Source of the DNA: a virus
Length of the DNA: 64,000 nucleotides
Virus record (IMG/VR): IMGVR_UViG_3300042541_001760
Coordinates: 53,689 to 117,688 of that record
Reading direction: 5' to 3' (one strand)
Below, piece by piece: positions 1 through 64,000 of the stretch. Positions within the stretch are counted from its first letter, which is position 1; the number at the start of each line of letters is the position of its first letter. The translations under genes and the position numbers were made by a program. Below the pieces are notes generated by a model that was not told the DNA's origin, searched no databases, and was given only the letters and a program-made list of their open reading frames with translations.

Positions 1-395
1 CCTGGTGTTGTTAGTAATCTTAATTTACCCATTAAAACATTACCCTCCCACCATACTTCAGTAATAAGGTGAGAAACTCTGTCTAAATCTATTAAAGAAG
101 ATTCGGGGTGATTTAATTCAGATAAAGATGTTCCTTTTTGAATTAATTTTTTATAATTCTCGGCTTCTCTTTTTAATATTTTTTCGGGGTATGATCTACC
201 ATTTCTGTTTGGCGTGTCGTATTTTTGTAATACGGCGTAGAACTCAAAAGGTTTACTATGATCTAGAAAACCTTTTGATTCTTTTAATATATCTTGGTTA
301 CCGAACTCTCTTGGTGATACATAACCTGCGTCATCCTCAATAAGAATACCTTTCTTACCTGATTCGTTACCTTTTAAAATTCTATATTCGCTCAT
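1..395 (-). CDS. Prohead core protease, T4 gp21-like (partial; runs off the window start)
   Basis: Minus-strand ORF with ATG at 393-395 (MSEYRILKGNESGKKG...) open to position 1. The translation contains RNGRSYPEKILKREAENY...SELNHPESSL...EVWWEGNVLMGKLRL. From memory this matches the conserved core of T4 gp21 (RLYPKRILEKAVKDY...GELNHP...DMWWKGNDVYGRARV). It lies downstream of the portal in transcription order, as in T4. The listed + ORF 128-343 is an antisense artefact. Confidence 0.8.
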   Translation of the reverse strand, partial: MSEYRILKGNESGKKGILIEDDAGYVSPREFGNQDILKESKGFLDHSKPFEFYAVLQKYDTPNRNGRSYPEKILKREAENYKKLIQKGTSLSELNHPESSLIDLDRVSHLITEVWWEGNVLMGKLRLLTTP

Positions 396-431
396 ATGTT
401 ATTTTAACAATAAATACCGCGAACTTTATAT

Positions 432-884
432 TTATGCCTCAACTAATTCAGATTTGTCTTTTTTACTAACGTGAAATTTAAAATACTCATTACCTTTAAA
501 CACATCATTGTGTATTGAGTTCACAATATCTTTAATGGATTTCTTAAGTTCGGGTGATTTAAAATCAATCTCATTTATTAAGAATAAATTTATCTCTAAA
601 TTCATAAAAGACCTTTTTTTGTATTGTATGCCACTTGTTCTTAGGTCTAAATCAACTATAAAATTCTCATCATATATTTCCCTGTTGATTATTTCATATA
701 TTGAGTGTTTTACCGCTCTTGACATATTTAGGACGATTCTTGTCCAATTTTCGTAATCATCACTTGGCTCAACCCAAGATTGTATATTAATGTAAAGTGA
801 TTTAAGTTCTTTTGAATCTACTGTCCCGTAATTAATTTTTGATGATTTGTAACCGACTAATTTTGAGGTTTTACCCTTCTTCAT
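432..884 (-). CDS. Hypothetical protein in the head-morphogenesis block, between portal and prohead protease
   Basis: 150-aa ORF on the same strand, tightly spaced with its neighbours. No recognisable motif. Its position corresponds to the T4 gp67/gp68 prohead-core region. Confidence 0.5.
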   Translation of the reverse strand: MKKGKTSKLVGYKSSKINYGTVDSKELKSLYINIQSWVEPSDDYENWTRIVLNMSRAVKHSIYEIINREIYDENFIVDLDLRTSGIQYKKRSFMNLEINLFLINEIDFKSPELKKSIKDIVNSIHNDVFKGNEYFKFHVSKKDKSELVEA

Positions 885-950
885 AATTCCATAATTGATA
901 TGTTTATTGTTTTAGGAATTATAGGTTAATATTATTATTTTGTCAAAAAA

Positions 951-1679
951 TTAAAGTTTATCAATTAATGAACGCAATTTAACTAATTCTAACCTATCTG
1001 GAGTTTTGATTTTAATATTGTCTATTGTTTCGTTAATGGTGGTTCTAACCGACTCATCACTCTCATTTACCGTTAATAATGCTAGTTTAACAATAGCGTC
1101 ATCTCTCAACTCGTTAAATTTCCTTTCTAATGTTGACTCATCCATTTTTAATAGACCTATAACCTCTTTTTGTTCCGATTCGGTAAGGTTACTAATATAT
1201 TCCGAATATGACTTATTCGCGATACTCAGCATTGAGTTTATTGGTATGTTAATGTTTGTATTATTTTCACAAGAAGGTTCTTTTTGTAAATTTTCTACAA
1301 CGATTTTTTTGTTTTTAATTTTATTCTCTAAATTTAAAACGTCATTTGATCTACCCAATAAATTATCAATATGTTCGTATTGATTATCTACTTTTATTTT
1401 AGACACCCACCCCATAATGGATTTAATGTCCTTGTCTTGAACTCTATTAATTATATTCTCATAAAGTGTAATGGATTCAAATACGAATTCTTTTGCGATA
1501 CTCTCATTCAAACCCTTATTAGAACTTAGTTCATCATATAGATAAAATAACTTAGAGATATTTTTATTACTAAGAACCAATTTATTGAATGTTTTTATTT
1601 CATTCTTAAATGTGTTATTACTATATGACTCCAATAATAGAGTTTCAATTTTCGTTTTTAATATACCAAATTTTACCAT
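951..1679 (-). CDS. Hypothetical protein, possible prohead core/scaffold component
   Basis: 242-aa ORF immediately downstream of the portal gene. Charged and predicted helical. A TATATAAATAT box sits 14 nt upstream of the start (plus coords 1693-1702). Confidence 0.5.
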   Translation of the reverse strand: MVKFGILKTKIETLLLESYSNNTFKNEIKTFNKLVLSNKNISKLFYLYDELSSNKGLNESIAKEFVFESITLYENIINRVQDKDIKSIMGWVSKIKVDNQYEHIDNLLGRSNDVLNLENKIKNKKIVVENLQKEPSCENNTNINIPINSMLSIANKSYSEYISNLTESEQKEVIGLLKMDESTLERKFNELRDDAIVKLALLTVNESDESVRTTINETIDNIKIKTPDRLELVKLRSLIDKL

Positions 1680-1705
1680 CTCTTTAAATGTTTTTTATAT
1701 AAATA

Positions 1706-3568
1706 TCAATCATTTAACAATCTGTTCAATTCATTCTCCATTTCACCTAAAGAATTCTTTGCCCTAGACAAATTTATATACTCACTTTCAGATACTAAAC
1801 TACTATTTTCTAATAATATATTCGCACTATCTCTATTTGAAGATTCGGGTGTTACTCCCGCTTCTCCACCCGGAGTTGGTCCTGGTGGTGGTGGTGCGAT
1901 ACCTCCACCTTCTTCTCCACCCATTGGTGGTGGTGGTTCCATTCCTCCCATATCACCACCCATATCTCCGCCAGGTGGTGGAGGTGGTACTGCGGCGGAC
2001 GCTGAGGTTGTTCCCGTTTGTTGTCCGTATAATTTATCAATATTATCAAATATACCTGTATGAACAATAATTGTTGGTGTATTTGTAAGTTCGGCCGCGA
2101 CTGCTTTCTCAATTCTTTGTTGTTGTAAATCCAATCTAATCTCTTCGTCAGAGAATCCTAAGATATGTTTCTTAGCCCAAGATTGTGATACAGGGGCGAT
2201 ACCCTCAATTCCTGCAACCGCATCCTTATATAATAATATCTTCTCTTTCCAAACATCAATTTTTAACAAATCAGCCTGTGTTGATGGATTAGATAATGCT
2301 AACGTAAAGTTAGATAACTCGTCTTCAAAACCTAAAAGAAATAAATGGATAATGGCTATTTTATTCATCTCAGCCAACATACTCTTTTGAATACGATTAA
2401 TAGTTCTCGCAAAACGAATATCCATCAATGATAGATTTTTACCATCTCCAACAACCTCCTCAAAACCTAAGAACGCTTTTGGGACTCTCAATGCGGTTAA
2501 TAGTTTCTTTTGAATATACTCAATATCGGCGATTTCCGATAAGTTAGTCGCTCCGGGAAGTGTTGTAATAGGGTCAGGAGCGGCAGCATCTCTAACAGGT
2601 ATGAAGTAATCTTGGTCAACCGCCATTTGGTTAAATCTCATATCAACATTACCTGTGTTATTATCTACAACTTGAGAACGCTTGAACTTGTTTGCCATAC
2701 GTTGTACATACGGTTCAACATCCTTATCATCCATATTACCTACGAATATCTTGAACATTCTTCTTTCGGGGGCTCTTGATGTTCTGTAAATTAACATCGC
2801 ATCCTCAGACAATAATAACTGTTTCCAAATTCTCCTCGCCTTTTCCAACATAGATGTACCATAAGGTAACTTTCTATCATCCCCCAATAATCTAAAGTGG
2901 GCAATTTCCCAAGAATTAAATTCCATATCCTTGGCTTTCCATTTAAATCTCAATCCTGTATTTCTTGGGTCTTGTTCGGTATTTGTAGTTTTTGATGCCA
3001 TACCCATCTCCAATCTTTCAATCTCAATGTTTGGTAACTGCATACAACCAACAACCCCTCTTTCAGTATCCAATTTTAGATAAACAAAATTATCACCATA
3101 TTTACAAGCATTTCTTGTCCACATTGGTAAGTTTGTATTAATATCCAAATTGTTATTAAACAAATCCGATAATATTGATTTTATTCTCTGTGATTCAGAA
3201 TAAATCTGTAACATATCACCATTTTGGTCAACCGTGGTGGATTCCTCACCATAGATATCCAACGCTGCGGATATTTCGGGTGTGTACTCCATAGATTCAA
3301 AATCATAGAATGATGCTAATCTTGTTGGTTCGTAATATGTTGCTTGGGTATATAAATTATTCTCAATCTTAGTCCATTGATTGGATAAGTAGAATGTTTG
3401 TTGAGCTTGGAGTTTTTCCTTCTCGTATTGTTGTTTACTGTTTGTTTTTAGTAATTCTGTCTTATCGTATTTGTAGGTCGGATAATCTTGACCTAATAAT
3501 GAGTAAGGACCGAAGGCTTGGGTTAATCTTTGCCAAACGGTCAAATTTTGATTATTGTTATTTTCCAT
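1706..3568 (-). CDS. Portal vertex protein, T4 gp20-like, with Pro/Gly/Met/Asp-rich C-terminal tail
   Basis: 620-aa protein. IYRTSRAPERRMFKIFVGNM and TTLPGATNLSEIADIEYIQKKLLTALRVP align with T4 gp20 segments [20 protein letters not shown] and [29 protein letters not shown]. The gene directly follows the large terminase. The C-terminal low-complexity tail (PPPPPGGDMGGDMGGMEPPPPMGGEEGGG...) is unusual. Confidence 0.9.
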   Translation of the reverse strand: MENNNNQNLTVWQRLTQAFGPYSLLGQDYPTYKYDKTELLKTNSKQQYEKEKLQAQQTFYLSNQWTKIENNLYTQATYYEPTRLASFYDFESMEYTPEISAALDIYGEESTTVDQNGDMLQIYSESQRIKSILSDLFNNNLDINTNLPMWTRNACKYGDNFVYLKLDTERGVVGCMQLPNIEIERLEMGMASKTTNTEQDPRNTGLRFKWKAKDMEFNSWEIAHFRLLGDDRKLPYGTSMLEKARRIWKQLLLSEDAMLIYRTSRAPERRMFKIFVGNMDDKDVEPYVQRMANKFKRSQVVDNNTGNVDMRFNQMAVDQDYFIPVRDAAAPDPITTLPGATNLSEIADIEYIQKKLLTALRVPKAFLGFEEVVGDGKNLSLMDIRFARTINRIQKSMLAEMNKIAIIHLFLLGFEDELSNFTLALSNPSTQADLLKIDVWKEKILLYKDAVAGIEGIAPVSQSWAKKHILGFSDEEIRLDLQQQRIEKAVAAELTNTPTIIVHTGIFDNIDKLYGQQTGTTSASAAVPPPPPGGDMGGDMGGMEPPPPMGGEEGGGIAPPPPGPTPGGEAGVTPESSNRDSANILLENSSLVSESEYINLSRAKNSLGEMENELNRLLND

Positions 3569-3631
3569 ATAATAAATTTAACTATATCCATAAATAGTTA
3601 AACACTAGTATTTTGGATATTTCGATAAATA

Positions 3632-5404
3632 TCATCGTTTGTTACCAAATAACCAACCATAGTCAATATAGTCCTGTCTTGATGCTCCTTGTTGTCTTGG
3701 GTCTTGGTATCTTTGTTGTATATTGGGCGATCCAGGATTAAACGAAATTGACTTGGCTGGAGACTCATCAACGTTAACCGTCCAAGATTCCAACATCGCT
3801 TTTGTATGTTCTGTAACCTTTCCTAATTGACTAAATGAAGATTCACCAACATAAATTGCCATCGCAATGGACATAAGTAAATCATCGTGTTGACCCTTTT
3901 GATGATCAGGTCTACCACTAATATAAACAAAAGTATTCATCTCGTTTAATAGACGATTACTATGAATAATAAAATTATGTCTTACCGCCTCCTCAAACGC
4001 CGCAATTATCTGAACTCTCTTATTATTGAAGTTAATACCCGGTATCTTCTCATTTTGCTTTGGGTCGTATTTCCATTTGTTTTGATAATCAACACCATCA
4101 ACATATAAATCCCTATAACCCAACTCCTGCATTTTTCTAGACGTAGATACTCCCATTCCTCCTGTTATATCAACAACAACAAAACAAGAATACATATTAG
4201 CCCATTTAAAGGCAATATCCGCCATAATGTCTGGTGGTACCTTACCAACATATTCGGCAACTTGTTCTCTCTCATCAAAATCTATAATTTGGAATGTTGA
4301 GTAATCCTCACTATCTCCTCTTGATACGTCAACCCCCATAATGTATTTGTGACCAATTACAGGTTCTTTCCATATCCATAAAGAGTTTGCCATCATCTTA
4401 TTTGTCGGCTCTGAAATGGTATTTTCACGAATCTTGGTAAGTGTCTTTGAATCAAACACGTTATCACCAGATCCAAGGAAGTTACACTCCAATTCCTGAG
4501 AAACTTTTCTCTTGTCGTATTTTAACTTCTTTACCATTCCCTCAAACCAAGAAGAACAAGGTTTAAATCCGTCTTTAAAATAAGGTTTTAGTTTTTCGTG
4601 GTCACCACTATTTGGGTGATAATGTTCTATTTTTACTACTGCATCTGATGGGTATTGTTCCTTATTTAACAAATAGTGAATAATATCATCCGTTTTAACC
4701 AAGAACATATCTTTGGTATATCTTGGATCTCTATACCAAAACATTTCAGATATTTTAAAATCATTAAACCCTCTTAACGCCTGGTCATAGATTTCGTAAT
4801 AAATGGGGTCATACCCGTTTGGTGTTGAAATTACAATAACTTTACCACCCGTAGATAGTGAAGCCATACAGGCTGACCAGAAATCCGCATCCGCTTCAAT
4901 GTAAGCAGCCTCATCAAATATTAGTATTGTTGGTGTATAACCACGTAAAGCATCCTTAGATGTTGCTACCGCCTTTACTTCACAACCATTTGTTAATTTG
5001 TAATGTCTTTGTGAGTTCTTTTCTTTAGCAAATCCAATATCAACCCAAGACGGCCATTGTTCAATAAACCCTCTGACTTTATTAGCCATCTCTTGGGCGG
5101 TATCCAATTTATTGGCGATAATTAGAATCTTCTCAGGTGTTTGTTTTTTCGCGAAGGCTATTTTCTTAGACGCCCAAGCGGCGGTTACGGTGGATACGCC
5201 CGCCTGTCTATACTTTAGGGCGATATTCTCGTTATTATTCTCATAATCGTCAAGTAAGGATATTTGGTCGGGAAACAATTCTAAAGGAACAAATCTAGAT
5301 ACCGTATTATCATACGTCTGTAAATACGTTTTAAGTGCATAAGGGGTATCCCTCATACACTTAACATATTCTATTAAAACTTGTTCCTTTGTTATATTTT
5401 GCAT
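3632..5404 (-). CDS. Terminase large subunit (TerL), T4 gp17-like
   Basis: 590-aa protein. N-terminal ATPase with Walker-B-like ILIFDEAAYIE and the adenine-binding/coupling region VIVISTPNG. C-terminal RNaseH-like nuclease with acidic motifs MGVDVSRGDSEDYSTFQIIDFDE. Adjacent to the portal gene. Confidence 0.9.
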   Translation of the reverse strand: MQNITKEQVLIEYVKCMRDTPYALKTYLQTYDNTVSRFVPLELFPDQISLLDDYENNNENIALKYRQAGVSTVTAAWASKKIAFAKKQTPEKILIIANKLDTAQEMANKVRGFIEQWPSWVDIGFAKEKNSQRHYKLTNGCEVKAVATSKDALRGYTPTILIFDEAAYIEADADFWSACMASLSTGGKVIVISTPNGYDPIYYEIYDQALRGFNDFKISEMFWYRDPRYTKDMFLVKTDDIIHYLLNKEQYPSDAVVKIEHYHPNSGDHEKLKPYFKDGFKPCSSWFEGMVKKLKYDKRKVSQELECNFLGSGDNVFDSKTLTKIRENTISEPTNKMMANSLWIWKEPVIGHKYIMGVDVSRGDSEDYSTFQIIDFDEREQVAEYVGKVPPDIMADIAFKWANMYSCFVVVDITGGMGVSTSRKMQELGYRDLYVDGVDYQNKWKYDPKQNEKIPGINFNNKRVQIIAAFEEAVRHNFIIHSNRLLNEMNTFVYISGRPDHQKGQHDDLLMSIAMAIYVGESSFSQLGKVTEHTKAMLESWTVNVDESPAKSISFNPGSPNIQQRYQDPRQQGASRQDYIDYGWLFGNKR

Positions 5405-5407
5405 AAA

Positions 5408-6661
5408 TTAGATTCCAAGATCACTCAAAGAAGGACCTTCGTAATCTTCATCCTCATCATTATCTCCGAATTGAGAATCAAAATCTTGTTTCTTTAATTC
5501 CTCAATTATTTCATCAACCATTCTTTGTAATACCTGTTTTCCTTTAGGATTATCAGATAAAATGAATTTAGATAATTTAAAGAATTGTTCCGGTGATAAA
5601 GATGAAAATCTCATAAACAGATAATGCTGAATATGACGTTTGTCCTCCTCAAAAATTTCATCGGGATACGCCGCCAAGAATTTCTCCCAAAAAATAGGAC
5701 CTAATCTTAAATCCCATATCTCTGCGGGTAATGTATCTTCACTCGCAATAACCATTTCGGCTTGACGAGGGTCATCAGGTAATCCGTGAGTTCCGAAAAT
5801 CTCATATACGCCTTTAACCAATTCGTGAATTAACACGGGGAAAGAAGCCCCTCTTGCGATTACTGTTGGTGGGTCTGTTTCCGTATCAACTTCTGATTGA
5901 CCTACTTGACCTTCACCCGATGCTGCCATACTTGACACCATTTGTTCAGGATAAATCCAATATAGATGGTCTAACAATGCTTGTGACATACCATAAATCC
6001 TAACAAGTTCAGGATTAATATTCTCAAGTTCATCAGCAACCAATTCAAACATATAATGTCCTTTTTTAGCCGCTCCACCAATTAATGCGTTAATAAATCT
6101 ACGCTTGGCTTTCTCTTGATTAAATTTCTCAAAAGAATCCATAAAAGCCTCCAACTCATCCTGATGTTCATCAGCTGATGCGAATGCGTCTTTTACTTCT
6201 TCTGCCGTAGGTTCTTCGGATTCACCTCTCATACCTTCAGCCGATGACATACCCCCGTGAATAAGTTTTGCGTCAAACTGCATTGCCCCTTCGGGAATTG
6301 ACATTTCTTTTTTAACTAACTCAACCGCTAAATTCTCAAGATATTCTTTGTTACGACTTTCAATCTGACCAATTTTACCGAACAACTGCATTGCCGATGA
6401 CATAAGTGACATCATAACTTGTTGAGGACCACCTTGTATCTTGGTAGTATCACCCAAATATCTTCTAACGTTATTAACAGAATTTTTAAATCTTTCAGAT
6501 GAAATAACCTCAACGAAATCTCTATCCATTTTAGGTAATCCAGGATGTTCAGCATAAGGAGTCGTTTTAGATGTAATTTTACGCTCAATACTTGGATCCA
6601 TTCTTTCAGGTCCTTCGTAATCTATTGGTGCTTCGCTGATATTTTTTCTATTCTTTGCCAT
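5408..6661 (-). CDS. Hypothetical protein immediately upstream of TerL (too large for a typical small terminase subunit)
   Basis: 417-aa ORF ending 4 nt before TerL. Acidic, with no motif I can name. Confidence 0.55.
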   Translation of the reverse strand: MAKNRKNISEAPIDYEGPERMDPSIERKITSKTTPYAEHPGLPKMDRDFVEVISSERFKNSVNNVRRYLGDTTKIQGGPQQVMMSLMSSAMQLFGKIGQIESRNKEYLENLAVELVKKEMSIPEGAMQFDAKLIHGGMSSAEGMRGESEEPTAEEVKDAFASADEHQDELEAFMDSFEKFNQEKAKRRFINALIGGAAKKGHYMFELVADELENINPELVRIYGMSQALLDHLYWIYPEQMVSSMAASGEGQVGQSEVDTETDPPTVIARGASFPVLIHELVKGVYEIFGTHGLPDDPRQAEMVIASEDTLPAEIWDLRLGPIFWEKFLAAYPDEIFEEDKRHIQHYLFMRFSSLSPEQFFKLSKFILSDNPKGKQVLQRMVDEIIEELKKQDFDSQFGDNDEDEDYEGPSLSDLGI

Positions 6662-6678
6662 TTGAAATATAATTTTAC

Positions 6679-7470
6679 TTAAATATTAATTCCTAATTCA
6701 CCCCAACTTAACCAAGATGGTACCGATTTTTTACCCGCTTTAGGTGCTGGTTTAACTCCGGGTTTAGGTTTATATGGTGTTGAAGGTGTTTTTGTTTTTT
6801 CCTTTTCTTTTGGTGGTGCGATGGTTGGACTACTTTGTTCTTTAGTTTCCACCTTAGCCTTAGGTGCGGGTTTAACTCCCGGTTTTGGACTATATGGTGT
6901 TGAAGGTTTTTTAGTTGTTTCTCCCGGCTTTACCGTAGGTACTTTTGGTTTAACTGGAGTTTGAGTTTCAGATTCTTTAATCATATCTAAAAATTCTTTT
7001 TTACTAATTTTTGGTTGAATATTTCTTTCCAACAAAGATACGATTTTATTTTCTAAAAACAACTCGGACGGGTCTCTTCCTTCTTTTACGGATTTTTTAA
7101 CATCCATAACACATCTTTCGTATTTCTTCTTGTCTTTTCTACCTACAGTGGAAGTACAAATAGCCCAAGGATTGTATTTTTTGGATTTACCCTTACCCTC
7201 TTTCATTTCACTTTCCTTTGGGGTAGCCATAACTTCCCCTGTTGTGGTTTTAGTAACATTATATCCTTTTGGGTTTGGGGGTAAAGATCCACCACCTGTT
7301 CCTATTTTAAGGGATGTTTTTGTAACGGGGGTAACTTGTTCCTTAGATTCTTCTTTACCCTCGTTCAATTTCTTATAAAGTTTAACCAATTGTGATTCAG
7401 TTAAACTTGCTAATGTTTCGGCTTTAAATCCCATATCCATTAATTTAAATGCTGCGTTATCAGTTTTCAT
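6679..7470 (-). CDS. Lys/Pro-rich repeat protein (possible basic internal/DNA-binding protein)
   Basis: 263 aa. Internal direct repeat STPYSPKPGVKPAPKAKVETKEQ / STPYKPKPGVKPAPKAGKK. Very basic. The N-terminus contains LTE. Confidence 0.55.
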   Translation of the reverse strand: MKTDNAAFKLMDMGFKAETLASLTESQLVKLYKKLNEGKEESKEQVTPVTKTSLKIGTGGGSLPPNPKGYNVTKTTTGEVMATPKESEMKEGKGKSKKYNPWAICTSTVGRKDKKKYERCVMDVKKSVKEGRDPSELFLENKIVSLLERNIQPKISKKEFLDMIKESETQTPVKPKVPTVKPGETTKKPSTPYSPKPGVKPAPKAKVETKEQSSPTIAPPKEKEKTKTPSTPYKPKPGVKPAPKAGKKSVPSWLSWGELGINI

Positions 7471-7870
7471 AAACTACTTTTTTTTCAAATTCTAAAACTA
7501 TATCTCTTTCATATAGTTTTTCTTTTATTGTTTTTTCATCCTCACCAAATCTAAAAACCAATCTTTTTTCAGTTTCAAAATTGGTATCAGAATCTTCGGA
7601 TTCCCAACCCAACGCAATTACATCATCAAGAGAATCTATCATAGAAAAAAAGTCAGAATCCTGAATTAGGGATAACTTAATATCCACACTTTTTAGAGTT
7701 CCGACTTTCTGTATAAATTCTATATCGGGAGCGGATGGATTACCGTTAGACGGTTTTGACTCCCATCCCTCTCCCCATATATCGGTTATTGTATCTGAAA
7801 AGATAAATTCATATATATTATCACCTTTATAATTAGGTCCTAAACCATTTATATAAATTAGATAACTCAT
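7460..7870 (-). CDS. Hypothetical protein
   Basis: 136-aa ORF overlapping both neighbours by 4-11 nt (translational coupling). Confidence 0.5.
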   Translation of the reverse strand: MSYLIYINGLGPNYKGDNIYEFIFSDTITDIWGEGWESKPSNGNPSAPDIEFIQKVGTLKSVDIKLSLIQDSDFFSMIDSLDDVIALGWESEDSDTNFETEKRLVFRFGEDEKTIKEKLYERDIVLEFEKKVVYEN

Positions 7871-9294
7871 AGAATCGCTCCGTCAGGTGTGATTTTAAAT
7901 TGTTTACCATTAACCTCAAAAACCAAATTTCTCTTATTAGTTTTACCGATTAATTCGGCTTTAGAATATCTTGTTATAAATTTCTCAGAAGTTACTTCTT
8001 GGTCAATTGATTCTGACAATCTCTTAACTTCTTTCATTTGTTTAACCTTATGAGTTTTTTTCTCAACAAATTTTCTAACTCCTCTTTCTTCGTTTAATCT
8101 TTTTTCGTTAGGTGATTCTTGAAAATATTTTGATAAAATCTTATCAACTTTTGATTCTGAGAAAATTTCATCAAAAATTTTACCCATTCCATCAGCGTGA
8201 TTATCTTCTAACATATCACCCATTTTACTTTTAATGAGTTCGCTATGTTTATTAGTAACTGCTTTGTTAAAGTCCATTTCCTCCATTGGGGATTTTGGGT
8301 GTCTTCTTCTTTTAGGTTCATCACTAAATCCTAAATCATAATCTCCGTCCATAGTTCCTTCCCATTCTTCGGACATTTCACCTTCAGGTAATTCTTCATC
8401 GCCCATTTCAGGTTCTTCCGGCATATCCATACCCGCATCATCCATTTCAGGTTCTTCCGGTATATCCATATCCTCATCACCCATATCTTCATTATCCTCA
8501 AATCTGGTCATAATCTCCTCAACATCCTCATCGGATAATTGACTTAAATCAAGAGCTGACAATATTGAGTTAATAACATATTTTGTGTCATCAGATGAAA
8601 TTGGTTCTTCACCTTGATTAAGTTTTCTAATTTTTTGACCTAACTTACCTGTTAGTTTTTGGATTGATTTAAAGGTAACCATACCTTCTTCACCTTCAGG
8701 TTCTCCGCCCATATCCATTCCTTCGTCACCCATATCCATACCTTCATCACCCATTTCAGGATCTTCCGGCATACCCATTCCTTCATCACCCATAGATGGG
8801 TCTTCAGGCATATCCATACCTGCGTCAGGCATAGGTGGCATATCAGTTGGTGCGGGTACGGGAGCTGGTGCGGGGGCAGGTGCTGGCATCGGCGGTGCTT
8901 CTACAGGTGCGGGTTTAGGAGTTTTTAATGTGAATTTTTTTTGTTCACCAAATAATGAAATATTTTCTTCATTACCAACCAAAGTATTAACTTCTTTTGT
9001 AATTAAGTTTAATCTCTTTAATGCTTGGGAATAAGAAGGGTAATACTTTCTATTCTGCATTGGTTCAAGATAATCCATATCGGATTCATTAATTGATTTT
9101 TTAATGACATATCCGTTCTTATCTCTTTCAATTTTGTATGTATTACCATCGGCTAACATTATTCCATATTCCGTGGATCTTACTTCATTAACAGGATTTG
9201 GAATGTTTTCCTTATAACGAGAAATTTCAATGATACGGTTTATTTTTTCCATACCTTCTAATCTTTCACTTCCTATTGGTTTTAATTTTCCCAT
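7867..9294 (-). CDS. Acidic Met/Gly/Asp/Glu repeat protein with poly(Pro-Ala) stretch
   Basis: 475 aa. Repeats PEDPEMGDEGMDMGDEGMDMGG and PMPAPAPAPAPVPAP. The same GDMGG/MGDEG repeat style occurs in the portal C-terminal tail. Confidence 0.55.
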   Translation of the reverse strand: MGKLKPIGSERLEGMEKINRIIEISRYKENIPNPVNEVRSTEYGIMLADGNTYKIERDKNGYVIKKSINESDMDYLEPMQNRKYYPSYSQALKRLNLITKEVNTLVGNEENISLFGEQKKFTLKTPKPAPVEAPPMPAPAPAPAPVPAPTDMPPMPDAGMDMPEDPSMGDEGMGMPEDPEMGDEGMDMGDEGMDMGGEPEGEEGMVTFKSIQKLTGKLGQKIRKLNQGEEPISSDDTKYVINSILSALDLSQLSDEDVEEIMTRFEDNEDMGDEDMDIPEEPEMDDAGMDMPEEPEMGDEELPEGEMSEEWEGTMDGDYDLGFSDEPKRRRHPKSPMEEMDFNKAVTNKHSELIKSKMGDMLEDNHADGMGKIFDEIFSESKVDKILSKYFQESPNEKRLNEERGVRKFVEKKTHKVKQMKEVKRLSESIDQEVTSEKFITRYSKAELIGKTNKRNLVFEVNGKQFKITPDGAIL

Positions 9295-9311
9295 TTTATT
9301 TTTTTTTATAT

Positions 9312-9500
9312 TTAATTGTTTAATCCGTTAAATCCCCCAAGAGTAACCGCACTACATTGATTAATAGTACCACCAGTAACGTTTGAGTATACGGGTGTTG
9401 GTGTACCAAAGGTAACTACAGAACCTACGGTATTTCCGGAAGCTGCAACATATCCGGTTATTCTTGTTGTGTAATATGAGGTACAGGCAGTTGTTGGCAT
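9312..9500 (-). CDS. Small Gly/Thr-rich ORF (62 aa), possibly real
   Basis: It fills the gap between two genes. A TATAAATATAT box sits 17 nt upstream of its start (plus coords 9517-9527). Low complexity makes coding uncertain. Confidence 0.3.
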   Translation of the reverse strand: MPTTACTSYYTTRITGYVAASGNTVGSVVTFGTPTPVYSNVTGGTINQCSAVTLGGFNGLNN

Positions 9501-9575
9501 ATCTTTATTTTTTCTTTATAAATATATCAATATTAATAATAGTTTATGTGTAATTAATATTATTATCAAAATGAT

Positions 9576-11903
9576 TTAGATTTTGTTAGCAAATTCCTTA
9601 TAGAAATTTTTAAATATTTCTGAGTGGTCGTAACTATCCTTATCCGTACAAATAACTTTTCCTTTGTAGTTAGAATCGTCTTTATGGGTGCAGTACCATT
9701 TTAATACCTCCCTTGGGACATACCCTGGTGGTTTATTTCCCCAATTTTTCCAATTACATGTCATGTAAGTATTACTACCAAAATCTAAATTAATATATGG
9801 TGATTCTCCTTGTCCCTGACCTTCAGGTGAAGGGTCAATTAAACCCACAAATTTCATATTACTTCTTGGACCTACATAATCCCACATTTTCATACCTCCT
9901 TTAGAAAACCCGGCAATTGAGGTTACGGTCGCATTGTAATTATCTTTCACGTGCTTTATAGCCTCTTCAACAGAGGTTCCCCAATGAGTTATCACTACCA
10001 AAACTTTACCTTTAATTGGGTCAACTCCCGATCCGTAAAAACTTTCATTTAATGAAATCTGACCATTTTGATTAGAATGTAATCCCGCAAATAAAACGTG
10101 TGCTTCACCACCCTTAAAATTATCAGGTTTATAAACTAAGTAATTCTTAGACTTTCTTTTTTCGGTTGGTTGATTTTTATCTCCGATTGTGGATTCTTTA
10201 GATTTTACAGGTTTATTTTCTATCTTATCTATGTAAGGTTCTATATCTTCTGATTGGATATTTTTTTCTTTTAATTTTCCTAATAGAACTTTAACCATTT
10301 CAGGTGTCGCAACTGAATTTACTAAATATTCACCATTATATTTACCAATATATTTTTTATCAATTATAGTTTCAGGGTCAACGGCTACCCCATTTAATAT
10401 TACCTCAAAATGTAAGTGTGGATATGTGGAATTTCCTTTTTTTGATTTTTCATCTTTCTCCCCATTACAACCCCCCTCTTTACCACCGTTACATCCACCG
10501 GTTTTACCAATAATTTGACCTTGTGTTACCGTATCACCTTTTGAAACATCTATTTCATTACAATGACAATATTTTGTTTGATAACCGTCTGAGTGTTGTA
10601 TTAAAATATAACCTCCGCATTTACCAACACCAAAGGATGACCCTACCACTTTTCCGTCGGCGGGTGATTTTATCGTAGTATTTCTATCACTACGTAAATC
10701 AACACCATTATGTGGTCTACCTCCACGAGGTCCAAACTTTGAAATCACCACTAATGTACCATCCAATGGAGGTAAAATTTTTGATTGATTGTCAGTTTCA
10801 TCAGTTGATTCAGCTTTTTCAACTGCTTCTATATTCTCCTTCTTGAATTTTTCAACTTGTCCAGAGGTTTCAGGTCCATATAAACCATCAACACCGTGAT
10901 TTGGTAACTTATAACCTAATAGTTCCAACCCTATTTGTATCGACTCAACATTTTCTTGAAATGAATACTCACCTCTTTTTTGTTGGGATACAGGTTCTTG
11001 GATTGAATCTAAAGTTTTATAGAATTCGGAAACATCGTCACTAACTATGTCTGCTTTCTTTGGGTTATCAACCTTAACTTCACCTTCTTTATTTTTTTTA
11101 CCCGAAAATAAATTAGATAAAAAATCTCTTATTTTTCCTTTATTTTTTTCTTGTTCACCAATTAATTTTTGCTCCAATGACAATTCCCTATCGACCTTTT
11201 CTTTTTCAAAGTTGAATAGTTTTTCAATATACCCATTTCGTCTAAGGTATTTAAATACCAAATTTTCGTAGGATAATTCTCCACCACCCTCTAATCCGGA
11301 TTGTCTATATTTTTTAAGTTTATCTTTGAAACCGCCTAATAACTTTAAAGCAGCCTCTAAGTCCTTACCTTTAGCCGAATCAATAACCTCATCAATTTTT
11401 TCAGTCCATTGGTCAACTTTTGACATAAGAACTTCTTTATCGGCTTTAAAATCACCTTTTTTAGGTGGTGTTAACCATTTGTTATATATAACGGAATATA
11501 CCCCTGTTGAGAAGTGGGGTTCATTACTGTCCTGTAGATATAACTCAACGTCATAACCATAAATCTTTATATTATGGTCAGAGTTAAATAATGTTTTTTT
11601 TAATTTAAAAAGTTCTTTATAAAGGTCTAATTGTTCTTTTGGGAATTGTTCAAAATCCACAATTACGTGTAAATCAAAATCAGAGTATTTTGACCAATTA
11701 TAGTTAGCCATAGAACCTGTCATATGAACATCGGACACGATAATATCAATACCTAAAAATTCTATGAATTCATAAGCAATTTCTAATAACTTTTCTCTAA
11801 TTTCAGGTTTAAGTTTTGTCGACTTATTGTCCTTAACCCACACCTTTGGATTTAGTCCTTTTTTTAAATCAAAGCTTGATAAAATTTCACTATCCTTTTT
11901 CAT
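9576..11903 (-). CDS. Multi-domain cell-wall hydrolase: N-terminal minimal nucleotidyltransferase fold, PG-binding domain, M23 peptidase, C-terminal alpha/beta-hydrolase (GXSXG)
   Basis: 775 aa. Pol-beta-type nucleotidyltransferase signature TGSMANYNWSKYSDFDLHV (GS-x10-DxD). PG_binding_1-like IQIGLELLGYKLPNHGVDGLYGPETSGQVEKFKKEN. M23 motifs HNGVDL (HxxxD) and HLHFEV (HxH). C-terminal GFSKGG nucleophile elbow. Confidence 0.85.
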   Translation of the reverse strand: MKKDSEILSSFDLKKGLNPKVWVKDNKSTKLKPEIREKLLEIAYEFIEFLGIDIIVSDVHMTGSMANYNWSKYSDFDLHVIVDFEQFPKEQLDLYKELFKLKKTLFNSDHNIKIYGYDVELYLQDSNEPHFSTGVYSVIYNKWLTPPKKGDFKADKEVLMSKVDQWTEKIDEVIDSAKGKDLEAALKLLGGFKDKLKKYRQSGLEGGGELSYENLVFKYLRRNGYIEKLFNFEKEKVDRELSLEQKLIGEQEKNKGKIRDFLSNLFSGKKNKEGEVKVDNPKKADIVSDDVSEFYKTLDSIQEPVSQQKRGEYSFQENVESIQIGLELLGYKLPNHGVDGLYGPETSGQVEKFKKENIEAVEKAESTDETDNQSKILPPLDGTLVVISKFGPRGGRPHNGVDLRSDRNTTIKSPADGKVVGSSFGVGKCGGYILIQHSDGYQTKYCHCNEIDVSKGDTVTQGQIIGKTGGCNGGKEGGCNGEKDEKSKKGNSTYPHLHFEVILNGVAVDPETIIDKKYIGKYNGEYLVNSVATPEMVKVLLGKLKEKNIQSEDIEPYIDKIENKPVKSKESTIGDKNQPTEKRKSKNYLVYKPDNFKGGEAHVLFAGLHSNQNGQISLNESFYGSGVDPIKGKVLVVITHWGTSVEEAIKHVKDNYNATVTSIAGFSKGGMKMWDYVGPRSNMKFVGLIDPSPEGQGQGESPYINLDFGSNTYMTCNWKNWGNKPPGYVPREVLKWYCTHKDDSNYKGKVICTDKDSYDHSEIFKNFYKEFANKI

Positions 11904-11935
11904 TAACTAATAAATACTACAAAACATGTATTTAG

Positions 11936-12178
11936 TTAAAGTTTTTTATATGGGTGAACTTTTGCAATTTTTGAACTGAAGAATTTACCTTGAGATTCCG
12001 ACATTCTAAATTGAGTATATAATTGATGGGGTACATCTTGATACTCATATTTTAAACCATTATTAAACTCAACTAATAGATCCTTTGTTTCGGTATCATA
12101 TTCTGTGTGTTTAATATTTGACGAAGTAATATCATTAATTATTTTTGTTCCTATAATTTCTTCTTTTGTGATTGCCAT
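11936..12178 (-). CDS. KTSC-domain protein
   Basis: 80 aa. LLVEFNNGLKYEYQDVPHQLYTQFRMSESQGKFFSSKIA matches the KTSC domain pattern (F.nG..Y.Y..VP...Y......S.G.yF...I). Confidence 0.6.
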   Translation of the reverse strand: MAITKEEIIGTKIINDITSSNIKHTEYDTETKDLLVEFNNGLKYEYQDVPHQLYTQFRMSESQGKFFSSKIAKVHPYKKL

Positions 12179-12210
12179 AATTTTTTATTTAAAAAATAAA
12201 TACTAGTATA

Positions 12211-12242
12211 AAAAAGAAAACCCCTCTTTTGGGGAGGGGTTA
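12211..12242 (-). terminator. Rho-independent terminator (minus strand)
   Basis: CCCCTC-TTTT-GGGGAGGGG hairpin. On the minus strand it is followed by TTTTCTTTTT. Lies between two minus-strand genes. Confidence 0.55.
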
Positions 12243-12269
12243 TCAATTTACTTTTAGTAACAATAAAGT

Positions 12270-12659
12270 TTAAGACCAAGAAGCGTCTCCAATATCACCT
12301 TGATACTTTCTAAATTCTCTATCGTGGTCAAATCCAGATTCACCACCACTCTTTTGTGGTCTTCTAGTTTTGATTGTTAAAGGTTTTCCTGTTTTTTCTT
12401 TATATGTGTTAAACATTGCCTTACCCATATCACCACCTAAAGCTCTTCTTTTTGGATGTTTTTCGTGAAATGATTCATAGTCATTAAATTCCTCTGAATC
12501 AAAATCATCATCATTTATATCATCGTCAGAGAATTGGTCGGTATCCATATCAACCCATTTTTCATCACCACCAAATGAACCATATCTTTCACCTTCGCTG
12601 ATTATTCTTTTTACTAACCTAACTAAATCACTTTCTGTTAATCTTACAATTTTTTTCAT
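12270..12659 (-). CDS. Hypothetical protein with leader type b (MKKIVRLTESDLVRLVKRIISEGE)
   Basis: 129 aa. The N-terminal 25 residues are near-identical in pattern to the N-terminus of ORF 51238-51753 (MKVIKLTESDIKKIVKRVISEEE). Confidence 0.5.
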   Translation of the reverse strand: MKKIVRLTESDLVRLVKRIISEGERYGSFGGDEKWVDMDTDQFSDDDINDDDFDSEEFNDYESFHEKHPKRRALGGDMGKAMFNTYKEKTGKPLTIKTRRPQKSGGESGFDHDREFRKYQGDIGDASWS

Positions 12660-12705
12660 AATATAATTTTTATTATAAATATATTACGACTTGTAAAAAA
12701 AATAT

Positions 12706-13077
12706 TTAAAGCAAAGATATCTTTTTCTTTCTCTCAATCTTTTTTTCATTAGGGATAAACACGCTTAATAACCCATCCTCAATAGTTGCTTCAAGTTTAG
12801 AGGTGTCAATATTTAATCCCAAATCATAAGAGAAGTGAACACTCTTAGTTTTATCACCACTTGATGATTTAATTACACGACTACCATCAATGGTTAAAAT
12901 TGTGTCATCAACATCAACTTTTAAATTTGACTTATTAAAGCCAGGGACGCTGAATACATAATAAGCCCCATCTTCGGTTTTATGAACATCATAGTCACTG
13001 ACATAATTTCTTCTGAATTTAGCATCAGTAAAGTCGTTTAGGATTGTGTCGAAAATTGATAAATTTCCTGTTTTCAT
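12706..13077 (-). CDS. Small heat-shock protein, Hsp20/alpha-crystallin family
   Basis: 123 aa. ACD-like core YYVFSVPGFNKSNLKVDVDDTILTIDG...ATIEDGLLSVFIPNEKK. Confidence 0.75.
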   Translation of the reverse strand: MKTGNLSIFDTILNDFTDAKFRRNYVSDYDVHKTEDGAYYVFSVPGFNKSNLKVDVDDTILTIDGSRVIKSSSGDKTKSVHFSYDLGLNIDTSKLEATIEDGLLSVFIPNEKKIERKKKISLL

Positions 13078-13206
13078 AGTTTTTTAAATTTTTATGTTTA
13101 TTATTTGATTGTGAATTATTCAACTGGTGTGCCAAATAAAATATACGACATTTTGTCAGTTAGTATATGACAATTTGTCACTATTGAACTATTGAGTATA
13201 ATTTCA

Positions 13207-13216
13207 TATATTTATT
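13207..13216 (+). promoter_or_regulatory. Putative Bacteroidetes-type -7 promoter box (TATATTTATT) for the ClpC-like gene
   Basis: TAnnTTT(A/G) motif 14 nt upstream of ATG 13231. The same box recurs before most genes in the window. Confidence 0.35.
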
Positions 13217-13230
13217 AAAAAAATAAGATT

Positions 13231-15273
13231 ATGAATGAGATAATGGACGGTGATGGACCTTCATCAAGAAAAAAAGGCGACAACGATAGTGGTACTCCTG
13301 TACTGGATAACTTCAGTAAAGATTTAAATAAATTGGCTGAGGAAGGTAAATTAGATTCAGTTATTGGTAGAGATAAAGAGATATTAAGAATTGCTCAGAT
13401 ATTATCAAGAAGAAAGAAAAATAATCCTATTATTATTGGAGAACCGGGTTGTGGTAAGACCGCAATTGTTGAGGGATTGGCAATGAAAATCCAACAAGGT
13501 GAATGTCCGAGAAATTTAGCGGATAAGAGAATTGTCCTGTTAGATATGACATCCATTGTTGCGGGAACAAAATACAGAGGTCAGTTTGAGGAAAGAATGA
13601 AAGTGATTATTGAAGAATTACAATCACATCCCAACATTATTATCTTCATAGATGAGATTCACACCATTGTAGGTGCAGGTAATTCATCAGGATCATTGGA
13701 CGCTTCAAACATATTCAAACCAGCATTGGCAAGAGGTGAGATTCAATGTATCGGAGCTACAACACTTGATGAATACCGTAAAAACTTTGAGAAAGACGGA
13801 GCGTTGGAAAGAAGATTCCAAAAAGTGGTGGTTGACCCTTCAACGAAAGAAGAAACTCTACAAATTCTAAAAAACTCAAAAGACAAATACGAGAGTTACC
13901 ATAAAGTTATTTTTAGTGACGAAGTATTAATCACTTGTGTTGATTTGGCGGACAGATATATTACCGATAGAGAGTTTCCCGATAAGGCTTTTGATATTAT
14001 AGATGAAGTTGGGGCAAGAAGTCAGGTGGATATTAAAATGCCTGAAGTTATTGAGAAATTGAAATTGGACGCAATTGATATCAAACAACAAAAGATTGAT
14101 GTTGTAAAGAAACAGAATTACGAACAAGCGGCAGAACTTAGAGATAAGGAGAAAAAAATTCTGAATAAACTTCACGTAGAAAAAATGAAGTTTGAAGAAG
14201 AAATGAATATCAATAAGAAAGAAGTTGAGATTGAATTGGTTTATGAAGTTGTATCCAATATGACAAAAATTCCTGTTGGAAAACTTAACATTGACGATTC
14301 AAAATCATTGGTTGATTTGGAGGTTAATATCGGATCGAAAGTTATTGGTCAATCTGAAGCGGTTTCAAAAATATCAAAAGCAATTAGAAGAAATAGATTA
14401 GGTATTAAAGACCCAAATAGACCCATAGGATCGTTTATCTTCTTAGGATCCACAGGTGTGGGTAAAACACACTTAGCCAAGCAATTGGCGAAAGAGATAT
14501 TCGGTAGTGAAGATTCTTTAATTAGAGTTGATATGTCCGAATATCAAGAAAAACACTCAATCTCTCGTTTAATCGGATCTCCTCCGGGATATGTTGGTTA
14601 TGATGAAGGTGGTCAATTAACTGAACAAGTTAAAAACAAACCATACTCCGTTATTTTATTTGATGAAATTGAAAAGGCAAATAAAGACATATTCTCAACT
14701 TTACTACAGGTATTGGATGATGGTCACCTTACAGATGGATTGGGAAGAAAAATCAATTTCAAAAATTGTCTTATCATTATGACATCAAATATTGGTGTTA
14801 AAAAATTACAAGATTTTGGGGCTGGTGTTGGATTCCAAACTAAGTCCTATGTTGAAGAAGAACAAAAACGAGACATCCTTAAAAAGGAACTTCAAAAATT
14901 CTTCGCACCTGAATTCCTAAACAGAATTGATGATGTGATAATCTTTAACACCCTAAAACAAGAACAAATTAACGAAATCGTTAAGATTGAACTTAATAAG
15001 TTATCATCAAGATTGACTAAAATCAAATACCAATTCAAATTTGAATCTTCGGTAACTGATATGATATCAAAAGTTGGTTTTGATGAAATGTATGGGGCTA
15101 GACCTTTAAAGAGGGCTATCCAAGATAAAATTGAGGATTATATTTCCGAGGAAGTTCTTAGAGGTGAACTTAAAACCGAAACACCTTATGTGGTTACGGC
15201 AGAGAATGACGTTATTATTATAACGGAAGAGAAAAAAGGAAAGAAGGGTAAAACAAAAAAGGAGGTTGAATAA
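13231..15273 (+). CDS. ClpC/ClpB-like double AAA+ chaperone ATPase lacking the N-domain
   Basis: 680 aa. D1 Walker A GEPGCGKTAIVEGLA and Walker B IIFIDEIHTIVGAG. Short UVR-like middle motif KQNYEQAAELRDKEKKI. D2 FLGSTGVGKTHLAKQLA...RVDMSEYQEKHSISRLIGSPPGYVGYDEGGQLTE...LFDEIEKA...LQVLDDGHLTDGLGR. Confidence 0.9.
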   Translation: MNEIMDGDGPSSRKKGDNDSGTPVLDNFSKDLNKLAEEGKLDSVIGRDKEILRIAQILSRRKKNNPIIIGEPGCGKTAIVEGLAMKIQQGECPRNLADKRIVLLDMTSIVAGTKYRGQFEERMKVIIEELQSHPNIIIFIDEIHTIVGAGNSSGSLDASNIFKPALARGEIQCIGATTLDEYRKNFEKDGALERRFQKVVVDPSTKEETLQILKNSKDKYESYHKVIFSDEVLITCVDLADRYITDREFPDKAFDIIDEVGARSQVDIKMPEVIEKLKLDAIDIKQQKIDVVKKQNYEQAAELRDKEKKILNKLHVEKMKFEEEMNINKKEVEIELVYEVVSNMTKIPVGKLNIDDSKSLVDLEVNIGSKVIGQSEAVSKISKAIRRNRLGIKDPNRPIGSFIFLGSTGVGKTHLAKQLAKEIFGSEDSLIRVDMSEYQEKHSISRLIGSPPGYVGYDEGGQLTEQVKNKPYSVILFDEIEKANKDIFSTLLQVLDDGHLTDGLGRKINFKNCLIIMTSNIGVKKLQDFGAGVGFQTKSYVEEEQKRDILKKELQKFFAPEFLNRIDDVIIFNTLKQEQINEIVKIELNKLSSRLTKIKYQFKFESSVTDMISKVGFDEMYGARPLKRAIQDKIEDYISEEVLRGELKTETPYVVTAENDVIIITEEKKGKKGKTKKEVE

Positions 15274-15287
15274 CCTCCTTTTTTTAA
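15255..15287. terminator. Bidirectional rho-independent terminator between convergent genes
   Basis: GGAGGTT-GAAT-AACCTCC hairpin flanked by an A-run upstream and TTTTTTT downstream. Confidence 0.55.
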
Positions 15288-16117
15288 AATGGACTATAAA
15301 TTTTATTAGGTTTCTCCTCTTTAAATTGGTGTTTGGTGTAACCCAATGATTCTATCATTTTTTTACCAACTTTGATACCATTGTAGACATCCTCAACCAC
15401 CACATATTCATTTGCGGTGTGGTAATCGTAGTACCCAATGGAGATATTGATACAAGAAAAATCAAAAGATTCTTTAAGAGCGTAAACATCGGTATAAGGG
15501 TGTGAGAAATATTTTAGTTTATCAGGAAAACTTTCAGTTAGAACTTTATCACATTCTTTAAAAAAGTCAGTCCGTCTGTCAAATAATGTTGTTCCCCAAC
15601 ATCTTTCAGTAACCATCCAATTTTCGGGGGCGTCGAACTGAATTGCGTAACCAACATTTGTAAAGAATGATTTGTCGGCTTTACGAGACCCGTGACATCC
15701 TGTTTCTTCAGATACAAAGAACGCCGCCTTTAAGTTGGGTAACTCTTTTAGTAATTCTAAACAAGCATAGACACCACACTTGTCATCACCTCCAATACCT
15801 GTAGGGTTTCCTTCGTTATTATACGCTTTTAGGGATAACTTAATTTCACCTTGAGCGTTTTCAAGTTGTTCTTCAACGACATTGATTGAGTCCATATTAT
15901 GAACCGTATCAGTGTGTGATACAACACAAGGGAACATAAACCCATTAGGTAAATCACCGGTTTGTTTGGTGGCATAAACATTAAGATGTTCATCCACCGT
16001 ATGGTCAATGTTGTTTTCCGTTAACCAATCAATAAGAAATTGAACCATCTGTTCTTCCTTATAAGTTTTACTTGGTACTGACAATACGTCTTTTAGTAAT
16101 TGATAATTTCTTTCCAT
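15284..16117 (-). CDS. M20/M28/M42-type metallopeptidase
   Basis: 277 aa. Metal-ligand motifs HTDTV, GGDDKCG and the catalytic Glu-Glu SEETGCHGS. Confidence 0.55.
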   Translation of the reverse strand: MERNYQLLKDVLSVPSKTYKEEQMVQFLIDWLTENNIDHTVDEHLNVYATKQTGDLPNGFMFPCVVSHTDTVHNMDSINVVEEQLENAQGEIKLSLKAYNNEGNPTGIGGDDKCGVYACLELLKELPNLKAAFFVSEETGCHGSRKADKSFFTNVGYAIQFDAPENWMVTERCWGTTLFDRRTDFFKECDKVLTESFPDKLKYFSHPYTDVYALKESFDFSCINISIGYYDYHTANEYVVVEDVYNGIKVGKKMIESLGYTKHQFKEEKPNKIYSPF

Positions 16118-16153
16118 ATGACAAATATATGAAAAAGTTTTGATATATAAAAT

Positions 16154-16600
16154 TTAATCTTTTGATTTGATTTTAAATTTTATATTTTCCACATCATTTT
16201 TACTTGAAACCCAATGAACGTCAGATGGAATTTTTTCTAAGAGATTTGAATAATTTTTTAGTAAGGTATTAAAGTGTTTTTTATTAAACCATTTAGACCT
16301 TTTAATAATTATTTTAACTACATTTTTATCCTTATCTAATAATATTGCCGATCCGGGCGCCATTATACTAACCTCATTCTTGAAAGTATCAAAGTCAAAA
16401 TGTTTTCTCATGCCGTCAAAATCGTCATCATCATCTTGCGACATTAAATTTTTACCCATGTCTTTTGTATAATCGTCACCTTGATAAAACATTGAGTCCA
16501 TAGGAGATTCTAAAATAATGGTATTATAACCTCTTTTTTTATGCATTTCTAATATTCTACCTCTCTCAGATGAATTAATATTGTTGAATAAATTTTTCAT
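16154..16600 (-). CDS. Hypothetical protein
   Basis: 148-aa ORF. A TATAAATAT box sits at 16614-16622, 14 nt upstream of its start. Confidence 0.5.
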   Translation of the reverse strand: MKNLFNNINSSERGRILEMHKKRGYNTIILESPMDSMFYQGDDYTKDMGKNLMSQDDDDDFDGMRKHFDFDTFKNEVSIMAPGSAILLDKDKNVVKIIIKRSKWFNKKHFNTLLKNYSNLLEKIPSDVHWVSSKNDVENIKFKIKSKD

Positions 16601-16621
16601 ACTGTTTTTTGTTTATAAATA

Positions 16622-17986
16622 TCACTCATCTTTAAATAACTCAGGATGATATATTAAAGTATAAAAATCTTCTAATGTCTTGTCAGTATATTTTATATTA
16701 CAACCTCCGGAAACACAACCTGTTCTAATATTTAATAAATTTGTTTTAGGATCAATTGTGACAATCTCAAACCATCTAGTTTTGTCCTTTGGAAATGCAT
16801 ATCGTTTAGTATAAACATATTTCTTATTTATCTCACGAACTATTTCCTTAAATTCCACCATATTTAAAAAATTATCCGAGTCCTCCAATTCGTCAATTAT
16901 TTTATCTAAGGAATAACTAACTAACCTGTTAAAACTTTCACCATCAAAATGTTCATAACCCTCAACTTCATACGCATACTCATAAAAATCCTGAACCTCA
17001 ATTGAGTGACCAAGTTCCTTTAAGACCTCCTCCAATGTCATATTGGTTCCATATCTTTCAAATAACTTAATTAATATTCTAACTGTGGTTATGTATTTAT
17101 AAAAACAACTTAATTTCATTAAACCATAAGGTCTAAAAATATCACATAATTCATCTTTTATTTCCTCCCTTTGAGCGGCGTTTTTGCCGTTATTTGTTTC
17201 AGAGTTATATTCGTTATATATATCTTGAGATATTTTTGGGAAAAATTCATCCATTGCTACTGCAATTTTGGCATTTGTCTCACTCTCACCATCCATAGTT
17301 AAATTAGGTGCGATATATTTTAAAATATCATTAACTTTTTGTTTGTTTTCATCATTAAAGTCATATAACACATATCCCTCCTTCCATTGATAATCATCAT
17401 CCCAATCAACAAAATCATATCCATTACCGTAATGGTCAAAAATCGCATTTACATACCATTTACCTTGGTCACCCAAATCAAATAATTCAAAATACTCAGA
17501 ATCATTTCTAAACGTTAATGTTATCTTAGATTTTTCAGGTTTGTTTTTATCAAAAAATAATTTATATATCATAGGATCTAACTGACCCAAAACATAATCA
17601 TCTTTCGGTTCAATACCCATAGCAATTGCCTTTAATGCTCTATATGTGCTAGTACCAAACGGGTTAATAATCGTCATTAATTTACTCTCCAATGAGGGAA
17701 ACATCTCAACTAAACTTTCAAACTCTAAATAATTTTGGTCATTATCCATTATTGACATAGACCCATAATTAGGATTGAATAGACTAGCTGAATTTTCCCT
17801 GTTTTCTTTATCTATAATAAAATATAAATCACCATTTCTATAAACACTACCCCAATTACTACCGGCAAATCTATCACCACCAAAATACTTAGCGGAAATA
17901 GGACCATTTGCCATTACTATAAGATACTTTGAATTCTCAAGAATGATTTCCGATTCGGTGTAAGCGTCATTTTCTAATTCGTCCAT
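16622..17986 (-). CDS. Hypothetical protein
   Basis: 454-aa ORF. Acidic and Tyr/Phe-rich. No motif recognised. Confidence 0.55.
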   Translation of the reverse strand: MDELENDAYTESEIILENSKYLIVMANGPISAKYFGGDRFAGSNWGSVYRNGDLYFIIDKENRENSASLFNPNYGSMSIMDNDQNYLEFESLVEMFPSLESKLMTIINPFGTSTYRALKAIAMGIEPKDDYVLGQLDPMIYKLFFDKNKPEKSKITLTFRNDSEYFELFDLGDQGKWYVNAIFDHYGNGYDFVDWDDDYQWKEGYVLYDFNDENKQKVNDILKYIAPNLTMDGESETNAKIAVAMDEFFPKISQDIYNEYNSETNNGKNAAQREEIKDELCDIFRPYGLMKLSCFYKYITTVRILIKLFERYGTNMTLEEVLKELGHSIEVQDFYEYAYEVEGYEHFDGESFNRLVSYSLDKIIDELEDSDNFLNMVEFKEIVREINKKYVYTKRYAFPKDKTRWFEIVTIDPKTNLLNIRTGCVSGGCNIKYTDKTLEDFYTLIYHPELFKDE

Positions 17987-18075
17987 ATAACTTTTTTACA
18001 TAAATATCCGATTTATTTTGTTTTTTCAAATATCTATTGTATATTTGTAATCAGAGACAAGTTCTTTAAAATATT

Positions 18076-18468
18076 GGGTCCAAAATTGGTATCGACTGGC
18101 ATAGTTGGATATTAAGAGCATACCGAGGCTGAGTTAACCTTGTAAAACTGACTTAAACCGATATACGGCAACGTAATCAACAAACTTTCGGCAGTCGGAC
18201 TTGTTCGCACTTCTGAAACCGTAGCAGTAGCCTAAGGCGAATCTACAACGGGTCGGCGTACATACAACCTAGGAACAGAAGTACTTGCAAAAGGTGTGGT
18301 TTCTATCTAAAAAGAAACATGTGGAGGATTAGTTCTCAGTAAACCGAACCACTTTAAAAATAAGGGAATTGTGAAGTTTCGGATTGGTTAGAAAACCAAT
18401 GTCCTATGTATGTAGAACTTAGTAATCAATATGAACAACACGAGGGTTCGAATCCCTCTGGATCCACC
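18076..18468 (+). ncRNA. ssrA: tmRNA (transfer-messenger RNA)
   Basis: The 5' end GGGTCCAAAATTGGTATCGACTGG resembles the E. coli tmRNA 5' end GGGGCUGAUUCUGGAUUCGACGGG. GCATACCGAGG matches the conserved GCAUGCCGAGG. The 3' end carries the T-arm GAGGGTTCGAATCCCTC and the acceptor strand TGGATCC-A-CC, which pairs with the 5' GGGTCCA. That pairing includes a G3:U70 wobble, the alanine identity element. An internal tag frame ends ...SETVAVA-TAA at 18233-18235. The element lies in a 500-nt ORF-free gap and is followed by a T-run. Confidence 0.7.
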
Positions 18469-18503
18469 TCTAAACCTCATCAGAAATGGTGGGGTTTTTT
18501 TAT

Positions 18504-18845
18504 TTAATAAAGATTAGTTATCCAGTTATATCTTGACTCAATCTTAGGTAAGTATCTATCTAATAAAAAATTATATATTTCATCAGACGGAAATTCGTCT
18601 TGACCCCAATTTGATAAATCTCCGTGATACTCGTCAATAATACCATTTATTATACGTCTTTTAAAATCATCAAATTCCATCCTATTACCATCTCTAAGTT
18701 CTCTTAAAAAAATATCAGTAACGTAATTTAAATTATCTAGTATGTCACTATCTAATGAACTAATATCAACTCTTCTACGTAGAAAAGAAGATTCATTAAT
18801 CCCCATCACTTCCTGTATCCTCTGTATATTTTCTTGTAGATTCAT
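18504..18845 (-). CDS. Leader-family protein (MNLQENIQRIQEVMG N-terminus)
   Basis: 113 aa. Conserved N-terminal 15-mer shared with 20289, 20605, 21462 and 22235. A TATAAATAT box abuts the start codon. Confidence 0.6.
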   Translation of the reverse strand: MNLQENIQRIQEVMGINESSFLRRRVDISSLDSDILDNLNYVTDIFLRELRDGNRMEFDDFKRRIINGIIDEYHGDLSNWGQDEFPSDEIYNFLLDRYLPKIESRYNWITNLY

Positions 18846-18860
18846 AACATATAAATATTA

Positions 18861-19580
18861 TCACACATTGATAATTTTCCATTTCCCTTTGAAGTCCTCA
18901 ACCAAACAAGTTGAATTCTCGCAAAAGTCGCCTGAGTTCATATAATCATCGGTTAATTTTGGGTAATGGATATGTCCACATACGGTAACATCATACCCCT
19001 TTTCTTTTGTTAGTGATTTTGCGTTATCTTCAAAATCAGATACAAAATTAATTACACCTTTAACGCTTTGTTTTACCACATTAGCCAATGAATGGTATGG
19101 TAAATTAAACCATCTCCTTATGTAGTTATATAGGGTGTTGAATCTAATAACAAAATCATACGACCACCCACCGATAACCGCCAACCATCTGGCTTCCATA
19201 ATAACAAAATCCAATACATCCCCGTGATAACAATAATAACTACGACCATCGGCTCCGATATGGACATATTTTCTTACAATCTCTATATTATTTAATGTGA
19301 ATGGTATGAACTCCTTTAGAAAGTCATCGTGATTTCCTCTAATATAAATTACCTTAGTTCCCTTCTCACTTCTTTTCATAAACTTACGAAATATCTTGGA
19401 GCAGTTGTTATTCCATTTTCCCCCACTTTTTAACGCCCATCCATCAATAATATCACCATTTAAAATTAATGTTTCAGATTCGTTCTCTTCCAAAAACTTT
19501 ATAATTTTATTGGTTTGTGATTGTCTTGAACCAAGATGTAGATCACTCATTATTATCGTTCTCCACTTTTTCATTTCCAA
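18861..19580 (-). CDS. Calcineurin-like metallophosphoesterase, LpxH-like (UDP-2,3-diacylglucosamine diphosphatase family)
   Basis: 239 aa. Motifs SDLHLG, LNGDIIDGW, IRGNHDDFL and YHGDVLDF parallel the LpxH motifs DLHL / GDLFEAWIGDD / HGNRDFL / HGDTLCTDD. Confidence 0.65.
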   Translation of the reverse strand: MEMKKWRTIIMSDLHLGSRQSQTNKIIKFLEENESETLILNGDIIDGWALKSGGKWNNNCSKIFRKFMKRSEKGTKVIYIRGNHDDFLKEFIPFTLNNIEIVRKYVHIGADGRSYYCYHGDVLDFVIMEARWLAVIGGWSYDFVIRFNTLYNYIRRWFNLPYHSLANVVKQSVKGVINFVSDFEDNAKSLTKEKGYDVTVCGHIHYPKLTDDYMNSGDFCENSTCLVEDFKGKWKIINV

Positions 19581-20317
19581 TATCCTTTATCGTTTTTGAA
19601 GTATGATTTGTTATTGTGGTTGAAGAATGAGTTAATCATTAATTTTATCATATACATAACACCTTTATTTTTAAATCTTCTTGGTGGTGTATATACTATA
19701 TTATTTATTCTACCGAACTTATTAGGTTTAATTTGTTTTGATAAAATATAATCCTCGGCGACTTTTACGTCCTCATCAAACCCCCCTATTAACTTAAATG
19801 TTTCGGATCTAATCAACATAAAACCACCAAGACAAAATGGTGTAATCCATTTTGAAAGTGATTGTATTACATCAAATGACTTGTATATGTAATTGTATTC
19901 ACCATTGTCAGTCCTGAACTTCGTGGTTACCAAATCTAAGTTATTTTTATGTATTTTTTTTATTGATTGTGTTAGTATTTTTGCATCCAATAGAAACACA
20001 TCAGAATCCATAAATAATACATAGGGGGTTTTTACTATTTTGAATCCTTTATTTCTGGCTATCCCCGGTAATCCACCATCAATTATTATTAAATCAAATA
20101 GGTCTTTATTATGTGTTAATCTATTAATTAATGATTCATAGGTAACCGAATCGTTTGATGAATCACAAACTATAACATTTACTCCGGTTACGTTCCTCTG
20201 ATAATTTAATAAATCTAATGTTTTTAAAATAACATCTTTTTCATTTTTACAAGGAATTACTATTGTGATTAAATTTTTTAAATCCATATTAATCAATTCC
20301 CAATTTTTCCTTAACAT
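19571..20317 (-). CDS. Glycosyltransferase family 2
   Basis: 248 aa. ITIVIPCKNE...VIVCDSSNDS...IIIDGGLPGIARNKG...LFMDSDVFL (GT-A fold with DXD). Overlaps the downstream gene by 10 nt. Confidence 0.75.
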   Translation of the reverse strand: MLRKNWELINMDLKNLITIVIPCKNEKDVILKTLDLLNYQRNVTGVNVIVCDSSNDSVTYESLINRLTHNKDLFDLIIIDGGLPGIARNKGFKIVKTPYVLFMDSDVFLLDAKILTQSIKKIHKNNLDLVTTKFRTDNGEYNYIYKSFDVIQSLSKWITPFCLGGFMLIRSETFKLIGGFDEDVKVAEDYILSKQIKPNKFGRINNIVYTPPRRFKNKGVMYMIKLMINSFFNHNNKSYFKNDKGYWK

Positions 20318-20594
20318 ATTTAATCATAGGTTTTTCATACATTAAATATGAATCCCAATATTGTTGTTCCGTTCCTGTATCATTAATATCGCTAAAATTT
20401 TTTGTGGCTATGAATTGTCTTACCGTATCATAAATTGCGGTGCTCAAACTTTCACCCTCCTCTATTTGGTCTTTAATATCTTTAATCAGGTCATCTAGTT
20501 CGTCAATATCAAATCTCCTCTTGAACCACGGACTAAGATTTTCATTAAGACCCATCATTTCCTGTATCCTTTGTATGTTTTCTTGTAGATTCAT
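20289..20594 (-). CDS. Leader-family protein (MNLQENIQRIQEMMG)
   Basis: 101 aa. Conserved leader followed by an acidic body. Confidence 0.55.
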   Translation of the reverse strand: MNLQENIQRIQEMMGLNENLSPWFKRRFDIDELDDLIKDIKDQIEEGESLSTAIYDTVRQFIATKNFSDINDTGTEQQYWDSYLMYEKPMIKYVKEKLGID

Positions 20595-20604
20595 ACGTTA
20601 TAAC

Positions 20605-21459
20605 CTAAGCAAAATTATTTAATGATGAAGAATCATTATTTTTATTCATAGCAACAGTATTCATTAAATCAATAAAATTATTCATCTTTTCTTGGTTAGT
20701 TCCTTTTAAAGATTTAAAAATGTCTTGATAATGTACGTTTTTTAATATAGTTGGATTTTTAATCATTTTATTATAATCATCTTTAGTAAATTGTTTTTTC
20801 CCCGCATCGTATATACCTTGTTGATTTAGTAAATACCTAATTGGTTGGATTCTATTAATAAATTCACTTGGGGTTGATTCATAATCAAAAACCTTATCAC
20901 CGATTTTATAATTGGGGTATTTTTTATCACCTCCTTGGGTATACTTATAAATTTTTTCTTTTGTTGATTGTGGTATTCTTGAACCTCCGTCATCAACCAG
21001 GTGACCAAATTCATGAGCCGGTATAGTTTCATATCCGGTAACTGGATTCCAATTTTTTGGATTATACTCTTTTTCAAAATACACATGACCTTTCTTATCA
21101 TAACCTTTTGCATCAGGAGTCCATTTATTTTTTTTCCATTTTTTATCTAAATAATCATAATACTCACCCTCATAATTTTTAGGTATCATTAACCCTGATA
21201 CATATCCCGGTTCTTTTGAGATAGCTCTTACGAAGTGTGTTTGGTCTTTAACATTATCCAAATTTTTTAATCTCTCTTTTCTTTCTTTTTCTATAAAATC
21301 TTGAGGTTTATTAGGAAATTCTTTTTTTAATCTTTCTAAGTACATTGTCGAATTTAAATATGATTTCCACCACTGTAGTTGTTTGTCGAATTCACTGGTG
21401 GTTTGCTCATTTAAGCCCATTACTTCTTTAATTCTTTGTATGTTTTCTTGTAGGTTCAT
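20605..21459 (-). CDS. Leader-family protein with HExxH zinc-metallopeptidase motif
   Basis: 284 aa. MNLQENIQRIKEVMG leader. C-terminal AHEFGHLVDDGG (HExxH). Confidence 0.6.
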   Translation of the reverse strand: MNLQENIQRIKEVMGLNEQTTSEFDKQLQWWKSYLNSTMYLERLKKEFPNKPQDFIEKERKERLKNLDNVKDQTHFVRAISKEPGYVSGLMIPKNYEGEYYDYLDKKWKKNKWTPDAKGYDKKGHVYFEKEYNPKNWNPVTGYETIPAHEFGHLVDDGGSRIPQSTKEKIYKYTQGGDKKYPNYKIGDKVFDYESTPSEFINRIQPIRYLLNQQGIYDAGKKQFTKDDYNKMIKNPTILKNVHYQDIFKSLKGTNQEKMNNFIDLMNTVAMNKNNDSSSLNNFA

Positions 21460-21461
21460 AA

Positions 21462-22238
21462 CTATTTTTTAGGAGTTGGGATTTTAGTGTCTTTTATAAA
21501 TTTTCCATACGCATTTTTATATGACTTTTGCGTTTCATCATTTACGTTTTTGGTGTATTGCCAATTCCAATATAAATCTTTGTTTGGTTTGAATCCATAA
21601 AATTTATGAACTTCCTTTTGGGTTGCAGTTACATTCTCACCATTCCAATTCTGACCGACACAAATAAAACCTGTCTCAATATCTTTAATAATGTTTGATT
21701 CACCCAATGTTGTATGTCTATTTTCTAACCAATTCAATCTCTCAATTAAGTTTTGGTAATACATATTGGTCTGACCCCATCTTATAGAACTGAAAAATAA
21801 AACAACATCCGATTCAAATAACTCTTTGGATATCTTCCATAATTCGTCTGAGGGTTCATTTATATTAACCCAACATCTATGATCACCTGACGGGTTTTTA
21901 TCTTTGTCTTTAAGTTTGGCTTTTAATAATCCACAAGAGTTTCCGTCTTTTCTTGATACATTACCTTCACAGGGTAAAATTTTAAGTTCTGGTACATCTA
22001 TCAATACTGACTTATCACCTAATTGGTCTTTTAAATACATCGCAATCATTTTTGATTTTGGTATATCAATATTCTTATCATCCCAATTATATCTGTTTGA
22101 GCAACTTAATAATAAAACTTTTTTTTTCTTTTTTAGAATATCTAATGTTTTCTCAATTGATTTCCATGCGTCCGATTGAACCATTTCTTCCGAAATCATC
22201 ATCTCTCTTATTCTATCTATATTTTCTTGTAGGTTCAT
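21462..22238 (-). CDS. Leader-family protein (MNLQENIDRIREMM), possibly flavodoxin-like body
   Basis: 258 aa. Leader present. The body (VLLLSCSNRYNWDD...DVVLFFSSIRWGQTN) is of unknown fold. Confidence 0.55.
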   Translation of the reverse strand: MNLQENIDRIREMMISEEMVQSDAWKSIEKTLDILKKKKKVLLLSCSNRYNWDDKNIDIPKSKMIAMYLKDQLGDKSVLIDVPELKILPCEGNVSRKDGNSCGLLKAKLKDKDKNPSGDHRCWVNINEPSDELWKISKELFESDVVLFFSSIRWGQTNMYYQNLIERLNWLENRHTTLGESNIIKDIETGFICVGQNWNGENVTATQKEVHKFYGFKPNKDLYWNWQYTKNVNDETQKSYKNAYGKFIKDTKIPTPKK

Positions 22239-22756
22239 TTCTTTGTCTTTTTTACGCAGTTAGGGTATCTTTTACCAAACATTGTCTTCATTCCTTTTTG
22301 GGTGTATCCTGCCCAACATTTCTCTGTGAGTTCCCCTTCTTTCATTTCAGACATTTCATCAATTTCCTCCGAATAATCCTCATTCTTTAAACAATGATAT
22401 TCGTCACCAACATTTTGGAATAATTTACCTTTAAATTTGTCCGCATATTTCTCATTTAGATATTCTATTAGTAAATTATTAAATTCATCCAAATTTAATA
22501 ATACCGAATCTGAGTAAGCCCTAAGTTTCCTATAAGGACCGCACTCTGTTACCCATAAAACACCCCAATCATTTCTATGGAATACGTCTTTATCTTTTTT
22601 ATTATACCATTTACCATATACGTAATTCTTATCACCATATTCAACTTTTAAATCTAATTCGTTAAATACTCTATCAAAGCGACTAAACAGAAAACTTCTA
22701 ATTTTTTCTTCTTTGGTTTCCCTCAATACTCTTCTTATGGTTTCTTGTAGATTCAT
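22235..22756 (-). CDS. Leader-family protein (start moved to internal Met giving MNLQETIRRVLRE)
   Basis: The track ORF starts at 22780 (MFMLYLLHM...). The conserved leader and the nucleotide repeat begin at the Met at 22756. Overlaps the upstream gene by 4 nt. Confidence 0.5.
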   Translation of the reverse strand: MNLQETIRRVLRETKEEKIRSFLFSRFDRVFNELDLKVEYGDKNYVYGKWYNKKDKDVFHRNDWGVLWVTECGPYRKLRAYSDSVLLNLDEFNNLLIEYLNEKYADKFKGKLFQNVGDEYHCLKNEDYSEEIDEMSEMKEGELTEKCWAGYTQKGMKTMFGKRYPNCVKKTKK

Positions 22757-22779
22757 ATGTAATAAATATAACATAAACA

Positions 22780-22840
22780 AAAAAAGGTCGTCACAGGGAC
22801 AACCTTTAAGGGTATTGGTTTTGGTGAATTGGATTTTTTT
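22780..22840. repeat. Conserved intergenic stem-loop element, copy A
   Basis: AAAAAAGGTCGTCACAGGGACAACCTTTAAGGGTATTGGTTTTGGTGAATTGGATTTTTTT. Near-identical in layout to copy B at 24330-24390, with compensatory changes in the stem. Confidence 0.5.
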
Positions 22841-22850
22841 GTTTTCTATT

Positions 22851-22862
22851 AGTATTTATATG
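22851..22862 (+). promoter_or_regulatory. Putative -7 promoter box (AGTATTTATATG)
   Basis: 15 nt upstream of ATG 22877. Confidence 0.35.
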
Positions 22863-22876
22863 TTATATTTAATTTT

Positions 22877-24331
22877 ATGAAAATATTAGTATCGGAAAGT
22901 CAATACAAAAGATTAGTTGAGAGTTTATTAGATGAATCCATTTTAATTATAGGTGATAGTCATAGCGTAGATGCAGGATTCACTTACTCAAGTTTATTAA
23001 AGAAAAAATTTTCGGATGTAAAAATATCAGCATCGGTTGGCCAAGGAACATCTTGGATGAAATCAGAATTAGCTAGAGAGTTAACCAAAAAACATTACGA
23101 TAAAGTTATAATTTGGGGTGGGAACAACGATATTGGTTCAACCTCCTCTATATCTGGAGCAATATCAAACATACAACAAATGGTTAATATGGTTAACTCA
23201 CAAGACGGTCAATCATATGTAATCATTGGTTTTGACCAAGAAGTTTTTACCAAAAAAGTAAAAAATAAAATGAGAGAAAGATATATAGATTTGCAAAAAC
23301 AGTTATCTAGTGAGATAAGTAATGCCGTAATAATTCCTGCCTTTGATATTGATAACTCTTACACATCAGATAATGTACACGGAAATAAGAGTGCTCACGA
23401 AAAAGTTTTTAGAACCGTTACGGAGTATCTACAAAAAACAACACAAAAAGAAAAACAAAAAGATGAAAGTAAAAATTCTGAAACGTTAATGTCAAGATTA
23501 GAAGATTATTTGGATTCTGGTTTAGAATTAGTTGCAAGAAAACGAGGTTCAATGGTTTATGAAAAAGAAGTTGAGGATATACAAACCGCTCTCCAATTTT
23601 TAGGGTTTTCTTTACCTAAGTGGGGTGTAGATGGAAAATTTGGGCCAGAAACAAAAAAAGCAACTGAAAACTTCCAAGAAGAAAATGATTTGGAAGTGAC
23701 AGGAATTTTTTCAATCAAAGATTTTGAAAAACTTATTGATGTTTTGGAATCAAAGGGTGTTACTGATGAAGATTTCATGAATGTTCAGAAAAACAAAACA
23801 GAAGAGTTATCATCAGATTTTGAATCGACGGATTTTGAAACAATTGAAAATTCTGGAATTCAAGTTAGTAAATACCCAAATGATATCGAAAATAGATTAC
23901 AGGATATTTTAGGTAAAGAAAAATTCAATATATTTGTTTCCAAGTGTCGAGGAATTGGGTTAGACCCTTTGATTGCAATTAGACAACTTTATACAGAATC
24001 TGTCGGTTTTAGTCCTGACGTTTTGACTTGTAAAAGAAAATCACCTGCGGGAGCCATGGGAATTGCTCAATTTATGCCGGGTACTTGGCCAAGTTATGGT
24101 AAAGGTAGTCCATGCAATGTCGATGACGCATTGGACGCTTATATTAGGTTTATGGATTATTTACTAAAAAGATATGAAGGTCGAGTAGATCTGGCAGTTG
24201 CGTCATATAATAGTGGTCCAAACTTAAATATATATAAGAAAACATATAACTCAAATACACCTTTCGCATCACTTAAAGGTAAAATACCAGGAGAAACATA
24301 TAAATACGCATCCACAATTCTACAAGCATAA
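22877..24331 (+). CDS. Three-domain lysin: SGNH/GDSL esterase, PG-binding domain, lytic transglycosylase (SLT)
   Basis: 484 aa. SGNH blocks IIGDSHS (I), IIWGGNNDIG (III) and DNVHGN (V). PG_binding_1-like IQTALQFLGFSLPKWGVDGKFGPETKKATENFQEEN. SLT motifs LYTESVGF (catalytic Glu), AMGIAQFMPGTW and VASYNSGP. The N-terminus MKILVSESQYKRLVESLLDES is leader type b. Confidence 0.85.
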   Translation: MKILVSESQYKRLVESLLDESILIIGDSHSVDAGFTYSSLLKKKFSDVKISASVGQGTSWMKSELARELTKKHYDKVIIWGGNNDIGSTSSISGAISNIQQMVNMVNSQDGQSYVIIGFDQEVFTKKVKNKMRERYIDLQKQLSSEISNAVIIPAFDIDNSYTSDNVHGNKSAHEKVFRTVTEYLQKTTQKEKQKDESKNSETLMSRLEDYLDSGLELVARKRGSMVYEKEVEDIQTALQFLGFSLPKWGVDGKFGPETKKATENFQEENDLEVTGIFSIKDFEKLIDVLESKGVTDEDFMNVQKNKTEELSSDFESTDFETIENSGIQVSKYPNDIENRLQDILGKEKFNIFVSKCRGIGLDPLIAIRQLYTESVGFSPDVLTCKRKSPAGAMGIAQFMPGTWPSYGKGSPCNVDDALDAYIRFMDYLLKRYEGRVDLAVASYNSGPNLNIYKKTYNSNTPFASLKGKIPGETYKYASTILQA

Positions 24332-24390
24332 AAAAAGGGTTATCACCGAAGTAACAACCCTTTAAGGCTATTGGTTTTGGTGGATGGGTT
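24330..24390. repeat. Conserved intergenic stem-loop element, copy B (probable bidirectional terminator)
   Basis: AAAAAAGGGTTATCACCGAAGTAACAACCCTTTAAGGCTATTGGTTTTGGTGGATGGGTTT. The stem AAGGGTT/AACCCTT replaces AAAGGT/ACCTTT of copy A. Lies directly after the lysin stop codon. Confidence 0.5.
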
Positions 24391-24702
24391 TCCAATAAAC
24401 CCAAGTGTAATGTTAGTGACACATCACTCTCGATACGTTCGACCACGAGACGGATATTTTAATCGGTTAACTAAAACCAATGATTCTGTCCTTTTTGTTA
24501 ACTCTAAAGGACAACGTGAGTAACATATCATCTCACGTATTAAAGAGTAACGATTTTTTTGTTTTACGGGTATGGGGTGTAAAACTATTTAAACCATCGA
24601 AAAAAATAAAAGACCCCACAGAATAAATTTATTTAATCTTTTAATTTAACCTCCTAAAGAGACGGCTTTATTCTATATTCCGTCAAAAAAACGAGTCACT
24701 TG

Positions 24703-24777
24703 TTGCGGGAGCAGGAATCGAACCTGCGTGGTTGAGCTTATGAGACTCAGCTGGATCCGTCTCCAGTCTACCCCGCC
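24703..24777 (-). tRNA. tRNA-Met (CAT), initiator-like acceptor stem
   Basis: Reverse complement GGCGGGG-TA...CTCATAA...GCAGG-TTCGATT-CCTGC-TCCCGCA-A. The acceptor closely resembles E. coli tRNA-fMet (CGCGGGG/CCCCGCAA), including a 1:72 mismatch. Anticodon loop CTCATAA. The D-arm is irregular, so the call needs tRNAscan. Confidence 0.55.
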
Positions 24778-25794
24778 TTGGCTTACGTTGAGATTACACG
24801 TTTTAGTAGAAATCTTTGATGGGATTATTGTTTCCCCACGTATCCACCATCTTTTGAATGGTAATTTCCAGTGATGGTCTTTTAGGTGTACCACTCCTTG
24901 AATTTCTAACTACTCTCCTACTAATCCGTTCTCTTCAAACTTGCGGTCTGATTAGGTCTTCGACAACCTAGAGATTTTTCATAAGAATACATTCTGACTT
25001 GCGGTCTTCGTGTGCAATGGACATCCCATTACTATGTAATCACCTTTCGTTAGAAACTGATAGACACTTTTGCTTTCTTTTTAAATTTTTAGTAAAAAAA
25101 TCGAGTTATGTGTTGTGGATGTATCAAAGTAGTGGTCTACCGTAAGCTTCGTCGTCTTTTGAACAACAAAATACTAAACTACTTCGTGAAGTGTCCCCAC
25201 CTCCATACTTTAAGATAACTTCGTAACAAGATTTTGGTAAATCTTTGATAAGGACAGTAGCGACACCACTCGTTCTCTATCTTACCTTTCGGTTTTAAGT
25301 TATCTTTCATATTGGAACACGCAATTGTATCGTTGGAGCGATAGTTCTCGCAATATTCCTATGGGTTATTCTTATTGGTGTTCCCACCTCAACTTGACAA
25401 TCCACATTGCCTTGTCACCCAACCACTTTCTCTAAAGCGTCGCCCTCAATACTGAAGGTCAGGTGATATCCCACTTGTGTACTCAAGTTCAGTTACCTGA
25501 ACCGCAAACTCACTTACACTTGTGAATCCACTTTATCCTACTTTCGTAGTTTATTTAACGACCATACACGGCCGACTATCTTTATGTTTTACCGAAATAA
25601 AACAATGGATAATATTTTTTATGTCAAAGAACAATAATCATTTTTACTAATTAGAACTATGCTACTGACGGCTTAATTAGGGGTTCTCACCGCTCTAAAA
25701 TGTCAGGTTCACACCAGACCTCCTTTTCTAATTGTTTGACAAAGGTAGTAAATAAATTTCATTTGTCAAGCAATTTTTTAATTTTTTTTCGTCA

Positions 25795-25845
25795 CCCCCA
25801 CCCTATTAAACCTAAACTTTATAACTTAAATACTGATAGGGTGGG
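25795..25845. other. Perfect 11-bp stem-loop (CCCCACCCTAT ... ATAGGGTGGGG) with 29-nt loop
   Basis: Seen directly in the sequence at the edge of the ORF-free region. Preceded by a T-run. Confidence 0.5.
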
Positions 25846-26087
25846 GTAACTCTCAAATCTTTTACAAATGTAGGAAGAATTTTCGTTACTTCCAAATTTA
25901 TTTTATGATTTTTTATGATATTTTTAAAGAACTGATTTGAATCAAATGTCTGTCTCAAATCCTCTACAAATGTAGTAATAAGTTTTTGAATTACCAAACC
26001 ATAACCGGAAATTATTTTTAGAATTGACTTTATGGTTTATTACATCTATATTCTGGTACGTTAATAAACCATTAAAACTAATTAAAA

Positions 26088-26270
26088 ATGAAAAATGTAT
26101 TTTATGTATTTGCTTTAGCATCTTCTCTATTCTTCTCTTCTTGTGGTGGATCCACAGAAGAACAACCTGTAGCATCTGATTCAACGATGGTTGATTCTTG
26201 CTCAGTTGACACTTGTAAAGTTGATACTTGTAAGGTAGGTAGTGTTAAAGTGGATACTATTAAAAAGTAA
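26088..26270 (+). CDS. Small putative lipoprotein with VDTCK tandem repeats
   Basis: 60 aa. Signal peptide with Cys (LFFSSCGG). Repeats VDSCSVDTCKVDTCKV. Confidence 0.35.
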   Translation: MKNVFYVFALASSLFFSSCGGSTEEQPVASDSTMVDSCSVDTCKVDTCKVGSVKVDTIKK

Positions 26271-26358
26271 CCATATACTATCTAAGAGATTAGCCCTGTT
26301 CTTTTTAAGGATGGGGTTTTTTATTTACATAATGTAGTATTTATTTAAAACACGAATT

Positions 26359-27102
26359 ATGAATTTAATAAGAATAGCGCAAAAACTAAGTAGGTTCTTT
26401 ACTCGCCAAAACAGAGCGAGTGATGTTTTAAGTGAATTAATAAGAGACAAAAAACATAGGGAATTTTTTAATGCGGTAAAACCTTTAGATGGGATTAAAT
26501 TAGCATTCCTTATAAATGGTGTTAATAAGGGGTTAGATTTAGAATCAATGTTAGTAGAGATTGAAAATAACCTAATTTCATTCACAGTAGTGGAGTTTGA
26601 AGATGTCGCATCAATGGTTACTTGTAATGAGTGTAATGGTAATGAGACGATTAGTTGCGATTATTGTGGTGGTGATGGTTATATTAGCAGTGATGATGAT
26701 GATGAAGACGATGAAGAGTGTGACCATTGTGGTGGTGACGGATATGAACTATGTGACCATTGCGATGGAAACGGAGAAATTGAGGATGATACAACAACCG
26801 ATTATACAATTTCAACTTATGTCACTTTTGATAGTAAATTAAGTGAGGACGCTGAATTACTTTATAGTGATGATATGGAAGTAACTAAAGACACGTTAAA
26901 CCTTAATTTTATGAACCCAAAATTAATTTATTTGGGTATGGAGCGACGTAGTGGTGAAAACGATAATATAGATGAAGATTATTGGGGTAATTCTTATGTC
27001 AATGACATTGACCGTGAAAACGACCCCAATACCTATTTTAGATCTAACTCAATAACAATTAATAGAAATATTTCTAATTTATCTCACACATTTAGAGGTT
27101 AG
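26359..27102 (+). CDS. DnaJ-type zinc-finger (4x CxxCxGxG) acidic protein
   Basis: 247 aa. Repeats CNECNGNE, CDYCGGDG, CDHCGGDG and CDHCDGNG separated by acidic runs. A GTATTTATTT box sits 13 nt upstream of the start. Confidence 0.55.
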   Translation: MNLIRIAQKLSRFFTRQNRASDVLSELIRDKKHREFFNAVKPLDGIKLAFLINGVNKGLDLESMLVEIENNLISFTVVEFEDVASMVTCNECNGNETISCDYCGGDGYISSDDDDEDDEECDHCGGDGYELCDHCDGNGEIEDDTTTDYTISTYVTFDSKLSEDAELLYSDDMEVTKDTLNLNFMNPKLIYLGMERRSGENDNIDEDYWGNSYVNDIDRENDPNTYFRSNSITINRNISNLSHTFRG

Positions 27103-27431
27103 AATTTATTTCTATGAATATCATTCTCAAGTCTAAGTCGGTCATTTTCTTTCTGAAGATAATCAACTTGGATGTGTAGTTTAGCAACCTCAGCGGTTAG
27201 TTCCGTAATTGTAATTCTCATTAACTCCTTATCTTTTGAGGACTCCTCCAACAAAGTTTCTAACTTAACAACTCTTTCTCTAAGATCGTCGCGATACATC
27301 ATATCATCTCTATGACCTATCATTTCCTTCTTAGTTTGTATTGCTAATTTTCTCTCCCAGAATTTCCATGCCGCGGTAGAGGTTAGTACAGTGATAAGTG
27401 TTATTACGATTGTATATACCTGTTGTTCCAT
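27099..27431 (-). CDS. N-terminal TM helix plus coiled-coil protein (i-spanin-like topology)
   Basis: 110 aa. The TM segment VYTIVITLITVLTSTAAW is followed by a heptad-rich coiled coil. Confidence 0.4.
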   Translation of the reverse strand: MEQQVYTIVITLITVLTSTAAWKFWERKLAIQTKKEMIGHRDDMMYRDDLRERVVKLETLLEESSKDKELMRITITELTAEVAKLHIQVDYLQKENDRLRLENDIHRNKF

Positions 27432-27489
27432 AGCTATTTACTTTTACAAATAAATATCTACAATTACTCGTTTTTTTTAGTTTTGTAAG

Positions 27490-27810
27490 TTATTGTTTAA
27501 ATATGTTTACAAAACCTGTGATGGTTAGTGTTACACCAGCAACAAACATAATATTATTTGGTGTATTTAAAAAAATGTTAGGTTTAACGTAGGTTGAAGT
27601 GTATGAATTTTTAAAAGATGAGTAACTACTTACCCACTCTCCATCCGCCCTATTTTGGAGAATGGCGGCAGTTAATAAACTACCACCACTAACCGTTAGT
27701 ACCAAAGACACATTTTTGTTTTTTGAAACAGTCATATGTTGAGCCTCTGTGTTACCACAAAGACCCAACACTAACAACAAGACAAAAATAACTATTTTAA
27801 AGTTTTTCAT
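27490..27810 (-). CDS. Signal-peptide protein (possible lipoprotein/o-spanin-like)
   Basis: 106 aa. N-terminus MKNFKIVIFVLLLVLGLCGN with a Cys after the hydrophobic core. Confidence 0.4.
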   Translation of the reverse strand: MKNFKIVIFVLLLVLGLCGNTEAQHMTVSKNKNVSLVLTVSGGSLLTAAILQNRADGEWVSSYSSFKNSYTSTYVKPNIFLNTPNNIMFVAGVTLTITGFVNIFKQ

Positions 27811-28858
27811 ATTTCGGTTTGATTAATTTCCATATTATGGATGAATAATCTTTCTTGTCCCACATTGAGAACATAACCGAATGTAGTTCTTTCTTTATAT
27901 ATTTTTGAACGAACTCAGCAAATTCTTTCTTTGTGGGTTCAGGATAAACATCACCATACTTACCATATCTAAATCCGTCGTGATTTTTACCGCAATACTC
28001 AGATATTTGGAAATGATTGTATTTCAAATCTCTAGCATACACTTTTATCTTATGGAAAAACTCATCAGGGACATCTTTAAGTATTTCATTTATGTCATCA
28101 CCTGAACTCAATACATCCCAAACAGATGTGGTGGATACATTGGTCATTATTTTATGTAAACGAAGATACTCAGCACCTTTTATCTTCATTCGGTTACCAT
28201 TAGAGAATTTAACAACGAATCCCTCCTCATTACTATTTATCAAATCCTTCAAAGTGGAGTAATCACTGATGCCGTCATATTTTTTAACCAGTTTGAAACC
28301 TATATTGGATATTAGATTTTTATGTCTTATATCCTCGTCATCACCATCGTGTAATTTAACCTCATACCCTGTCTTGGTATTTATCATACCCAATAACACC
28401 AAATCTTCAAATGGGTATTTTACCACTATACGATTCTGGTTATATATGATTTCAAAAAGGTAAGTATAATCTTTATGAAGTTTATCAAAATCGTAGTTAA
28501 ACATCATCTCATACCCTTTAACCGCTTGATCGGAAGTAAATGACCCACGAGTTGCCATTATCCAACCACCTTCATAATAGAAGAATATACCCAAAGACCC
28601 ATCCATCTTTTCATAAACATCAAAATCTGAAGTTGGGGTATGTTTACCCTCATCCATATTAAAGAATTTCTTGAATGGTCTGGCAACGATATTTCCCTTA
28701 TCGTCAGTAACAAGACCGCGAGTTTGTAGGGTAACATCATTCCATAAACCTTCATATTGGACTTTCTCAGAATAGTTCCATATAGTCAAAGGGAGGGTTG
28801 GATGTACTTGTTTGTACACCAACCCGTCATCATAATATGTGTTAAGTTTATTCACCAT
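27797..28858 (-). CDS. ATP-dependent RNA ligase, T4 Rnl1-like
   Basis: 353 aa. Nucleotidyltransferase motif I EKMDGSLGIFF (KxDGS). Motif IV EEGFVVKF. Motif V lysines KIKGAEY. Confidence 0.75.
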   Translation of the reverse strand: MVNKLNTYYDDGLVYKQVHPTLPLTIWNYSEKVQYEGLWNDVTLQTRGLVTDDKGNIVARPFKKFFNMDEGKHTPTSDFDVYEKMDGSLGIFFYYEGGWIMATRGSFTSDQAVKGYEMMFNYDFDKLHKDYTYLFEIIYNQNRIVVKYPFEDLVLLGMINTKTGYEVKLHDGDDEDIRHKNLISNIGFKLVKKYDGISDYSTLKDLINSNEEGFVVKFSNGNRMKIKGAEYLRLHKIMTNVSTTSVWDVLSSGDDINEILKDVPDEFFHKIKVYARDLKYNHFQISEYCGKNHDGFRYGKYGDVYPEPTKKEFAEFVQKYIKKELHSVMFSMWDKKDYSSIIWKLIKPKYEKL

Positions 28859-29057
28859 CTGATTCTTTATTTTTAATTGCCTCGTCTAATGTGTTATTAA
28901 TATGTCGGTATAAAACAACCAAGGTGTTAATTATAATTAATCCAATCCACCAATCAATATCATTAACACCATCAGGAAAAAAATTAGTCAAAATAAGACC
29001 TAAAGTCGCCCCGAAAGCAAAATTAAACGCAAATCTAACGAACGACGGATTATTCAT
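28848..29057 (-). CDS. Small two-TM membrane protein (holin-like topology)
   Basis: 69 aa with two hydrophobic segments. Overlaps the ligase gene by 11 nt. Confidence 0.4.
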   Translation of the reverse strand: MNNPSFVRFAFNFAFGATLGLILTNFFPDGVNDIDWWIGLIIINTLVVLYRHINNTLDEAIKNKESDGE

Positions 29058-29070
29058 ATTTTTTATTTAG

Positions 29071-29144
29071 TGGGCCATCTTGGACTCGAACCAAGGACTT
29101 GCGGATTATGAGTCCGATACTCTAACCAACTGAGTTAAAAGCCC
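29071..29144 (-). tRNA. tRNA-Met (CAT) (elongator or Ile-lysidine type not distinguishable by eye)
   Basis: Reverse complement GGGCTTT-TA-ACTC-AGTTGGTTA-GAGT-A-TCGGA-CTCATAA-TCCGC-AAGTC-CTTGG-TTCGAGT-CCAAG-ATGGCCC-A. Good cloverleaf. One mismatch in the acceptor stem and one in the anticodon stem. Confidence 0.7.
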
Positions 29145-29323
29145 TAATTATTTTACAAATATACAATTTTATTTTTAATCCTCCAAATCCAAATCGTCAA
29201 ATCTATTATTTTTTTGTGGTTTAGATTTGGAGGTTTTAACCTTTTTACTTTGATTGTTACTTTTTGACTTAGGTTGGTCGTTCTTCTGACTACGATATGT
29301 CTTGCCCATTTTTAATTTAATTA

Positions 29324-29998
29324 TTATCCTACGATTCCTTTAATATCATCTGTGTGGTGGTCAAATCCCATTTCAGAACTGATTGGTTGTTTATCCAACA
29401 TAGGAACAACCTCAGTCATTAGGTTATATGGTCTGAATTCAGGGTGACCATCCATTCCAACATCCATTCTCTTACCATTACCAAATCGTTTATCTGTCGG
29501 CAAGTGACAATGCCCGTGAAGGTGACCAATACCCTTGTTTAATCCATCCCAAGATGAAATTGGGTAGTGCATAATGACAAATTTATTTGAACCCATTATT
29601 AGTTCAGTATATTGGTCAACACTTTTAAATAGACCCCTAACTCCGTCTTTATTGTTACTGATATGGTGGTCGTGATTACCAAGAGTTAGGTGAATGTTTT
29701 TACACACAAGTCGATCCCAAAATTTACGAATGTTCTCAAAACCACCAAAACTCCAATCACCAAGGTGAATTAGAATATCATCCTGACCCACAACCTCATT
29801 GATATTACGAACAATAGTGTCATTCATTTCATCAAGAGATGAAAAATCACGAGTTTGGTCAACAGGAATAGTTCCATCAGCCAATCTCCAATCTGTAACA
29901 CCCCTACAAATATTTTTATGACCGAAGTGAGTGTCGGAAGTAATCCAAACATTTGGAAAACGACCTTTACTATCTGCGGTTATTTTAATTGGTTTCAT
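29324..29998 (-). CDS. Calcineurin-like metallophosphoesterase (candidate 2',3'-phosphatase of an RNA-repair set)
   Basis: 224 aa. Full motif set SDTHFGH, HLGDWSFGG, LGNHDHH, HGHCHLP. Confidence 0.75.
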   Translation of the reverse strand: MKPIKITADSKGRFPNVWITSDTHFGHKNICRGVTDWRLADGTIPVDQTRDFSSLDEMNDTIVRNINEVVGQDDILIHLGDWSFGGFENIRKFWDRLVCKNIHLTLGNHDHHISNNKDGVRGLFKSVDQYTELIMGSNKFVIMHYPISSWDGLNKGIGHLHGHCHLPTDKRFGNGKRMDVGMDGHPEFRPYNLMTEVVPMLDKQPISSEMGFDHHTDDIKGIVG

Positions 29999-30276
29999 AG
30001 TTTTGTTTTTTCGTGTGATATGTACTTGTATTTCTTAACACTTTTTGAAATTAATGTTCCATTCTTCCTAACAAGATCCCAATCTTCATTTATATAAATG
30101 TAATCATAATAGACGACATTTATGGTATCTCTTTTTTTATCTAAATGGATTATTTCAAGTTTATCCGAATAAATGGCTTTATTACCTGTCATATTAGGAT
30201 TACAGGTTTGTATTGTTATGAAGAATGTCAATAACAATCCTGTTAAGAAAATGTATTTTAAAAATTTAGAAGACAT
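29995..30276 (-). CDS. Putative lipoprotein
   Basis: 93 aa. Signal peptide ending FFITIQTCN. Confidence 0.4.
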   Translation of the reverse strand: MSSKFLKYIFLTGLLLTFFITIQTCNPNMTGNKAIYSDKLEIIHLDKKRDTINVVYYDYIYINEDWDLVRKNGTLISKSVKKYKYISHEKTKL

Positions 30277-30478
30277 ATGCGATTAATTGGAATACTGCGA
30301 TTATGGTTAATAGTAATGAAGTGCCAAATAAAAACATTTGAATTAGAATTGACATTGATGAGTATTTACCGTTTCTTGGGGATATGAAGTTTCTTAGCAT
30401 TTTTAGTTTATTTTAGTTTGTCAAAGGTAATATAAATAATCGGTTAAAACAAATTTTTTGTGGATGGAGTAGGAAACA

Positions 30479-30781
30479 TTATCCCCATCCCCTATTAAAA
30501 CCAACCTTTTCTTCATCACGACCAATTGACTGAGTAATTAACATATGTTTTGTAACATCTTCAGGACTCAACCAACCAACAACATCGTTATTATCTGAAG
30601 TCCATATCTCAAAGGTATTGACACCATCACCATATAAACCCTGAGACCCACCAACAACGGATATTGAATGTCCGTTTGGAAAATCCAATGTCGCTTGAAC
30701 TCCACCCCTACTATTTGGGTGGGGATTAAAGACCAAATCATCAAATGTTTTTACTTTAAATTTTTCAAAAAAATCTTTCAT
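30479..30781 (-). CDS. Hypothetical protein
   Basis: 100-aa ORF. Confidence 0.45.
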   Translation of the reverse strand: MKDFFEKFKVKTFDDLVFNPHPNSRGGVQATLDFPNGHSISVVGGSQGLYGDGVNTFEIWTSDNNDVVGWLSPEDVTKHMLITQSIGRDEEKVGFNRGWG

Positions 30782-30957
30782 AATATAGTTTTTAAATTGT
30801 TAGTATCCCTTTATTTGTTGGATTTTAGTACCAACACCCAATCTCGTAACTACTGATGCGGATAATTCACCCGTTACCGTTTGATTGGACTGAGTGGCTT
30901 CACTAGTAACGTCAACCAAATTATCTGTTGTTAACGTTTAACCCCCACTCTTGTTGT

Positions 30958-31037
30958 GATCAGGACAGGATTCGAACCTGCTTTAGGGCTTACGACCTAT
31001 GATAATCTATTTACGACAACAACCATGTCGCCACCTG
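30958..31037 (-). tRNA. Aberrant tRNA-like element / possible tRNA pseudogene
   Basis: The reverse complement has acceptor GGTCAGG...CCTGATC-A and a canonical T-arm GCAGG-TTCGAAT-CCTGT. I could not fold a canonical anticodon arm from the intervening 31 nt. Confidence 0.3.
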
Positions 31038-31260
31038 ACCATTTCCCCACCTTGAGATTATTGGTGAGTAGTTATTTCGGTTTTTTCTTCTGTTCCAAAA
31101 CCTGTGAGGCGTCCCTCGTGAAAACAGTCAATCCTTACTTGGAAGCTAGCGGATAAGCTAACTTTGACTCCAATGAGTAGTCAATTAAAGCTGATACTAC
31201 CAAACACTTACCTATTGTTTAAGTCTTAAGTTAAAGACTCTGAGTATCTCTTACTCATTG

Positions 31261-31348
31261 TGGGTAGAGAGGGACTCGAACCCCCGATGTTTTGTCATAT
31301 GACCTTTGATCTACAATCAAAGCCGTTCGCCGCTACGGTAACCTACCC
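31261..31348 (-). tRNA. tRNA-Tyr (GTA), type II with long variable arm
   Basis: Reverse complement GGGTAGG...TTTGA-TTGTAGA-TCAAA-(variable arm GGTCATATGAC...)-GGGGG-TTCGAGT-CCCTC-TCTACCC-A. Anticodon loop TTGTAGA. Confidence 0.65.
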
Positions 31349-31460
31349 GACGTTAAAAAATAGGAAAATAGAAGATGGGCGAGTGGACATCTATTTTTAT
31401 GATTAGCATTACTTGGATTCACCTCCACCAATAATGGTATTCCCTAATCAACCTATCAAG

Positions 31461-31532
31461 AGGGTGGTGAGGGATTCAAACCCCCGTTGTTCTCCTTTGC
31501 AGGGAGATGCCTAATCGCTCGACCAACCACCC
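31461..31532 (-). tRNA. tRNA-Cys (GCA)
   Basis: Reverse complement GGGTGGT-TG-GTCGAGCGATTAGGCA-TCTCC-CTGCAAA-GGAGA-ACAAC-GGGGG-TTTGAAT-CCCTC-ACCACCC-T. Perfect 7-bp acceptor stem. Confidence 0.7.
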
Positions 31533-31573
31533 TTTTAAACACCCCCAACATTAAGTCAGGGGTGTTGATTTTT

Positions 31574-32401
31574 TTAATTAATGTTATACATCATATTTGA
31601 CCCATTACCTGTCATTACACTTGGTAATGTTCCGTTCCACTTATCAAGATACATTTTCTTAAGTAGTTCAGGTGTCAAGTTACGTTGTTGTAGTTCATAA
31701 GCCTTAGCCTCTGATTGCGCCCGAATTACCATTTGTGCGGAGTCACCTCTTGCCACTGCGATTTTTTGGTTAGCCTGAGCAACTGAGATTTTAACCTTAT
31801 TTTCCTCAGTTTGTGCGTTCTGAACCGCCCGATTCTTTAGAGTAATTGACTCAACCAATGCCGGTGGTGGTGTCAGATTACTTGTTAATTGAGCCAATAG
31901 GAATCCTTTTGGTTTAACTTGAGCAATGAATCTCTGTCGTACTGTATTCTCAAAAAGTTGTCGATTCATTAGTAAACTATCGGGAGTAAAATCCCCCGCA
32001 GTTGAACGAAACGCTTCTAACATACAGGTCTTTAAGAATCCATCCTCAATTTCGGGTAGGTCTCGTCGGAACGTCTCAAAGATAGAACTTACCGAATCTG
32101 AAATTACACTATAGTTGATGGCGGGAATTGCAGTAAAGATAGTTCCACCCTTCATAGTTACCTCAATGGTGTCATACTCCTTGTGTTGTACATAAGTCGG
32201 CCACTCATATACTTGACTCATCCACGGAATATAGAATTGCCATCCCGTTACTAATTCTGTTTTACTAACACCTTTTTCAGATGCGGTGTTGTTTACTTTA
32301 ATACCTACGTGACCTGCGTCAATTCGCTCACAAGAAGCGGGAATAAACATTAAAAAGGATCCGAGGACTACGAACAATGCAATTATTTTAATTTTTGACA
32401 T
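31574..32401 (-). CDS. SPFH/band-7 (HflC/prohibitin-like) membrane protein
   Basis: 275 aa. N-terminal TM segment followed by ERIDAGHVGIKV...LVTGWQFYIPW... A C-terminal Ala/Gln-rich helix ISVAQANQKIAVARGDSAQMVIRAQSEAKAYELQ is typical of HflC/HflK. Confidence 0.8.
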   Translation of the reverse strand: MSKIKIIALFVVLGSFLMFIPASCERIDAGHVGIKVNNTASEKGVSKTELVTGWQFYIPWMSQVYEWPTYVQHKEYDTIEVTMKGGTIFTAIPAINYSVISDSVSSIFETFRRDLPEIEDGFLKTCMLEAFRSTAGDFTPDSLLMNRQLFENTVRQRFIAQVKPKGFLLAQLTSNLTPPPALVESITLKNRAVQNAQTEENKVKISVAQANQKIAVARGDSAQMVIRAQSEAKAYELQQRNLTPELLKKMYLDKWNGTLPSVMTGNGSNMMYNIN

Positions 32402-32627
32402 TTTGGTTTGGTTTGTTTTTATTGATTAGTGAAGTTAGAAAATTTACTGTTTGATAAAATGCGAATCCGATTATACATAACCCTATGATTACTGTGGGGG
32501 TATCAGGTTGGGTACATAGGTATACTCCCGATATGGCAATCAAACCTAATAGGATTAATTTTGAAATTGTGTCCCATAAGGGATCATTAATTAGTTTCAT
32601 ATAAATTGGTTTTAGATTGTTTGACAA
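32388..32627 (-). CDS. Small two-TM membrane protein, translationally coupled to the SPFH gene (possible holin or NfeD-like partner)
   Basis: 79 aa with two hydrophobic helices. 14-nt overlap with the SPFH gene. Confidence 0.45.
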   Translation of the reverse strand: MSNNLKPIYMKLINDPLWDTISKLILLGLIAISGVYLCTQPDTPTVIIGLCIIGFAFYQTVNFLTSLINKNKPNQNVKN

Positions 32628-32661
32628 AGATACAAAATTAATTCAATAAACCAAAATTATT

Positions 32662-32895
32662 TTAATAATCCTTATCGTCGTCGTATGATTTAATATTTGC
32701 GAGTTCAATATTTAACCTCTTAACCTCATCGTTTAATAGTTTAATATCTTCCAATCTTTCTTTCAAAACAGAAAATGAATAATTAATTATTTCTTTTTCT
32801 GAATCTGTTAAATCTTCTTTTTTTATTAAGAGATAATTTAACACACCGTCAGTATATTCTTCTTTGGGGGTTTTGAATAAACTATCTTTCATCAT
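32662..32895 (-). CDS. Hypothetical protein
   Basis: 77-aa ORF, coiled-coil-like. Confidence 0.4.
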   Translation of the reverse strand: MMKDSLFKTPKEEYTDGVLNYLLIKKEDLTDSEKEIINYSFSVLKERLEDIKLLNDEVKRLNIELANIKSYDDDKDY

Positions 32896-32898
32896 ATT

Positions 32899-33132
32899 TT
32901 AAAAAATTGAATGGTCTCCGTGACTATTATCCCATTCATCAGGAATATAAGGATTGGTGTTAATAGGTTCGGGTTGGATTGTGTCAGAAATAACACATAA
33001 TAGATCCAATCCCTCTGACTGAGCGGAATCCGATTGGTAAATACTTTCACCATATGGATATTTGCTAAAGTAAGCATCAAGAAGATTTACAACTTCCGTT
33101 ATTTTTTGGTTGTTCCAATTAATATTATACAT
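32899..33132 (-). CDS. Hypothetical protein
   Basis: 77-aa ORF. The overlapping 62-aa ORF 32892-33080 in another frame is probably spurious. Confidence 0.4.
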   Translation of the reverse strand: MYNINWNNQKITEVVNLLDAYFSKYPYGESIYQSDSAQSEGLDLLCVISDTIQPEPINTNPYIPDEWDNSHGDHSIF

Positions 33133-33151
33133 TGTTATGGGGTTTTTTAAG

Positions 33152-33235
33152 AGCCGAGGGCCGGATTCGAACCGGCGAGGACTTAATGTCTCCTGATTAC
33201 AAATCAGGTGTAATCAACCACTATACGACCTCGGC
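33152..33235 (-). tRNA. Type II tRNA (long variable arm) with anomalous anticodon loop TTTGTAA
   Basis: Reverse complement GCCGAGG-TC-GTA-TAGTGGTTGAT-TAC-A-CCTGA-TTTGTAA-TCAGG-(AGACATTAAGTCCTC)-GCCGG-TTCGAAT-CCGGC-CCTCGGC-T. Perfect acceptor stem and a type II D-arm. Standard numbering gives anticodon UGU (Thr), which does not fit a Leu/Ser/Tyr-type body. Confidence 0.55.
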
Positions 33236-33245
33236 TTATTTTTAG

Positions 33246-33319
33246 TGATCCCGATTGGATTCGAACCAATGACCTACGCATTAGAAGTGCGTTGCTCTAT
33301 CCTGCTGAGCTACGGAACC
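33246..33319 (-). tRNA. tRNA-Arg (TCT)
   Basis: Reverse complement GGTTCCG-TA-GCTC-AGCAGGATA-GAGC-A-ACGCA-CTTCTAA-TGCGT-AGGTC-ATTGG-TTCGAAT-CCAAT-CGGGATC-A. Confidence 0.7.
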
Positions 33320-33326
33320 ATATTAT

Positions 33327-33494
33327 TTAAATCTTTCTCACTTCATACTTATAACCACTATCAGAATTTTTCTCCATAATATCTCTCATCTTATCCGCTT
33401 CCTCAAAAGTATCAAATTCTAAGACCTCATTATGGGTATCAATTATAATAACCGGCATTTCAACACCTTTATTGTTTTTAATGAATTTTAAAAT
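33327..33494 (-). CDS. Small ORF (55 aa) between tRNA genes, not in the supplied track
   Basis: ATG at 33492-33494 (MYVILKFIKNNKGVEMPVIIIDTHNEVLEFDTFEEADKMRDIMEKNSDSGYKYEVRKI). Below the 60-aa threshold of the track. Confidence 0.3.
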   Translation of the reverse strand: MLKFIKNNKGVEMPVIIIDTHNEVLEFDTFEEADKMRDIMEKNSDSGYKYEVRKI

Positions 33495-33587
33495 TACGTA
33501 CATACTCCACTATTAATTATCGTTTTATTTTGTTTTACAAAGGTAATATAAATTTATCAAAACTACAACATCTTTATATTTTTTTTG

Positions 33588-33662
33588 TACTCCCGACGGG
33601 GGTCGAACCCGCAATTTCCACCTTGAAAGAGTGGCGGCTTAAACCAATTCGCCTACAGGAGC
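33588..33662 (-). tRNA. tRNA-Glu (TTC)
   Basis: Reverse complement GCTCCTG-TA-...-CCACT-CTTTCAA-GGTGG-AAATT-GCGGG-TTCGACC-CCCGT-CGGGAGT-A. Anticodon loop CTTTCAA as in E. coli tRNA-Glu. The acceptor has G:U pairs. Confidence 0.6.
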
Positions 33663-33895
33663 ATTTGTGAGTACAAAGATACAAAAACATTTCAAAGAAC
33701 AAAACTTATTTAAAACAAAAAACCCACCTCTTTTTGGGAGATGGGTTTGAATATTTTGATTTACCACAATATTACAACATCTCCCTTCGGCTTAATCTCT
33801 CCTCCGTTCTATACGTTGTATTATATGTTTGGTTTAAATTTTTCATATGACAAATGTAGTAATAATAATATATAAGTATATAAGTTTTTAAAAAA

Positions 33896-34414
33896 TTATT
33901 TTAACATCTTAAAAACCTTGATGAAGTATAAAGGATCCTTCATTTCATACCTATATACGTTATCCGTAACCAAGTTCTCAATTACTATTGTCTTAGTGGG
34001 ATATGTAGATATCAGTTTAGTTTGGTATGGTGTTAACCTAAACCAAGCATCAATTTTACAACTCATTCTATTACGAATATTGTAAGTTGAGAATGAGTCA
34101 ACAGAGGTAACAAATGTAAGCTTACCAGAGTCACTACAATAGTGCTTATCTTTGTAAGTAACCTTAAATTCTTGAATAAACTGATACTCTTTACTCATAT
34201 CAGCATTATCAATAACAGGTTGTACGACAATTAACGAATCCTTATGAATATAAGGAGCAGGTTGCTCACCATATGGTTTAATGTCCTTATTCTCATATGT
34301 TTTTATAAATTCACAATGAGAGCAAGGTTCATTTTGACCAATTGGAGCAAAGGACAGAAAAAGCATAAGAATCAACGAGGTAATTATGGATAGTTTCATA
34401 ACAATAAATATCAA
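33896..34414 (-). CDS. Secreted hypothetical protein
   Basis: 172 aa with an N-terminal signal peptide (MIFIVMKLSIITSLILMLFLSFA). Confidence 0.5.
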   Translation of the reverse strand: MIFIVMKLSIITSLILMLFLSFAPIGQNEPCSHCEFIKTYENKDIKPYGEQPAPYIHKDSLIVVQPVIDNADMSKEYQFIQEFKVTYKDKHYCSDSGKLTFVTSVDSFSTYNIRNRMSCKIDAWFRLTPYQTKLISTYPTKTIVIENLVTDNVYRYEMKDPLYFIKVFKMLK

Positions 34415-34547
34415 GAAAACTTGATTATTTAAAAAAAAATATTAAATAATCTTTACATTTATTACACTACTCGTATTATATTAGATAATTTAATTTTAAG
34501 TAAACCCTTATTTTTAGTTATGGTTAGGATATTACTAAATTGTTTAC

Positions 34548-34555
34548 TATATTTG
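34548..34555 (+). promoter_or_regulatory. Bacteroidetes -7 promoter consensus TATATTTG
   Basis: Exact TAnnTTTG, 38 nt upstream of ATG 34593. Confidence 0.4.
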
Positions 34556-34592
34556 CGTTAATTAATATAAAATAAAAACATAATAGAATGAA

Positions 34593-35090
34593 ATGGAAAG
34601 GGTTTTAGTATTAAATTCGGATTATACCCCTCTGAACGTAACTACTATGATCAGAGGATTCAATTTGGTTAATAAAGGTAAGGCGGAGATTCTAAAGGCA
34701 GGAGATAAACCCATATTAACAGGAGAACAAACATTTACAAGACCCTTAATTATAAGGTTATTTACTTATATTAAATACAGAGTTAAAAATCTTAAAGTTA
34801 GTAGAAGTCGTTTATATAAAAGAGATGGTCATAAATGTTCATACTGTGGGTCACCAAAGAATTTAACAATAGACCACGTAATACCAAAATCTAAAGGCGG
34901 AACAAATAGATGGACTAATTTAATTACCTGTTGCGGGTCTTGTAACAGGAAAAAAGGTAACAAAACACCCGAAGAAGCGGGAATGACATTAAACATAATA
35001 CCATATGAGCCTTCATTATTTTCGGAGGTGTTTCACAATTCAATTGAAGCGGTATGGAACGAATTTCAAAAAACAATGGGTTTCAAATGA
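34593..35090 (+). CDS. HNH endonuclease
   Basis: 165 aa. CSYCGSPKNLTIDHVIPKSKGGTNRWTNLITCCGSCNRKKGN (HNH with zinc-binding Cys pairs). Confidence 0.85.
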   Translation: MERVLVLNSDYTPLNVTTMIRGFNLVNKGKAEILKAGDKPILTGEQTFTRPLIIRLFTYIKYRVKNLKVSRSRLYKRDGHKCSYCGSPKNLTIDHVIPKSKGGTNRWTNLITCCGSCNRKKGNKTPEEAGMTLNIIPYEPSLFSEVFHNSIEAVWNEFQKTMGFK

Positions 35091-37630
35091 AAAAACTACT
35101 TATATCACTTAATTTAATATTACTTTCGTTTGTTGGGTTCTCCCAAAATGATTGTATGGGATTTCAAAGTTCGATTGTTAATCCCTTACCTGTTGGTGGG
35201 GGTTATGCTCCCGGAACTGTGGTTCAATATTGTGTTACATACAATAATTGGAATACTAATTTAGGTGCTAATTGGTGTGAAGGATTTAACATTACAATCG
35301 GACCTGGTTGGGTACCGGGTTCAATAACTTCAGTAACCCTACCAAATAACTTAAATGGTGGAAATGGTCAATGGTTGTGGGTTCCGGGGACATTTAATGG
35401 AGATCCAGGTTCATCAGGTGGTGCGGGAAATAACTTTGGACCGGGGTTCTTTTTTGATGAAGATAGTGATGGTATAACTAATAATGATTGGGGTGATTTT
35501 GGAACAGGTCCTTGGACTTTTTGTTTTAGTGTTACGGCAGGCGCGGTGGCAGGAACATCATTATCTTTACAGGTCTCACCCGTTAGTGATGGGTATGCCG
35601 GAAGTTGGGGTAACGCAGGGTGTAACGGAGAATATCAATATCAATTATCACCCGGTAGTACGGTATTAGGTTGTATTGTTCCACCTCTTGTAACACAATC
35701 ATCAGTTACCGACGCTACTTGTAGTGGATTCGCTGATGGATCCTTTAATGTTGTGGGGTCAAATGGGGTCTCTCCTTACACTTATTATGTAAATGGTGTC
35801 GTAACACCAATGCCTGTAAATAATGTCCTTGCGGGGGTTTATGTGGTGTCTTGTGAAGATGATAATGGGTGTGTTAGTTTACCAATCAATGTTACCGTGG
35901 GTGAAAACACAACGGTGGTTAATAATACCTCACAATTACAAGATAATGTTTGTTTTGGGGAATCCAATGGTAGTTTTACAATAAGTTCTGTTAATGGTTT
36001 ATTACCTTACACATATACCTTAAACGGTGGTTCAAATAACACGGGAACATTCACGAACTTAACCGCAGGAAATTATGTTGTAAATGTTTCGGATGATAAT
36101 GGTTGTAATACCAATCACAATGTAACTATAACCGAACCAACCCAACTAACAAACACGATACCCGTTATAACTGACATTGATTGTTTCGGAAATACTAATG
36201 GAACAATATCGGTTACCGCAAATAACGGAACACCACCTTATATATACACCTTAAATGGGGTAACAAATAACACAGGTAGTTTTACAAACTTGGGTGCGGG
36301 TACTTACTCTATGGATATCACCGACGATAACGGTTGTCAGATAATCATCCCAAGTATTGTTGTGTCAGGTCCGGCTCAACCATTACAAGGTAATCTATCT
36401 ACGGTACAACCAACTTGTTTTGGGTATTCAGATGGGTCAATATCGTCAGTTGTTATTGGTGGAACTCCTCCATATACTTATCTTTGGAATAACTTACAAA
36501 TAACGTCACTAATAACCAATTTATCTTCGGGGTGGTACCAAGTTGTGGTAACTGACGATAATCTTTGTCAGACAACATTAACTCATCAATTGGGTCAGCC
36601 TATGAGGATTGATTTAACTGGTATTAATTCAGAGGTTATTTGTTTTGGTGAGGATGTTTACATATCGGTTAGTCAGATAAATGCCGTTACACCATATAAT
36701 ATTGTTTGGGCTAATTCAGTAAACGCAACAACTAACAATAATGATATTTGGGTTGTTCCCCCATCCGATGTAACTTATACATCAACACTAACTGATAATA
36801 ATGGTTGTATGGCAACACATAATTTTAATGTTACTGTAAATCCATTACCTGACCCATCCTTCACCCAAAGTGATATAACAGGATGTAATCCCAAGTGTAT
36901 TGATTTCTCAATTATAAACCCTAACCCTAATTATATTTACGATTGGACTATGGGTACTGGATCTGATCGTAGTGGTGACATCATTAAATATTGTTATCCT
37001 ATGGATGGTACCTATGATGTCAGAGTAATTGCCACCACAAATTTGGGATGTAAGGATACCTTATTTAAACCTAATCATATTATAATTAATCTGTCACCTG
37101 TTGCTCAATTTTCAATATCACCTGAGAGTGTAACTGACATTATGTCACCTTATTTTGAATTTGGTAACCTATCTAAGGACGCGATGTCATATTTTTGGAG
37201 TTTTGACGATTCTCAGACATCAATAGATGAAAATACCGAACATACTTATATTTCTCCTGGTGAGTATTGCGTTAAATTAATTGCCACCACAACTTTTAGT
37301 TCGGGAATACCAACTTGTGTTGATTCTATTATTAATTGTGTCACCATTAATCCATTATCAGTTTTATATATACCAAATGCGTTTACACCAAATGGTGATA
37401 ATACCAATGATTACTTTTATGTTAGTTCGTCAAGGATATATGATTATCATTTAACAATTTATAATAAGTGGGGTACTAAAATATTCCAAACATACGATTT
37501 GGATGCCACTTGGGACGGTACTTATGGTACAAGTATTGTAGAGGATGGTGTGTATTCTTATTTTGTGAGTTATAGGGATGTGGAAATGAGAAAATACGCA
37601 AAAAACGGTACGTTAACTGTATTAAAATAA
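35087..37630 (+). CDS. Secreted cell-surface adhesin-like protein: signal peptide, 4x SprB-type repeats, 2x PKD domains, type-B T9SS C-terminal domain (CHU_C)
   Basis: Start placed at MKKLLISLNLILLSFVGFSQ (signal peptide). The track ORF begins 11 codons earlier. Four repeats of the form NG..PYTYTLNG...TGTFTNL.AGNY...DDNGC. PKD-like segments YDWTMGTGSDRSGDIIKYCYPMDGTYDVRVIATT and FWSFDDSQTS...HTYISPGEYCVKLIATT. The C-terminus IPNAFTPNGDNTNDYFYV is the gliding-motility-associated/T9SS type-B CTD signature. Confidence 0.8.
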   Translation: MKKLLISLNLILLSFVGFSQNDCMGFQSSIVNPLPVGGGYAPGTVVQYCVTYNNWNTNLGANWCEGFNITIGPGWVPGSITSVTLPNNLNGGNGQWLWVPGTFNGDPGSSGGAGNNFGPGFFFDEDSDGITNNDWGDFGTGPWTFCFSVTAGAVAGTSLSLQVSPVSDGYAGSWGNAGCNGEYQYQLSPGSTVLGCIVPPLVTQSSVTDATCSGFADGSFNVVGSNGVSPYTYYVNGVVTPMPVNNVLAGVYVVSCEDDNGCVSLPINVTVGENTTVVNNTSQLQDNVCFGESNGSFTISSVNGLLPYTYTLNGGSNNTGTFTNLTAGNYVVNVSDDNGCNTNHNVTITEPTQLTNTIPVITDIDCFGNTNGTISVTANNGTPPYIYTLNGVTNNTGSFTNLGAGTYSMDITDDNGCQIIIPSIVVSGPAQPLQGNLSTVQPTCFGYSDGSISSVVIGGTPPYTYLWNNLQITSLITNLSSGWYQVVVTDDNLCQTTLTHQLGQPMRIDLTGINSEVICFGEDVYISVSQINAVTPYNIVWANSVNATTNNNDIWVVPPSDVTYTSTLTDNNGCMATHNFNVTVNPLPDPSFTQSDITGCNPKCIDFSIINPNPNYIYDWTMGTGSDRSGDIIKYCYPMDGTYDVRVIATTNLGCKDTLFKPNHIIINLSPVAQFSISPESVTDIMSPYFEFGNLSKDAMSYFWSFDDSQTSIDENTEHTYISPGEYCVKLIATTTFSSGIPTCVDSIINCVTINPLSVLYIPNAFTPNGDNTNDYFYVSSSRIYDYHLTIYNKWGTKIFQTYDLDATWDGTYGTSIVEDGVYSYFVSYRDVEMRKYAKNGTLTVLK

Positions 37631-37723
37631 AAGGGTATCTCTCGATACCCTTTTATTAGATTTGGAACACCCCCCTTTCTTAGATGTTTATACTAAACAG
37701 ACCTCAAGTCCGAAAAGTCACAT

Positions 37724-38329
37724 TTACGATAAAGCCTTTGACTTCATCTCGGAAAATTTCTTCTCCATTTTTGATCCGATTTTGTCCAATAAAGGACAAA
37801 TCATTGTTTTTAAATCTGATTTAAAAGACCTTTCAAAATTATTTATATAAATCTCATCTGATAGCCCCATATTACTAATAACTTGTTTTGATAAAACTTC
37901 ACAGAAATGATTACAATCTGAAAATAATTTTGCAGTTTCTTCAGGACTTACTTCGTCTGTAATTTTTTTAATTGAACTACTTAAAATTGAATCCGATTTT
38001 AATTTTAATTTCTCAATCAAGAAATCCGCTGAAGCCGTTCTAAAAGCGTTTGTTATTTGAGTTCCTCCACCATCTTTAAATAAAGTATTAAAAAGGTCTA
38101 ATAGACTCTCATTAATTAATTCATTATTGTGGTTTAAAGTTCTTAATTTAACAGATTCTTTAATCACGCTAGAATATAATTTAATCATTTCATTTTTAGT
38201 TTTAACGTTAGACGACTCCAATATAATGTTAAATCTATTTTTGATTATATTAGACTCTTGTATTAAACTACTTTTAGTTTCTTTAACCTCTAAAAGATTT
38301 TTTCTTATTGTCTTACTTAAATTTCTCAT
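37724..38329 (-). CDS. Hypothetical protein
   Basis: 201-aa ORF. A TATATAAATAC box lies just upstream of the start. Confidence 0.5.
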   Translation of the reverse strand: MRNLSKTIRKNLLEVKETKSSLIQESNIIKNRFNIILESSNVKTKNEMIKLYSSVIKESVKLRTLNHNNELINESLLDLFNTLFKDGGGTQITNAFRTASADFLIEKLKLKSDSILSSSIKKITDEVSPEETAKLFSDCNHFCEVLSKQVISNMGLSDEIYINNFERSFKSDLKTMICPLLDKIGSKMEKKFSEMKSKALS

Positions 38330-38350
38330 ATCTTTATATAAATACTTTTA

Positions 38351-40126
38351 TTAATCTCTAAATCCGTATATACCCACACGTTTTTTTCTTGATGCCCATA
38401 TATTGTCAAGACTATTATCGGTTGCGAAATGGAATTTATGTTGGGTTTTACAACGAGTTATGTATTGCTTAGCAATATCTATCGACACTTCACTTTGAAC
38501 AGGATATTTTTTATCTGAAGCGTTTTTATACATATTAATTAATTCTCTACAAGTTTTCTTAACCGTAATTGGATTTTTAAGTTCATTGTAATTTTTCTCT
38601 ATATAACTGTTAAACTCCTGTGCCGTGCCGGTGAAGGTTGCCTTAACCGACATACAATAAGGTGTTGTAAATATGGTTGAGTGTTTTTCGTGAAGTTTTA
38701 CAAAAAATAAAATATCATTGGTTTGTGATGTATTACACGGAACTGCGATATATCCTTTATCGGTATATTGTGTAATTATTTGTTTTTGTTGTGGTTTTTC
38801 AATAGTCACTTCACTTGTTTGCTTATAAACAAAGTCTTTTTTAGGTTCAGTAAATAAGGAAGGATTACCATATATTTTATCACTATTTAAATCTATAACG
38901 TCATATTTACCTAGATTCACCTCAATAGTATCTGCGGTTAAAGAAAGACCGTGAGTAGTTACTAATTTATCTTTATATTCTGTTTTTTTAGTATCCAATT
39001 CAGAGTCTTGTATCTTTTTTAACTCGGCATCCTTAGTTTGTATAGCCGTAAGGTACGGTTCTCTAGTTTTAACAATTTGTTCTTTAATTGACGGTCTACC
39101 CGTTTTATTCATTATATCTAACCATCTCTTAATTGATTCATTTAATGAATCTTCAATATTTAATGAATACTCCCCTTTAAACTCAGGGGTACTAAAAGTA
39201 CCATCTGTATATTCTAAATACATAGGTTCATTACCATTTTTAGGTGGGAAAAATCTAAATCCTCGTCCGTCTATTATTTTTTCATAAACTGTTAATGGAA
39301 ATCCACCAATCGGATATTCTTTCATTTCACCTTCACTAAAAGATGCTTTATTTTTGTCCATCCAATTATTTCTTTCCTCATTTGGATTTTTTTCTTGAAC
39401 GATTACCTCACCACTTATAAATAAATTTATTAACTTTTTACCATTGATTTTGTGTTCTGCTGCGGTTTTTATATGAACACTATTACATTTACCTTTTGTA
39501 CTCAATTTTTTGTCGTCTATGTCAACAGGTAAACCTGGTATGTTCGCGGCTATTTCAGGATAATTCTCATTAACCCAAAGTCTGAATTCGTTAGCCTGTT
39601 TTTTATCTTTGAATGGTTTACAATCTACGGGAGTTGGGTTATCTAAATCTACCCATTTTTCAGTATCACTTCTCCATTCTTCATTATCACTAACCGTATG
39701 ACACACCAAAACACCACCTTCACAACGCCAAGTACCAATAAAATCTGTATTACCACTAATTTCATAATAAACGAATCTACCAGTAGGTTGGAAATAATAC
39801 TCTGACTCAACAGGGGTTTCCATATAAAATTTAACTTGGTATTCCTCCGACCCTGTAGAATTTGATAAAGTTTTACCTTTATCCTTTACGTATTTATTTA
39901 AACATGAAGCACCATCTGCGGTTAACCATTCCGGTAAACTCGTTGATGGTGTCGGTGCGGTTTTTCTTTTTTTATAGAACTTATCATCATCACATTTTTT
40001 TACAATCCAAGTTTTACCTCCTTGGGTATATTCTTCTCCGTCTGTTTTTTTGGTAGGTGGAGCTAGTATCCAACCCTCAGATTTTGGGCAATTAGTTGAG
40101 TCTTCCAACAATAATTTATTTCTCAT
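38351..40126 (-). CDS. Hypothetical protein
   Basis: 591-aa ORF. Cys/Trp-containing, no known motif. A TATATATAAATATC box lies upstream. Confidence 0.55.
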   Translation of the reverse strand: MRNKLLLEDSTNCPKSEGWILAPPTKKTDGEEYTQGGKTWIVKKCDDDKFYKKRKTAPTPSTSLPEWLTADGASCLNKYVKDKGKTLSNSTGSEEYQVKFYMETPVESEYYFQPTGRFVYYEISGNTDFIGTWRCEGGVLVCHTVSDNEEWRSDTEKWVDLDNPTPVDCKPFKDKKQANEFRLWVNENYPEIAANIPGLPVDIDDKKLSTKGKCNSVHIKTAAEHKINGKKLINLFISGEVIVQEKNPNEERNNWMDKNKASFSEGEMKEYPIGGFPLTVYEKIIDGRGFRFFPPKNGNEPMYLEYTDGTFSTPEFKGEYSLNIEDSLNESIKRWLDIMNKTGRPSIKEQIVKTREPYLTAIQTKDAELKKIQDSELDTKKTEYKDKLVTTHGLSLTADTIEVNLGKYDVIDLNSDKIYGNPSLFTEPKKDFVYKQTSEVTIEKPQQKQIITQYTDKGYIAVPCNTSQTNDILFFVKLHEKHSTIFTTPYCMSVKATFTGTAQEFNSYIEKNYNELKNPITVKKTCRELINMYKNASDKKYPVQSEVSIDIAKQYITRCKTQHKFHFATDNSLDNIWASRKKRVGIYGFRD

Positions 40127-40160
40127 ATTTCTTATATATAAATATCACTAATTAATTTTA

Positions 40161-42350
40161 TTATTTCATTATATCCCATATATTATCTTTATATTGATAA
40201 CCATGACCATCAGAATCCTCACCATATGGTATATTGTCATAAACCTGATGAGTCCCCTCCTCATATGTTTTACCTATAGTTGATAAATATGATTTGAAAT
40301 CGTCTACGTCACCTGGTTTTTTAGGAATTGTAGGTGTTGTTTGATTATTCGATTCTTCCTCTTTTTTCACCCACCTAAGATTCTCATATTTATATACAAC
40401 TCCTTCACTATCCATCGCGTAAGGGGGATTGCCATTCATCATTGGGAAATATGAGTCTTCTCCATAACTTCTTGGAGGATCCATACTTGCTAAGTAATCA
40501 AAGAATTCTTTTAATATCTTTTCGTTAACCTTCATTTCAGCTTCGGTCCAATTTTCACTCCAAGATTTTCTCATTGATTCGTTAGCCTTTGAAAGTTTTT
40601 CAGCGGCCTCTTTTAATTTCTCCTCTCCCTGAGCAATCATCTCGTCAATTTGTTTTTCAAAAGTGGATTTTTTATTCAAATCTAGATTATCTATTACTCC
40701 CACAACTAAATTTGAAATATCACCTATCATACCTGGGCTTAATTTCCAAATTTCCGTTGCGTTCTTTGCCTTTGTATTTTCGTCAGACACATCAGGTAAG
40801 TTTTCTGACCCAAACGGATTAATTTGTCTCCACCAACCACCGAAAAAACCGCCAGTTTCTTGAGGTATATTTGATGGAGAATAATCCATTGAGTAATCCG
40901 CAACAAGTCTGTATAATCTACTATTATTAATTTTTTTACAAGCTTCTGAATTAGTATCATTCGATTTAATACACGCTTGAACATCAGGATTCATCCACAC
41001 ATAAGCGGCTGCATTTTTTACCGTTATAAGAAAACCTACATAAACGTGCCACTTAAAGAAATTCGTAATTAAATCTCTATAATATACTGTTTTAGCTCCC
41101 CTTAATCCATATTTAATAATAATATCTTTATAATATTCATTTGTCATAGTTGGAAATCCACGTCTACTACCCGTTTGAATATTCTTCAAAAAACTTGTTT
41201 TTGCTTCTGGAACCGTTAATATTTTTTTTCGCGAAACCCAATTAACGATTTTATAACTTCGTATAATATCTGATTCAAACATGAGTTTCAGATCTGTTGT
41301 TAAAGATCCCCAAAATCTTTTAAAGACTGGCATGTACTCAGCGACTTTACCAAAAGTTTTATAAAATTCCCATTCACTATCACCTGATTTAATTGATTGC
41401 CAAGCATCCCTCCAATCTTTATTGACTTTTGCAACATCATCAAAATATTTTCTGATATAAACAAAATAATTGGTGCTATTTCTATATAACCATTCCAATT
41501 CTTTCTTTAATCTATCTTCTAGTTTGGCTTGAAGTTCTACTTCTTTACCTTCTTTTTTATATGACTCTAATTGTTTGGCTATTCGTTGTATTTTTTGAAT
41601 TTTAGATTTTTTTGGCGCCCACATGTTCTTTAATTTATCAAAAAAATCATCTAAAAAGTTAGGGTCTAATAATTTGGGTAAATTACTTGGTAAAGGAACA
41701 CTATCCCAATTCGAAATATCCCAAATTTTCTTATACTCCGTTTCGGGTATATTATCAACAACATCATCAATAACCGTTTCAGGTACCACATCATCTACCA
41801 CATCATCCGCAGGTTTTGGTTTAGGTTCTATAACATCATCTGCATCTTTTCTTATTTTATCTAATTTAGTACGTAAAGAATCTCTCAATTTTTTTTTAGC
41901 TAATTCATCCATAATATCATCGCCTGTGTTTGGTGGAAAATCATCCGCCATCATTTTCAATATCGATTCATCATCGGATCCTCTATCAATAGCAGCTCTC
42001 ATAAAATCATCTGTATCCTTAGCCACCGCAATATCATCAATTTGTTTTCGTACTTGGTCTGTGAATTTACTACGCATCAGAATATCTATCTCATTTCTCA
42101 TTAAAACATCCGACTTTTTCCAAAAATCGTCTATTATCTCCGCTTTCGCTTTTGGGGTACTAGCATTTTCTAATTTATTAACAAATTCTTCTGCGGCTTG
42201 TTTTACACCCCTTTTTTCTCCCGCTACGATTATCCCTTGTATAAAATCATCTATAAAACTTTGTTCCATCAATAGGTTTTTTTTCACACCCATAATTTCC
42301 CTTATTCTATTTAATTCCTCATTTAGATATTTTTTTTGATTTTTCATCAT
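40161..42350 (-). CDS. Large leader-family protein (N-terminus ...YLNEELNRIREIMG)
   Basis: 729 aa. The N-terminal segment matches the MNLQENIQRIQEVMG leader pattern. The body is acidic and helical. The antisense ORF 41623-42339 is a low-complexity artefact. Confidence 0.55.
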   Translation of the reverse strand: MMKNQKKYLNEELNRIREIMGVKKNLLMEQSFIDDFIQGIIVAGEKRGVKQAAEEFVNKLENASTPKAKAEIIDDFWKKSDVLMRNEIDILMRSKFTDQVRKQIDDIAVAKDTDDFMRAAIDRGSDDESILKMMADDFPPNTGDDIMDELAKKKLRDSLRTKLDKIRKDADDVIEPKPKPADDVVDDVVPETVIDDVVDNIPETEYKKIWDISNWDSVPLPSNLPKLLDPNFLDDFFDKLKNMWAPKKSKIQKIQRIAKQLESYKKEGKEVELQAKLEDRLKKELEWLYRNSTNYFVYIRKYFDDVAKVNKDWRDAWQSIKSGDSEWEFYKTFGKVAEYMPVFKRFWGSLTTDLKLMFESDIIRSYKIVNWVSRKKILTVPEAKTSFLKNIQTGSRRGFPTMTNEYYKDIIIKYGLRGAKTVYYRDLITNFFKWHVYVGFLITVKNAAAYVWMNPDVQACIKSNDTNSEACKKINNSRLYRLVADYSMDYSPSNIPQETGGFFGGWWRQINPFGSENLPDVSDENTKAKNATEIWKLSPGMIGDISNLVVGVIDNLDLNKKSTFEKQIDEMIAQGEEKLKEAAEKLSKANESMRKSWSENWTEAEMKVNEKILKEFFDYLASMDPPRSYGEDSYFPMMNGNPPYAMDSEGVVYKYENLRWVKKEEESNNQTTPTIPKKPGDVDDFKSYLSTIGKTYEEGTHQVYDNIPYGEDSDGHGYQYKDNIWDIMK

Positions 42351-43767
42351 ATAGTTTTTTTAATTTTTTAATTGTTTCGGAACCCACAATTCCGTCAAAT
42401 TTTATTAAATCATTATCCACTTGGAAATCTATTACGGCATCAAACGTGGATTGACCGAAATCTCCGTCTACGCCATCGCTGTTTTTTCCTGAAGTCCCTA
42501 AATTATAATCTAACGCCACTAACATTTTTTGTATTTCTTTAACAAGATTATTTTTTTGATTTTTTTGTAAAGTATATTTTCCGTCAATTATCCCTTGTAA
42601 TGTCATAGGTTCTGATTTTTTTAAATCAGTGCCAGAAACTCCAAATTTACTCTCCAATCTTTTCAAATACTCAGAATAATCACTTTTTATTTCTAAATCA
42701 AAACCTTTCTCTTCCGCATGTGCGAATAATTCTTCATCAGTCATGTTTTCTTTTAGAAGATACTCTTTGATTTCTTTTTGTCCTTCCTCATTAACATTAC
42801 CATCTTTATCAAATAATTTTTGATATATTGCCCATAAACCCTCTTTAAGTTGGTCGTCCAATGTTCCCGCATATAACGAATCCATTATTTTGGAAAAGGA
42901 TGCCTTATCTCTCATTTTTTTTCTGTAGGATTCTGGCGTTGTGTATAATGTCCAAAATTTGTCAACTGTAATTGTGACACCCAAAACTTTTATGACAGTA
43001 GAACCTGTCCATTTAAATAATTTCATTAAAAATCCTAAAATGGAGCTCAAACTCAATCCCATAAGTTTAGCTCTAAATACAATAAGAGCATTTTTAGTGA
43101 ATTTTTTTAATAAAGTAGGTGCCATTTCCTCAACACCATCCCTAAATGCTAAAAGTAATCTTTCTTGTGCCTCAGTTAAACCTTGTTTCCCTGACTTGTA
43201 TGATTTTATCCATTTAGTTAAAGTTTCTGGGGAGGCCTTCTCAAGTAATTTAATAACATCATCACCGTACTTCAAAAACTTAGGTGATTTTTTTAGAATT
43301 GTTACTAATTCACCTCCAGGTATTAATTGTAAAGCCAACATCATAGTTCCCATGTAAGGGTCCTTCTCCCCGAAGTAAACAATAGCATCCGCAACCCCTA
43401 CGGCCAATGATGCCGAAATCATAACACCACCAATAACTTGTGTAAACCCTAATGGAATTAGACTTATCAAACCCCCACCAACAAGTAAACCTAATTCTAT
43501 GTACGAAGAAGTTTCATGATCCCAACCTTGTGCCGTTGTTGGATCTGAATAATTACCTTTTTTTCCTCTTTCTTGTGTCTGAATAACATATTGACTATTT
43601 GGACCAACCCAATCTGATTTTGATCCACAACATTTTTCAGAATATTTACCATCAGGACACTTACAACCTAATTCACTATCCTCACTTATATAGTTCTCCA
43701 AAAGTGTTTTATTTGAGTTATACCCAATTAGGAATTTTATTCTATTAAAATTTTCTTGATCTTCCAT
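42319..43767 (-). CDS. Leader-family membrane protein with C-terminal PG-binding domain
   Basis: 482 aa. N-terminus MEDQENFNRIKFLIG. Hydrophobic segments LGLLVGGGLISLIPLGFTQVIGGVMISASLAVGVADAIVYF. C-terminal PG_binding_1-like IQKMLVALDYNLGTSGKNSDGVDGDFGQSTFDAVIDFQ. Confidence 0.6.
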   Translation of the reverse strand: MEDQENFNRIKFLIGYNSNKTLLENYISEDSELGCKCPDGKYSEKCCGSKSDWVGPNSQYVIQTQERGKKGNYSDPTTAQGWDHETSSYIELGLLVGGGLISLIPLGFTQVIGGVMISASLAVGVADAIVYFGEKDPYMGTMMLALQLIPGGELVTILKKSPKFLKYGDDVIKLLEKASPETLTKWIKSYKSGKQGLTEAQERLLLAFRDGVEEMAPTLLKKFTKNALIVFRAKLMGLSLSSILGFLMKLFKWTGSTVIKVLGVTITVDKFWTLYTTPESYRKKMRDKASFSKIMDSLYAGTLDDQLKEGLWAIYQKLFDKDGNVNEEGQKEIKEYLLKENMTDEELFAHAEEKGFDLEIKSDYSEYLKRLESKFGVSGTDLKKSEPMTLQGIIDGKYTLQKNQKNNLVKEIQKMLVALDYNLGTSGKNSDGVDGDFGQSTFDAVIDFQVDNDLIKFDGIVGSETIKKLKKLYDEKSKKISK

Positions 43768-43835
43768 ATTTTTAAAAAAAATATTATTTAAATAAATAGT
43801 TTAATAAAGTAAAAAACATTACCTTTGTAAAAAAA

Positions 43836-44159
43836 ATGAAAGATATGTTGGACAATTTAGTTATCATAAATAGCGATAAATCGATTAAGCAAATTTGCGA
43901 GTCTGAAAAAGTATCAGATGTTGAGATTTTCTACATGACCGATAACACATCATTTGTGTCATCAGAGTTTGAGACTTTTGATTCGTACCTCAAAAGAAAT
44001 GCTGATGTTTATTTTAATATGAATATCAATCTCAAAGAAAATTATTTGGTTTTTTTAGGGGAACAGAGAAAAAAATATTTAATGGACGTAAAAAGTAAAT
44101 CGAAAACTAAATCGGTCAATATTTTTGGTTGGACTATATCGTTCTCTAAATCAAAGTAA
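43836..44159 (+). CDS. Hypothetical protein
   Basis: 107-aa ORF. Confidence 0.4.
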   Translation: MKDMLDNLVIINSDKSIKQICESEKVSDVEIFYMTDNTSFVSSEFETFDSYLKRNADVYFNMNINLKENYLVFLGEQRKKYLMDVKSKSKTKSVNIFGWTISFSKSK

Positions 44160-44456
44160 CGTATTCCCCTTCCCCCTCTTTATTGTGTAAAGAGTTGACC
44201 ATTTTGATTTAGGATCAATCGTATTTGCTACACCCCTTGTTAATCCTGTCTCCCACTTTGTAACGGCAGGATATCCTTTACCTCCTCCACCACCTGCGTC
44301 ACCACCTGCGGCTTCCTGTTCACCCAATTCTGAATCTACCCCATCATTGGTGTTACTTCTCATTAGAGAGATTAATTCGTCAATGTCAAATGTCATATGA
44401 ATAAATATTAGGATAATTGAAATAGTTATTATATATTTGTAATTATGAAAACTCAT
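44151..44456 (-). CDS. Hypothetical Gly-rich protein
   Basis: 101-aa ORF. The coding status of this locus is uncertain because the + ORFs 43836 and 44445 flank it. Confidence 0.35.
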   Translation of the reverse strand: MSFHNYKYIITISIILIFIHMTFDIDELISLMRSNTNDGVDSELGEQEAAGGDAGGGGGKGYPAVTKWETGLTRGVANTIDPKSKWSTLYTIKRGKGNTLL

Positions 44457-44720
44457 CCACTATATCAAAGTCCAAGATACGATGATAATGAAAATATCCG
44501 TAAAAAAGGATATAATGAGCGTTGTATTAGTTGTAATAAACCAATGAGACAACAAGATATTAAGTATTATGTTCATATGACAACTGATTGGGTTGCCATT
44601 GATAGTGAGAACTTATCTTTGATATCTAAATTGGGTTATTCCTCACAGGGGTATTTCCCAATCGGGGGAGAATGTCGTAAGAATATGCCACCAGAATTTA
44701 TATTCAAGAGAATGAAATGA
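44445..44720 (+). CDS. Hypothetical protein
   Basis: 91-aa ORF preceded by TATATTTG (44432-44439). Confidence 0.45.
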   Translation: MKTHPLYQSPRYDDNENIRKKGYNERCISCNKPMRQQDIKYYVHMTTDWVAIDSENLSLISKLGYSSQGYFPIGGECRKNMPPEFIFKRMK

Positions 44721-44923
44721 AAAAATATAGATTCTTTTTTCATTATAGACACCAAACAAAGTCAATGTCAATACATTATAGGGGTAAGTGTGTTCCTGTT
44801 AAAGAAGTTATCTGTAATGCTCCGTGTGAGACCAAATGGAATAAGACACAACCTGTGTTGGTAATGCAGGGTTACTCGTCTAATGTTGAATTTATTGAGG
44901 ATAAAGTAATAATTAACGAATAA
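44717..44923 (+). CDS. Hypothetical protein
   Basis: 68-aa ORF overlapping the upstream gene by 4 nt. Confidence 0.35.
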   Translation: MKKYRFFFHYRHQTKSMSIHYRGKCVPVKEVICNAPCETKWNKTQPVLVMQGYSSNVEFIEDKVIINE

Positions 44924-44927
44924 AACT

Positions 44928-45434
44928 ATGAAAAATATAATATTACCCCTATTTTGTTGTCTATTATTATGTTCTTGTTTAGAATATGGTCAACCCCCAT
45001 CTCTTAATCTCCAAGGAGAATATGTTATTGATATGATAACAGTTTCAAAGATAGATAATACTGTTGAGTTAGGTGATTCTGTGTATTATCCTGGTACAAC
45101 ATACATTAACCCCAACGATACATACCCAATGGACACAATTCGTTTGGGTATTACCAAGTGGCATTTTGATTACAATGTGTTGTCTATGTCACCCATTGAA
45201 AATGGTACAGGTGGATATACTTGGCAAAGACAATATTATTATGATGTGATTAACTATAACTCTGATTGGGATATGGGTAACATATCATTCAATTGTGAGG
45301 GATCAAGACGAGTATTTAAAATTGTTAATAAGGCGACAGAGAGTTTGACATTACGATCTTCGGGTCAATGGATTTATGGTAATCACGGACCTAATGTGTC
45401 GATTACTTTAAAATTTACAAGAATAGGTCCTTGA
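44928..45434 (+). CDS. Putative lipoprotein
   Basis: 168 aa. The signal peptide ends LFCCLLLCSCLEYG. Confidence 0.5.
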   Translation: MKNIILPLFCCLLLCSCLEYGQPPSLNLQGEYVIDMITVSKIDNTVELGDSVYYPGTTYINPNDTYPMDTIRLGITKWHFDYNVLSMSPIENGTGGYTWQRQYYYDVINYNSDWDMGNISFNCEGSRRVFKIVNKATESLTLRSSGQWIYGNHGPNVSITLKFTRIGP

Positions 45435-45500
45435 TTTTTTAAAAAAGTTTTGCCATTTAAAAACTAATTTGTATATTTGTAAATATAAAAACTAAACACT

Positions 45501-46013
45501 ATGAAAACTCTATTATCATTCATTTTTATTTTTTTTGTTGGTATTTCTTTCTCACAAGATGTTAAACTTATTGAGTTGGAGGTTAATAAATTGTACGAAC
45601 AATATTCTAAAAAGAGAAATCACGTAATTAAAACGAGATTGGAACTTGATACTCTTGCTTTTTGCCAGTTAAGGTATTTAGAAACATTAACTGATGTAAA
45701 TGATATAACTCACAAAAATCCTGACCCTAAATTTAAAACTTTTAATACGAGAGTTAATAATTATTTCATAAATCTTATGGGTGAATATTTTGCTGAAGTT
45801 ATCTCAGGGTCTTGGAAAAGTAACGGTAATTATATTGACGAAAAAAGTGTCGCTCAAGTGTTATTTAACGCCTTACTTGGATCTCCCGCACATAAAAAAA
45901 TATTGGATAGTAGAAAATTTATAAATTACACATTTAAATCATGTAGACTTGAGAATGGTGGTTTTATTTTAATTGGTGTTTTCTCAAGTAATGAACTATT
46001 CTTTTGGAGATAA
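45501..46013 (+). CDS. Secreted hypothetical protein
   Basis: 170 aa. Signal peptide MKTLLSFIFIFFVGISFSQ. TATATTTG box at 45473-45480. Confidence 0.5.
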   Translation: MKTLLSFIFIFFVGISFSQDVKLIELEVNKLYEQYSKKRNHVIKTRLELDTLAFCQLRYLETLTDVNDITHKNPDPKFKTFNTRVNNYFINLMGEYFAEVISGSWKSNGNYIDEKSVAQVLFNALLGSPAHKKILDSRKFINYTFKSCRLENGGFILIGVFSSNELFFWR

Positions 46014-46023
46014 CATTATTTTA

Positions 46024-47202
46024 CTATCGTAGACCCCCCTCTTTATTGACACGGAATACAGGACATGACATCATAATGTTTTTAGCTTCACCCCTAATTG
46101 GTTTATGTACAGTTGTGCTTGACCCACCACCTCTTTTATTTTTTCCATTAGGAACATATTCTCCAACATTACCTTTAAATTCGGCAATATATCTTGTAGT
46201 AACATTAGTATTTGGAACTGCCGGAACTTTTTCTTCCGATGGTTGAGTAATTTCATTAAATCCAACCCTCACTCTTGGTATTGAGTATTTGTATTTATCG
46301 TAATCTTCAGGTCTTGGGTGTGGTTCACCGCATTGATTTCTTTGTTTTTCATCACTTGATGGTGGTTCCATCTTTTCTTGACCTTTAAGGATGAAAGCCG
46401 TCCCAATGGGTGGATTAGGTCCTGATGTTCCATCATCATGATCACCTTTAGGGTTCTGAATTATGTTCTCGGATCCTTTACACCATTTATTAAACCCATT
46501 GGCGTTAAGTTGTTCTAATATATATGTTTTAACGGCATTGTTCCTTTCGGTGGATAATTGTAAAAATGATTTATCTTTCGCGGATTCCGTATTTCTATAT
46601 CTACTTGCGGAACTATCAACCTGTAATAAGTCAATACAAGCATCTCTATTACCTTTTCCTTCTACAAAAGGTTGTATCATATTAATTGTTATATCTCTTT
46701 TACCTGGTTCGGTTAACTCAGACAAATTATTTACAAAATAGAAATTAGTTAGATTCTCTTTTTTAAAGGTAATTTCCATCCCAGGATTTAATTCTTCAAG
46801 AGGTTTATCTTTATCCTCATCAGAATCTATTTTATCTCTAAAAGTTATAACCTCTATCCATGTATTCTTTCTAGTATACTCAATAGTGTTAGCGGCGAAT
46901 ATCTGTTCCTTTTGACAAATTATTTCCCAAGTCTCCCTAGATGAAGTGTCTTCTTTTGGTATTTTACCATCCACTAATTTTTTATTCGCTAGTGTTTCTT
47001 TATAAAACTCACCTCCAACGTAGTTTGTATTATTTTTCGCCCTCTCATTTGTTGTGAAAAAATTAAAACCGACCGATCGATCATCTGATTTATGAGTTGT
47101 GTTATAAGCAATCTTTGTATTTTGCTCAATAATTAACCTTTTTTCTTTATATAGGTTTAATATTTGATGTCTTTCCTGTTCTGTTACTATAAATTTTTTC
47201 AT
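46024..47202 (-). CDS. Hypothetical protein
   Basis: 392-aa ORF. The overlapping small ORFs 46004-46246 (+) and 46071-46265 (-) are treated as spurious. Confidence 0.55.
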   Translation of the reverse strand: MKKFIVTEQERHQILNLYKEKRLIIEQNTKIAYNTTHKSDDRSVGFNFFTTNERAKNNTNYVGGEFYKETLANKKLVDGKIPKEDTSSRETWEIICQKEQIFAANTIEYTRKNTWIEVITFRDKIDSDEDKDKPLEELNPGMEITFKKENLTNFYFVNNLSELTEPGKRDITINMIQPFVEGKGNRDACIDLLQVDSSASRYRNTESAKDKSFLQLSTERNNAVKTYILEQLNANGFNKWCKGSENIIQNPKGDHDDGTSGPNPPIGTAFILKGQEKMEPPSSDEKQRNQCGEPHPRPEDYDKYKYSIPRVRVGFNEITQPSEEKVPAVPNTNVTTRYIAEFKGNVGEYVPNGKNKRGGGSSTTVHKPIRGEAKNIMMSCPVFRVNKEGGLR

Positions 47203-47522
47203 TAGAATAATTCGCTTTTTGGTAATTTATCTTGGTATATTGTATAATACTCATTTAAAAATGATAACAATTCTTGATGATCAATATAATCAATATCGTC
47301 AGATAGGAAACTCTCAAAGAAGTCATCATCATTGTCATCACTAAATTCATCCAAGAACTCTGAATCGGATTTTATTATATCATAACCAAATGCGGAAATC
47401 TCAACAATGGGAATCTCGTCATTTCTAAGTTGATTATCCTCATCGTCTAATGTCCTAAAACTAACTTCTAATGTTTCCGCCGCATTATTAACGTAGTACG
47501 ACACAATTTCCCTAATCTCCAT
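47202..47522 (-). CDS. Small acidic protein
   Basis: 106-aa ORF, strongly acidic. Confidence 0.45.
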   Translation of the reverse strand: MEIREIVSYYVNNAAETLEVSFRTLDDEDNQLRNDEIPIVEISAFGYDIIKSDSEFLDEFSDDNDDDFFESFLSDDIDYIDHQELLSFLNEYYTIYQDKLPKSELF

Positions 47523-47523
47523 A

Positions 47524-48060
47524 TTAATTGTATTTATTAACCCTTCTGAACCAATCTAATGACTCATTTACGTTATCTTTAATGTCCCCAACGGAATCTT
47601 CATCCTCAACATCATCAAGGAATTTAACATCAATCTCAAATTTTGGATCTTCGTCACCTTCATCTTCAAATGACTCATCATCTTCATATAAATCATAAGA
47701 ACCGCCACACCATTCACACTGTTCGTCGGTAAATTCATCATATCCAAGACCATTACAATGAGTGCATAAATCTTCACCATCTTCGTCACCCATTGTTCCG
47801 TATTCTAAATCATCCTCACCATCACCAATCATATCTAATGGTAGATCCATACTTTCGTTGATGCCCATATTTGTGTATTTCTTGACCTCACCCCTATTAT
47901 TAACGGTAATACCATTTTTATCGTTGGCTAAATCCTGAACATACAAAGGTTGTTCCTTATTAGTTCCGTAATTGGTAACATAACCATCATAAAGGTGTTT
48001 ATGTTTGTCAAGGATGTTGTTTCTTTCTTCCTCTGTAATGTTAAAAAAGTATGCTGCCAT
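47524..48060 (-). CDS. DnaJ-type zinc-finger (2x CxxCxGxG) acidic protein, paralogue of 26359-27102
   Basis: 178 aa. CTHCNGLGYDEFTDEQCEWCGGSYD. TATAAATATAT box at 48077-48087. Confidence 0.5.
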   Translation of the reverse strand: MAAYFFNITEEERNNILDKHKHLYDGYVTNYGTNKEQPLYVQDLANDKNGITVNNRGEVKKYTNMGINESMDLPLDMIGDGEDDLEYGTMGDEDGEDLCTHCNGLGYDEFTDEQCEWCGGSYDLYEDDESFEDEGDEDPKFEIDVKFLDDVEDEDSVGDIKDNVNESLDWFRRVNKYN

Positions 48061-48121
48061 ATCGTTATATTTTACTTATAAATATATTGATTAGTTAAAA
48101 TAATAGTTATATGATTAAAAT

Positions 48122-48373
48122 ATGAAATTTAATTTTGAAGACTTCCCAGAAGATGCCATCGTATTGGACGGATTGGATGAAGCAATAATAGGTATCACCG
48201 AGGAATTCGGAGGTAATGGTAGAGTATTATATTCAAGAGAAAAAATACTTGATATACTACAAAAGAGGGATGGTATGACGGAAGAAGAATCCGTTGAGTT
48301 TTACTATTTTAATATAGTTGGGTTATATGCCTCTGAAAGTAATCCTATTTTTTTGGTTACAGATAAATTTTAA
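48122..48373 (+). CDS. Hypothetical protein
   Basis: 83-aa ORF. Confidence 0.4.
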   Translation: MKFNFEDFPEDAIVLDGLDEAIIGITEEFGGNGRVLYSREKILDILQKRDGMTEEESVEFYYFNIVGLYASESNPIFLVTDKF

Positions 48374-48953
48374 CAATTAAACTAACTATTTTTGATGAGT
48401 ATCGGTTAACCATACTTGATATTCTACTGATGTCGTAATCACCATTTTTCTTATCCATTATTTTCATTACCCCACTTATCAAATTGTTTTTAACCTCATC
48501 AGCCATTTCCAAAACATCGTCAAAATGTTCATTGGTTTCTTTGTAATGGAATTCGTGTGCGATTCTTTCTTTACCCAGATAAAAATATTGTGAGGACTGT
48601 AACATATTTGTAATCCCCGATTTTTGTAATGCCTTATAATACTTCCATAATAGGTTCATATTAAAATTCTCAAATATCTCCCTATTGTCGTGTATTACCT
48701 TAGCATCCATCTCAGTGATATTACCTCTTTTTTTAGCCTTTCTATCTTCAAGGTCTTTTAATAACATATACTTATCTTCGTTGGCTAACAGGGCTAATTT
48801 GGATCCGTTATCCCAATCCATACTATATTGTATTTGGTCAATCACAAAACTTTTTCTTGTAACCGTTCCTTTTATACCGGCAATTAAATCTTCACCGGAC
48901 ATTGCCAATAACACGATTCTATCACCAACTTCTAACTCAGGGTTCATTTTCAT
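48357..48953 (-). CDS. Hypothetical protein
   Basis: 198-aa ORF. AATAAATATAAG box at 48969-48980. Confidence 0.5.
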   Translation of the reverse strand: MKMNPELEVGDRIVLLAMSGEDLIAGIKGTVTRKSFVIDQIQYSMDWDNGSKLALLANEDKYMLLKDLEDRKAKKRGNITEMDAKVIHDNREIFENFNMNLLWKYYKALQKSGITNMLQSSQYFYLGKERIAHEFHYKETNEHFDDVLEMADEVKNNLISGVMKIMDKKNGDYDISRISSMVNRYSSKIVSLIVKIYL

Positions 48954-48997
48954 AATATTTTTTTTAACAATAAATATAAGCGTAGTATTTATATATT

Positions 48998-49627
48998 ATG
49001 AATTTTAACATTTTAATTAGCGAAAGTCAAAGAAAAAAGCTTATTATTGAAAGTGTTGGTGATAATTTAGGTAAAGACACCAAAAAATTATTTGACCTAA
49101 CCAAGAACGTAATAAATCAATCTTCAGAACAACTGGGGATGAATTTACAATTTATGTTAACTTGGGGAGCGTCAATTGGGGGTCTAATGGGGCCTTTAAG
49201 TGATTACATTGAGGGTAGGTCCCCTTCCATTACTGATATGGATAAAAGTTTGATTTTAGTTGGTGTCATATCTGTTTTATATTATGACAACAAAGAAGCA
49301 ATTGAAAAAATTCTAAGAAAGATTAAAGAAAATGGGTTATCTGATGATTTTTTGGATACTCTAAGAAAAGGTAAGGAAATTAAAAAGACGTTCTTGGATT
49401 TCTTATCGTCATTGAATATATCGGCTCATAAGATGACAAACATTATGAGTTATACTTTCATAATACCACTATTACCGATGTTATATACCATTTCACAATC
49501 GGGAGATGTATCACCTGAAGATATTGAAAGTATTGTAAGGAGAATTGCCGGATTCGGTATGTTAACCATTTCAGGTATTACCTTGAAGGAGTTAATCAGT
49601 AAGGTTATTCGGAGGTTTAGTGATTAA
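48998..49627 (+). CDS. Hypothetical membrane-associated protein with leader type b (MNFNILISESQRKKLIIESVGD)
   Basis: 209 aa. Its N-terminus parallels MKILVSESQYKRLVESLLDES of the lysin at 22877. Confidence 0.5.
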   Translation: MNFNILISESQRKKLIIESVGDNLGKDTKKLFDLTKNVINQSSEQLGMNLQFMLTWGASIGGLMGPLSDYIEGRSPSITDMDKSLILVGVISVLYYDNKEAIEKILRKIKENGLSDDFLDTLRKGKEIKKTFLDFLSSLNISAHKMTNIMSYTFIIPLLPMLYTISQSGDVSPEDIESIVRRIAGFGMLTISGITLKELISKVIRRFSD

Positions 49628-50027
49628 TATTATTTATGGTTTCATAAATATATGAAACATTAATTTTCAGTTCATCGTTAGCGGCACTAAAATTTAGATA
49701 AGGTACCATTGGACCCATTAAAGTATAATCTCTAGGACCAGGATTACCAACAAAATTATATTCATTATTGAGACCTAACTTATCAAAAAAACTTTCCACT
49801 TTATAGGTAAGTTGACGTGATGTACTACATATATCATCCAAGTCCCCCTCAGAATAAACAGATAAATAAAAATCAAAATTAATCTCCTCAACAGAACCTT
49901 TAAGGATAAAAGGAGTGATATCAATTTTTAATTCATCCCCCTCATATCCGAGTTCGTTTAACAACATATATTTTATATTCTGAGTTCTTTTTTTTATGAA
50001 CTCCGGATTAGACACATCATTTTTCAT
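49617..50027 (-). CDS. Hypothetical protein
   Basis: 136-aa ORF. Confidence 0.45.
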   Translation of the reverse strand: MKNDVSNPEFIKKRTQNIKYMLLNELGYEGDELKIDITPFILKGSVEEINFDFYLSVYSEGDLDDICSTSRQLTYKVESFFDKLGLNNEYNFVGNPGPRDYTLMGPMVPYLNFSAANDELKINVSYIYETINNINH

Positions 50028-50030
50028 TAT

Positions 50031-50372
50031 CTATATATTAATTTGATTTAGTTTTGCTCTATGCCCTAAATTTAACATTTCAAAAAATTCATCAACTTTA
50101 TTGGTTATTCCACGCTCAAATAAGTAAGTTTTGTCATATAATTTGTTAAATATTGGTGCTAACATGCCGCTATACGACAAAACATCAATATCAAATACAA
50201 TATAATCAGTCCAAGTACCAACTAATATCATTTCTTTAGTTCCAACAATTCTTAGTTTAAATTTTATTTCAATCTCAATCTCATCAAAATTGACAACAGG
50301 TCCGGCATAAGTAAGAACTTTCTTATCTAACCTATCATTTATTTTTTGTATGAATTCCTCAGATATCTTCAT
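50031..50372 (-). CDS. Hypothetical protein
   Basis: 113-aa ORF. Confidence 0.45.
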   Translation of the reverse strand: MKISEEFIQKINDRLDKKVLTYAGPVVNFDEIEIEIKFKLRIVGTKEMILVGTWTDYIVFDIDVLSYSGMLAPIFNKLYDKTYLFERGITNKVDEFFEMLNLGHRAKLNQINI

Positions 50373-50797
50373 CCCTTATTAATTTTTTTTGTGGAGATTA
50401 TCTCAACACCCTTACCTTTATTTTTAAGAGTTATCTCTTTTTCATTTGGATATAAGATATTATTTTCAAGGGTTTCCATAACATCCACCATTGATTTTTT
50501 TGCCTTTACCGTAACCAAATAATATTCCTCTCCACTTCCTGTAACATAATCGTGGGACGATAATAGGTTTTTCCTGTCGGTAGAGTAGTGGGATCCTAAT
50601 TCCTCTTTATTGATATCGTCTTTTGAGTCAACGGATAATATGCGATATAGTTTTAGTTCTTCGGGTAACTCTTTAACATAACTAACAATATCCCCCAATT
50701 CAGATTTAGCATCCTCACCGGTAATGTCCATTGTTTTAAGCAACGACATTAAACGCTTCTTATTTATTGTTTCATTTAGTAACCCTAATAACTTCAT
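50369..50797 (-). CDS. Hypothetical protein
   Basis: 142-aa ORF overlapping the downstream gene by 4 nt. Confidence 0.45.
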   Translation of the reverse strand: MKLLGLLNETINKKRLMSLLKTMDITGEDAKSELGDIVSYVKELPEELKLYRILSVDSKDDINKEELGSHYSTDRKNLLSSHDYVTGSGEEYYLVTVKAKKSMVDVMETLENNILYPNEKEITLKNKGKGVEIISTKKINKG

Positions 50798-51150
50798 ACT
50801 AATAAATACATACTATGTCTTCTTCGTGAATAATTTCTCTTCAAAAATCTCAAAATAAAACTCATCCATACAAAAATAGAGTCGTTTTGCTTTTTTGTCT
50901 TTAACTAAATTACCCATCTCAACTAGTTTAGGTTGATTGGAAAGTGGAACTGATATCGTCTTGCTTTTTGCCATAATAGCAAAGATACGAAAAATTATCT
51001 TCCCTGCCCTTTATATTTTTTAGGTTTTTCCGCTTTAGGTCCAAATTTCTTTTTGAATTTACCTGTTCTTTTTCTTCCGAAAGAAACTTTAGTGGAAGAT
51101 GATGATGTTTTTGATGCCATATGATATAAGTTTATAGTAAATAAATATAC

Positions 51151-51188
51151 CAAAAACAAAAAGGGGCCGTAGCGAATGGCCCCTTTTA
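51151..51188 (-). terminator. Rho-independent terminator (minus strand)
   Basis: GGGGCC-GTAGCGAAT-GGCCCC hairpin. On the minus strand it is followed by TTTTTGTTTTTGG. Confidence 0.5.
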
Positions 51189-51237
51189 ACTTTCCGTCAC
51201 TACAACGGTCCTAAAGTCCCCACAAGTAATCGGGGAG

Positions 51238-51753
51238 TTATTTTCCTTTGATTAGCATTAAACAACGCTTCAAATATTCCTTCGTTCTTGGTGATGGAGT
51301 GTAATCATCATTCTTAGTTTGTAATGATAATACTTTCTCAATGTCTTTTACTAGTTCATCCCCGTGTTCATTCTCTTTATACAACTCAATAATCTTCTCC
51401 ATCGCTTGATTACACTCACCTGAAGTTTCATCAAAATAATTTCTTGTTTTGAATTTGTTCAAATGGTGAAGTAGGTCGTAAGATAAATGTTCACCCTTAT
51501 CTTTGATGTCATTATTCAATCTAATAGTTTTAAGAAGGTCTAGTGTATCAACAATACCATTTATACCACCAGATCTCTTGGTAATTGATGGTGCGTATGT
51601 CTTGAAACTATCAGAGTCACCAACAATCTCATCCAAAGACGCAGTATTTGTTGTTAAACATCTTTGTTTTTTCTCCTCAACTTGTTCTTCTTCGGAGATT
51701 ACTCTCTTAACTATTTTTTTAATATCGCTTTCAGTTAATTTTATAACTTTCAT
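51238..51753 (-). CDS. Hypothetical protein with leader type b (MKVIKLTESDIKKIVKRVISEEE)
   Basis: 171 aa. Its N-terminus parallels the N-terminus of 12270-12659. Confidence 0.5.
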   Translation of the reverse strand: MKVIKLTESDIKKIVKRVISEEEQVEEKKQRCLTTNTASLDEIVGDSDSFKTYAPSITKRSGGINGIVDTLDLLKTIRLNNDIKDKGEHLSYDLLHHLNKFKTRNYFDETSGECNQAMEKIIELYKENEHGDELVKDIEKVLSLQTKNDDYTPSPRTKEYLKRCLMLIKGK

Positions 51754-51794
51754 AATTTATCCTTTTAGAATAAATACTTCAAAAGCAATAAAAA

Positions 51795-52013
51795 TTATTT
51801 ATTATCATCGTTTTCTTCCACGACAAGTTTATCCGAGTGAATATGAACCCAGATATCCCAAATAAAGAAATAAAGGAACCATTGAATTTTTGATAATTCA
51901 AATTCGGTTGGGTTACTTAAATTCATAAATAAATAATATAAAACGTACCCACCCGCAACTATTTTTGATAATCCTAATATTATCCCAAATATTTTTTTTA
52001 GAATCTCGTTCAT
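51795..52013 (-). CDS. Small two-TM membrane protein
   Basis: 72 aa with two hydrophobic segments. Confidence 0.35.
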   Translation of the reverse strand: MNEILKKIFGIILGLSKIVAGGYVLYYLFMNLSNPTEFELSKIQWFLYFFIWDIWVHIHSDKLVVEENDDNK

Positions 52014-52438
52014 AATTTTACTGTAAATCTATTTTTCATCATTTCTAATTTATCATCAGGAACTCCGTGTTCGTTTTTACCTCCGTGACGATTTTCTGTA
52101 ATAATGGAAGTCACGCGATAACCTAGTTCTTCTGCCATCTTATAATAATCGTCCATCTCCCATTCTTGTGTAAATGTGTTGGATACCACAACAGGTGAAT
52201 GTTCGTATTTCATAAGATGCGCAACTTCTGCCTTACACCAAGAGTGAGCGTCTTTTATTTTTGAGGGGTCAAAATTATAGTTACCCTCTCTATCAACAAA
52301 AAACATATCAGCTTCCTTATGACAATAATCCTTATCAACCAATAATTTAGCCAATGTTGATTTACCTGACCCAGGTAGTCCACGAAGTAATATCAGATTT
52401 TTTTCCATATCACAAATGTAGTGTTTTTTTAAACACAA
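52010..52438 (-). CDS. P-loop kinase, polynucleotide-kinase-like (kinase domain only)
   Basis: 142 aa. Walker A LRGLPGSGKSTLAKLL resembles the T4 Pnk N-terminal GCPGSGKST. No phosphatase domain is attached. Confidence 0.6.
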   Translation of the reverse strand: MCLKKHYICDMEKNLILLRGLPGSGKSTLAKLLVDKDYCHKEADMFFVDREGNYNFDPSKIKDAHSWCKAEVAHLMKYEHSPVVVSNTFTQEWEMDDYYKMAEELGYRVTSIITENRHGGKNEHGVPDDKLEMMKNRFTVKL

Positions 52439-52444
52439 AACAAA

Positions 52445-52454
52445 GTATATTTAT
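52445..52454 (+). promoter_or_regulatory. Putative -7 promoter box (GTATATTTAT)
   Basis: 7 nt upstream of ATG 52461. Confidence 0.3.
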
Positions 52455-52460
52455 AAAAAT

Positions 52461-53450
52461 ATGTTAATACGACTATTGTTTTTATTTTTGTTATTTTCAG
52501 GAACATTACTTGGTCAATGTATACCAATAGACGCCGGTTCTGATTTTGTTTTAAATTGTAGTAACCCTTGTACGACTTTGGTTGGTAATTACACTCAAAC
52601 ATTAGAAACAACATCTTATTTAATTTCATCAATCCCATATAACCCTAATCCTTATACTGTTGGGACTTTATATACAATACCAATTGACGATAGATGGTCT
52701 GGCGTGATAAACCTACCGTTCCCTTTTTGTTTTTTTGGTAATACATATAACCAATTTGTTTTGGGAACAAATGGTATCATCTCGTTTAATCTATCATACG
52801 CAAATCTATATTGCCCTTGGCCGTTCACTAACACCATCCCAACGAATTGGGCGACCCCCGCACCAGGTTTTCCAAGATCAATGATTGGTCTGTATCACGA
52901 TATTGACCCATCAGTTGCGTCAGACCCAACCGAACCTTGTCAACCAAATTGCGGTGAAGTTAGATATGGAGTTTATGGGAATTATCCTTGTAGAAAATTC
53001 ATAATATCATTTAATAATATACCACATTATAATTGTAATTTAAACCGATCTAAATTCCAATTAGTATTGTGTGAACTGACCAATGTTATTGAAATTCATG
53101 TAGAAAAAAAGCAAACCTGTGGGTCTTGGAATGGGGGTAGGGCATGTTTGGGAATTCAAAATGGACTTGGTACAATAGGATACGCCCCACCAGGGAGAAA
53201 TACAGGAAATTACACCATATTTATACCTGAGGCGTGGAGATTTAGTCCTAACGGATCGGTATCGTCATTTCCTAAATGGGTAGACCCAAATGGATTAGTT
53301 GTCTCAAATACTAACACATTAACCGATTGTTTTAATTCGGGTCAATATTCATTTATGGTTAATTACAATTGCCCACAAAATCTAACATTGGTTGATAATG
53401 TTAATGTGAATATTATTAATAACATAAATGTGGAATTATATACTGACTGA
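52461..53450 (+). CDS. Secreted hypothetical protein
   Basis: 329 aa. Signal peptide MLIRLLFLFLLFSGTLLGQ. Cys-rich. Confidence 0.5.
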   Translation: MLIRLLFLFLLFSGTLLGQCIPIDAGSDFVLNCSNPCTTLVGNYTQTLETTSYLISSIPYNPNPYTVGTLYTIPIDDRWSGVINLPFPFCFFGNTYNQFVLGTNGIISFNLSYANLYCPWPFTNTIPTNWATPAPGFPRSMIGLYHDIDPSVASDPTEPCQPNCGEVRYGVYGNYPCRKFIISFNNIPHYNCNLNRSKFQLVLCELTNVIEIHVEKKQTCGSWNGGRACLGIQNGLGTIGYAPPGRNTGNYTIFIPEAWRFSPNGSVSSFPKWVDPNGLVVSNTNTLTDCFNSGQYSFMVNYNCPQNLTLVDNVNVNIINNINVELYTD

Positions 53451-53473
53451 TATTTATTATAAAAATTAAAAAT

Positions 53474-53845
53474 ATGAATTTAGATAATCTAATACGAAGA
53501 ATTCTTAAGGAAGAATTTGAAAGTGATTACTTACCGAACTTAACCGGTGTTGTAATTGAAGAGGATGAGTATGGTTCTGTGGAGTTAATTATGATTAATG
53601 AAGCCAAATACCATAATAAGACGGTAACCTTAAATAAACCTTTCTACACCCCTGGCGGACCTAAAAAGCGTTCAGTTTATGTTAAAAACGCAAAGGGTAA
53701 TGTGGTTAAAGTTAATTTTGGGGATCCGAATATGAGAATAAAAAAATCAAGTCCGTCACATCGTAAATCATTCAGGGCTAGACATAATTGTCAAAATCCC
53801 GGACCAAAGACTTCTGCCAAATACTGGAGCTGCAGGGCTTGGTAA
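53474..53845 (+). CDS. Hypothetical protein with leader-like N-terminus (MNLDNLIRRILKEEF)
   Basis: 123 aa. Basic, Cys-containing C-terminus. Confidence 0.5.
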   Translation: MNLDNLIRRILKEEFESDYLPNLTGVVIEEDEYGSVELIMINEAKYHNKTVTLNKPFYTPGGPKKRSVYVKNAKGNVVKVNFGDPNMRIKKSSPSHRKSFRARHNCQNPGPKTSAKYWSCRAW

Positions 53846-53876
53846 ACAAAAAAGGGACTTAATGTCCCTTTTTAAT
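53846..53876. terminator. Bidirectional rho-independent terminator
   Basis: AAGGGAC-TTAAT-GTCCCTT hairpin flanked by A and T runs, between convergent genes. Confidence 0.55.
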
Positions 53877-54967
53877 TAATATCCACCGTCTTGTCTTGGG
53901 TCTTCACTTAATGTCCGAACCCAATCACTAATCTCGGCCGTAATAGTTGTTGTGATATCACCTGTTGTAGTAATAGTCACATTTGGATTATCATTAATCA
54001 AAGTAAGTCCTTGACCCTGACCTACAATTCTATTATTCTCATACTCTCTTTCGTCATACACAGGAATAAGTTCATTTTCATAACGATTAGCTCTAATTAC
54101 ATCTGAGTATTTATCTTCTTCCGCCTTTCTTGTTTCGGGATCCAAATATTCTAAATTATCCTTGGTGTCTTTTATCTCCTCTCTAATAACATCCAAAATT
54201 TCACTGGTTAATTCAGTCATCAAAGAATCAATACGACTATCCTTTTCATTCCAAAAAGTTATTTCTTTCTCATAGATATAATAATGTATTGCTACCTTAT
54301 AACCCGTGTTTTTATTAATTGCGTAAATTAGAATAGACCCCTTAGCATACTTAAAGAAATATTGTGGGTCATTTTCCATTGTCGTACACCACTTTGTCCC
54401 CGCTCCGTATTTTCTTGATGAACTAAAAGTTAAAGGTCTAATTATCAACCATCCGCTCTCATCGTTATCATATACCACCTTAACTTGTTTTTCCAAATTT
54501 TTATCCATAACCTTAAGTTCCGATACTGAAACCTCTCTCATTAACTCAGAAAAAGTTTTATAGGTTGTGATATCTTTATTAACAATTAAATTTCTTTCAT
54601 TATACTCAATAAAAGTTTTAAGTGTTTGGATATCGCTAGAAGATAACAATCTATCCATAAAAGATGAAACCACACTTAATTCTATCTTAGTTAAACTATA
54701 TACTTTTTTGGCGTCAAGACCGTAACCAACTAAACCTGTTCTAATATCCTCATAATAGTAATCAGAATATCTTTCCGTGTCGTTATTCTCATTCTTTAAA
54801 ATGTTCGTGAGTAACTCAATATATTTACTTTTTTCGTTGGGTAGTATAAAAGTGAAGACATCATAAACACTTAGGTTTAGGAATTTATTTTGTTTTTTTA
54901 GTTCGTCTATTTTTGACATATCGTTATTTGTTAAATCTGTTAAGAGCGTTTTCAGTAATGAATACAA
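53876..54967 (-). CDS. Hypothetical protein
   Basis: 363-aa ORF. Overlaps the upstream gene by 44 nt. Confidence 0.5.
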   Translation of the reverse strand: MYSLLKTLLTDLTNNDMSKIDELKKQNKFLNLSVYDVFTFILPNEKSKYIELLTNILKNENNDTERYSDYYYEDIRTGLVGYGLDAKKVYSLTKIELSVVSSFMDRLLSSSDIQTLKTFIEYNERNLIVNKDITTYKTFSELMREVSVSELKVMDKNLEKQVKVVYDNDESGWLIIRPLTFSSSRKYGAGTKWCTTMENDPQYFFKYAKGSILIYAINKNTGYKVAIHYYIYEKEITFWNEKDSRIDSLMTELTSEILDVIREEIKDTKDNLEYLDPETRKAEEDKYSDVIRANRYENELIPVYDEREYENNRIVGQGQGLTLINDNPNVTITTTGDITTTITAEISDWVRTLSEDPRQDGGY

Positions 54968-55970
54968 ATTTTGATTCTTTAAAGTTTTCTAAATTTATTG
55001 AATTGGTGTAGGACATTGCCGAACTAAGGTAATCATTGAAATTAATCACCCACTGACTCACGGAATATTCTACTTTATTAAATTTAGTAATTCCTTCTGA
55101 GGTTTTCAATACCTTACGACCCCATTTTTTCTGAACATCTTTTGTACTCATACCTCTGAATGATTTATAGAGATGTTTTTTTAGAAATGGAACATTTTTC
55201 CAAATATATTCAGCATTTTTTTGCGAAATTTTAATCTTCTTAAATAATAGATTATCTCCGCAAGAATCCAACGACTTATTTAATATTCCACCCAACATAA
55301 CATAGTCAGCACCCAAGGCTAACGCCTTAATGATATCATCATAGTTTCTAAAACCACCATCGGCGACGATTTTACTTTTATACTTACCTCTTTTTTTAAT
55401 TTCATAACATTCGTTAATTAACGATGCCATAGGGTAATGAACTCCGGTATTTGCTGAGGTTAAACAACCCGATCCACCACCAATTCCGACACGAATAAAA
55501 TCAACACCAAGTTCGGCGTATTGTCTATAAGTTTCAGGGTTGGCAATATTACCTACCATTAATTTATGACCTAACCAATGCTTTTTTATTGACATAAATT
55601 TATCAACAAGATGGTATAGTTTTTTCATATGACCATTGGCAATATCTATTAAGATATTTAAATCAGGCATATTACCCATATAGTAATCTGTGGTATAATC
55701 ATCAATAAAGTTCTCAAAATCATCCAAAGACATTGATATGAAATGATTATTATTATGTTCATCAGGTTCAATACCTCTTGGAAAGCATGTTACCATACCA
55801 CAATTAGAAAAAACCTTACTATTTTCTAAACTAACCACGGTATCCATTGGTGATACCATAATCGGTAAGAAATGTTCGTCATTAAAGGTATCAACATCTC
55901 TTCTACTATCAATATCAGTTAATGTTTCGGGCACAAGGACAATATCCTTAAAATCAAATTTATTTATCAT
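54924..55970 (-). CDS. GMP reductase / IMP dehydrogenase family protein (no CBS insert)
   Basis: 348 aa. N-terminal FDFKDIVLVPE. Catalytic-loop region VGIGGGSGCLTSANTGV. Phosphate-binding IVADGGFRNYDDIIKALALGADYVMLGGIL. Confidence 0.85.
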   Translation of the reverse strand: MINKFDFKDIVLVPETLTDIDSRRDVDTFNDEHFLPIMVSPMDTVVSLENSKVFSNCGMVTCFPRGIEPDEHNNNHFISMSLDDFENFIDDYTTDYYMGNMPDLNILIDIANGHMKKLYHLVDKFMSIKKHWLGHKLMVGNIANPETYRQYAELGVDFIRVGIGGGSGCLTSANTGVHYPMASLINECYEIKKRGKYKSKIVADGGFRNYDDIIKALALGADYVMLGGILNKSLDSCGDNLLFKKIKISQKNAEYIWKNVPFLKKHLYKSFRGMSTKDVQKKWGRKVLKTSEGITKFNKVEYSVSQWVINFNDYLSSAMSYTNSINLENFKESKFVFITENALNRFNK

Positions 55971-55971
55971 A

Positions 55972-56430
55972 TTAGTTAGTTTTCAAATTTTCTTTTTCCT
56001 CAAAACTCAATAATCCTTTACCATATTTTTCAACCCTTTCTTGATATCGGGTTTTAATTCTGTTGGATATTGGTATTGGATTACCCTCATCATCAATTCT
56101 GACGAATTTAATGTGGGTATGGGTTACAACATCTTGTTCACCTGTATAAACATTGTGTTTTCTAACCTCAATATATAAAGTTACTGATGTTCTACCGAAT
56201 TCTTTAACGCTAGCATACGCTTTTAATAAGTTACCAATCTTAACAGGTTTCTTGAATAACAATTCATCTATTTTGATTGTGACCATTCTTGGGGTGTCAC
56301 ATATTTGACAAGCATAAACTGCGCCGGCTTCATCAATTAATGACATCATATCACCACCGAACATATTTCCGTGGATGCCGATCTCATTGGACATACAAAT
56401 TTTTGTGGTTATCAGTTCCATTTCCATCAA
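55972..56430 (-). CDS. Acyl-CoA thioesterase, hotdog fold (YciA-like)
   Basis: 152 aa. GNMFGGDMMSLIDEAGAVYA...VTIKIDELLFKKPVKIGNLL...RTSVTLYIEV. Confidence 0.65.
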   Translation of the reverse strand: MMEMELITTKICMSNEIGIHGNMFGGDMMSLIDEAGAVYACQICDTPRMVTIKIDELLFKKPVKIGNLLKAYASVKEFGRTSVTLYIEVRKHNVYTGEQDVVTHTHIKFVRIDDEGNPIPISNRIKTRYQERVEKYGKGLLSFEEKENLKTN

Positions 56431-56459
56431 ATTATACCATAAAAAATCATAAATATCAA

Positions 56460-57074
56460 TTAGGAGTTACCAAAAATGTTGGATGATAAATAACCATTTT
56501 TAATTAAGTGTTTATATATATCACCAACACCATAACTCTCAAGCGATCCGGCAATAATCCAACTGGTAACATCATTTATATTTGATTTATCTTTGGTGTT
56601 ATATATACGACAGAATTTGGATATACCATCGTGGGTAAATTCAATATTCCATTCAACTTCCGAATTAATTCTCTGAACCGTATCCGGCTCACCAAAAGTA
56701 TTCACTAAATCCTCAAAATTAATATCATCAATTGTGTTAATTTTGTGTGTCATACCCCAAGTACGAACTCCACACCTAAAATCATATAAGACATCAAAAA
56801 AACTATGGAACATTTCTAATGTGGGTTCTTTTGATTCGTTATAACAAGTCCAAAGGCAATCCTTAACACCATCAAAGATTATATCAGCATTCATTTCATT
56901 GAATACAAAAATATCACAATAGTGTTGTGTTTGTTTTCTTATATGGTAGGGGTTAAAATCCGCAACATCACAAGATTTAATTATGGACATAACACAGGTA
57001 TCTAATCTTGATTTTCTAGGCTTCCCCATAACTCTATTGAAATCATCTATTGATTCGTAAATATTCATACCCAT
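56460..57074 (-). CDS. Hypothetical protein
   Basis: 204-aa ORF. A TATAAATAC box abuts the start codon. Confidence 0.5.
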   Translation of the reverse strand: MGMNIYESIDDFNRVMGKPRKSRLDTCVMSIIKSCDVADFNPYHIRKQTQHYCDIFVFNEMNADIIFDGVKDCLWTCYNESKEPTLEMFHSFFDVLYDFRCGVRTWGMTHKINTIDDINFEDLVNTFGEPDTVQRINSEVEWNIEFTHDGISKFCRIYNTKDKSNINDVTSWIIAGSLESYGVGDIYKHLIKNGYLSSNIFGNS

Positions 57075-57100
57075 ATAAATACTATATAAAACAAAGTTAT

Positions 57101-57112
57101 TAATATTTATTT
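57101..57112 (+). promoter_or_regulatory. Putative -7 promoter box (TAATATTTATTT)
   Basis: 15 nt upstream of ATG 57127. Confidence 0.3.
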
Positions 57113-57126
57113 ATAAAATATAAATT

Positions 57127-57861
57127 ATGAGAAAAATATTTATTTCTGCGGGTCACTCCAACAAATCCGGAAAAGACCAAGGAGCTCAAGGTAATGGTTA
57201 TATTGAAGGTCAATTAGCCGTTGAGTTAAGAAACTTATTGGTTTCTGAATTAAAAAGTTTAGGTATTACCCCGGTTGGGGATGCTGATTCAAATGTCCTT
57301 AAAGATAGTATAACATTCTTTAAAAACCTTACGGCTAAAGATAGTATTGTCTTAGACATACATTGGAATGCAGGTCCACCATCAGCAACAGGTGTTGAGG
57401 TATTAATACCATCCGAAAATAGTTCTGTTGAACGGAATTTGGCAAAGGATTTAGCGGATGAGATATCAAACACATTATCAATCCCTTTAAGAGGATCTCA
57501 CGCAGGACTTGCCGGTGTTAAAACTGAAGCCGAATCACATCACGGAAGATTGGGATGGATGAGATTAACGGGTGAAAATGTATTACTTGAAATGTGTTTT
57601 ATATCAAGTAAATCTGATATGGAATCATATCAGAAGAACAAATCAACTATTGCTAAAAAGATTGCGAAAGTATTGTATGATTATGCTAATGATAATGGAA
57701 TACCACAAATCATAGGAACGACCAAAACTTATAAAGTTAAGAGTGGTGATACCTTATCAAAAATCGCAGTTGATAATAAGACATCGGTTAGTGAGATAAA
57801 GAGATTAAACAATTTAACATCAGACACTATAAAGATTAACCAAGTATTAATAGTTAACTAA
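57127..57861 (+). CDS. N-acetylmuramoyl-L-alanine amidase (Amidase_3-type) with C-terminal LysM: endolysin candidate
   Basis: 244 aa. FISAGHSNKSGKDQGAQG...DSIVLDIHWNAG...GVEVLI matches the AmiC-type zinc amidase layout. C-terminal LysM YKVKSGDTLSKIAVDNKTSVSEIKRLNNL. Confidence 0.85.
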   Translation: MRKIFISAGHSNKSGKDQGAQGNGYIEGQLAVELRNLLVSELKSLGITPVGDADSNVLKDSITFFKNLTAKDSIVLDIHWNAGPPSATGVEVLIPSENSSVERNLAKDLADEISNTLSIPLRGSHAGLAGVKTEAESHHGRLGWMRLTGENVLLEMCFISSKSDMESYQKNKSTIAKKIAKVLYDYANDNGIPQIIGTTKTYKVKSGDTLSKIAVDNKTSVSEIKRLNNLTSDTIKINQVLIVN

Positions 57862-57892
57862 CAAAAAACCCCCAATTAAGGGGGTTTTTTTA
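57862..57892. terminator. Bidirectional rho-independent terminator
   Basis: AACCCCC-AATTAA-GGGGGTTTTTTT between convergent genes. Confidence 0.6.
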
Positions 57893-58429
57893 TTTTCTAA
57901 CAAATTTTCTCATTATTTCCTCTTTCGTTAAGAAAGGTTTCGGAACTTCCTTCTCTATAATAGGTTGAGGTTGTTTTCTAACAGGTTGGGGTCTTGACTC
58001 ACTTACAACTCTAACAGGTTCAGTAGTCCTTTTTGTCTCAACAACCTTTTTAGGTTCTTCAACTCTCGTTAAAGTAATTTCATTCATAACAATTCTTGGT
58101 TTCTCAGAAACCTGTTGTTCTTGAACAACCACATTAACTTTCTTATCCGCTTGAACTGAGAATTCAGAATTCCAAGGTTCAAAATGAACATCATCAGCAA
58201 TTATTTCCAATTTCAATAATCCAATTGTTCCTTCACTTAAAATACCTTTCAATTTAGGTAATTCAAATTCACAAACACCATTATCAAATATTTTACCCTT
58301 AAAAAGATAAGACATTTGGTCATTCGTTTCCAAAATCACTCTCGCTTGTGATTTTTCTAATGAAGTTCCTTCAACTTGTATTGAACATTGGAACTTATTT
58401 AACTTGTCGGTATATAATTTGTAACTCAT
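57890..58429 (-). CDS. Hypothetical protein
   Basis: 179-aa ORF with a Pro/Gln-rich C-terminus. Confidence 0.45.
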   Translation of the reverse strand: MSYKLYTDKLNKFQCSIQVEGTSLEKSQARVILETNDQMSYLFKGKIFDNGVCEFELPKLKGILSEGTIGLLKLEIIADDVHFEPWNSEFSVQADKKVNVVVQEQQVSEKPRIVMNEITLTRVEEPKKVVETKRTTEPVRVVSESRPQPVRKQPQPIIEKEVPKPFLTKEEIMRKFVRK

Positions 58430-58430
58430 A

Positions 58431-58742
58431 TTAAAATATAATCTTAACTTTTATTTCTCTTAATTCTTTAATAAATAGTTCCATATCTTTAATTTTCACT
58501 TTGGTCTTTTGATTTTTTACTTTGTTACTTCTGATGGTCAATTCTTCACCAGATTCTTTTTCTAATTTAACCATTAGTCCGATAAGGATTTTTTTCTCAT
58601 CCTCGGACATTTTCTTACGTATTTTTCTTGGGCTTCCGATAGCACCTTGAATTTCAGCAATTAAACATCCTTCAACCCAAGTTATATTCGCATTGTCCCA
58701 ACTAAAATCTGCGTCATCCCACGCATAACATATTGTTGCCAT
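58431..58742 (-). CDS. Hypothetical protein
   Basis: 103-aa ORF. Confidence 0.45.
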   Translation of the reverse strand: MATICYAWDDADFSWDNANITWVEGCLIAEIQGAIGSPRKIRKKMSEDEKKILIGLMVKLEKESGEELTIRSNKVKNQKTKVKIKDMELFIKELREIKVKIIF

Positions 58743-58796
58743 ATCTATAATTATAAGTATTTATAAAGGGAACAAAATAGTTATAATTTTTAGTGT

Positions 58797-61700
58797 ATGC
58801 CAGATATCAAAGGTCAGTTAATAAAGGACTCATATAATTACGTATTACAATCTGACTTAATTTCAGGAATAATTTATAGAATTGGTGGCGATGCCCCCAA
58901 TAATCCTAAATTCATTTCGGGACTAACTGTTAATGCTAATTTTACCTATTCCGACGGATCTGAATTCCCTGGATATGTATTGACATGCGACTCCGCAGGA
59001 AATGCGGTTTGGGGTCCTGTATCGGGAGCAACATCAGGTGTTGTGGTAACGGGAGGAACATTTGATTATTCCGCAGGAACTTTAACACTTGGATTATCAA
59101 ATGGTGTTAACGTACCTATATCAGGTTTAGAAGATATATATGTCACAGGTGGTGTTGTTTCAGGAAATTCTATAGTTTTTAGTTATAATGACACCAATAC
59201 TTTTGAAGTAAGTGGGATAACGTCTTTTGATACCTTTACTTCCTATACCGCTAGTACGGAACAGATTTTAAATTCAAAAGTTGATATTAATCTTTTCAAT
59301 AGTGAAGTAGAAACTCTTGAGATTGAGATAGAAAATAGAGTTCAGATACCTACATTTACCGCTTATACCGCAACTACACAACCATTAATATTAAATTCGG
59401 TAACAGGTGGAACATATTCAGGTGGAACACTTTATTTAGTTAATAATTCAGGTACAACAATACCGATTAGTGGGTTTACAACAGGTGGAACATCAACAAC
59501 TGACACTTTTGTAACAGGATTTAGTCTAAACAATGAAATAATAACATTATCTCAAAATAGGATTGACCAATATTCTGCATTTAATATAAGTTTATCGGGT
59601 TATGTAACTAATAATATATTTAGTTCCTATACCGCATCCACACAATCCACTATAAATAATAAATTAGACATTAGTGGATTTACCGCTTATACCGCAACCA
59701 CTGAAACAACTATAAACAATAAATTAGATACAAGTGGATTTACCGCTTATACCGCAACTACACAACCATTAATATTAAATTCGGTAACGGGCGGTACATT
59801 TAGTGGGGGTACATTATATCTAATAAATAATTCAGGTACAACAATACCTATTAGTGGATTTACAACAGGCGGAACATCAACTACTGACACTTTTGTAACA
59901 GGATTCACATTAAGTGCTAATACAATAACTTTATCACAAAATAGAACTGATAGTTATTCGTCATTTACAATAAGTTTATCGGCATATACAGGTAGTTCGG
60001 TTTCAGGTGAATATCTTCCTTTAAGTGGGGGGACAGTAACAGGTCCAACTATATTCCAATCAGGATTAACTGCTAATACGATATCGGCAACAACCTATTA
60101 TAATTTACCAACTGATGTATTTGTTACAGGAGGAACTTACGCTAGTGGTAACGCAATATTCACAAATAACACCGGAGGGACATTTACCGTATCAGGATTT
60201 GCTATCGGTGGTGGTGGGGGTCAAACATTCTATTTAAATATTTCACAAGCAAAAGGTAGTAATAGATATCTAAGCATAACTGCTAGTACCGCCGCGGAAC
60301 AATCAACAGGTGTAACAATTGCTGATGGAGTAACAGGAACAATAGCCTCATTCCAAACAGACGAATTAGGAGTTACACTTATACCTGATGGTGTTTGGGC
60401 ATTTTATTTACACTCATATAAAAGTAATTCTAACGCATCTTTTAATATATTCGTTGAGGTATATAAGAGGACAAGTGGGGGAACTCAAACATTACTATTT
60501 ACGACTGACCCAGCACCTGTAACAACTAACTCACCTAACCCCTCAATGCAGTTAAGTGATAGTTATTTTAGTGGATGTCCATTAGTTGTTACAGATAGTA
60601 TAGTTGCGACTGTTAGAGCAACTAATACGAGTAATCAGTCACACGTAATAACATTATTTAGTGAGGGCTCACAACATTATTCATACGGAGTATCAAGCAT
60701 ACCAACACAACAAGGTTTAACTTGTGATACTTTAAGTGGATGTAGTATTATTCAAACCATTCAAGGGGAAATAACAACTATAAATGGTGATGTAGAAACT
60801 ATTTTTTCAAGTATAACCGGCACCCCACAACAAATAGCGTATTATAATGTTGATGGTAATTTAACGGGTGATACTAACTTTACAAGATTAGATGAAAGTG
60901 GTAATTATCAAACTATTATAGGAACTATTAATTCTTTAAACGTAAATGAATATCAACAAAGTAGTTATAATTATGATAGAGTAAGAAGTAGGATATATAA
61001 TGACGATATATCGTTAGTAGGTGTAACTAGATTAGAAAGTCAATCATTTCTTAGTAAAGTAGAAAACACGTCAGGTGGTACTATATCAAGTTTAGAAATT
61101 TTAGAGTCGTCAGGTAGTTTTACATATCAAGATAGTGGTGGAACGTATTGTGGATTTTTCTATAACTCAACTAATCCTGGTTGGAGTGTTGTTAGAACTG
61201 AAACGCAATATGATTACAATTTACCTCAATCGGCCTATGTTGCAGGTTCAGTTTTAACAGATGTTAGTGGAGATGGAAATTTAACTTGGGTTGTTCCGAC
61301 CAATACTTCATTTACAGGTGGTACCGTAAGTGGCGCAACTAGATTTACTAATGGATTAACGGCTAACACAATATCGGCAACGACATATCAAAATTTACCA
61401 GCAACCTTACCATTAACAGGGGGAACTATAACGGGTAATGTTGTTGTTGATAGTCCAACTACGGCTAATCAAAAAGCATTAACCGTATTTTCTGAAAATA
61501 CATCGGAGTCAATTGCGTTTTACGGTATTGCCGGACAAGGAACAAATGCTTACGGTGTTTATTGTGAAGTTTCACCGTCCCAAGAATTTTTTACAATTAC
61601 AAACGGTATCGGAGGTTATTTTAATGTAGGTAATTTGTTTGGTGAGGGAGAACCAACCAATAAATATTCTTTACAATTAATAGATGGAACTGAAGGTCTT

Positions 61701-62123
61701 AATAAAGTTTTAACCTCAGTTACAAGTGATGGTAAATCGAATTGGGCTGATACTTTAAATGTATCCGCAGTTACCGCCACAACAATTACTTCAAATTCGG
61801 TAAAAGTATTACCCGTCGCACTTACAGTAATATCAAATACCGCATCAACCGACGCATCTCTATCAAGTTTATTCACATTAACATTAACAGGTAATACAAC
61901 ACTCGCAACACCAACAAATGGTTTTTCAGGTCAGAGAATTGTGTATAGATTAAGACAAGATGGTACAGGAAGTAAACTTTTAACACTATCAAGTGGATTT
62001 AGAAGTGGTCCTGTAACCGTAACACTATCAACCGCCGCCAACACAACAGATTATTTGGGTGTTATTTATAATGAATTTGATAATGTGTGGGATGTGTTAG
62101 CATTAAACAAAGGATATAGTTAA
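58797..62123 (+). CDS. Tail fibre / receptor-binding structural protein with internal tandem duplications
   Basis: 1108 aa, Thr/Ser/Gly-rich. A ~75-aa unit (FTAYTATTQPLILNSVTGGT.SGGTLYL.NNSGTTIPISGFTTGGTSTTDTFVTGF...) is duplicated at about 59340-59560 and 59690-59920. A further repeat LSGGTVTGPT.F.SGLTANTISATTY.NLP occurs at about 60010 and 61310. Confidence 0.7.
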   Translation: MPDIKGQLIKDSYNYVLQSDLISGIIYRIGGDAPNNPKFISGLTVNANFTYSDGSEFPGYVLTCDSAGNAVWGPVSGATSGVVVTGGTFDYSAGTLTLGLSNGVNVPISGLEDIYVTGGVVSGNSIVFSYNDTNTFEVSGITSFDTFTSYTASTEQILNSKVDINLFNSEVETLEIEIENRVQIPTFTAYTATTQPLILNSVTGGTYSGGTLYLVNNSGTTIPISGFTTGGTSTTDTFVTGFSLNNEIITLSQNRIDQYSAFNISLSGYVTNNIFSSYTASTQSTINNKLDISGFTAYTATTETTINNKLDTSGFTAYTATTQPLILNSVTGGTFSGGTLYLINNSGTTIPISGFTTGGTSTTDTFVTGFTLSANTITLSQNRTDSYSSFTISLSAYTGSSVSGEYLPLSGGTVTGPTIFQSGLTANTISATTYYNLPTDVFVTGGTYASGNAIFTNNTGGTFTVSGFAIGGGGGQTFYLNISQAKGSNRYLSITASTAAEQSTGVTIADGVTGTIASFQTDELGVTLIPDGVWAFYLHSYKSNSNASFNIFVEVYKRTSGGTQTLLFTTDPAPVTTNSPNPSMQLSDSYFSGCPLVVTDSIVATVRATNTSNQSHVITLFSEGSQHYSYGVSSIPTQQGLTCDTLSGCSIIQTIQGEITTINGDVETIFSSITGTPQQIAYYNVDGNLTGDTNFTRLDESGNYQTIIGTINSLNVNEYQQSSYNYDRVRSRIYNDDISLVGVTRLESQSFLSKVENTSGGTISSLEILESSGSFTYQDSGGTYCGFFYNSTNPGWSVVRTETQYDYNLPQSAYVAGSVLTDVSGDGNLTWVVPTNTSFTGGTVSGATRFTNGLTANTISATTYQNLPATLPLTGGTITGNVVVDSPTTANQKALTVFSENTSESIAFYGIAGQGTNAYGVYCEVSPSQEFFTITNGIGGYFNVGNLFGEGEPTNKYSLQLIDGTEGLNKVLTSVTSDGKSNWADTLNVSAVTATTITSNSVKVLPVALTVISNTASTDASLSSLFTLTLTGNTTLATPTNGFSGQRIVYRLRQDGTGSKLLTLSSGFRSGPVTVTLSTAANTTDYLGVIYNEFDNVWDVLALNKGYS

Positions 62124-62125
62124 TT

Positions 62126-62371
62126 ATGACAGGATTTACATACGAATATACAAATGGTTATATAAATAGTAATACCGAAATTAGATTAATTAAAATCTAT
62201 AATGACGGAGTTTACTATTTTAAGGATTGGGTTGAATTGGATGGTTCATCATCAGAATTAGATTGGGAAAATAGAGCAAGTGAGATTATGGTACAAGTAG
62301 AACTATCTATGGATAATAATGTTCCGACACAAGACCAAATATACGATAGTCAGGAAGGAGAATTAGAGTAA
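62126..62371 (+). CDS. Small hypothetical protein (tail-fibre-associated, possible assembly chaperone)
   Basis: 81-aa ORF between two fibre genes. Its stop overlaps the next start (TAATG). Confidence 0.4.
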   Translation: MTGFTYEYTNGYINSNTEIRLIKIYNDGVYYFKDWVELDGSSSELDWENRASEIMVQVELSMDNNVPTQDQIYDSQEGELE

Positions 62372-64000
62372 TGGCAAAATTAGCGTCAATAACAAGTGGA
62401 AACTTTACAAGTTCCTCAACGTGGGGGGTGATTAATGAACAATCATTTCAATCGGGAACTAATACCTTTACCAGTTATTCAGTTACAACAACACCAACTT
62501 CTCTTGGTACTTTTTCACCGGCATCAACAGTTACCGCAACACATATTGGTTTTAGACTTGTAGGTACGGGTATTATAGGCACACTAACATTTGATATTTT
62601 TAATGTTACGTTAGGTGCTCAAGTTGCGGGAACGTCAGTTACTATTAATAAAAGTGCTTTAAATTTTAATTTGGGGTCCTTATCCAGTACTTGGTATTTG
62701 GTAAAAATTCCAACACCACCCTCTTTAGTATCAGGAACTAATTACGCGATTAGGGTGTCCCATACTGCGGGTTCAACAACATCAATAATGGCGTCAACTG
62801 CCACTGCCACCAATACATTTAGATTTATAGTAACATCAACAACACAAGCACCGGCATCGGCCGATGATTTATGGGTTGTTTCAGAATGGACTACAGGGTC
62901 AACGGTAAATGAGTTTACCGTAACTATGGATAACACAACATCCGCAACAACATTTGGTTCGGCAAACGCAAGTTACGGAGGTGTTAGTCTTAATACAAAC
63001 GCTTATTTGAATTACGGTACATCGGCATCCACAAATTATTACTTAAGATTAAATGGTTTTGTATGGTTATCCGCCGGTGCTAGTTTAAATATTGGAACAT
63101 CAGCAACTACCATACCGTCAACATCAACCGCAGTTTTAGAATTCAGTGGATCATCCCAAGGATTTGTTCAAAATAGTAACGCCGCTTCGGTTTCTTTCGG
63201 AACGTATATATCATCTATTGTAATAAGAGGAGACAACCCAACTAACCCTTACGCTCTTTTAGGTGCTGATGCCGCGGTTTCCGCAACTTCAATAACCACT
63301 AATATATCAACAGGGTGGAAAAGTGGTGACCAAATTGTTTTAGCGGGAACAGGTGCGGTAGCAACAGGTCAAGATTTGAGAACATTATCAACAGATGCCG
63401 TAGGAACTACACTTACCGTAACTTCGGGATTAACAAATGCACATGGAGGTTCAGGTGATGTTATTGGGGAGGTTATAAACCTTACTAGAAATGTAAAAAT
63501 TAGAAATTCAAACGCAAGTCAAGGCAGTTTGGCGGGTTTTTCTAGTAATTTAGTTGACATTCAAGGAACTGAAATTAGAAATATGGGGATTTTAACTTTG
63601 AGTGGAGCCGCAAGAAAAACATTTAAATATAATAGTTTTTATAATTCCACTCAAATGTCAGTAACTGCAACGGGTCCAATAAACATAGATTACAATTGTT
63701 TTTATAATTGCTCATATTTTCTGAGAGGTCCGGTAGGTTCTACGACAACTGCAAGTACCGTAAATTTCAATTATTTTATTTTAGCAACAGGAGGATCTTC
63801 AGGGTTAGAAGGTAATATTAATATTAACCCAAGATTTACAGATTTCATAGGTAATGTCGCTTCAGGATTGGCGGCTACAGTTAGTAGTGCTTTTGGTTCA
63901 ATCGTATTTTATAATCCAGGAACAACATTCTTGGATAAGTTATCTAACGGAGTAGTATCGGCATGTACGGTGCATTCCTCAAATGCCGGATTCGGAACAT
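62371..64000 (+). CDS. Second large Thr/Ser-rich structural (fibre/beta-helix-like) protein, partial at window end
   Basis: Frame 1 is open from ATG 62371 to the end of the window (about 543 codons, no stop). Composition is like the preceding fibre, with repeated ...NxS/T... beta-strand-like segments. The antisense ORF 62742-62936 is spurious. Confidence 0.6.
   Translation, partial: MAKLASITSGNFTSSSTWGVINEQSFQSGTNTFTSYSVTTTPTSLGTFSPASTVTATHIGFRLVGTGIIGTLTFDIFNVTLGAQVAGTSVTINKSALNFNLGSLSSTWYLVKIPTPPSLVSGTNYAIRVSHTAGSTTSIMASTATATNTFRFIVTSTTQAPASADDLWVVSEWTTGSTVNEFTVTMDNTTSATTFGSANASYGGVSLNTNAYLNYGTSASTNYYLRLNGFVWLSAGASLNIGTSATTIPSTSTAVLEFSGSSQGFVQNSNAASVSFGTYISSIVIRGDNPTNPYALLGADAAVSATSITTNISTGWKSGDQIVLAGTGAVATGQDLRTLSTDAVGTTLTVTSGLTNAHGGSGDVIGEVINLTRNVKIRNSNASQGSLAGFSSNLVDIQGTEIRNMGILTLSGAARKTFKYNSFYNSTQMSVTATGPINIDYNCFYNCSYFLRGPVGSTTTASTVNFNYFILATGGSSGLEGNININPRFTDFIGNVASGLAATVSSAFGSIVFYNPGTTFLDKLSNGVVSACTVHSSNAGFGT

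Follow-up and report, generated by a model that had tools for sequence, protein, structure and literature searches.

The DNA analysed here, a stretch of 64,000 nt (positions 53,689 to 117,688 of the IMG/VR virus record IMGVR_UViG_3300042541_001760; hereafter the window), carries a genuine phage trans-translation RNA, of a kind already known from other phages. Sequence comparison indicates that the gene very probably encodes a functional one-piece tmRNA (ssrA) of a large freshwater phage clade, which probably infects Bacteroidota. The tmRNA family to which it belongs is large and was previously unannotated. The coordinates of the tmRNA, its structural elements and its neighbouring genes are given in Table 1.

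Table 1. Features of the tmRNA gene and its surroundings in the window (position 1 is the first letter of the window).
Feature	Position	Strand	Basis or remark
Hsp20	12706-13077		
ClpC-type double AAA+ unfoldase without N-domain	13231-15273	+	upstream of the tmRNA, same strand
M20-family PepT-like peptidase, short, 277 aa	15284-16117	-	conserved neighbour
orf454, conserved ORF, 454 aa	16622-17986	-	next to the tmRNA, in divergent orientation
Candidate Bacteroidota-type -7 promoter box TATATTTG	18040-18047	+	inferred, sequence only
tmRNA gene, one-piece, standard form	18076-18468	+	Rfam RF00023 match, >140 phage loci, covariation
Acceptor stem, 5′ strand GGGUCCA	18076-18082	+	7 bp with UGGAUCC 18459-18465
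Helix 2d, 5′ strand GCAUAC	18118-18123	+	pairs with GUAUGU 18408-18413
Pseudoknot PK1, CGAGG/CCUUG interleaved with UGAGUUA/UGACUUA	18124-18155	+	sequence reading
Tag frame GNVINKLSAVGLVRTSETVAVA, 22 codons	18167-18235	+	resume codon GGC 18167-18169, stop TAA 18233-18235
Tag peptide of the window tmRNA, as AGNVINKLSAVGLVRTSETVAVA			
Helix 5 hairpin GCC-UAA-GGC, stop codon in loop	18230-18238	+	sequence reading
Pseudoknot PK2, GGGU/ACCU interleaved with GUAC/GUAC	18250-18284	+	stems 100% and 92% paired
Conserved PK4-region hairpin AUUGG/CCAAU	18383-18400	+	96% paired, 5/5 pairs change on both sides
T-arm GAGGG-UUCGAAU-CCCUC	18442-18458	+	96.7% paired, both-side changes at 5/5 pairs
Intrinsic terminator, 11-bp stem then T-run	18472-18504	+	terminator scan

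An initial annotation, made by reading the sequence, had placed a tmRNA in a gap free of open reading frames and had proposed ARAGORN and the Rfam models as checks. No ORF of at least 60 aa is present within 17987-18503, the gap holding the gene, and all sequence features listed in that annotation were recovered. The covariance model RF00023 matched 18076-18469 on the plus strand with 83.2 bits against a gathering score of 47 (E 9.4e-31), and the alignment spans the entire model (positions 1-374 of 374), although the score is modest and the PK2-PK4 region was aligned by the model with low confidence. The check with ARAGORN turned out negative, as the program reported no tmRNA in the window or in the section 17901-18600, even at relaxed thresholds (-ps, -ps90 and -ps80). 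This miss is due to the limited sensitivity of ARAGORN, which detected 10 of 57 copies of the family, and is not evidence against the gene.

The T-arm, the acceptor strand and the alanine identity pair G3:U70 of the acceptor stem were confirmed at the 3′ end as annotated, but the full CCA was not: a discriminator A and CC stand directly 3′ of the T-arm and acceptor strand, the encoded sequence is ACC-U, which lacks the last A of CCA. Among 49 distinct homologues the acceptor stem forms standard pairs in 100% of the cases, with both-side changes at 4 of its 7 pairs, and pair 3 is G:U in all 49. The block GCAUACCGAGG of the window corresponds to the consensus CAUGCCGAGG, which comprises helix 2d and the 5′ strand of PK1. 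The gene has an intrinsic terminator of its own, and in relatives, too, a GC hairpin and a T-run follow the tmRNA. Upstream, the putative -7 box TATATTTG lies 28 nt from the mature 5′ end, and in related loci TATTTGTA or CTTTGTA precedes the tmRNA. The motif TANNTTTG is over-represented in the 64-kb window (126 matches versus 96.9 ± 8.5 expected) and also precedes tRNA-Met and tRNA-Glu (5′ ends at 29144 and 33662) by 12 nt. A conserved leader motif upstream of the tmRNA, AGTTCTTTR, is not enriched in the window and is therefore not claimed as a promoter.

For the analysis of covariation, 36 base pairs were tested in 49 distinct tmRNA copies and compared with 500 shuffles. Changes on both sides were observed at 30 of the 36 pairs, and standard pairs occupied 91.7% of the cells versus 74.4% in the shuffles, none of which reached the observed value. 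The covariation score was 0.529 versus 0.213 in the shuffles, and in slid controls just 27-50% of the cells were paired. The tmRNA architecture is conserved far beyond chance. Helix 2d was 100% paired, with covariation at 4 of its 6 pairs; the outer parts of helix 2 were aligned by Rfam with mismatches. Both stems of PK1 are present in the window tmRNA immediately upstream of the resume codon; in the family, some subfamilies of which are misaligned here, pairing amounts to 78% and 83%, and in each stem 5 pairs show both-side changes. PK2 carries the family-specific motif ACCUAGGAACAGAAGU, and both-side changes were observed at 2 pairs of its first stem and 4 of its second. The topology of PK3/PK4 differs between tmRNA subfamilies. 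The helix 5 position is occupied in relatives by hairpins of differing length, and because of this variation helix 5 is unsupported by the column count; evidence from alignment columns, in which the hairpins are out of register, was dropped, and helix 5 is reported as a per-sequence observation only. Taken as a whole, the architecture comprises the tRNA-like domain, helix 2, PK1, resume codon, tag ORF, helix-5 stop and PK2, and compensatory changes preserve it on over 100 phage contigs.

Numerous temperate elements use ssrA as their integration site and bear its 3′ portion, and the gene might in principle be a host ssrA, an att-site remnant captured where a prophage ends, or a piece of bacterial DNA joined by mis-assembly. 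Such an origin is hardly credible. Both tmRNA halves are present and pair with each other, as the initial annotation had argued in favour of a complete gene, phage genes lie on both sides, portal and large terminase are encoded at 1706-5404 of the window, and no integrase adjoins the tmRNA. Moreover, over 140 phage contigs of IMG/VR, the largest of 333 kb, bear homologues in the same context, the same tmRNA being conserved in 63 ClpC-seeded and 79 motif-seeded loci. Two family-specific patterns gave no tmRNA match in 185,579 species genomes: the PK2 motif ACCUAGGAACAGAAGU, with matches on more than 119 IMG/VR contigs, had none there, and the 33 matches of the tag-start pattern were all due to chance, none of them fitting the tmRNA family HMM. 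The att-fragment and host-gene readings were rejected on the paired halves, the phage context and the lack of tmRNA matches to the two patterns among these species genomes, and the tmRNA is phage-borne. In GenBank phages no match was obtained by blastn with the tmRNA, by megablast with a 21-kb stretch or by tblastn with the consensus tag, and a search of IMG/VR with the exact 3′-end pattern gave 0 matches.

The internal frame was found to end in ...SETVAVA followed by TAA, as had been read initially. It is open over 21-22 codons in 57 of 57 homologues, its codon-position entropies (0.96, 0.40 and 1.19) make the second position the most conserved, and its pN/pS is 0.49. Gly11 and Leu12 are invariant despite synonymous codon switches, which in the tag include Leu TTA/CTT, Arg CGT/AGA and Gly GGT/GGA, and 48 of 49 copies retain Lys6. 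The tag frame evolves like coding sequence, under purifying selection at the amino-acid level. The resume codon is preceded by A at -4 in 49 of 49 copies within a context, Y(-5) A(-4) N N Y(-1), that is invariant in the family; U85-A86 of E. coli tmRNA forms a comparable resume context. ARAGORN independently gave the same resume codon and tag in 6 relatives.

The clade consensus of the tag reads G-N-V-L-N-K-M-x-x-L-G-L-[VI]-R-x-x-E-V-x-V-A. The canonical ssrA degron end ...[YF]-A-[LV]-A-A is absent from the window tag, which terminates in T-V-A-V-A, and the non-canonical tag with a non-polar C-terminus that had been predicted is borne out by the conservation of the V-x-V-A end in the family (terminal Ala in 48 of 49 copies, Val at -1 in 40 and Val at -3 in 38). 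The tag is clade-specific, has twice the usual length and does not end in the canonical ...ALAA, so that it is probably the phage, and not merely its host, that determines what happens to tagged chains. For comparison, the commonest tag length of tmRNAs is 10 aa (PMC11915505).

SmpB was not found in the 64-kb window by tblastn or by Pfam searches of about 57 ORFs, and the phage presumably uses the SmpB of its host. In two relatives (L076 and L047) SmpB adjoins the tmRNA, with Pfam scores of 177 and 151 bits that lie above the NCBIfam equivalog cut-off, and tblastn matches to SmpB stand beside the tmRNA in L022, L023 and L041. The possibility that the RNA is a decoy, which titrates host SmpB and shuts down host trans-translation instead of tagging, has a precedent in the tRNA-like-domain-only molecule of mycobacteriophage DS6A (PMC4131195) and would agree with the lack of a detected SmpB in the window. 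However, the RNA is full length with PK1 and PK2, its tag frame is under amino-acid-level purifying selection, and relatives bring their own SmpB; on these grounds the decoy reading, which is highly improbable, was rejected.

As a functional tmRNA, the RNA would have a promoter of its own, RNase P and the 3′ processing enzymes of the host would trim the transcript, and the CCA would be completed by the host CCA-adding enzyme, as the gene itself supplies just ACC. Host AlaRS would charge it with alanine via G3:U70, and together with SmpB, here presumably that of the host, it would enter ribosomes stalled on truncated or cleaved mRNA. Translation would then switch to the tag frame, add Ala and GNVINKLSAVGLVRTSETVAVA and terminate, whereby the ribosome would be freed. 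The gain for the phage may be translation capacity sustained during infection, a benefit that would fit the translation-maintenance cargo of the window, namely 7 tRNAs and a T4 Rnl1-type RNA ligase. The leading candidate for a receptor of the tag would be the co-inherited ClpC without N-domain, acting with ClpP, and the PepT-like peptidase could trim the peptides released by ClpC/ClpP.

The ClpC-like ATPase had been described initially as lacking the N-domain, and both Pfam and the alignment with Staphylococcus aureus ClpC agree. The phage protein (680 aa) scored 716 bits to S. aureus ClpC, and its residues 15-646 align to ClpC residues 153-785 in one stretch, but to ClpB in two; identity across the aligned region is about 55% as estimated by eye. 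The Pfam domains AAA, AAA_lid_9, UVR, AAA_2 and ClpB_D2-small were assigned, and Clp_N gave no match in the protein, which is therefore ClpC-like and not a full ClpC. Like ClpC of Bacillus and Staphylococcus and mycobacterial ClpC1, it has a double AAA+ ring, a UVR M-domain, a VGF loop and pore loops. The Walker A/B and pore-loop motifs GEPGCGKT, FIDEIH, KYRG, GSTGVGKT, LFDEIEKA and GYVGY are present in the alignment, the UVR motif lies at residues 284-310 in a short M-domain, not the long coiled coil of ClpB, and the ClpP-docking loop AGVGFQ (VGF) aligns to the ClpC loop. Unlike ClpC, the phage protein, whose alignment starts at about ClpC residue 150-153, is without the N-domain of about 150 residues that binds the MecA/McsB adaptors and phospho-arginine, and therefore its substrate choice must work in another way.

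With respect to the other neighbours, the M20 peptidase of the initial annotation was confirmed (Pfam M20 26.4 bits and M42 24.3 bits, PHROG 4191 'peptidase' 1e-39, NCBIfam PepT-like 2.6e-10) and is found in 78 of 80 loci. The Hsp20 named alongside it is present but does not belong to the conserved block, occurring in just 13 of 80 loci. Homologues of orf454 are all unannotated metagenomic proteins; its AlphaFold2 model is good (pLDDT 88) and has no meaningful structural neighbour in PDB or BFVD. On the downstream side of the tmRNA the loci vary. Besides these genes, the window encodes a SprB/CHU_C type IX secretion protein, which is a clue to the host, as is the enrichment of TAnnTTTG in the window.

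Each of the 63 testable ClpC-seeded loci (63 of 63) has the block of ClpC, PepT-like peptidase, orf454 and tmRNA, and the linkage of ClpC and tmRNA is a feature of a large clade. The tagging and unfolding module that had been postulated was overstated. In a sample that started from the tmRNA, 24 loci had 6 kb or more of upstream sequence, and ClpC was absent from 8 of them. In this sample ClpC lay upstream of 15 of 16 tmRNAs with GL-type tags and of 0 of 7 tmRNAs of a sister group whose tags have the canonical end ...YAVAA (...DYAVAA). In L156, which has a tmRNA of the GL type, no ClpC lies within 6.3 kb. The nearest GenBank homologues of the phage ClpC, 57-60% identical and likewise without N-domain, are located in phage genomes of 634 and 642 kb, in which no tmRNA was detected within 10 kb of this gene. 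The ClpC-tmRNA link is not obligatory, and it is the synteny only that points to a possible connection between the tmRNA and ClpC function.

Two accounts of what becomes of the tagged chains were weighed against these data. According to the first, the phage ClpC reads the tag directly and docks ClpP via its VGF loop, the tagged chains are degraded, and the PepT-like peptidase turns the peptides into amino acids that phage protein synthesis can reuse. The conserved block in 63 of 63 loci, the retention of Walker motifs, pore loops and VGF loop without the adaptor-binding N-domain, and the association of ClpC with GL-type rather than ...YAVAA tags would all suit this account, and amino-acid recycling has already been proposed for phage tmRNAs (PMC9004378). 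The association is, however, confounded by phylogeny because two clades are compared, ClpC and tmRNA occur apart in L156 and in the 634-642-kb phages, and ClpP was not found in the 64-kb window; this account is on the unlikely side. In its strictest form, a phage-private circuit, the 22-residue degron would be unread by host proteases and adaptors and read by phage ClpC with ClpP, the PepT-like peptidase finishing the work, which is to be regarded as unlikely. If true, such a circuit would give the phage control over what becomes of every stalled nascent chain, independently of host quality control, and would serve amino-acid recycling or the clearing of products of host nuclease attack.

According to the second account, which is quite possible without being probable, the tmRNA serves the ordinary rescue of ribosomes and its tag has drifted; proteases of the host (ClpXP, Lon and Tsp) would deal with the tagged chains, and the proximity of ClpC would reflect inherited gene order with no coupling of function. 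In its non-polar C-terminal ...V-A the tag is similar to generic ssrA ends, and long tags exist in bacteria, such as those of Mycoplasma, which are degraded by Lon. The restriction of the ClpC-tmRNA linkage to a clade and the variable region downstream of the tmRNA, as simple synteny predicts, are also consistent with ordinary rescue. Drift of the tag is countered by the invariant Gly11 and Leu12, the near-invariant Lys6 (48/49), the strongly conserved V-x-V-A end and the synonymous codon turnover; this conservation implies a specific protein partner that reads far more than the last 2-3 residues.

The tmRNA of the window resembles bacterial one-piece SsrA in its tRNA-like domain with G3:U70, its T-arm and long helix 2, as well as in PK1 before the resume codon, A at -4, the helix-5 stop, PK2 and the discriminator A with CC. 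Unlike bacterial SsrA, it is phage-carried, reaches 83 bits only, escapes ARAGORN and has no SmpB found in the window, and its tag of 21-22 aa contains the internal core K-M/L-x-x-L-G-L-[VI]-R and a V-x-V-A end instead of ...ALAA.

Phage tmRNAs are uncommon, as the initial annotation had stated, yet they are well documented (PMC4131195, PMC7162821, PMC9004378). They are known from mycobacteriophages of the Bxz1 group and Bacillus phage G (PMC4131195), huge phages with both tmRNA and SmpB have been described (PMC7162821), and tmRNA was reported in 2.3% of 18,146 phage genomes (PMC9004378). Like these, the family described here consists of complete ssrA genes that accompany tRNAs on large phage genomes of lytic type, with SmpB sometimes co-encoded, and the same roles may be proposed, namely maintenance of hijacked ribosomes or tagging for recycling. 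It differs from the reported phage tmRNAs in that no GenBank phage sequence matches, the tag family is different and clade-wide synteny exists with a ClpC without N-domain. The family is one-piece, whereas the tmRNAs of Melnitz and the pelagimyophages, marine myophages, are two-piece (PMC9004378). Phage tmRNAs are usually counted with ARAGORN, as in the surveys of these papers, and to this program the family is mostly invisible; as only 10 of 57 copies are seen and none is found in GenBank phages at the search sensitivities used, the prevalence of the family in environmental jumbo phages is likely underestimated. The clade with non-canonical tags and ClpC and its ...YAVAA sister clade without ClpC provide a natural experiment on tag function. 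If the tag were a phage-specific degron, this would be the first case of a virus that supplies the writer of a proteolysis tag together with its reader; otherwise, the phage would be just one more that boosts ribosome rescue.

Intron-containing tmRNA genes with a group I intron in the T-psi-C loop are known from bacteria (PMC11915505). The tmRNA of the window is intron-free. Three relatives (L045, L050 and L080), which are phage genes, carry a group I intron in the T-loop as the bacterial genes do. In L045 the intron is inserted after the first two U's of the T-loop, with U at -1 and a terminal G.

The tmRNA gene proposed in the initial annotation was examined with the Rfam covariance models, and a full-length match to RF00023 was obtained at 18076-18469 (+) with 83.2 bits (E-value 9.4e-31; gathering score 47). 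The hallmarks claimed for it were all found in the sequence, namely both ends, which form an acceptor stem of 5′ GGGUCCA and 3′ UGGAUCC with G3:U70 as wobble, the T-arm GAGGG-UUCGAAU-CCCUC, the conserved GCAUACCGAGG block, comprising helix 2d and the first strand of pseudoknot PK1, and an internal frame whose last residues, ...SETVAVA, precede the stop TAA at 18233-18235. The gap around the gene (17987-18503) is indeed free of ORFs of at least 60 aa, and the gene is followed by a terminator with an 11-bp stem and a T-run. The 3′ end consists of the discriminator A, CC and then U, so that CCA has to be completed post-transcriptionally. ARAGORN, also named as a check, missed the gene, at relaxed thresholds too.

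Table. Positions of the tmRNA and of further features in the window and in related loci (L-numbers; positions are those of the respective locus).
Feature	Locus	Position	Strand	Remark
Portal	window	1706-3568		
Large terminase	window	3632-5404		
ClpC-like ATPase	window	13231-15273	+	
PepT-like M20 peptidase	window	15284-16117	-	
orf454	window	16622-17986	-	454 aa
tmRNA	window	18076-18468	+	tag frame 18167-18235
Terminator	window	18472-18504		3′ of tmRNA
Metallophosphoesterase	window	18861-19580	-	~400 nt downstream of tmRNA
Seven tRNA genes	window	24702-33662	-	Met (two), Tyr, Cys, Thr, Arg, Glu
GOLLD RNA (RF02032)	window	24785-25186	-	305.9 bits
T4 Rnl1-type RNA ligase	window	27797-28858	-	
HNH endonuclease	window	34593-35090	+	directly before SprB/CHU_C gene
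SprB repeats, PKD domains, CHU_C type IX secretion sorting signal	window	35054-37630	+	858 aa
Small AAA_33 kinase-like protein	window	52010-52438	-	
IMPDH/GMP-reductase-family protein	window	54924-55970	-	Pfam, 128.8 bits
tmRNA, T-loop variant	L003	16795-17164		family member
tmRNA, T-loop variant	L070	8144-8559		family member
tmRNA, T-loop variant	L071	8500-8910		family member
tmRNA, T-loop variant	L078	14687-15080		family member
SmpB	L076	15615-16049	+	Pfam, 151-177 bits
SmpB	L047	14843-15292	-	Pfam, 151-177 bits
Sister-group tmRNA	L174	13363-13749		others in L117, L123, L145, L149, L155, L175
GOLLD RNA	L045	11887-12296		
GOLLD RNA	L114	7535-7940		
GOLLD RNA	L115	4055-4461		
Group I intron (RF00028)	L045	10641-10865		in tmRNA gene; 95-98 bits
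Group I intron (RF00028)	L050	15089-15316		in tmRNA gene; 95-98 bits
Group I intron (RF00028)	L080	~15140-15335		in tmRNA gene; 95-98 bits

Covariation was analysed in 49 distinct copies at 36 pairs of helix 2d, both stems each of PK1 and PK2, the PK4-region hairpin and the T-arm. Standard pairs occupied 91.7% of the cells versus 74.4% in shuffles, with 0 of 500 shuffles reaching the observed value; both sides had changed at 30 of the 36 pairs, and the covariation score was 0.529 versus 0.213. When the 3′ partners were slid by 1-3 columns as a control, pairing fell to 27-50%. The acceptor stem, scored separately after left-justification of the 5′ end, was 100% paired in these copies; four of its pairs show compensatory changes, and G3:U70 was present in 49/49; PK3 and PK4 vary from subfamily to subfamily. 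In four relatives (L003, L070, L071 and L078) the T-loop UUCGAnU is replaced by GGCGGUA, GGCGGCA or GGCAGAG and the D-loop-analogue UGG by UAG, paired changes that look like tertiary (D-loop/T-loop) covariation. The Rfam scan took in L070, L071 and L078 but not L003; the three tmRNAs scored under the gathering score and were caught only by the family profile.

The tag was read from GGC at 18167, the codon that Rfam places on the resume codon of its consensus. The frame is open in every homologue, with 21 or 22 codons and TAA, TAG or TGA as stop, and has the consensus G-N-V-L-N-K-M-x-x-L-G-L-[VI]-R-x-x-E-V-x-V-A. Entropy at codon positions 1/2/3 was 0.96/0.40/1.19 and pN/pS was 0.49; Gly11 and Leu12 are invariant with varying codons (GGT/GGA and TTA/CTT/CTA), and Arg14 is encoded by CGT or AGA. 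This variation pattern is that of coding sequence. The context upstream of the resume codon is invariant (A at -4, pyrimidines at -5 and -1) and is similar to U85-A86 of E. coli tmRNA. The tag ends in V-x-V-A, in contrast to the canonical ...ALAA end, and is about twice as long as tags most often are (10 aa; PMC11915505).

With the neighbouring ATPase as seed >600 IMG/VR loci were retrieved and 80 were kept. A tmRNA homologue was found in 57 of these by nhmmer with the window tmRNA and in 63 with the family profile, 2-5 kb downstream of the ATPase and always on the same strand; since the 17 remaining loci all stop within or before the gene preceding the tmRNA, it is present in 63/63 testable loci. 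A tmRNA-first scan with the family PK2 motif yielded >119 further contigs (largest 333 kb). Nothing similar was found among GenBank phages, and two family-specific patterns gave no tmRNA in 185,579 species (one genome each). ARAGORN detects ten relatives, with the identical resume codon and tag called in six. Phage tmRNAs as such are already documented in mycobacteriophages and Bacillus phage G (PMC4131195), together with SmpB in huge phages (PMC7162821) and in 2.3% of 18,146 phage genomes (PMC9004378); what sets the present case apart is that the family is large and unannotated and that ARAGORN mostly misses it, as well as its private long tag and the clade-wide synteny with a truncated ClpC.

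This ATPase had been described as ClpC/ClpB-like; its alignment to S. aureus ClpC in one stretch (716 bits, residues 15-646 to 153-785) bears out the ClpC part and not the ClpB part, and the N-domain is lacking, as claimed. Both Walker sets, pore loops and a short M-domain with UVR are present, and an AGVGFQ loop sits where ClpC has the ClpP-docking VGF loop. The conserved block consists of M23 peptidase, ClpC, PepT-like M20 peptidase, orf454 and tmRNA, followed by DNA that is variable among loci. Hsp20, originally counted in the module, lies outside this block and occurs in only 13/80 loci. For orf454 a confident fold was predicted (pLDDT 88), and structural and family searches gave no informative match. 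Neither SmpB nor ClpP was found within the 64-kb window. SmpB directly adjoins the tmRNA in five relatives (L076, L047, L022, L023 and L041), two of them confirmed by Pfam and one of these also above the NCBIfam equivalog cut-off.

Given the architecture, the covariation, the coding constraint on the tag, the terminator of its own and SmpB in relatives, the window RNA is very probably a working phage tmRNA. Its transcript would be processed, CCA would be added after transcription, and host AlaRS and host SmpB would charge and serve it, respectively, so that ribosomes may stay available when infection truncates or cleaves mRNAs. Recycling of tagged proteins by phage tmRNA has been a matter of speculation (PMC9004378). 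That the internal core of the tag is so strongly conserved implies a specific protein reader, for which the co-inherited ClpC without adaptor domain is the obvious, if rather doubtful, candidate. Of the 24 tmRNA-first loci whose upstream DNA spans at least 6 kb, 16 have ClpC; seven of the other eight are sister-group members, and the eighth has a variant of the window-type tag. By tag type, ClpC linkage amounts to 15/16 for window-type tags and 0/7 for ...YAVAA tags, a suggestive correlation, yet confounded by phylogeny. Handling of the tag by host proteases, with ClpC merely syntenic, is at least as likely as reading by ClpC and a serious possibility, if short of an even chance. Sister-group tags are long and different with a canonical end (DEMSTMTFEDLMAFVGADYAVAA or AEELSSFTFEDAMAFVGADYAVAA); these tmRNAs, with tags DEMSTMTFEDLMAFVGADYAVAA or AEELSS[FW]TFEDAMAFVGADYAVAA, share the PK2 motif with the family, and none has ClpC, the PepT-like gene or orf454 upstream.

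The closest GenBank homologues of the ClpC-like protein are encoded in uncultured phage genomes of 634 and 642 kb. Their N-domain-less ClpC (701 aa) has tRNAs close by and GOLLD 2-6 kb upstream, whereas tmRNA, the PepT-like gene and orf454 are all absent from the 10 kb around it; GOLLD and this ClpC therefore co-travel more widely than the tmRNA. In the window GOLLD directly adjoins tRNA-Met (24702-24777, -), and in the related locus L045 it lies near the tmRNA. Group I introns split the tmRNA T-loop in L045, L050 and L080. The L045 junction (GAGGGUU / intron...G / CGAGUCCCUC) places the insertion past the first two loop U's, a subsite at which bacterial introns are reported only from class Bacteroidia (PMC11915505), in agreement with the host proposed below; this suggests intron exchange between host and phage ssrA genes.

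Two features point to a Bacteroidota host: the SprB/CHU_C type IX protein, which is a strong clue, and TAnnTTTG, the -7 promoter motif of Bacteroidota, which is enriched in the window (126 observed versus 97 expected); huge phages predicted to replicate in Bacteroidetes were reported by Al-Shayeb et al. (PMC7162821). Such boxes precede tRNA-Met (5′ end 29144) and tRNA-Glu (5′ end 33662) by 12 nt, and another precedes the tmRNA by 28 nt. All seven tRNAs are on the strand opposite the tmRNA; together with both, the RNA ligase, the AAA_33 protein and the metallophosphoesterase may constitute a tRNA/RNA repair kit. The window also encodes several cell-wall hydrolases, and the IMPDH/GMP-reductase-family gene looks like an auxiliary nucleotide-metabolism gene. 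The SprB/CHU_C protein is an odd cargo for a phage.

Follow-up and report, generated by a model that had tools for sequence, protein, structure and literature searches.

Five minus-strand open reading frames at positions 18504-22756 of an uncultured phage sequence share the N-terminal start MNLQE(N/T)I.R(I/V), which raises the question of what a common start does on these proteins. The genes lie in a 64,000-nucleotide stretch of IMG/VR virus record IMGVR_UViG_3300042541_001760, here called the window. An initial annotation made from the letters alone read the shared start, hereafter leader-A, as a capsid-targeting propeptide. We give roughly an even chance to the leaders being T4-like capsid-targeting propeptides in greatly expanded form, whose packaging and cleavage we infer. 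The array is organized as follows, with an arrow at the end of each leader:

18504-18845, minus strand: leader-A gene, 113 aa; leader MNLQENIQRIQEVMGINE↓S, coded at approximately 18792-18845 (leader HMM, E 2e-11)
18861-19580, minus strand: leaderless calcineurin-like metallophosphoesterase (Pfam Metallophos, 1.6e-14)
19571-20317, minus strand: leaderless GT2 glycosyltransferase (Pfam Glycos_transf_2, 1.1e-15)
20289-20594, minus strand: leader-A gene, 101 aa; leader MNLQENIQRIQEMMGLNE↓N (leader HMM); acidic body, pI 4.5
20605-21459, minus strand: leader-A gene, 284 aa; leader MNLQENIQRIKEVMGLNE↓Q; body a zincin (HEFGH) metallopeptidase
21462-22238, minus strand: leader-A gene, 258 aa; leader MNLQENIDRIREMMISE↓E; body flavodoxin-like α/β with a Cys-rich insert
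22235-22756, minus strand: leader-variant gene, 173 aa from the ATG at 22756; leader MNLQETIRRVLRE↓T (leader HMM)

Reading of the ORFs confirmed a near-identical N-terminal peptide on all five genes, and the bodies behind it are unrelated as claimed, BLASTP among them giving no pair at E < 0.04. The genes had also been called consecutive, which is not strictly so, since the leaderless metallophosphoesterase and glycosyltransferase genes separate the first two. The 113-aa protein has an acidic body (pI 4.5) with an FLRRR motif at its start. The flavodoxin-like body is strongly conserved and very abundant (3344 metagenome clusters; JGI name 'multimeric flavodoxin WrbA'), and the C-terminal CWAGY..NCVKK motif of the 173-aa protein is also found in cyanomyophage proteins.

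Related tags, MKxIITESQ.., RLTESDL..RIVKRVI.E and MKxLIRxILREE, occur besides leader-A. Counting all leader types, 15 of the 72 ORFs in the window (about 21%) are tagged, compared with only 4.8% in protease-centred loci. Tagged genes outside the array include:

12270-12659, minus strand: type-B leader MKKIVRLTESDLVRLVKRIISE↓G; 129 aa, acidic body
16154-16600, minus strand: type-C N-terminal motif ..SSERGRILEMHKKRGY, joined to the leaders by single linkage
22877-24331, plus strand: type-B leader MKILVSESQYKRLVESLLDE↓S; GDSL esterase, PG_binding_1 and SLT lytic transglycosylase domains (phrog_342 'internal virion protein with endolysin domain', 2e-13)
40161-42350, minus strand: leader-A variant ..YLNEELNRIREIMGV at aa 8-22; 729 aa
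42319-43767, minus strand: leader-A variant MEDQENFNRIKFLIGY; 482 aa, C-terminal PG-binding domain
48998-49627, plus strand: type-B-like leader MNFNILISESQRKKLIIE↓S; 209 aa
51238-51753, minus strand: type-B leader MKVIKLTESDIKKIVKRVISE↓E; 171 aa
53474-53845, plus strand: leader-variant gene, 123 aa; leader MNLDNLIRRILKEE↓F; body matching phrog_7595

The variants that had been placed at 40161 and 42319 do carry the motif, with their true N-termini at the high-coordinate ends, 42350 and 43767, as both genes are on the minus strand. The type-C motif recurs at 46024-47202 and 47524-48060; its place among the leaders is less certain. The gene at 22877-24331 is transcribed divergently from the array and is missing in a relative, L019. 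No tag stands on the canonical amidase-type endolysin candidate (57127-57861). At a distance of 2-6 kb from the array, a proteostasis cluster encodes an Hsp20-like protein (12706-13077), a double-AAA+ ClpC/ClpB-like protein lacking the N-domain (13231-15273) and an M42/M20 aminopeptidase (15284-16117).

Leader-A is present on more than 118 IMG/VR stretches, and a scan of IMG/VR gave at least 157 leader ORFs in at least 58 body clusters. A HMMER search of 1.84e9 proteins placed it at the head of at least 600 protein clusters (50% identity), and among the best 150 matches approximately 140 begin at residue 1. Among 185,579 cellular genomes of GTDB (596 Gb) it is all but missing: of the two matches, one is a 23-codon ORF arising by chance and the other a 3.3-kb MAG contig. 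None of the INPHARED phages carries it. The tag is strictly N-terminal and virus-specific. The leader-defined family proposed at the outset thus exists, but what was described was a fraction of it, given several leader types, about a fifth of the window ORFs and at least 600 type-A clusters.

In our reading, each leader forms an amphipathic helix some 13 residues long with the hydrophobic face L3-I7-I10-M14, followed by Gly and a short linker ending in hydrophobic-x-Glu. The ends are G[LIV]INE, LNE, ISE and LRE, many of them being ..G[VIL]INE. An AlphaFold2 model of one leader-A protein has a helix at residues 3-13, pLDDT below 50 at residues 11-20 and above 90 in the body, and the model of the flavodoxin-like protein gives the same picture, the helix standing apart from the body on a disordered linker. 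The helix is thus predicted to be detached from the cargo fold, and since the disordered linker holds the hydrophobic-x-Glu, the putative cleavage site would be exposed. A [LI]xE triplet with its Glu at residues 13-24 was found in 69% of the 204 families with a leader, against 16% of the remaining 585, and the enrichment drops to background past residue 25; it is not independent evidence, because such triplets abound in any Glu-rich amphipathic helix and the leader sequences are themselves related. Of the (L/I)-x-E triplets first taken as a clue, LQE and IQE inside the helix weigh little, whereas the conserved junction after Gly is the better candidate.

The head genes provide a candidate enzyme for this junction. 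In the window they are:

1-395, minus strand: gp21-type prohead serine protease (Pfam Peptidase_S77), N-terminal 131 aa, cut by the window edge
951-1679, minus strand: 242-aa gene between portal and protease which, as read from its sequence, opens with an amphipathic helix MVKFGILKTKIETLLLE↓S
1706-3568, minus strand: gp20-type portal, no leader
3632-5404, minus strand: gp17-type large terminase, no leader
5408-6661, minus strand: head-module gene upstream of the terminase gene, starting MAKNRKNISE↓APIDY

Both head-gene homologies in the initial annotation are real, gp20 at 1706-3568 and gp21 with 33% identity to the T4 protein (E 4e-22), ELNHP and SSRG motifs being kept; of the 243 aa that the full protease has on related contigs, only 131 lie inside the window. 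The protease is found on at least 598 IMG/VR stretches and is a candidate for processing the leaders. The 242-aa gene would stand in place of T4 gp67/gp68. Relatives of the head-module gene at 5408-6661 have a complete leader, MGNKDLERLIRKVIKE↓APVDY. In this clade, an acidic 490-aa scaffold-like (gp22-like) protein adjoins the Gp23 capsid protein. The capsid protein has no leader; its predicted maturation site (F/H)LINE↓A aligns with T4 SFLTE↓A and shows no variation across 43 relatives. This predicted site is of the same kind as the leader ends ..G[LIV]INE. This is a giant T4-like phage, probably of freshwater Bacteroidota, the host assignment being based on T9SS Por_Secre_tail genes, typical signal peptides and a nearest terminase from a Flavobacterium phage.

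Cell-wall domains make up most of the annotated cargo: PG_binding_1 (four), VanY (two), LysM, Tae4, GH19, SLT, Phage_lysozyme and OmpA. Enzymes acting in the cytoplasm comprise ART-PolyVal, GNATs, SKI/AAA kinases, Acb1 (anti-CBASS) and sigma-70, and beside these annotated proteins stand many unannotated ones. No tail, replication or nucleotide-metabolism family was found among 36/38 cargo Pfam families. A strongly acidic body (pI about 4.5) occurs in several tagged proteins, and some cargo looks like ordinary cytoplasmic protein (pterin-4a-carbinolamine dehydratase-like, DUF2237 and the highly conserved flavodoxin-like protein). Cell-wall- and cytoplasm-acting enzymes under one tag fit a destination in the virion, and the set looks like effectors of entry and host takeover.

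We suggest that the leader helix would dock the newly made protein on the scaffolding core during prohead assembly. The gp21-type S77 protease would then cut after the leader Glu, at the same kind of site as the predicted capsid LINE↓A, and the freed cargo would remain in the head and go out with the DNA. Docking, cleavage, presence in the virion and ejection are all inferred. Capsid targeting remains the best-supported reading, on the S77 protease, the LINE↓A match, the detached helix, the exchange of leaders described below, the cargo set and the tags in the head module. If the rate of 15 in 72 holds genome-wide, each virion would hold dozens of packaged species, far above T4.

The T4 capsid-targeting sequence is MKTYQEFIAE, and the leaders have no significant sequence similarity to it. 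The initial annotation knew of no such leader-defined family, for which T4 is nevertheless a described precedent: its capsid-targeting sequences are N-terminal propeptides of 10-19 residues on otherwise diverse internal proteins, are cut off by gp21 after Glu and suffice for packaging foreign proteins (PMC9026906, PMC5694885, PMC3012670). As on IPI, IPII, IPIII and Alt, the leaders (about 17-22 residues) stand on unrelated proteins and end in L/I-x-E. Both phages have an S77 protease, an acidic gp22-like scaffold, a gp23 capsid protein and a gp20 portal; in both the cargo genes vary between relatives and include the ADP-ribosyltransferase class (Alt). T4 has one such sequence on a handful of proteins, whereas here several interchangeable leader types serve hundreds of cargo families clade-wide and about a fifth of the window ORFs. 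Small, DNA-associated and, by published description, basic proteins make up the T4 set (PMC9026906), whereas many here are acidic or enzymatic; the present phage is also uncultured and its probable host one of the Bacteroidota.

Alternatively, the leader could be a docking or handling tag for a hub outside the capsid, such as a chaperone, a factory for replication or assembly, or the ClpC/ClpB-like unfoldase that the phage encodes beside the array; it would then decide when accessory proteins act in the cytoplasm, how they fold and turn over, or where they go. The nearby proteostasis cluster, the tagging of some 21% of window ORFs with apparently cytoplasmic enzymes among them, and a leader predicted to be as detached and exposed as a recognition peptide would be are all consistent with this. 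We nonetheless consider it unlikely. It leaves unexplained the hydrophobic-x-E junction in all leader types and its match to the predicted capsid site, the surplus of cell-wall hydrolases and the tags on head-module genes, and we know of no Clp degron or adaptor motif resembling the 13-residue amphipathic helix.

The leaders are modular and interchangeable. Zincin cargo is found behind MNLQENI..GLNE↓Q, MKIIITESQY..SIINE↓Q, MKTLILTESQLKKIVKKIMLE↓Q and MIRLKSLLQNLFE↓Q, and flavodoxin-like cargo behind at least three leader types, with hydrophobic-x-E at every cargo/leader junction of both. The breakpoints of cassettes between relatives lie in leaders. Homology between L019 and the window stops at 20595 and resumes at 21416, 44 nt inside the leader of the 20605-21459 gene; the zincin body is swapped for a different 160-aa cargo. 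In a second relative, L013, a differing 3.4-kb block of five genes (18848-22197) is flanked by two leaders. These differences would also suit a recombination module of about 55 nt, kept mainly for exchange of accessory genes between co-infecting phages, much as integrons or T4 PeSL work, with a peptide that is tolerated and has no function of its own.

DNA similarity among leader-A genes begins exactly at the ATG and fades near codon 19. The degenerate 21-nt back-translation ATGAAYYTNCARGARAAYATH has four matches in the window against none in 100 dinucleotide shuffles. At codons N2, E5, N6, R9, I10, G15 and E18 synonymous variation is close to background codon usage, the matches having been picked with a pattern permitting all synonymous codons. 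Some choices (AAC, ATA, CTA) depart from background, consistent with the spread of one DNA segment. Selection on the leader acts at the peptide level and not on DNA: the residues stay the same although their synonymous positions change. Types A, B and D, whose DNA is wholly different, share the helix and hydrophobic-x-E and substitute for each other on the same cargo, and the motif sits strictly at residue 1. Held amino acids, type exchange and position argue for a peptide function, of which recombination is better seen as a consequence; as the primary function it is quite improbable. For capsid-targeting propeptides, the 55 nt or so shared at the start of every cassette would let leader DNA double as homology for cargo exchange between related phages.

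That the first 18 or so codons, A-rich and unstructured, are a translation-initiation enhancer copied onto many genes is very improbable. The leader-A DNA is indeed A-rich, and such an element would be useful where Bacteroidota, the probable hosts, do without Shine-Dalgarno pairing. The DNA upstream of the leader-A start codons is not conserved, however, the capsid protein and other highly expressed genes have no leader, conservation is of amino acids with synonymous sites free, and translation needs neither hydrophobic periodicity nor a Gly-linker-Glu junction. An export signal, by which cell-wall enzymes would reach the periplasm along some unconventional path, is scarcely credible: many annotated cargo domains do act on peptidoglycan (in the window at 22877-24331 and 42319-43767), but the leader has a charge every 3-4 positions and neither a hydrophobic core nor a twin-arginine motif, ARTs, a sigma factor, Acb1, kinases and GNATs that act in the cytoplasm carry the same tag, and the amidase-type endolysin candidate lacks it.

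Capsid-targeting propeptides may also be compared with other systems. The jumbo myoviruses φKZ, 201φ2-1 and SPN3US likewise have a gp21-related protease cutting after Glu and many head-internal proteins, and the SPN3US paralogues gp53 and gp54 share an identical 15-residue N-terminus that its authors likened to a capsid-targeting sequence (PMC5694885). Their propeptides, on ejection and inner-body proteins, are, however, mostly 80-160 residues with the motif A/S/G-x-E, conserved N-termini occur there only in paralogues and not across unrelated folds, and they have no clear gp22-type scaffold, whereas here a gp22-like acidic protein adjoins gp23. For the polyvalent proteins that phages and conjugative elements encode, delivery together with the DNA and early action are predicted (Iyer et al. 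2017, PMC5512222). The cargo repertoire overlaps with T4 Alt and with injected polyvalent proteins (PMC5512222), sharing with the latter zincin, ART (Pfam ART-PolyVal), lysozyme/transglycosylase and GNAT domains; in polyvalent proteins 2-15 effector domains share one giant polypeptide, whereas here each effector is a separate small gene with a short tag. Polymorphic toxin and integron-like cassettes similarly join a constant addressing or recombination module to exchangeable cargo, with breakpoints at the constant module, which here is a translated 18-residue viral N-terminal peptide rather than a long trafficking domain or an attC site.

The initial annotation had described five consecutive minus-strand genes that begin with almost the same peptide. 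The ORF table and a six-frame motif scan of the window bear out that five genes on this strand open with MNLQE(N/T)I.R(I/V). They are not strictly consecutive: the first is separated from the second by two leaderless genes, one for a metallophosphoesterase and one for a GT2 glycosyltransferase. The five leader genes are:

18504-18845, minus strand, 113 aa, type A leader
20289-20594, minus strand, 101 aa, type A leader
20605-21459, minus strand, 284 aa, type A leader, zincin gene
21462-22238, minus strand, 258 aa, type A leader, flavodoxin-like gene
22235-22756, minus strand, 173 aa, variant leader MNLQETIRRVLRE

A degenerate 21-nt back-translation of the leader matched the window four times, against no match in 100 shuffles. 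The five leaders end in INE, LNE, LNE, ISE and LRE, and in Pfam and PHROGs searches of the five proteins the leader was covered by no family. In a DNA alignment of the window genes the similarity begins exactly at the ATG and is gone by about codon 19, with no conserved DNA upstream of the ATG. That the bodies behind the leader are unrelated also held: with the first 20 residues removed, no BLASTP pair fell below E = 0.04. Since the bodies are unrelated and their folds differ, a recent tandem duplication or a paralogous family is ruled out. Variants of the peptide had further been reported at 40161, 42319 and 53474. These are real and N-terminal; the first two of these genes are on the minus strand, so that their motif lies at the end with the higher coordinates.

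The observation is thus confirmed, and it is far larger in extent than first reported. The ATG-MNLQENI.RI pattern occurs on at least 118 IMG/VR stretches, often with several matches each and on contigs of up to 321 kb; the 157 ORFs that these stretches encode fall into at least 58 body clusters unrelated to one another. An exhaustive search of 1.84e9 representative proteins with a leader profile gave at least 600 clusters at E ≤ 1e-3, and among the 150 best of these the match begins at residue 1 in approximately 140. The same pattern gave two matches in the GTDB species genomes (596 Gb), one a chance 23-codon ORF and the other on a 3.3-kb contig binned into a MAG. A tblastn search of INPHARED, using the 20-aa leader and two leader proteins, gave no match through the leader, and a literal string search of 8 million papers did not find the leader peptides. 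The leader is a widespread, virus-specific, N-terminal module: a short peptide (~10-20 aa) at the extreme N-terminus of unrelated proteins.

Type A is one of several leader types. When 2200 unique ORFs drawn from 203 loci were clustered by N-terminus without any motif, 479 proteins, belonging to 204 body families, fell into one giant cluster spanning types A, B (..ITESQ.., RLTESDL..RIVKRVI.E) and D (MKxLIRxILREE) and the looser type C. Of the 72 window ORFs, 15 are members, including the divergently transcribed gene at 22877-24331 with its GDSL, PG-binding and SLT domains; the corresponding fraction for head-module loci picked via the protease is 4.8%. The types are interchangeable on a given cargo. 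In homologues of the zincin cargo, at least four different tags are joined at ..E-Q to one and the same body, and the flavodoxin-like cargo is found behind MNLQENIQRIREMMISE/E, MSLREEINRIREIMILE/E and MIKLTDIVNKIMLAE/E. Behind their different leaders, proteins P0110 and P0120 are nearly identical.

Tags on homologues of the zincin cargo (the slash marks the junction with the body)
MNLQENI.RIKEVMGLNE/Q
MKIIITESQYELLNEELGKSIINE/Q
MKTLILTESQLKKIVKKIMLE/Q
MIRLKSLLQNLFE/Q

Position 8 of the leader is hypervariable, whereas positions 3, 7, 10 and 14 are hydrophobic; this i, i+4, i+7, i+11 spacing indicates an amphipathic helix. The AlphaFold2 model of the zincin protein (39 sequences, mean pLDDT 87.5) has a helix at residues 3-13, pLDDT below 50 at 11-20, and a single confident folded region at approximately 21-272. 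The N-terminus of the flavodoxin-like protein is modelled in the same way; the model of this protein as a whole is moderate, with a mean pLDDT of 69 and low-confidence inserts. From these models the tag is predicted to be detached, with the hydrophobic-x-E junction within a flexible linker. The leader is detached in the models and found on at least 200 body families, and the idea that it belongs to the fold of one family, or serves such a family for oligomerisation, is therefore rejected.

The window has a GC content of ~32% and encodes a gp20-type portal and a gp17-type terminase, the latter only 27% identical to its best cultured relative, from a Flavobacterium phage. Megablast against INPHARED gave no DNA-level match to the leader-array region. 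The gp21 homologue claimed for the window is present as the N-terminus of a Pfam Peptidase_S77 protein (ORF 395..1, minus strand) cut by the left edge; as a truncated edge ORF, it was not found by PHROGs and Pfam among the full-length window ORFs. Pfam S77, Gp23 and Portal_T4 are all present on contigs that have genes in common with the window. On these contigs the rest of the head module consists of:

243-aa S77 protease (in the relative L119 at 10490-11221), and DUF4494
490-aa extremely acidic scaffold-like protein, identified by position and acidic composition alone
613-aa Gp23-family capsid protein

Identity between the S77 protease and T4 gp21 is 33%, with the ELNHP and SSRG motifs conserved; for the capsid protein, the match to structures of T4 gp23 has an E of 3e-26. 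The protease is encoded on at least 598 IMG/VR stretches, and the clade is therefore abundant. An identical copy of the window zincin protein lies on a 261-kb contig, which makes this a jumbo phage. The host is probably a member of the Bacteroidota, to judge from T9SS Por_Secre_tail genes and from signal peptides in the style of that phylum.

The ends of the leaders can be compared with the capsid protein. T4 gp23 is cut at GSFLTE/AEIGG, and processing in T4 is blocked when the Glu at the junction is changed to Asp. The homologous stretch in the capsid protein of the clade is ASFLINE/A(S/T)SE, of which (F/H)LINE/A is invariant in 43 clade capsid proteins and is the predicted maturation site, the Ala behind it being A61. 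Many leaders end in ..MG[VIL]INE, resembling the predicted capsid site LINE/A, and an L/I-x-E motif is found at every leader/cargo junction examined (zincin and flavodoxin-like cargo). Of 204 leader-bearing families, 69% have an [LI]xE whose Glu lies within residues 13-24, against 16% of 585 others, and past residue 25 the motif falls back to background; as the leaders are related to one another, this enrichment is descriptive and not independent evidence. Genes within the head module are tagged as well. The gene upstream of TerL opens with MGNKDLERLIRKVIKE/APVDY in relatives and ..NISE/APIDY in the window, a 242-aa gene between portal and protease opens with MVKFGILKTKIETLLLE/S, and in the protease-centred locus L131 two type-B genes directly follow the protease.

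The internal proteins and Alt of T4 carry N-terminal propeptides of 10-19 residues that direct them to the scaffolding core, are removed by gp21 after Glu, and suffice for the packaging of GFP, nucleases and others; the internal proteins of T-even phages are described as a highly diverse set with only this capsid targeting sequence (CTS) in common (PMC9026906, PMC5694885, PMC3012670). The leader system, known here from sequences, follows the T4 logic and has machinery of the T4 class, with a gp21-family protease, a gp22-like scaffold, a gp23 capsid protein and a gp20 portal. It differs in host phylum, in having several leader types and a far larger set of cargo, and in that many cargoes are acidic or enzymatic. 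By inspection, MNLQENIQRI and the T4 CTS, MKTYQEFIAE, share only φ-Q-E-x-I, and none of the T4-like phages in INPHARED matched leader-bearing queries through the leader. With no sequence similarity to the T4 peptide, the leader is an analogue of it and not a homologue.

We searched 60, and then 130, cargo representatives against Pfam, and the majority have no Pfam family. The cell-wall domains were PG_binding_1 (four times), VanY (twice), LysM, Tae4, GH19, SLT, Phage_lysozyme, OmpA and GDSL. Other cargo were ART-PolyVal, GNAT acetyltransferases, SKI/AAA_18/AAA_33 kinases, Acb1, sigma-70 (r2 and r4), DUF2237 and GP88. No tail, replication or nucleotide-metabolism family was among the 36 displayed of the 38 Pfam families found, and the tag is absent from the portal, terminase, capsid protein, protease, RNA ligase and amidase-type endolysin candidate. 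One tag on both cell-wall- and cytoplasm-acting enzymes is most simply explained by the particle as common destination. This argument is not decisive, since endolysins are likewise made in the cytoplasm. Injected polyvalent proteins and T4 Alt have a repertoire that overlaps with this one (PMC5512222). With polyvalent proteins, which have 2-15 effector domains in one polypeptide, the overlap is limited to domain repertoire; the window cargo proteins (101-284 aa) fall outside that definition because they are encoded by small separate genes.

We suggest that the leader would address its cargo to the capsid and that the S77 protease would cut at the hydrophobic-x-E junction after targeting. Of the mechanisms considered this putative one is the most likely, and we weigh belief and doubt in it about equally; the doubt is mainly because the tag is so common and ordinary-looking enzymes are among the cargo. 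A tag for docking outside the capsid, or for proteostasis, is an unlikely reading, prompted by the Hsp20 / ClpC-like / M42 cluster adjoining the leader array. This cluster, at 12706-16117, encodes:

12706-13077, Hsp20-like protein
13231-15273, plus strand, ClpC/ClpB-like double AAA+ protein without Clp N-domain (phrog_4871, E 1e-239)
15284-16117, M42/M20-family aminopeptidase

That the leader is primarily a recombinational module we consider improbable. Leader-mediated cassette shuffling is demonstrated as a side property. Cargo varies between close relatives, with breakpoints within leaders, and the same leader on different cargo, for which the initial annotation had proposed to look, is seen in the relative L019. 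Homology to L019 covers 19725-20595 and 21416-22835, and the zincin body alone (20596-21415) is swapped for another cargo, of 160 aa. On the right the break falls 44 nt into the leader, on the left at the start codon of the next leader gene; 22836-24358, with a 1.5-kb gene, is missing from L019. In L013, another relative, a 22756-type gene is directly followed by an 18845-type gene, and window 18848-22197 (five genes, 3.4 kb) is therefore a block bounded by two leaders.

A role as translation enhancer is more improbable still. The IMG/VR pattern admitted every synonymous codon and recovered 114 distinct leaders. Their codons at N2, E5, N6, R9, I10, G15 and E18 are about as varied as those of gene bodies, with some codon biases (AAC, ATA, CTA). 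Variation at synonymous sites rules out a purely nucleotide-level element, and selection on the leader acts at the peptide level. An export signal is hardly credible: with E/R/K/Q/N every 3-4 residues the composition is wrong for a signal peptide, the leader has neither the hydrophobic core of at least 10 residues nor the twin-arginine with signal-peptidase site of Sec, Tat or lipoprotein signals, and true signal peptides elsewhere in the window, such as that of the protein starting at 35054, look unlike it.

Extending capsid targeting to the whole clade, we consider it possible, though short of probable, that an uncultured, abundant freshwater Bacteroidota jumbo-phage clade pre-loads its capsid with a large modular tagged arsenal, in effect an effector system addressed to the capsid and resembling an integron. 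Each genome could contribute dozens of protein species, and the clade as a whole many hundreds of cargo families; cell-wall hydrolases, ADP-ribosyltransferases, an anti-CBASS nuclease-like enzyme and even a sigma factor would be among the proteins loaded. For this the phages would rely on a few interchangeable propeptides of ~18 residues as address tags, and the DNA coding for these would double as recombination sites for cargo-cassette exchange. If the tags are capsid addresses, the T4 CTS principle would be a general, highly scalable strategy and not a T-even curiosity. A sequence rule (N-terminal amphipathic helix, Gly, hydrophobic-x-Glu) would then predict injected proteins from metagenomes, flag hundreds of uncharacterised families as candidate entry, takeover or anti-defence effectors and supply new portable packaging tags for phage engineering; the tag would also exemplify a translated peptide that drives cassette shuffling. 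If the tags act otherwise, about one fifth of the window genes carry an unexplained virus-specific N-terminal signal, which would be at least as interesting.

Several further features were observed. Strong GC-rich hairpins with T-runs flank the leader array at 22783-22807 (minus strand), 18472-18497 (plus strand) and 24334-24363 (minus strand), one of them directly upstream of the start of the gene at 22235-22756. Terminator-like sites number 9 against 2.6 expected from shuffles. A sigma-70 promoter scan was not above shuffle expectation. Seven tRNA genes (two Met, Tyr, Cys, Thr, Arg, Glu) are clustered on the minus strand at 24702-33662. The terminase and portal are intact in the window (1706-5404; 590 and 620 aa) and called in pieces in the related locus L119 (3826-9179; 337 + 393 + 253 aa and 481 + 80 aa); in some relatives an inserted element, for example an intron, an intein or a homing element, may interrupt them.

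Bacteroidota-type signal peptides (..SFVGFSQ, ..GISFSQ) are found on phage genes at 35054-37630, 45501-46013 and 52461-53450, and a Por_Secre_tail (T9SS) domain on a relative (L120, 10678-11542), which suggests that the phage makes proteins secreted via the host type IX system. In metagenomes the flavodoxin-like protein is exceptionally common and well conserved (3344 clusters at 90% identity, the best 120 all at least 76% identical to the query), and its conserved Cys-rich insert (CEGN..C, HRCW) is poorly modelled by AlphaFold2.

Other short terminal motifs were also found. Right behind the leader, many small acidic cargo proteins have a second motif, (S/N)xF(L/F)(R/K)RR(V/L/F)..(L)D, as in SSFLRRRVDISSLD and LSPWFKRRFDIDELD, at loci including 18504-18845 and 20289-20594; this suggests an extended N-terminal module within one subfamily. 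A ~30-residue C-terminal motif, CWAGYTQKGMKTMFGKRYPNCVKK, ends the protein encoded at 22235-22756 (window 22235-22330) and occurs at L119 19363-19854. In 117 records of T4-like cyanophages, hypothetical or 'virion' proteins have C-termini that are 77-88% identical to it, and in tblastn against INPHARED this CW..GY motif is the only part of the protein that matches cyanophages; it is a second portable terminal module common to distant T4-like phages. Another conserved N-terminal module, MGLxRRKKSGNxxGGSxLIVPGQP.., is carried by 17 proteins of 62-1007 aa in 9 unrelated body clusters. It is found in protease-centred loci such as L131, L141-L143 and L163, and may be a virion attachment domain.

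Follow-up and report, generated by a model that had tools for sequence, protein, structure and literature searches.

A portable N-terminal leader peptide on unrelated proteins of T4-type freshwater phages, with a possible role in capsid targeting

Leader genes in the window

The DNA analysed here (the window) is a 64-kb stretch of a phage contig, in which positions 18801-18845 are the opening 45 nt of g1 (18504-18845, 113 aa), one of five minus-strand genes (g1 to g5) whose products share the N-terminus MNLQE(N/T)I. A scan of the 64-kb window found five exact copies of ATGAAYCTACAAGAAA, each at the start of a minus-strand ORF (18845, 20594, 21459, 22238 and 22756); with up to two mismatches allowed there were 6 sites compared with 0.33 expected, and none of 100 shuffles reached six. 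Together with two more divergent members (g6 and g7), the window carries seven leader genes in total. These genes, and the two leader-free genes that interrupt the array, are as follows:

18504-18845, minus strand: g1, 113-aa leader protein, MNLQENIQRIQEVMGINE followed by unannotated cargo (leader at 18792-18845)
18861-19580, minus strand: metallophosphoesterase, leader-free, interrupting the array
19571-20317, minus strand: GT2 (family 2) glycosyltransferase, leader-free, interrupting the array
20289-20594, minus strand: g2, 101-aa leader protein, MNLQENIQRIQEMMGLNE followed by unannotated cargo
20605-21459, minus strand: g3, 284-aa leader protein, MNLQENIQRIKEVMGLNE, with cargo carrying an HEFGH (HExxH) motif
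21462-22238, minus strand: g4, 258-aa leader protein, MNLQENIDRIREMMISEE, with cargo of flavodoxin-like NAD(P)H quinone/azo-reductase fold
22235-22756, minus strand: g5, 173-aa protein with the variant leader MNLQETIRRVLRETKEE
40161-42350, minus strand: g6, 729-aa protein with a divergent leader eight residues in, MMKNQKKYLNEELNRIREIMGV (core at 42291-42326)
42319-43767, minus strand: g7, 482-aa protein whose N-terminus, MEDQENFNRIKFLIG, resembles the leader core

The leader sequences quoted in a preliminary description of this DNA were correct, and four of the five genes it called tandem (g5-g4-g3-g2) do run contiguously from 22756 down to 20289, while g1 is split off from g2 by the glycosyltransferase (19571-20317) and the metallophosphoesterase (18861-19580). 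The true start of g5 is the ATG at 22756 rather than the TTG at 22780, and its C-terminal motif, CW.GY..G.K...GK..PNC, is also present in several PHROGs that have no assigned function. For g1 there was no Pfam, PHROG or NCBIfam match. Past residue 19 the g1 to g5 proteins are mutually unrelated, with every pairwise BLASTP E-value above 0.04, so that the downstream regions, previously described as diverged, are better regarded as unrelated cargo. Among the divergent members, the motif sequence of g6 (40161-42350) reads ..YLNEELNRIREIMG, or MMKNQKKYLNEELNRIREIMG in its longer form, and g7 ends in a peptidoglycan-binding/endolysin-like domain.

Nucleotide and peptide conservation

Pairwise nucleotide identity among the g1 to g5 leaders was 86-95% over nt 1-21 and 29-88% over nt 22-45, and random further on; near-identity, which had been placed at about 45 nt with synonymous positions included, is thus limited among the five window leaders to the first 16-21 nt. 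Codon identity was compared with an expectation from the window's own codon usage, counting only pairs with the same amino acid. At codons 2-7 the same codon was used in 46 of 56 such pairs as compared with 30.5 expected (P=0.004), an excess driven by CTA at Leu3 (CTA makes up 12% of the window's Leu codons) and ATA at Ile7, whereas at codons 8-18 the count was 19 of 41 versus 21.6 expected (P=0.76). The wobble-position conservation noted earlier therefore holds for codons 2-7, and for codons 8-18 the identity is no higher than codon bias alone predicts.

Leaders on other contigs had been picked by a nucleotide pattern in codons 9-15 only, which leaves their first half free of ascertainment bias. 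In that half, AAC was used for Asn2 in 77% of cases (background 28%), CTA for Leu3 in 45% (9%), AAC for Asn6 in 72% and ATA for Ile7 in 97% (36%). The second half had mixed synonymous codons, such as AGA/AGG at 27:22 and GGG/GGA/GGT at 15:14:8, and synonymous identity between contigs over codons 8-16 was 0.54. Because wobble identity at codons 8-18 is at expectation and between-contig synonymous identity is this low, the main constraint on the leader is on its amino acids, a reading absent from the preliminary description. A residual position-specific skew at codons 2-7 is real.

Start regions, promoters and RNA structure

Two of the five leader genes have promoter-like elements directly before them:

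18851-18857, minus strand: promoter-like TATTTAT directly upstream of g1
22762-22807, minus strand: upstream of g5, a terminator-like hairpin (22783-22807) followed by a promoter-like TATTTAT (22762-22768), 5 nt before the ATG

A promoter-like TATTTAT about 5 nt before the ATG is found at g1, at g5 and at approximately 30% of leader genes, while g2, g3 and g4 all lie inside the operon and have mutually unrelated upstream sequences. We considered a leaderless-mRNA enhancer as the cause of the codon 2-7 skew and rejected it, as promoter-adjacent leader genes showed the same skew as the others (all P>0.19). The T4 late promoter TATAAATA was likewise set aside, having 24 matches compared with 15.4 expected and no specific tie to leader genes. 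No RNA structure shared by the leader start regions was found, with fold z-scores from -0.64 to +1.39 and each region folding differently, and Rfam gave no family at gathering score on the leader genes.

Recombination at the leader

Over g4-g3-g2 and the glycosyltransferase gene (2,677 bp), the related locus L001 and the window share 99.25% identity. Upstream of g4, the window has a single gene with a g5-type leader and L001 has two, of 274 aa and 151 aa. Upon alignment, the window tracks L001 as far as the start codon (ATG) of the 151-aa gene and, from leader nt 17 on, matches the g4 gene of L001. Because the switch falls within these 16 nt, the difference is attributed to gain or loss of a 460-bp cassette by crossover inside ATGAAYCTACAAGAAA:

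22223-22238, minus strand: 16-nt leader start of g4 (ATGAAYCTACAAGAAA), crossover site of the 460-bp cassette with the 151-aa leader gene, relative to L001

Locus L010 has the window's arrangement. In an older indel, approximately 2.6 kb of leader genes are present in L008 only when it is compared with L017, and the alignment again switches at a leader. The cassette shuffling by recombination between leaders that had been suggested for this array is thus supported in part, by a junction within 16 nt and a second leader-bounded indel. Ongoing gene conversion, which had been offered alongside it, is at most weak: among non-orthologous leader pairs, silent-site identity at codons 8-16 was 0.60 within a locus versus 0.54 between loci, and at codons 2-7 leader pairs had 0.70 versus 0.64, both being small differences in data that are not independent. 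Cassette turnover is seen, with no strong homogenisation.

Distribution and architecture of the leader

The leader has the consensus MNLQENIxRIKxMMG(L/I/V)x(x)E, about 18 residues long, with E5 and R9 invariant across 71 cargo representatives. The 21-nt pattern ATGAAYCTACAAGAAAAYATA matched 82 stretches in IMG/VR contigs of about 4 to 298 kb, and a second, independent DNA pattern (for RIKEMMG) gave 61 IMG/VR matches. Across 123 loci and the window, the core h-x-E-x-I-x-R-I-x-x-h-M occurred 191 times, in 176 cases with a Met exactly 2 residues upstream, and the same set contained 139 unique leader proteins in at least 71 cargo clusters without mutual BLASTP similarity. An exhaustive search of 1.84 billion representatives, one per 50%-identity cluster, with a leader profile detected 844 clusters at E<=1e-3. 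By manual count, the match begins at residue 1 in 132 of the best 150 of these 844, and the remaining ones of the best 150 mostly begin within the first 21 residues, which fits mis-called starts.

No real leader was detected in cellular genomes: a degenerate pattern was matched 17 times in representative genomes of bacteria and archaea (596 Gb), and none of these matches continues into the leader. Among cultured phages (INPHARED), tblastn with the 20-aa consensus leader gave no match and blastn with the 57-nt consensus leader gave chance-level matches only, the tag going undetected there at this sensitivity. Pfam, NCBIfam and PHROG have no model over leader residues 1-20, DUF6576 covering residues 19-52 of the cargo and not the leader, and a literature search for the leader motif strings found nothing relevant. 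The tag is restricted to phage contigs; it is undescribed and very widespread in T4-type freshwater phages, whose host is probably Bacteroidota.

The leader is not confined to gene starts. A second complete copy lacking Met (..KRNLQEQISRMKSMMGIVTE..) lies inside ORFs P0241 and P0244, the internal leader of P0241 reading ...DAPKRNLQEQISRMKSMMGIVTEWYE..., and the core motif was found at some C-termini too. These copies, along with the fold z-scores and the Rfam result, speak against the RNA-level constraint that had been put forward, as far as the main cause is concerned, and a portable N-terminal peptide tag rather than an RNA element is the best explanation of the leader. Its hydrophobic residues at 3, 7, 10, 14 and 17 form an amphipathic, heptad-like face. 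In the AF2 model of g4, residues 3-19 form a low-confidence helix in which 15-19 act as a hinge (pLDDT < 50), and a confidently folded domain follows; the single-sequence AF2 model of g3 was poor (pLDDT 45.8) and has a helix at 3-14 followed by a break. Two further conserved N-terminal leader classes occur in the same phages as the leader described so far (class A):

Class B leader, same phages as class A: MKK(I/V)(I/V)RLTESDLTRIVKRVIxE
Class C leader, same phages as class A: ..EEEKxRILEMH..

Cargo of the leader proteins

Most of the 844 tagged clusters are without annotation. The Pfam domains identified in cargo were ART-PolyVal (2 cases), PG_binding_1 (3), Peptidase_M15_4/VanY, DSPc/Tyr phosphatase, GNAT and P-loop kinases. 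In the window, the g3 cargo resembles the C-terminal part of phrog_24249 ("tail protein", E=2.2e-7), and g4, which bears the JGI name "multimeric flavodoxin WrbA", has an AF2 model that Foldseek matches to NQO2/AzoR (E about 6e-6). The packaged Alt protein of T4 is an ADP-ribosyltransferase. Overall, the leader cargo overlaps the repertoire of proteins that are predicted to be packaged and injected (PMC5512222).

Phage type and head module

The window also encodes an Rnl1-type RNA ligase, 7 tRNAs, a tmRNA and a GOLLD RNA, together with the following genes for head assembly and other functions:

3-395, minus strand: gp21-family (Peptidase_S77) prohead protease, N-terminal 131 aa, cut by the window edge; 81% identical to the protein encoded at 11285-12013 of the syntenic relative L144
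1706-3568, minus strand: portal, T4 gp20 type (phrog_213, E=1.3e-62; syntenic homologue PF07230 Portal_T4)
3632-5404, minus strand: large terminase, distantly T4 gp17-like
9576-11903: polyvalent-type protein with NTP_transf_2, PG_binding and Peptidase_M23
13231-15273: two-ring Clp-type ATPase (ClpB/ClpC-like AAA+ unfoldase)

The protease fragment at 3-395 has the conserved LIE site and the ELNHP motif. The L144 protein (11285-12013) carries PF03420 and is 37% identical to T4 gp21 (E=3e-22), in an alignment that includes ELNHP and SSRG.GS and in which the N-terminal L-I-E is invariant. Syntenic relatives have the gene order polyvalent M23 protein ... Terminase_6N, Portal_T4, a 241-aa protein, a 150-aa protein, Peptidase_S77, DUF4494, an acidic 549-aa protein and Gp23. 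Window 951-1679 encodes the counterpart of the 241-aa protein, at 56% identity, the acidic 549-aa protein is scaffold-like, and the Gp23 major capsid protein is 30% identical to T4 gp23 and has HLINE↓ASS just before its conserved VRR core. The best cultured match of the window terminase is Flavobacterium phage immuto, at 27% identity. Because of these portal, terminase, S77 and Gp23 homologies, the window phage is, as judged from its sequence, a distant T4-type phage with a predicted gp21-type head maturation.

Two candidates in this region were discarded. The gene at 951-1679 was considered as the prohead protease, but its homologues are named rubrerythrin and it had no PDB match, and the protease was found at the window edge via the syntenic relatives. 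Small reverse-strand ORFs beside the capsid gene in L144 and L145 were considered for a link to the bS21 of Bacteroidetes phages (PMC9723584) and were, by eye, unlike bS21.

A candidate capsid-targeting propeptide

In T4, the internal proteins and Alt carry a 10-20-residue N-terminal CTS that binds the scaffolding core and is then cleaved, while their mature parts are diverse, and gp21 cuts after L/I-X-E (PMC9026906, PMC5694885, PMC3012670). The leader has a comparable ending. In 102 of 112 leaders, the first Glu past residue 15 is residue 17, 18 or 19, and among the 109 with such a Glu, P3 is I, L or V in 103 (94%), so that the tag ends in (I/L/V)-x-E, as a pattern only. At P1', directly behind the Glu, S, E, D and N predominate and Ala occurs once; at the T4 sites inspected (ipI, ipII, ipIII) this position is Ala. 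Additional candidate cleavage sites within the leader are L3-Q4-E5 and I10-x-E12.

Given the (I/L/V)-x-E ending, the T4-type head module and S77 protease of the phage, and a cargo that is like an injected repertoire, we give about an even chance to the leader being a capsid-targeting propeptide that is cleaved off, similar in role to the T4 CTS and in far wider use. The co-occurrence of leader and S77 protease on which this draws was observed directly in this window only. The tag would consist of an amphipathic helix and a brief (I/L/V)-x-E stretch, with a Gly break between them. By means of the helix, the tagged protein would bind to the scaffolding core while the T4-type prohead is being assembled, after which the gp21-family prohead protease would cut behind the Glu of (I/L/V)-x-E, the putative S77 substrate having the form MNLQENIQRIKEMMGLITE-xxx, and the mature cargo would be retained in the head and injected with the DNA. 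The genes at 18504-22756 may then be part of an arsenal of packaged effector or auxiliary proteins. Their tandem layout and near-invariant first 16-21 nt let leader copies recombine, with whole leader-plus-cargo cassettes being added or removed.

Several observations count against the capsid-targeting reading. The leader has no significant similarity to the T4 CTS MKTYQEFIAE, only a QE-x-I resemblance, and Ala is rare at P1'. A heptad pattern alone also yields hydrophobic-x-acidic triplets. A set of 844 packaged families would be a diversity far above that of T4, and some of the cargo is metabolic-looking (a flavodoxin-like reductase, nucleotide-kinase-like P-loop proteins). Finally, at least two other leader classes are present in the same phages, so the tags might address different destinations. 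By extension, the class A, B and C leaders may together form a peptide address code of large T4-like freshwater phages, by which hundreds of unrelated proteins would be directed either into the capsid, to be injected, or to various other sites in the virion or inside the cell, a reading that we hold to be fairly improbable.

Alternative explanations

A peptide tag could also serve a destination or partner other than the capsid, for instance as a docking helix for a multi-enzyme complex or compartment, or as a recognition motif for the Clp ATPase (13231-15273) in regulated unfolding or turnover, the (I/L/V)-x-E ending then being just an amphipathic pattern. The peptide-level evidence for a portable tag would be identical to that for capsid targeting, the phage has its own tmRNA as well as a gene for a two-ring Clp-type ATPase, some of the cargo is metabolic, and the two further leader classes in the same phages suggest a sorting code. 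We nonetheless think this fairly unlikely, as genes for an adaptor, ClpP or a compartment were not identified, the end of the tag fits the cleavage motif of the phage's own prohead protease, and the ART, phosphatase, GNAT and cell-wall enzymes among the cargo are a better match to injected proteins. An export signal taking cell-wall-active proteins across the membrane could be imagined for the several cargoes with PG_binding_1, VanY/M15 or SLT-type domains, yet it is extremely improbable: the leader appears from its sequence to be charged and amphipathic, with no hydrophobic core, twin-arginine or lipobox motif and with a charged or polar residue every 2-3 positions in MNLQENIxRIKxMMGLxxE, the cargo is mostly of cytoplasmic type, and the tag is absent from the 596 Gb of cellular genomes searched.

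At the DNA level, gene conversion or cassette shuffling might maintain the similarity, with the leader being a recombination module that has no specific protein function. This would agree with the near-invariant first 16-21 nt in the window, with one indel whose crossover lies inside those 16 nt and a second that is leader-bounded, with silent identity slightly higher within than between loci (0.60 vs 0.54; 0.70 vs 0.64), and with the skew of independently ascertained leaders towards AAC (77%), CTA (45%) and ATA (97%) over backgrounds of 28%, 9% and 36%. It is unlikely all the same, because the amino acids are kept while synonymous sites at codons 8-18 are randomised, as expected for selection on the peptide, and because the same peptide recurs across hundreds of protein families on many contigs. 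Since the peptide is conserved in hundreds of families, recombination looks like a consequence of the leader and its mode of spread, rather than its reason for being. For an RNA-level element in the first ~45 nt, whether a translation-initiation region, a leaderless-mRNA enhancer or a regulatory RNA target, the codon skew is suitably placed, being confined to codons 2-7, inside the initiation ribosome footprint, and favouring C and A over T; in addition, TATTTAT about 5 nt before the ATG of g1, g5 and ~30% of leader genes means that some transcripts may be nearly leaderless. Such an element is still very unlikely as an explanation of the leader, given that the start regions neither fold stably nor have a structure in common (z from -0.64 to +1.39), that Rfam gave no family at gathering score on the leader genes, that the skew is equal in promoter-adjacent and other leader genes (all P>0.19), that g2, g3 and g4 sit in an operon behind unrelated upstream sequences, and that leaders are kept inside ORFs with the core motif also at C-termini.

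Comparison with known systems

The closest parallel to the proposed capsid-targeting role is the T4 CTS, carried by IPI, IPII, IPIII and Alt and cut by gp21. In the T4 genome, ipII and ipIII both start with MKTYQEFIAE, encoded by an identical 30 nt behind identical upstream sequence, and ipI starts with MKTFKEF...STITE↓A. Both the CTS and the leader are short (10-20 aa) N-terminal peptides that proteins of one phage have in common while being otherwise unrelated, both terminate in L/I-x-E, and both belong to phages with gp20/gp21/gp23-type head assembly. Paralogous tags are DNA-identical in T4 as well (the 30 nt of ipII/ipIII), and an ADP-ribosyltransferase is among the cargo of each (PMC9026906, PMC3012670). 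In contrast, the leader has no detectable homology to MKTYQEFIAE or MKT(Y/F)(Q/K)EF and is an analogue rather than a demonstrable homologue; it is longer, predicted to be helical with a Gly break, and rarely has Ala at P1'. The CTS is also found on a handful of T4 proteins, as compared with at least seven leader proteins in the 64-kb window and 844 clusters overall. By this analogy, what is new relative to the T4 CTS is probably the leader's sequence and scale, the kind of system being already known.

Among giant phages, the ejection or inner-body propeptides of phiKZ, 201phi2-1 and SPN3US are processed by prohead proteases that are gp21 homologues cutting after Glu (PMC5694885). SPN3US gp53 and gp54 are paralogous head proteins with identical N-termini, and giant-phage propeptides have multiple cleavage sites (PMC5694885), which the extra candidate sites of the leader recall. 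These propeptides differ in having S/A-x-E or A-x-E sites and in mostly exceeding 100 residues, whereas the leader has I/L/V-x-E and 18 residues. With the packaging signal of DarB of phage P1, we know of no shared motif. In that system, a ~30-residue N-terminal segment is sufficient to direct the protein into the capsid for delivery (PMC9024508), although DarB is a single protein rather than a family with a common tag, and P1 does not build its head in the gp21-type manner. Phages and conjugative elements also encode polyvalent proteins, which are similar in content, with ART-PolyVal, GNAT, kinases, zincin-like peptidases and cell-wall hydrolases and a predicted delivery with the DNA (PMC5512222); they differ in fusing many domains into one giant polypeptide, while here single domains each bear a short tag.

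If the leader is a capsid-targeting propeptide, the tag would flag head-carried, injected proteins of uncultured phages. The set of injected proteins, a source of early anti-defence and host-takeover effectors, is normally defined by virion proteomics. If the tags form an address code, the effectors that uncultured phages inject could be catalogued in silico directly by reading them. The T4 CTS is already used for protein packaging and delivery in E. coli, and a leader acting as a capsid-targeting propeptide would be an 18-residue packaging signal ready for use in delivering proteins with phages that probably infect Bacteroidota.

For the recombination behaviour of the leader, the T4 "promoter-early stem-loop" mobile cassettes reportedly described by Arbiol et al. 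in 2010 are a parallel, in that short gene-start repeats are said to act as recombination sites for modular shuffling in T4-type genomes. Those repeats are non-coding promoter/stem-loop units, unlike the first 16-21 coding nt involved here. Regardless of the leader's function, the leader-bounded indel between 99%-identical genomes shows a short coding repeat driving the turnover of accessory genes.

Leader cassettes, codon choice and gene starts

Among leaders ascertained independently across contigs, Ile7 of the class A N-terminal tag is encoded by ATA in 31 of 32 cases, against a background of 36%, and this skew in leader codons 2-7 is accompanied by preferences for AAC and CTA; none of the explanations tested accounts for it. 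In four proteins recovered by the leader-profile search (P0241, P0242, P0243 and P0244), a single ORF holds two in-frame leader-plus-cargo units, the second leader having lost its Met, an arrangement that resembles neighbouring cassettes fused in polyprotein style.

A promoter-like element, (G/A)TATTTAT(T/A), lies 11-26 nt 5′ of about 30 of the 66 gene starts on both strands of the window, and no Shine-Dalgarno sequence is visible. Further examples are the genes at 9576-11903, 16154-16600 and 13231-15273. Because the element ends just 5 nt ahead of the ATG in leader genes g1 and g5, their transcripts may be nearly leaderless.

18851-18857, promoter-like element upstream of g1
22762-22768, promoter-like element upstream of g5

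Other candidate portable modules

Residues 126-172 of the g5 product (22235-22756, minus strand) form a basic C-terminal motif, E.TEKCW.GYTQKGMKTMFGKRYPNCVKK, found likewise in protein P0212 and matching the C-terminal ends of five distinct PHROGs without assigned function. Sitting at the opposite protein end from the leader, this motif may constitute a second portable module.

Two further N-terminal motifs recur. Class B is a conserved leader, MKK(I/V)(I/V)RLTESDLTRIVKRVIxE, that also exists in a related version, MKIIITESQ(Y/L)xxL; it precedes unrelated proteins (64 instances among loci L004-L146) and shares its I-x-E ending with class A. Class C, ..(S/T)EEE(K/R)xRILEMHK.., is also present in loci L105, L095 and L006, and its carriers differ apart from the motif.

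12270-12659 and 51238-51753, minus strand, class B leader
22877-24331 and 48998-49627, plus strand, class B variants
16154-16600, 46024-47202 and 47524-48060, minus strand, class C motif

Structured RNAs and neighbouring genes

24785-25186, minus strand, full-length GOLLD RNA (RF02032, 305.9 bits, E=1.3e-86)
24702-24777, minus strand, tRNA-Met adjoining GOLLD
18076-18469, plus strand, phage-encoded tmRNA (RF00023, 83 bits)
13231-15273, two-ring ClpB/ClpC-like ATPase without N-domain
9576-11903, minus strand, polyvalent-type protein (NTP_transf_2, PG_binding_1, Peptidase_M23), upstream of the head module
951-1679, minus strand, conserved gene (242 aa) with the portal gene on one side and the 150-aa/S77 protease genes on the other

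The tmRNA, for which ARAGORN made no call, is closed by a terminator hairpin (18472-18497) and is convergent with g1; the ClpB/ClpC-like ATPase is encoded by the same phage. The tRNA-Met has the full-length GOLLD RNA immediately upstream. In relatives (L144, 1-2097, and L145, 1-2154) the polyvalent-type protein has the additional domains Phage_lysozyme2, VanY and Beta-lactamase2. Some homologues of the 951-1679 product are named 'rubrerythrin' by JGI, an unusual member of a T4-type head module.
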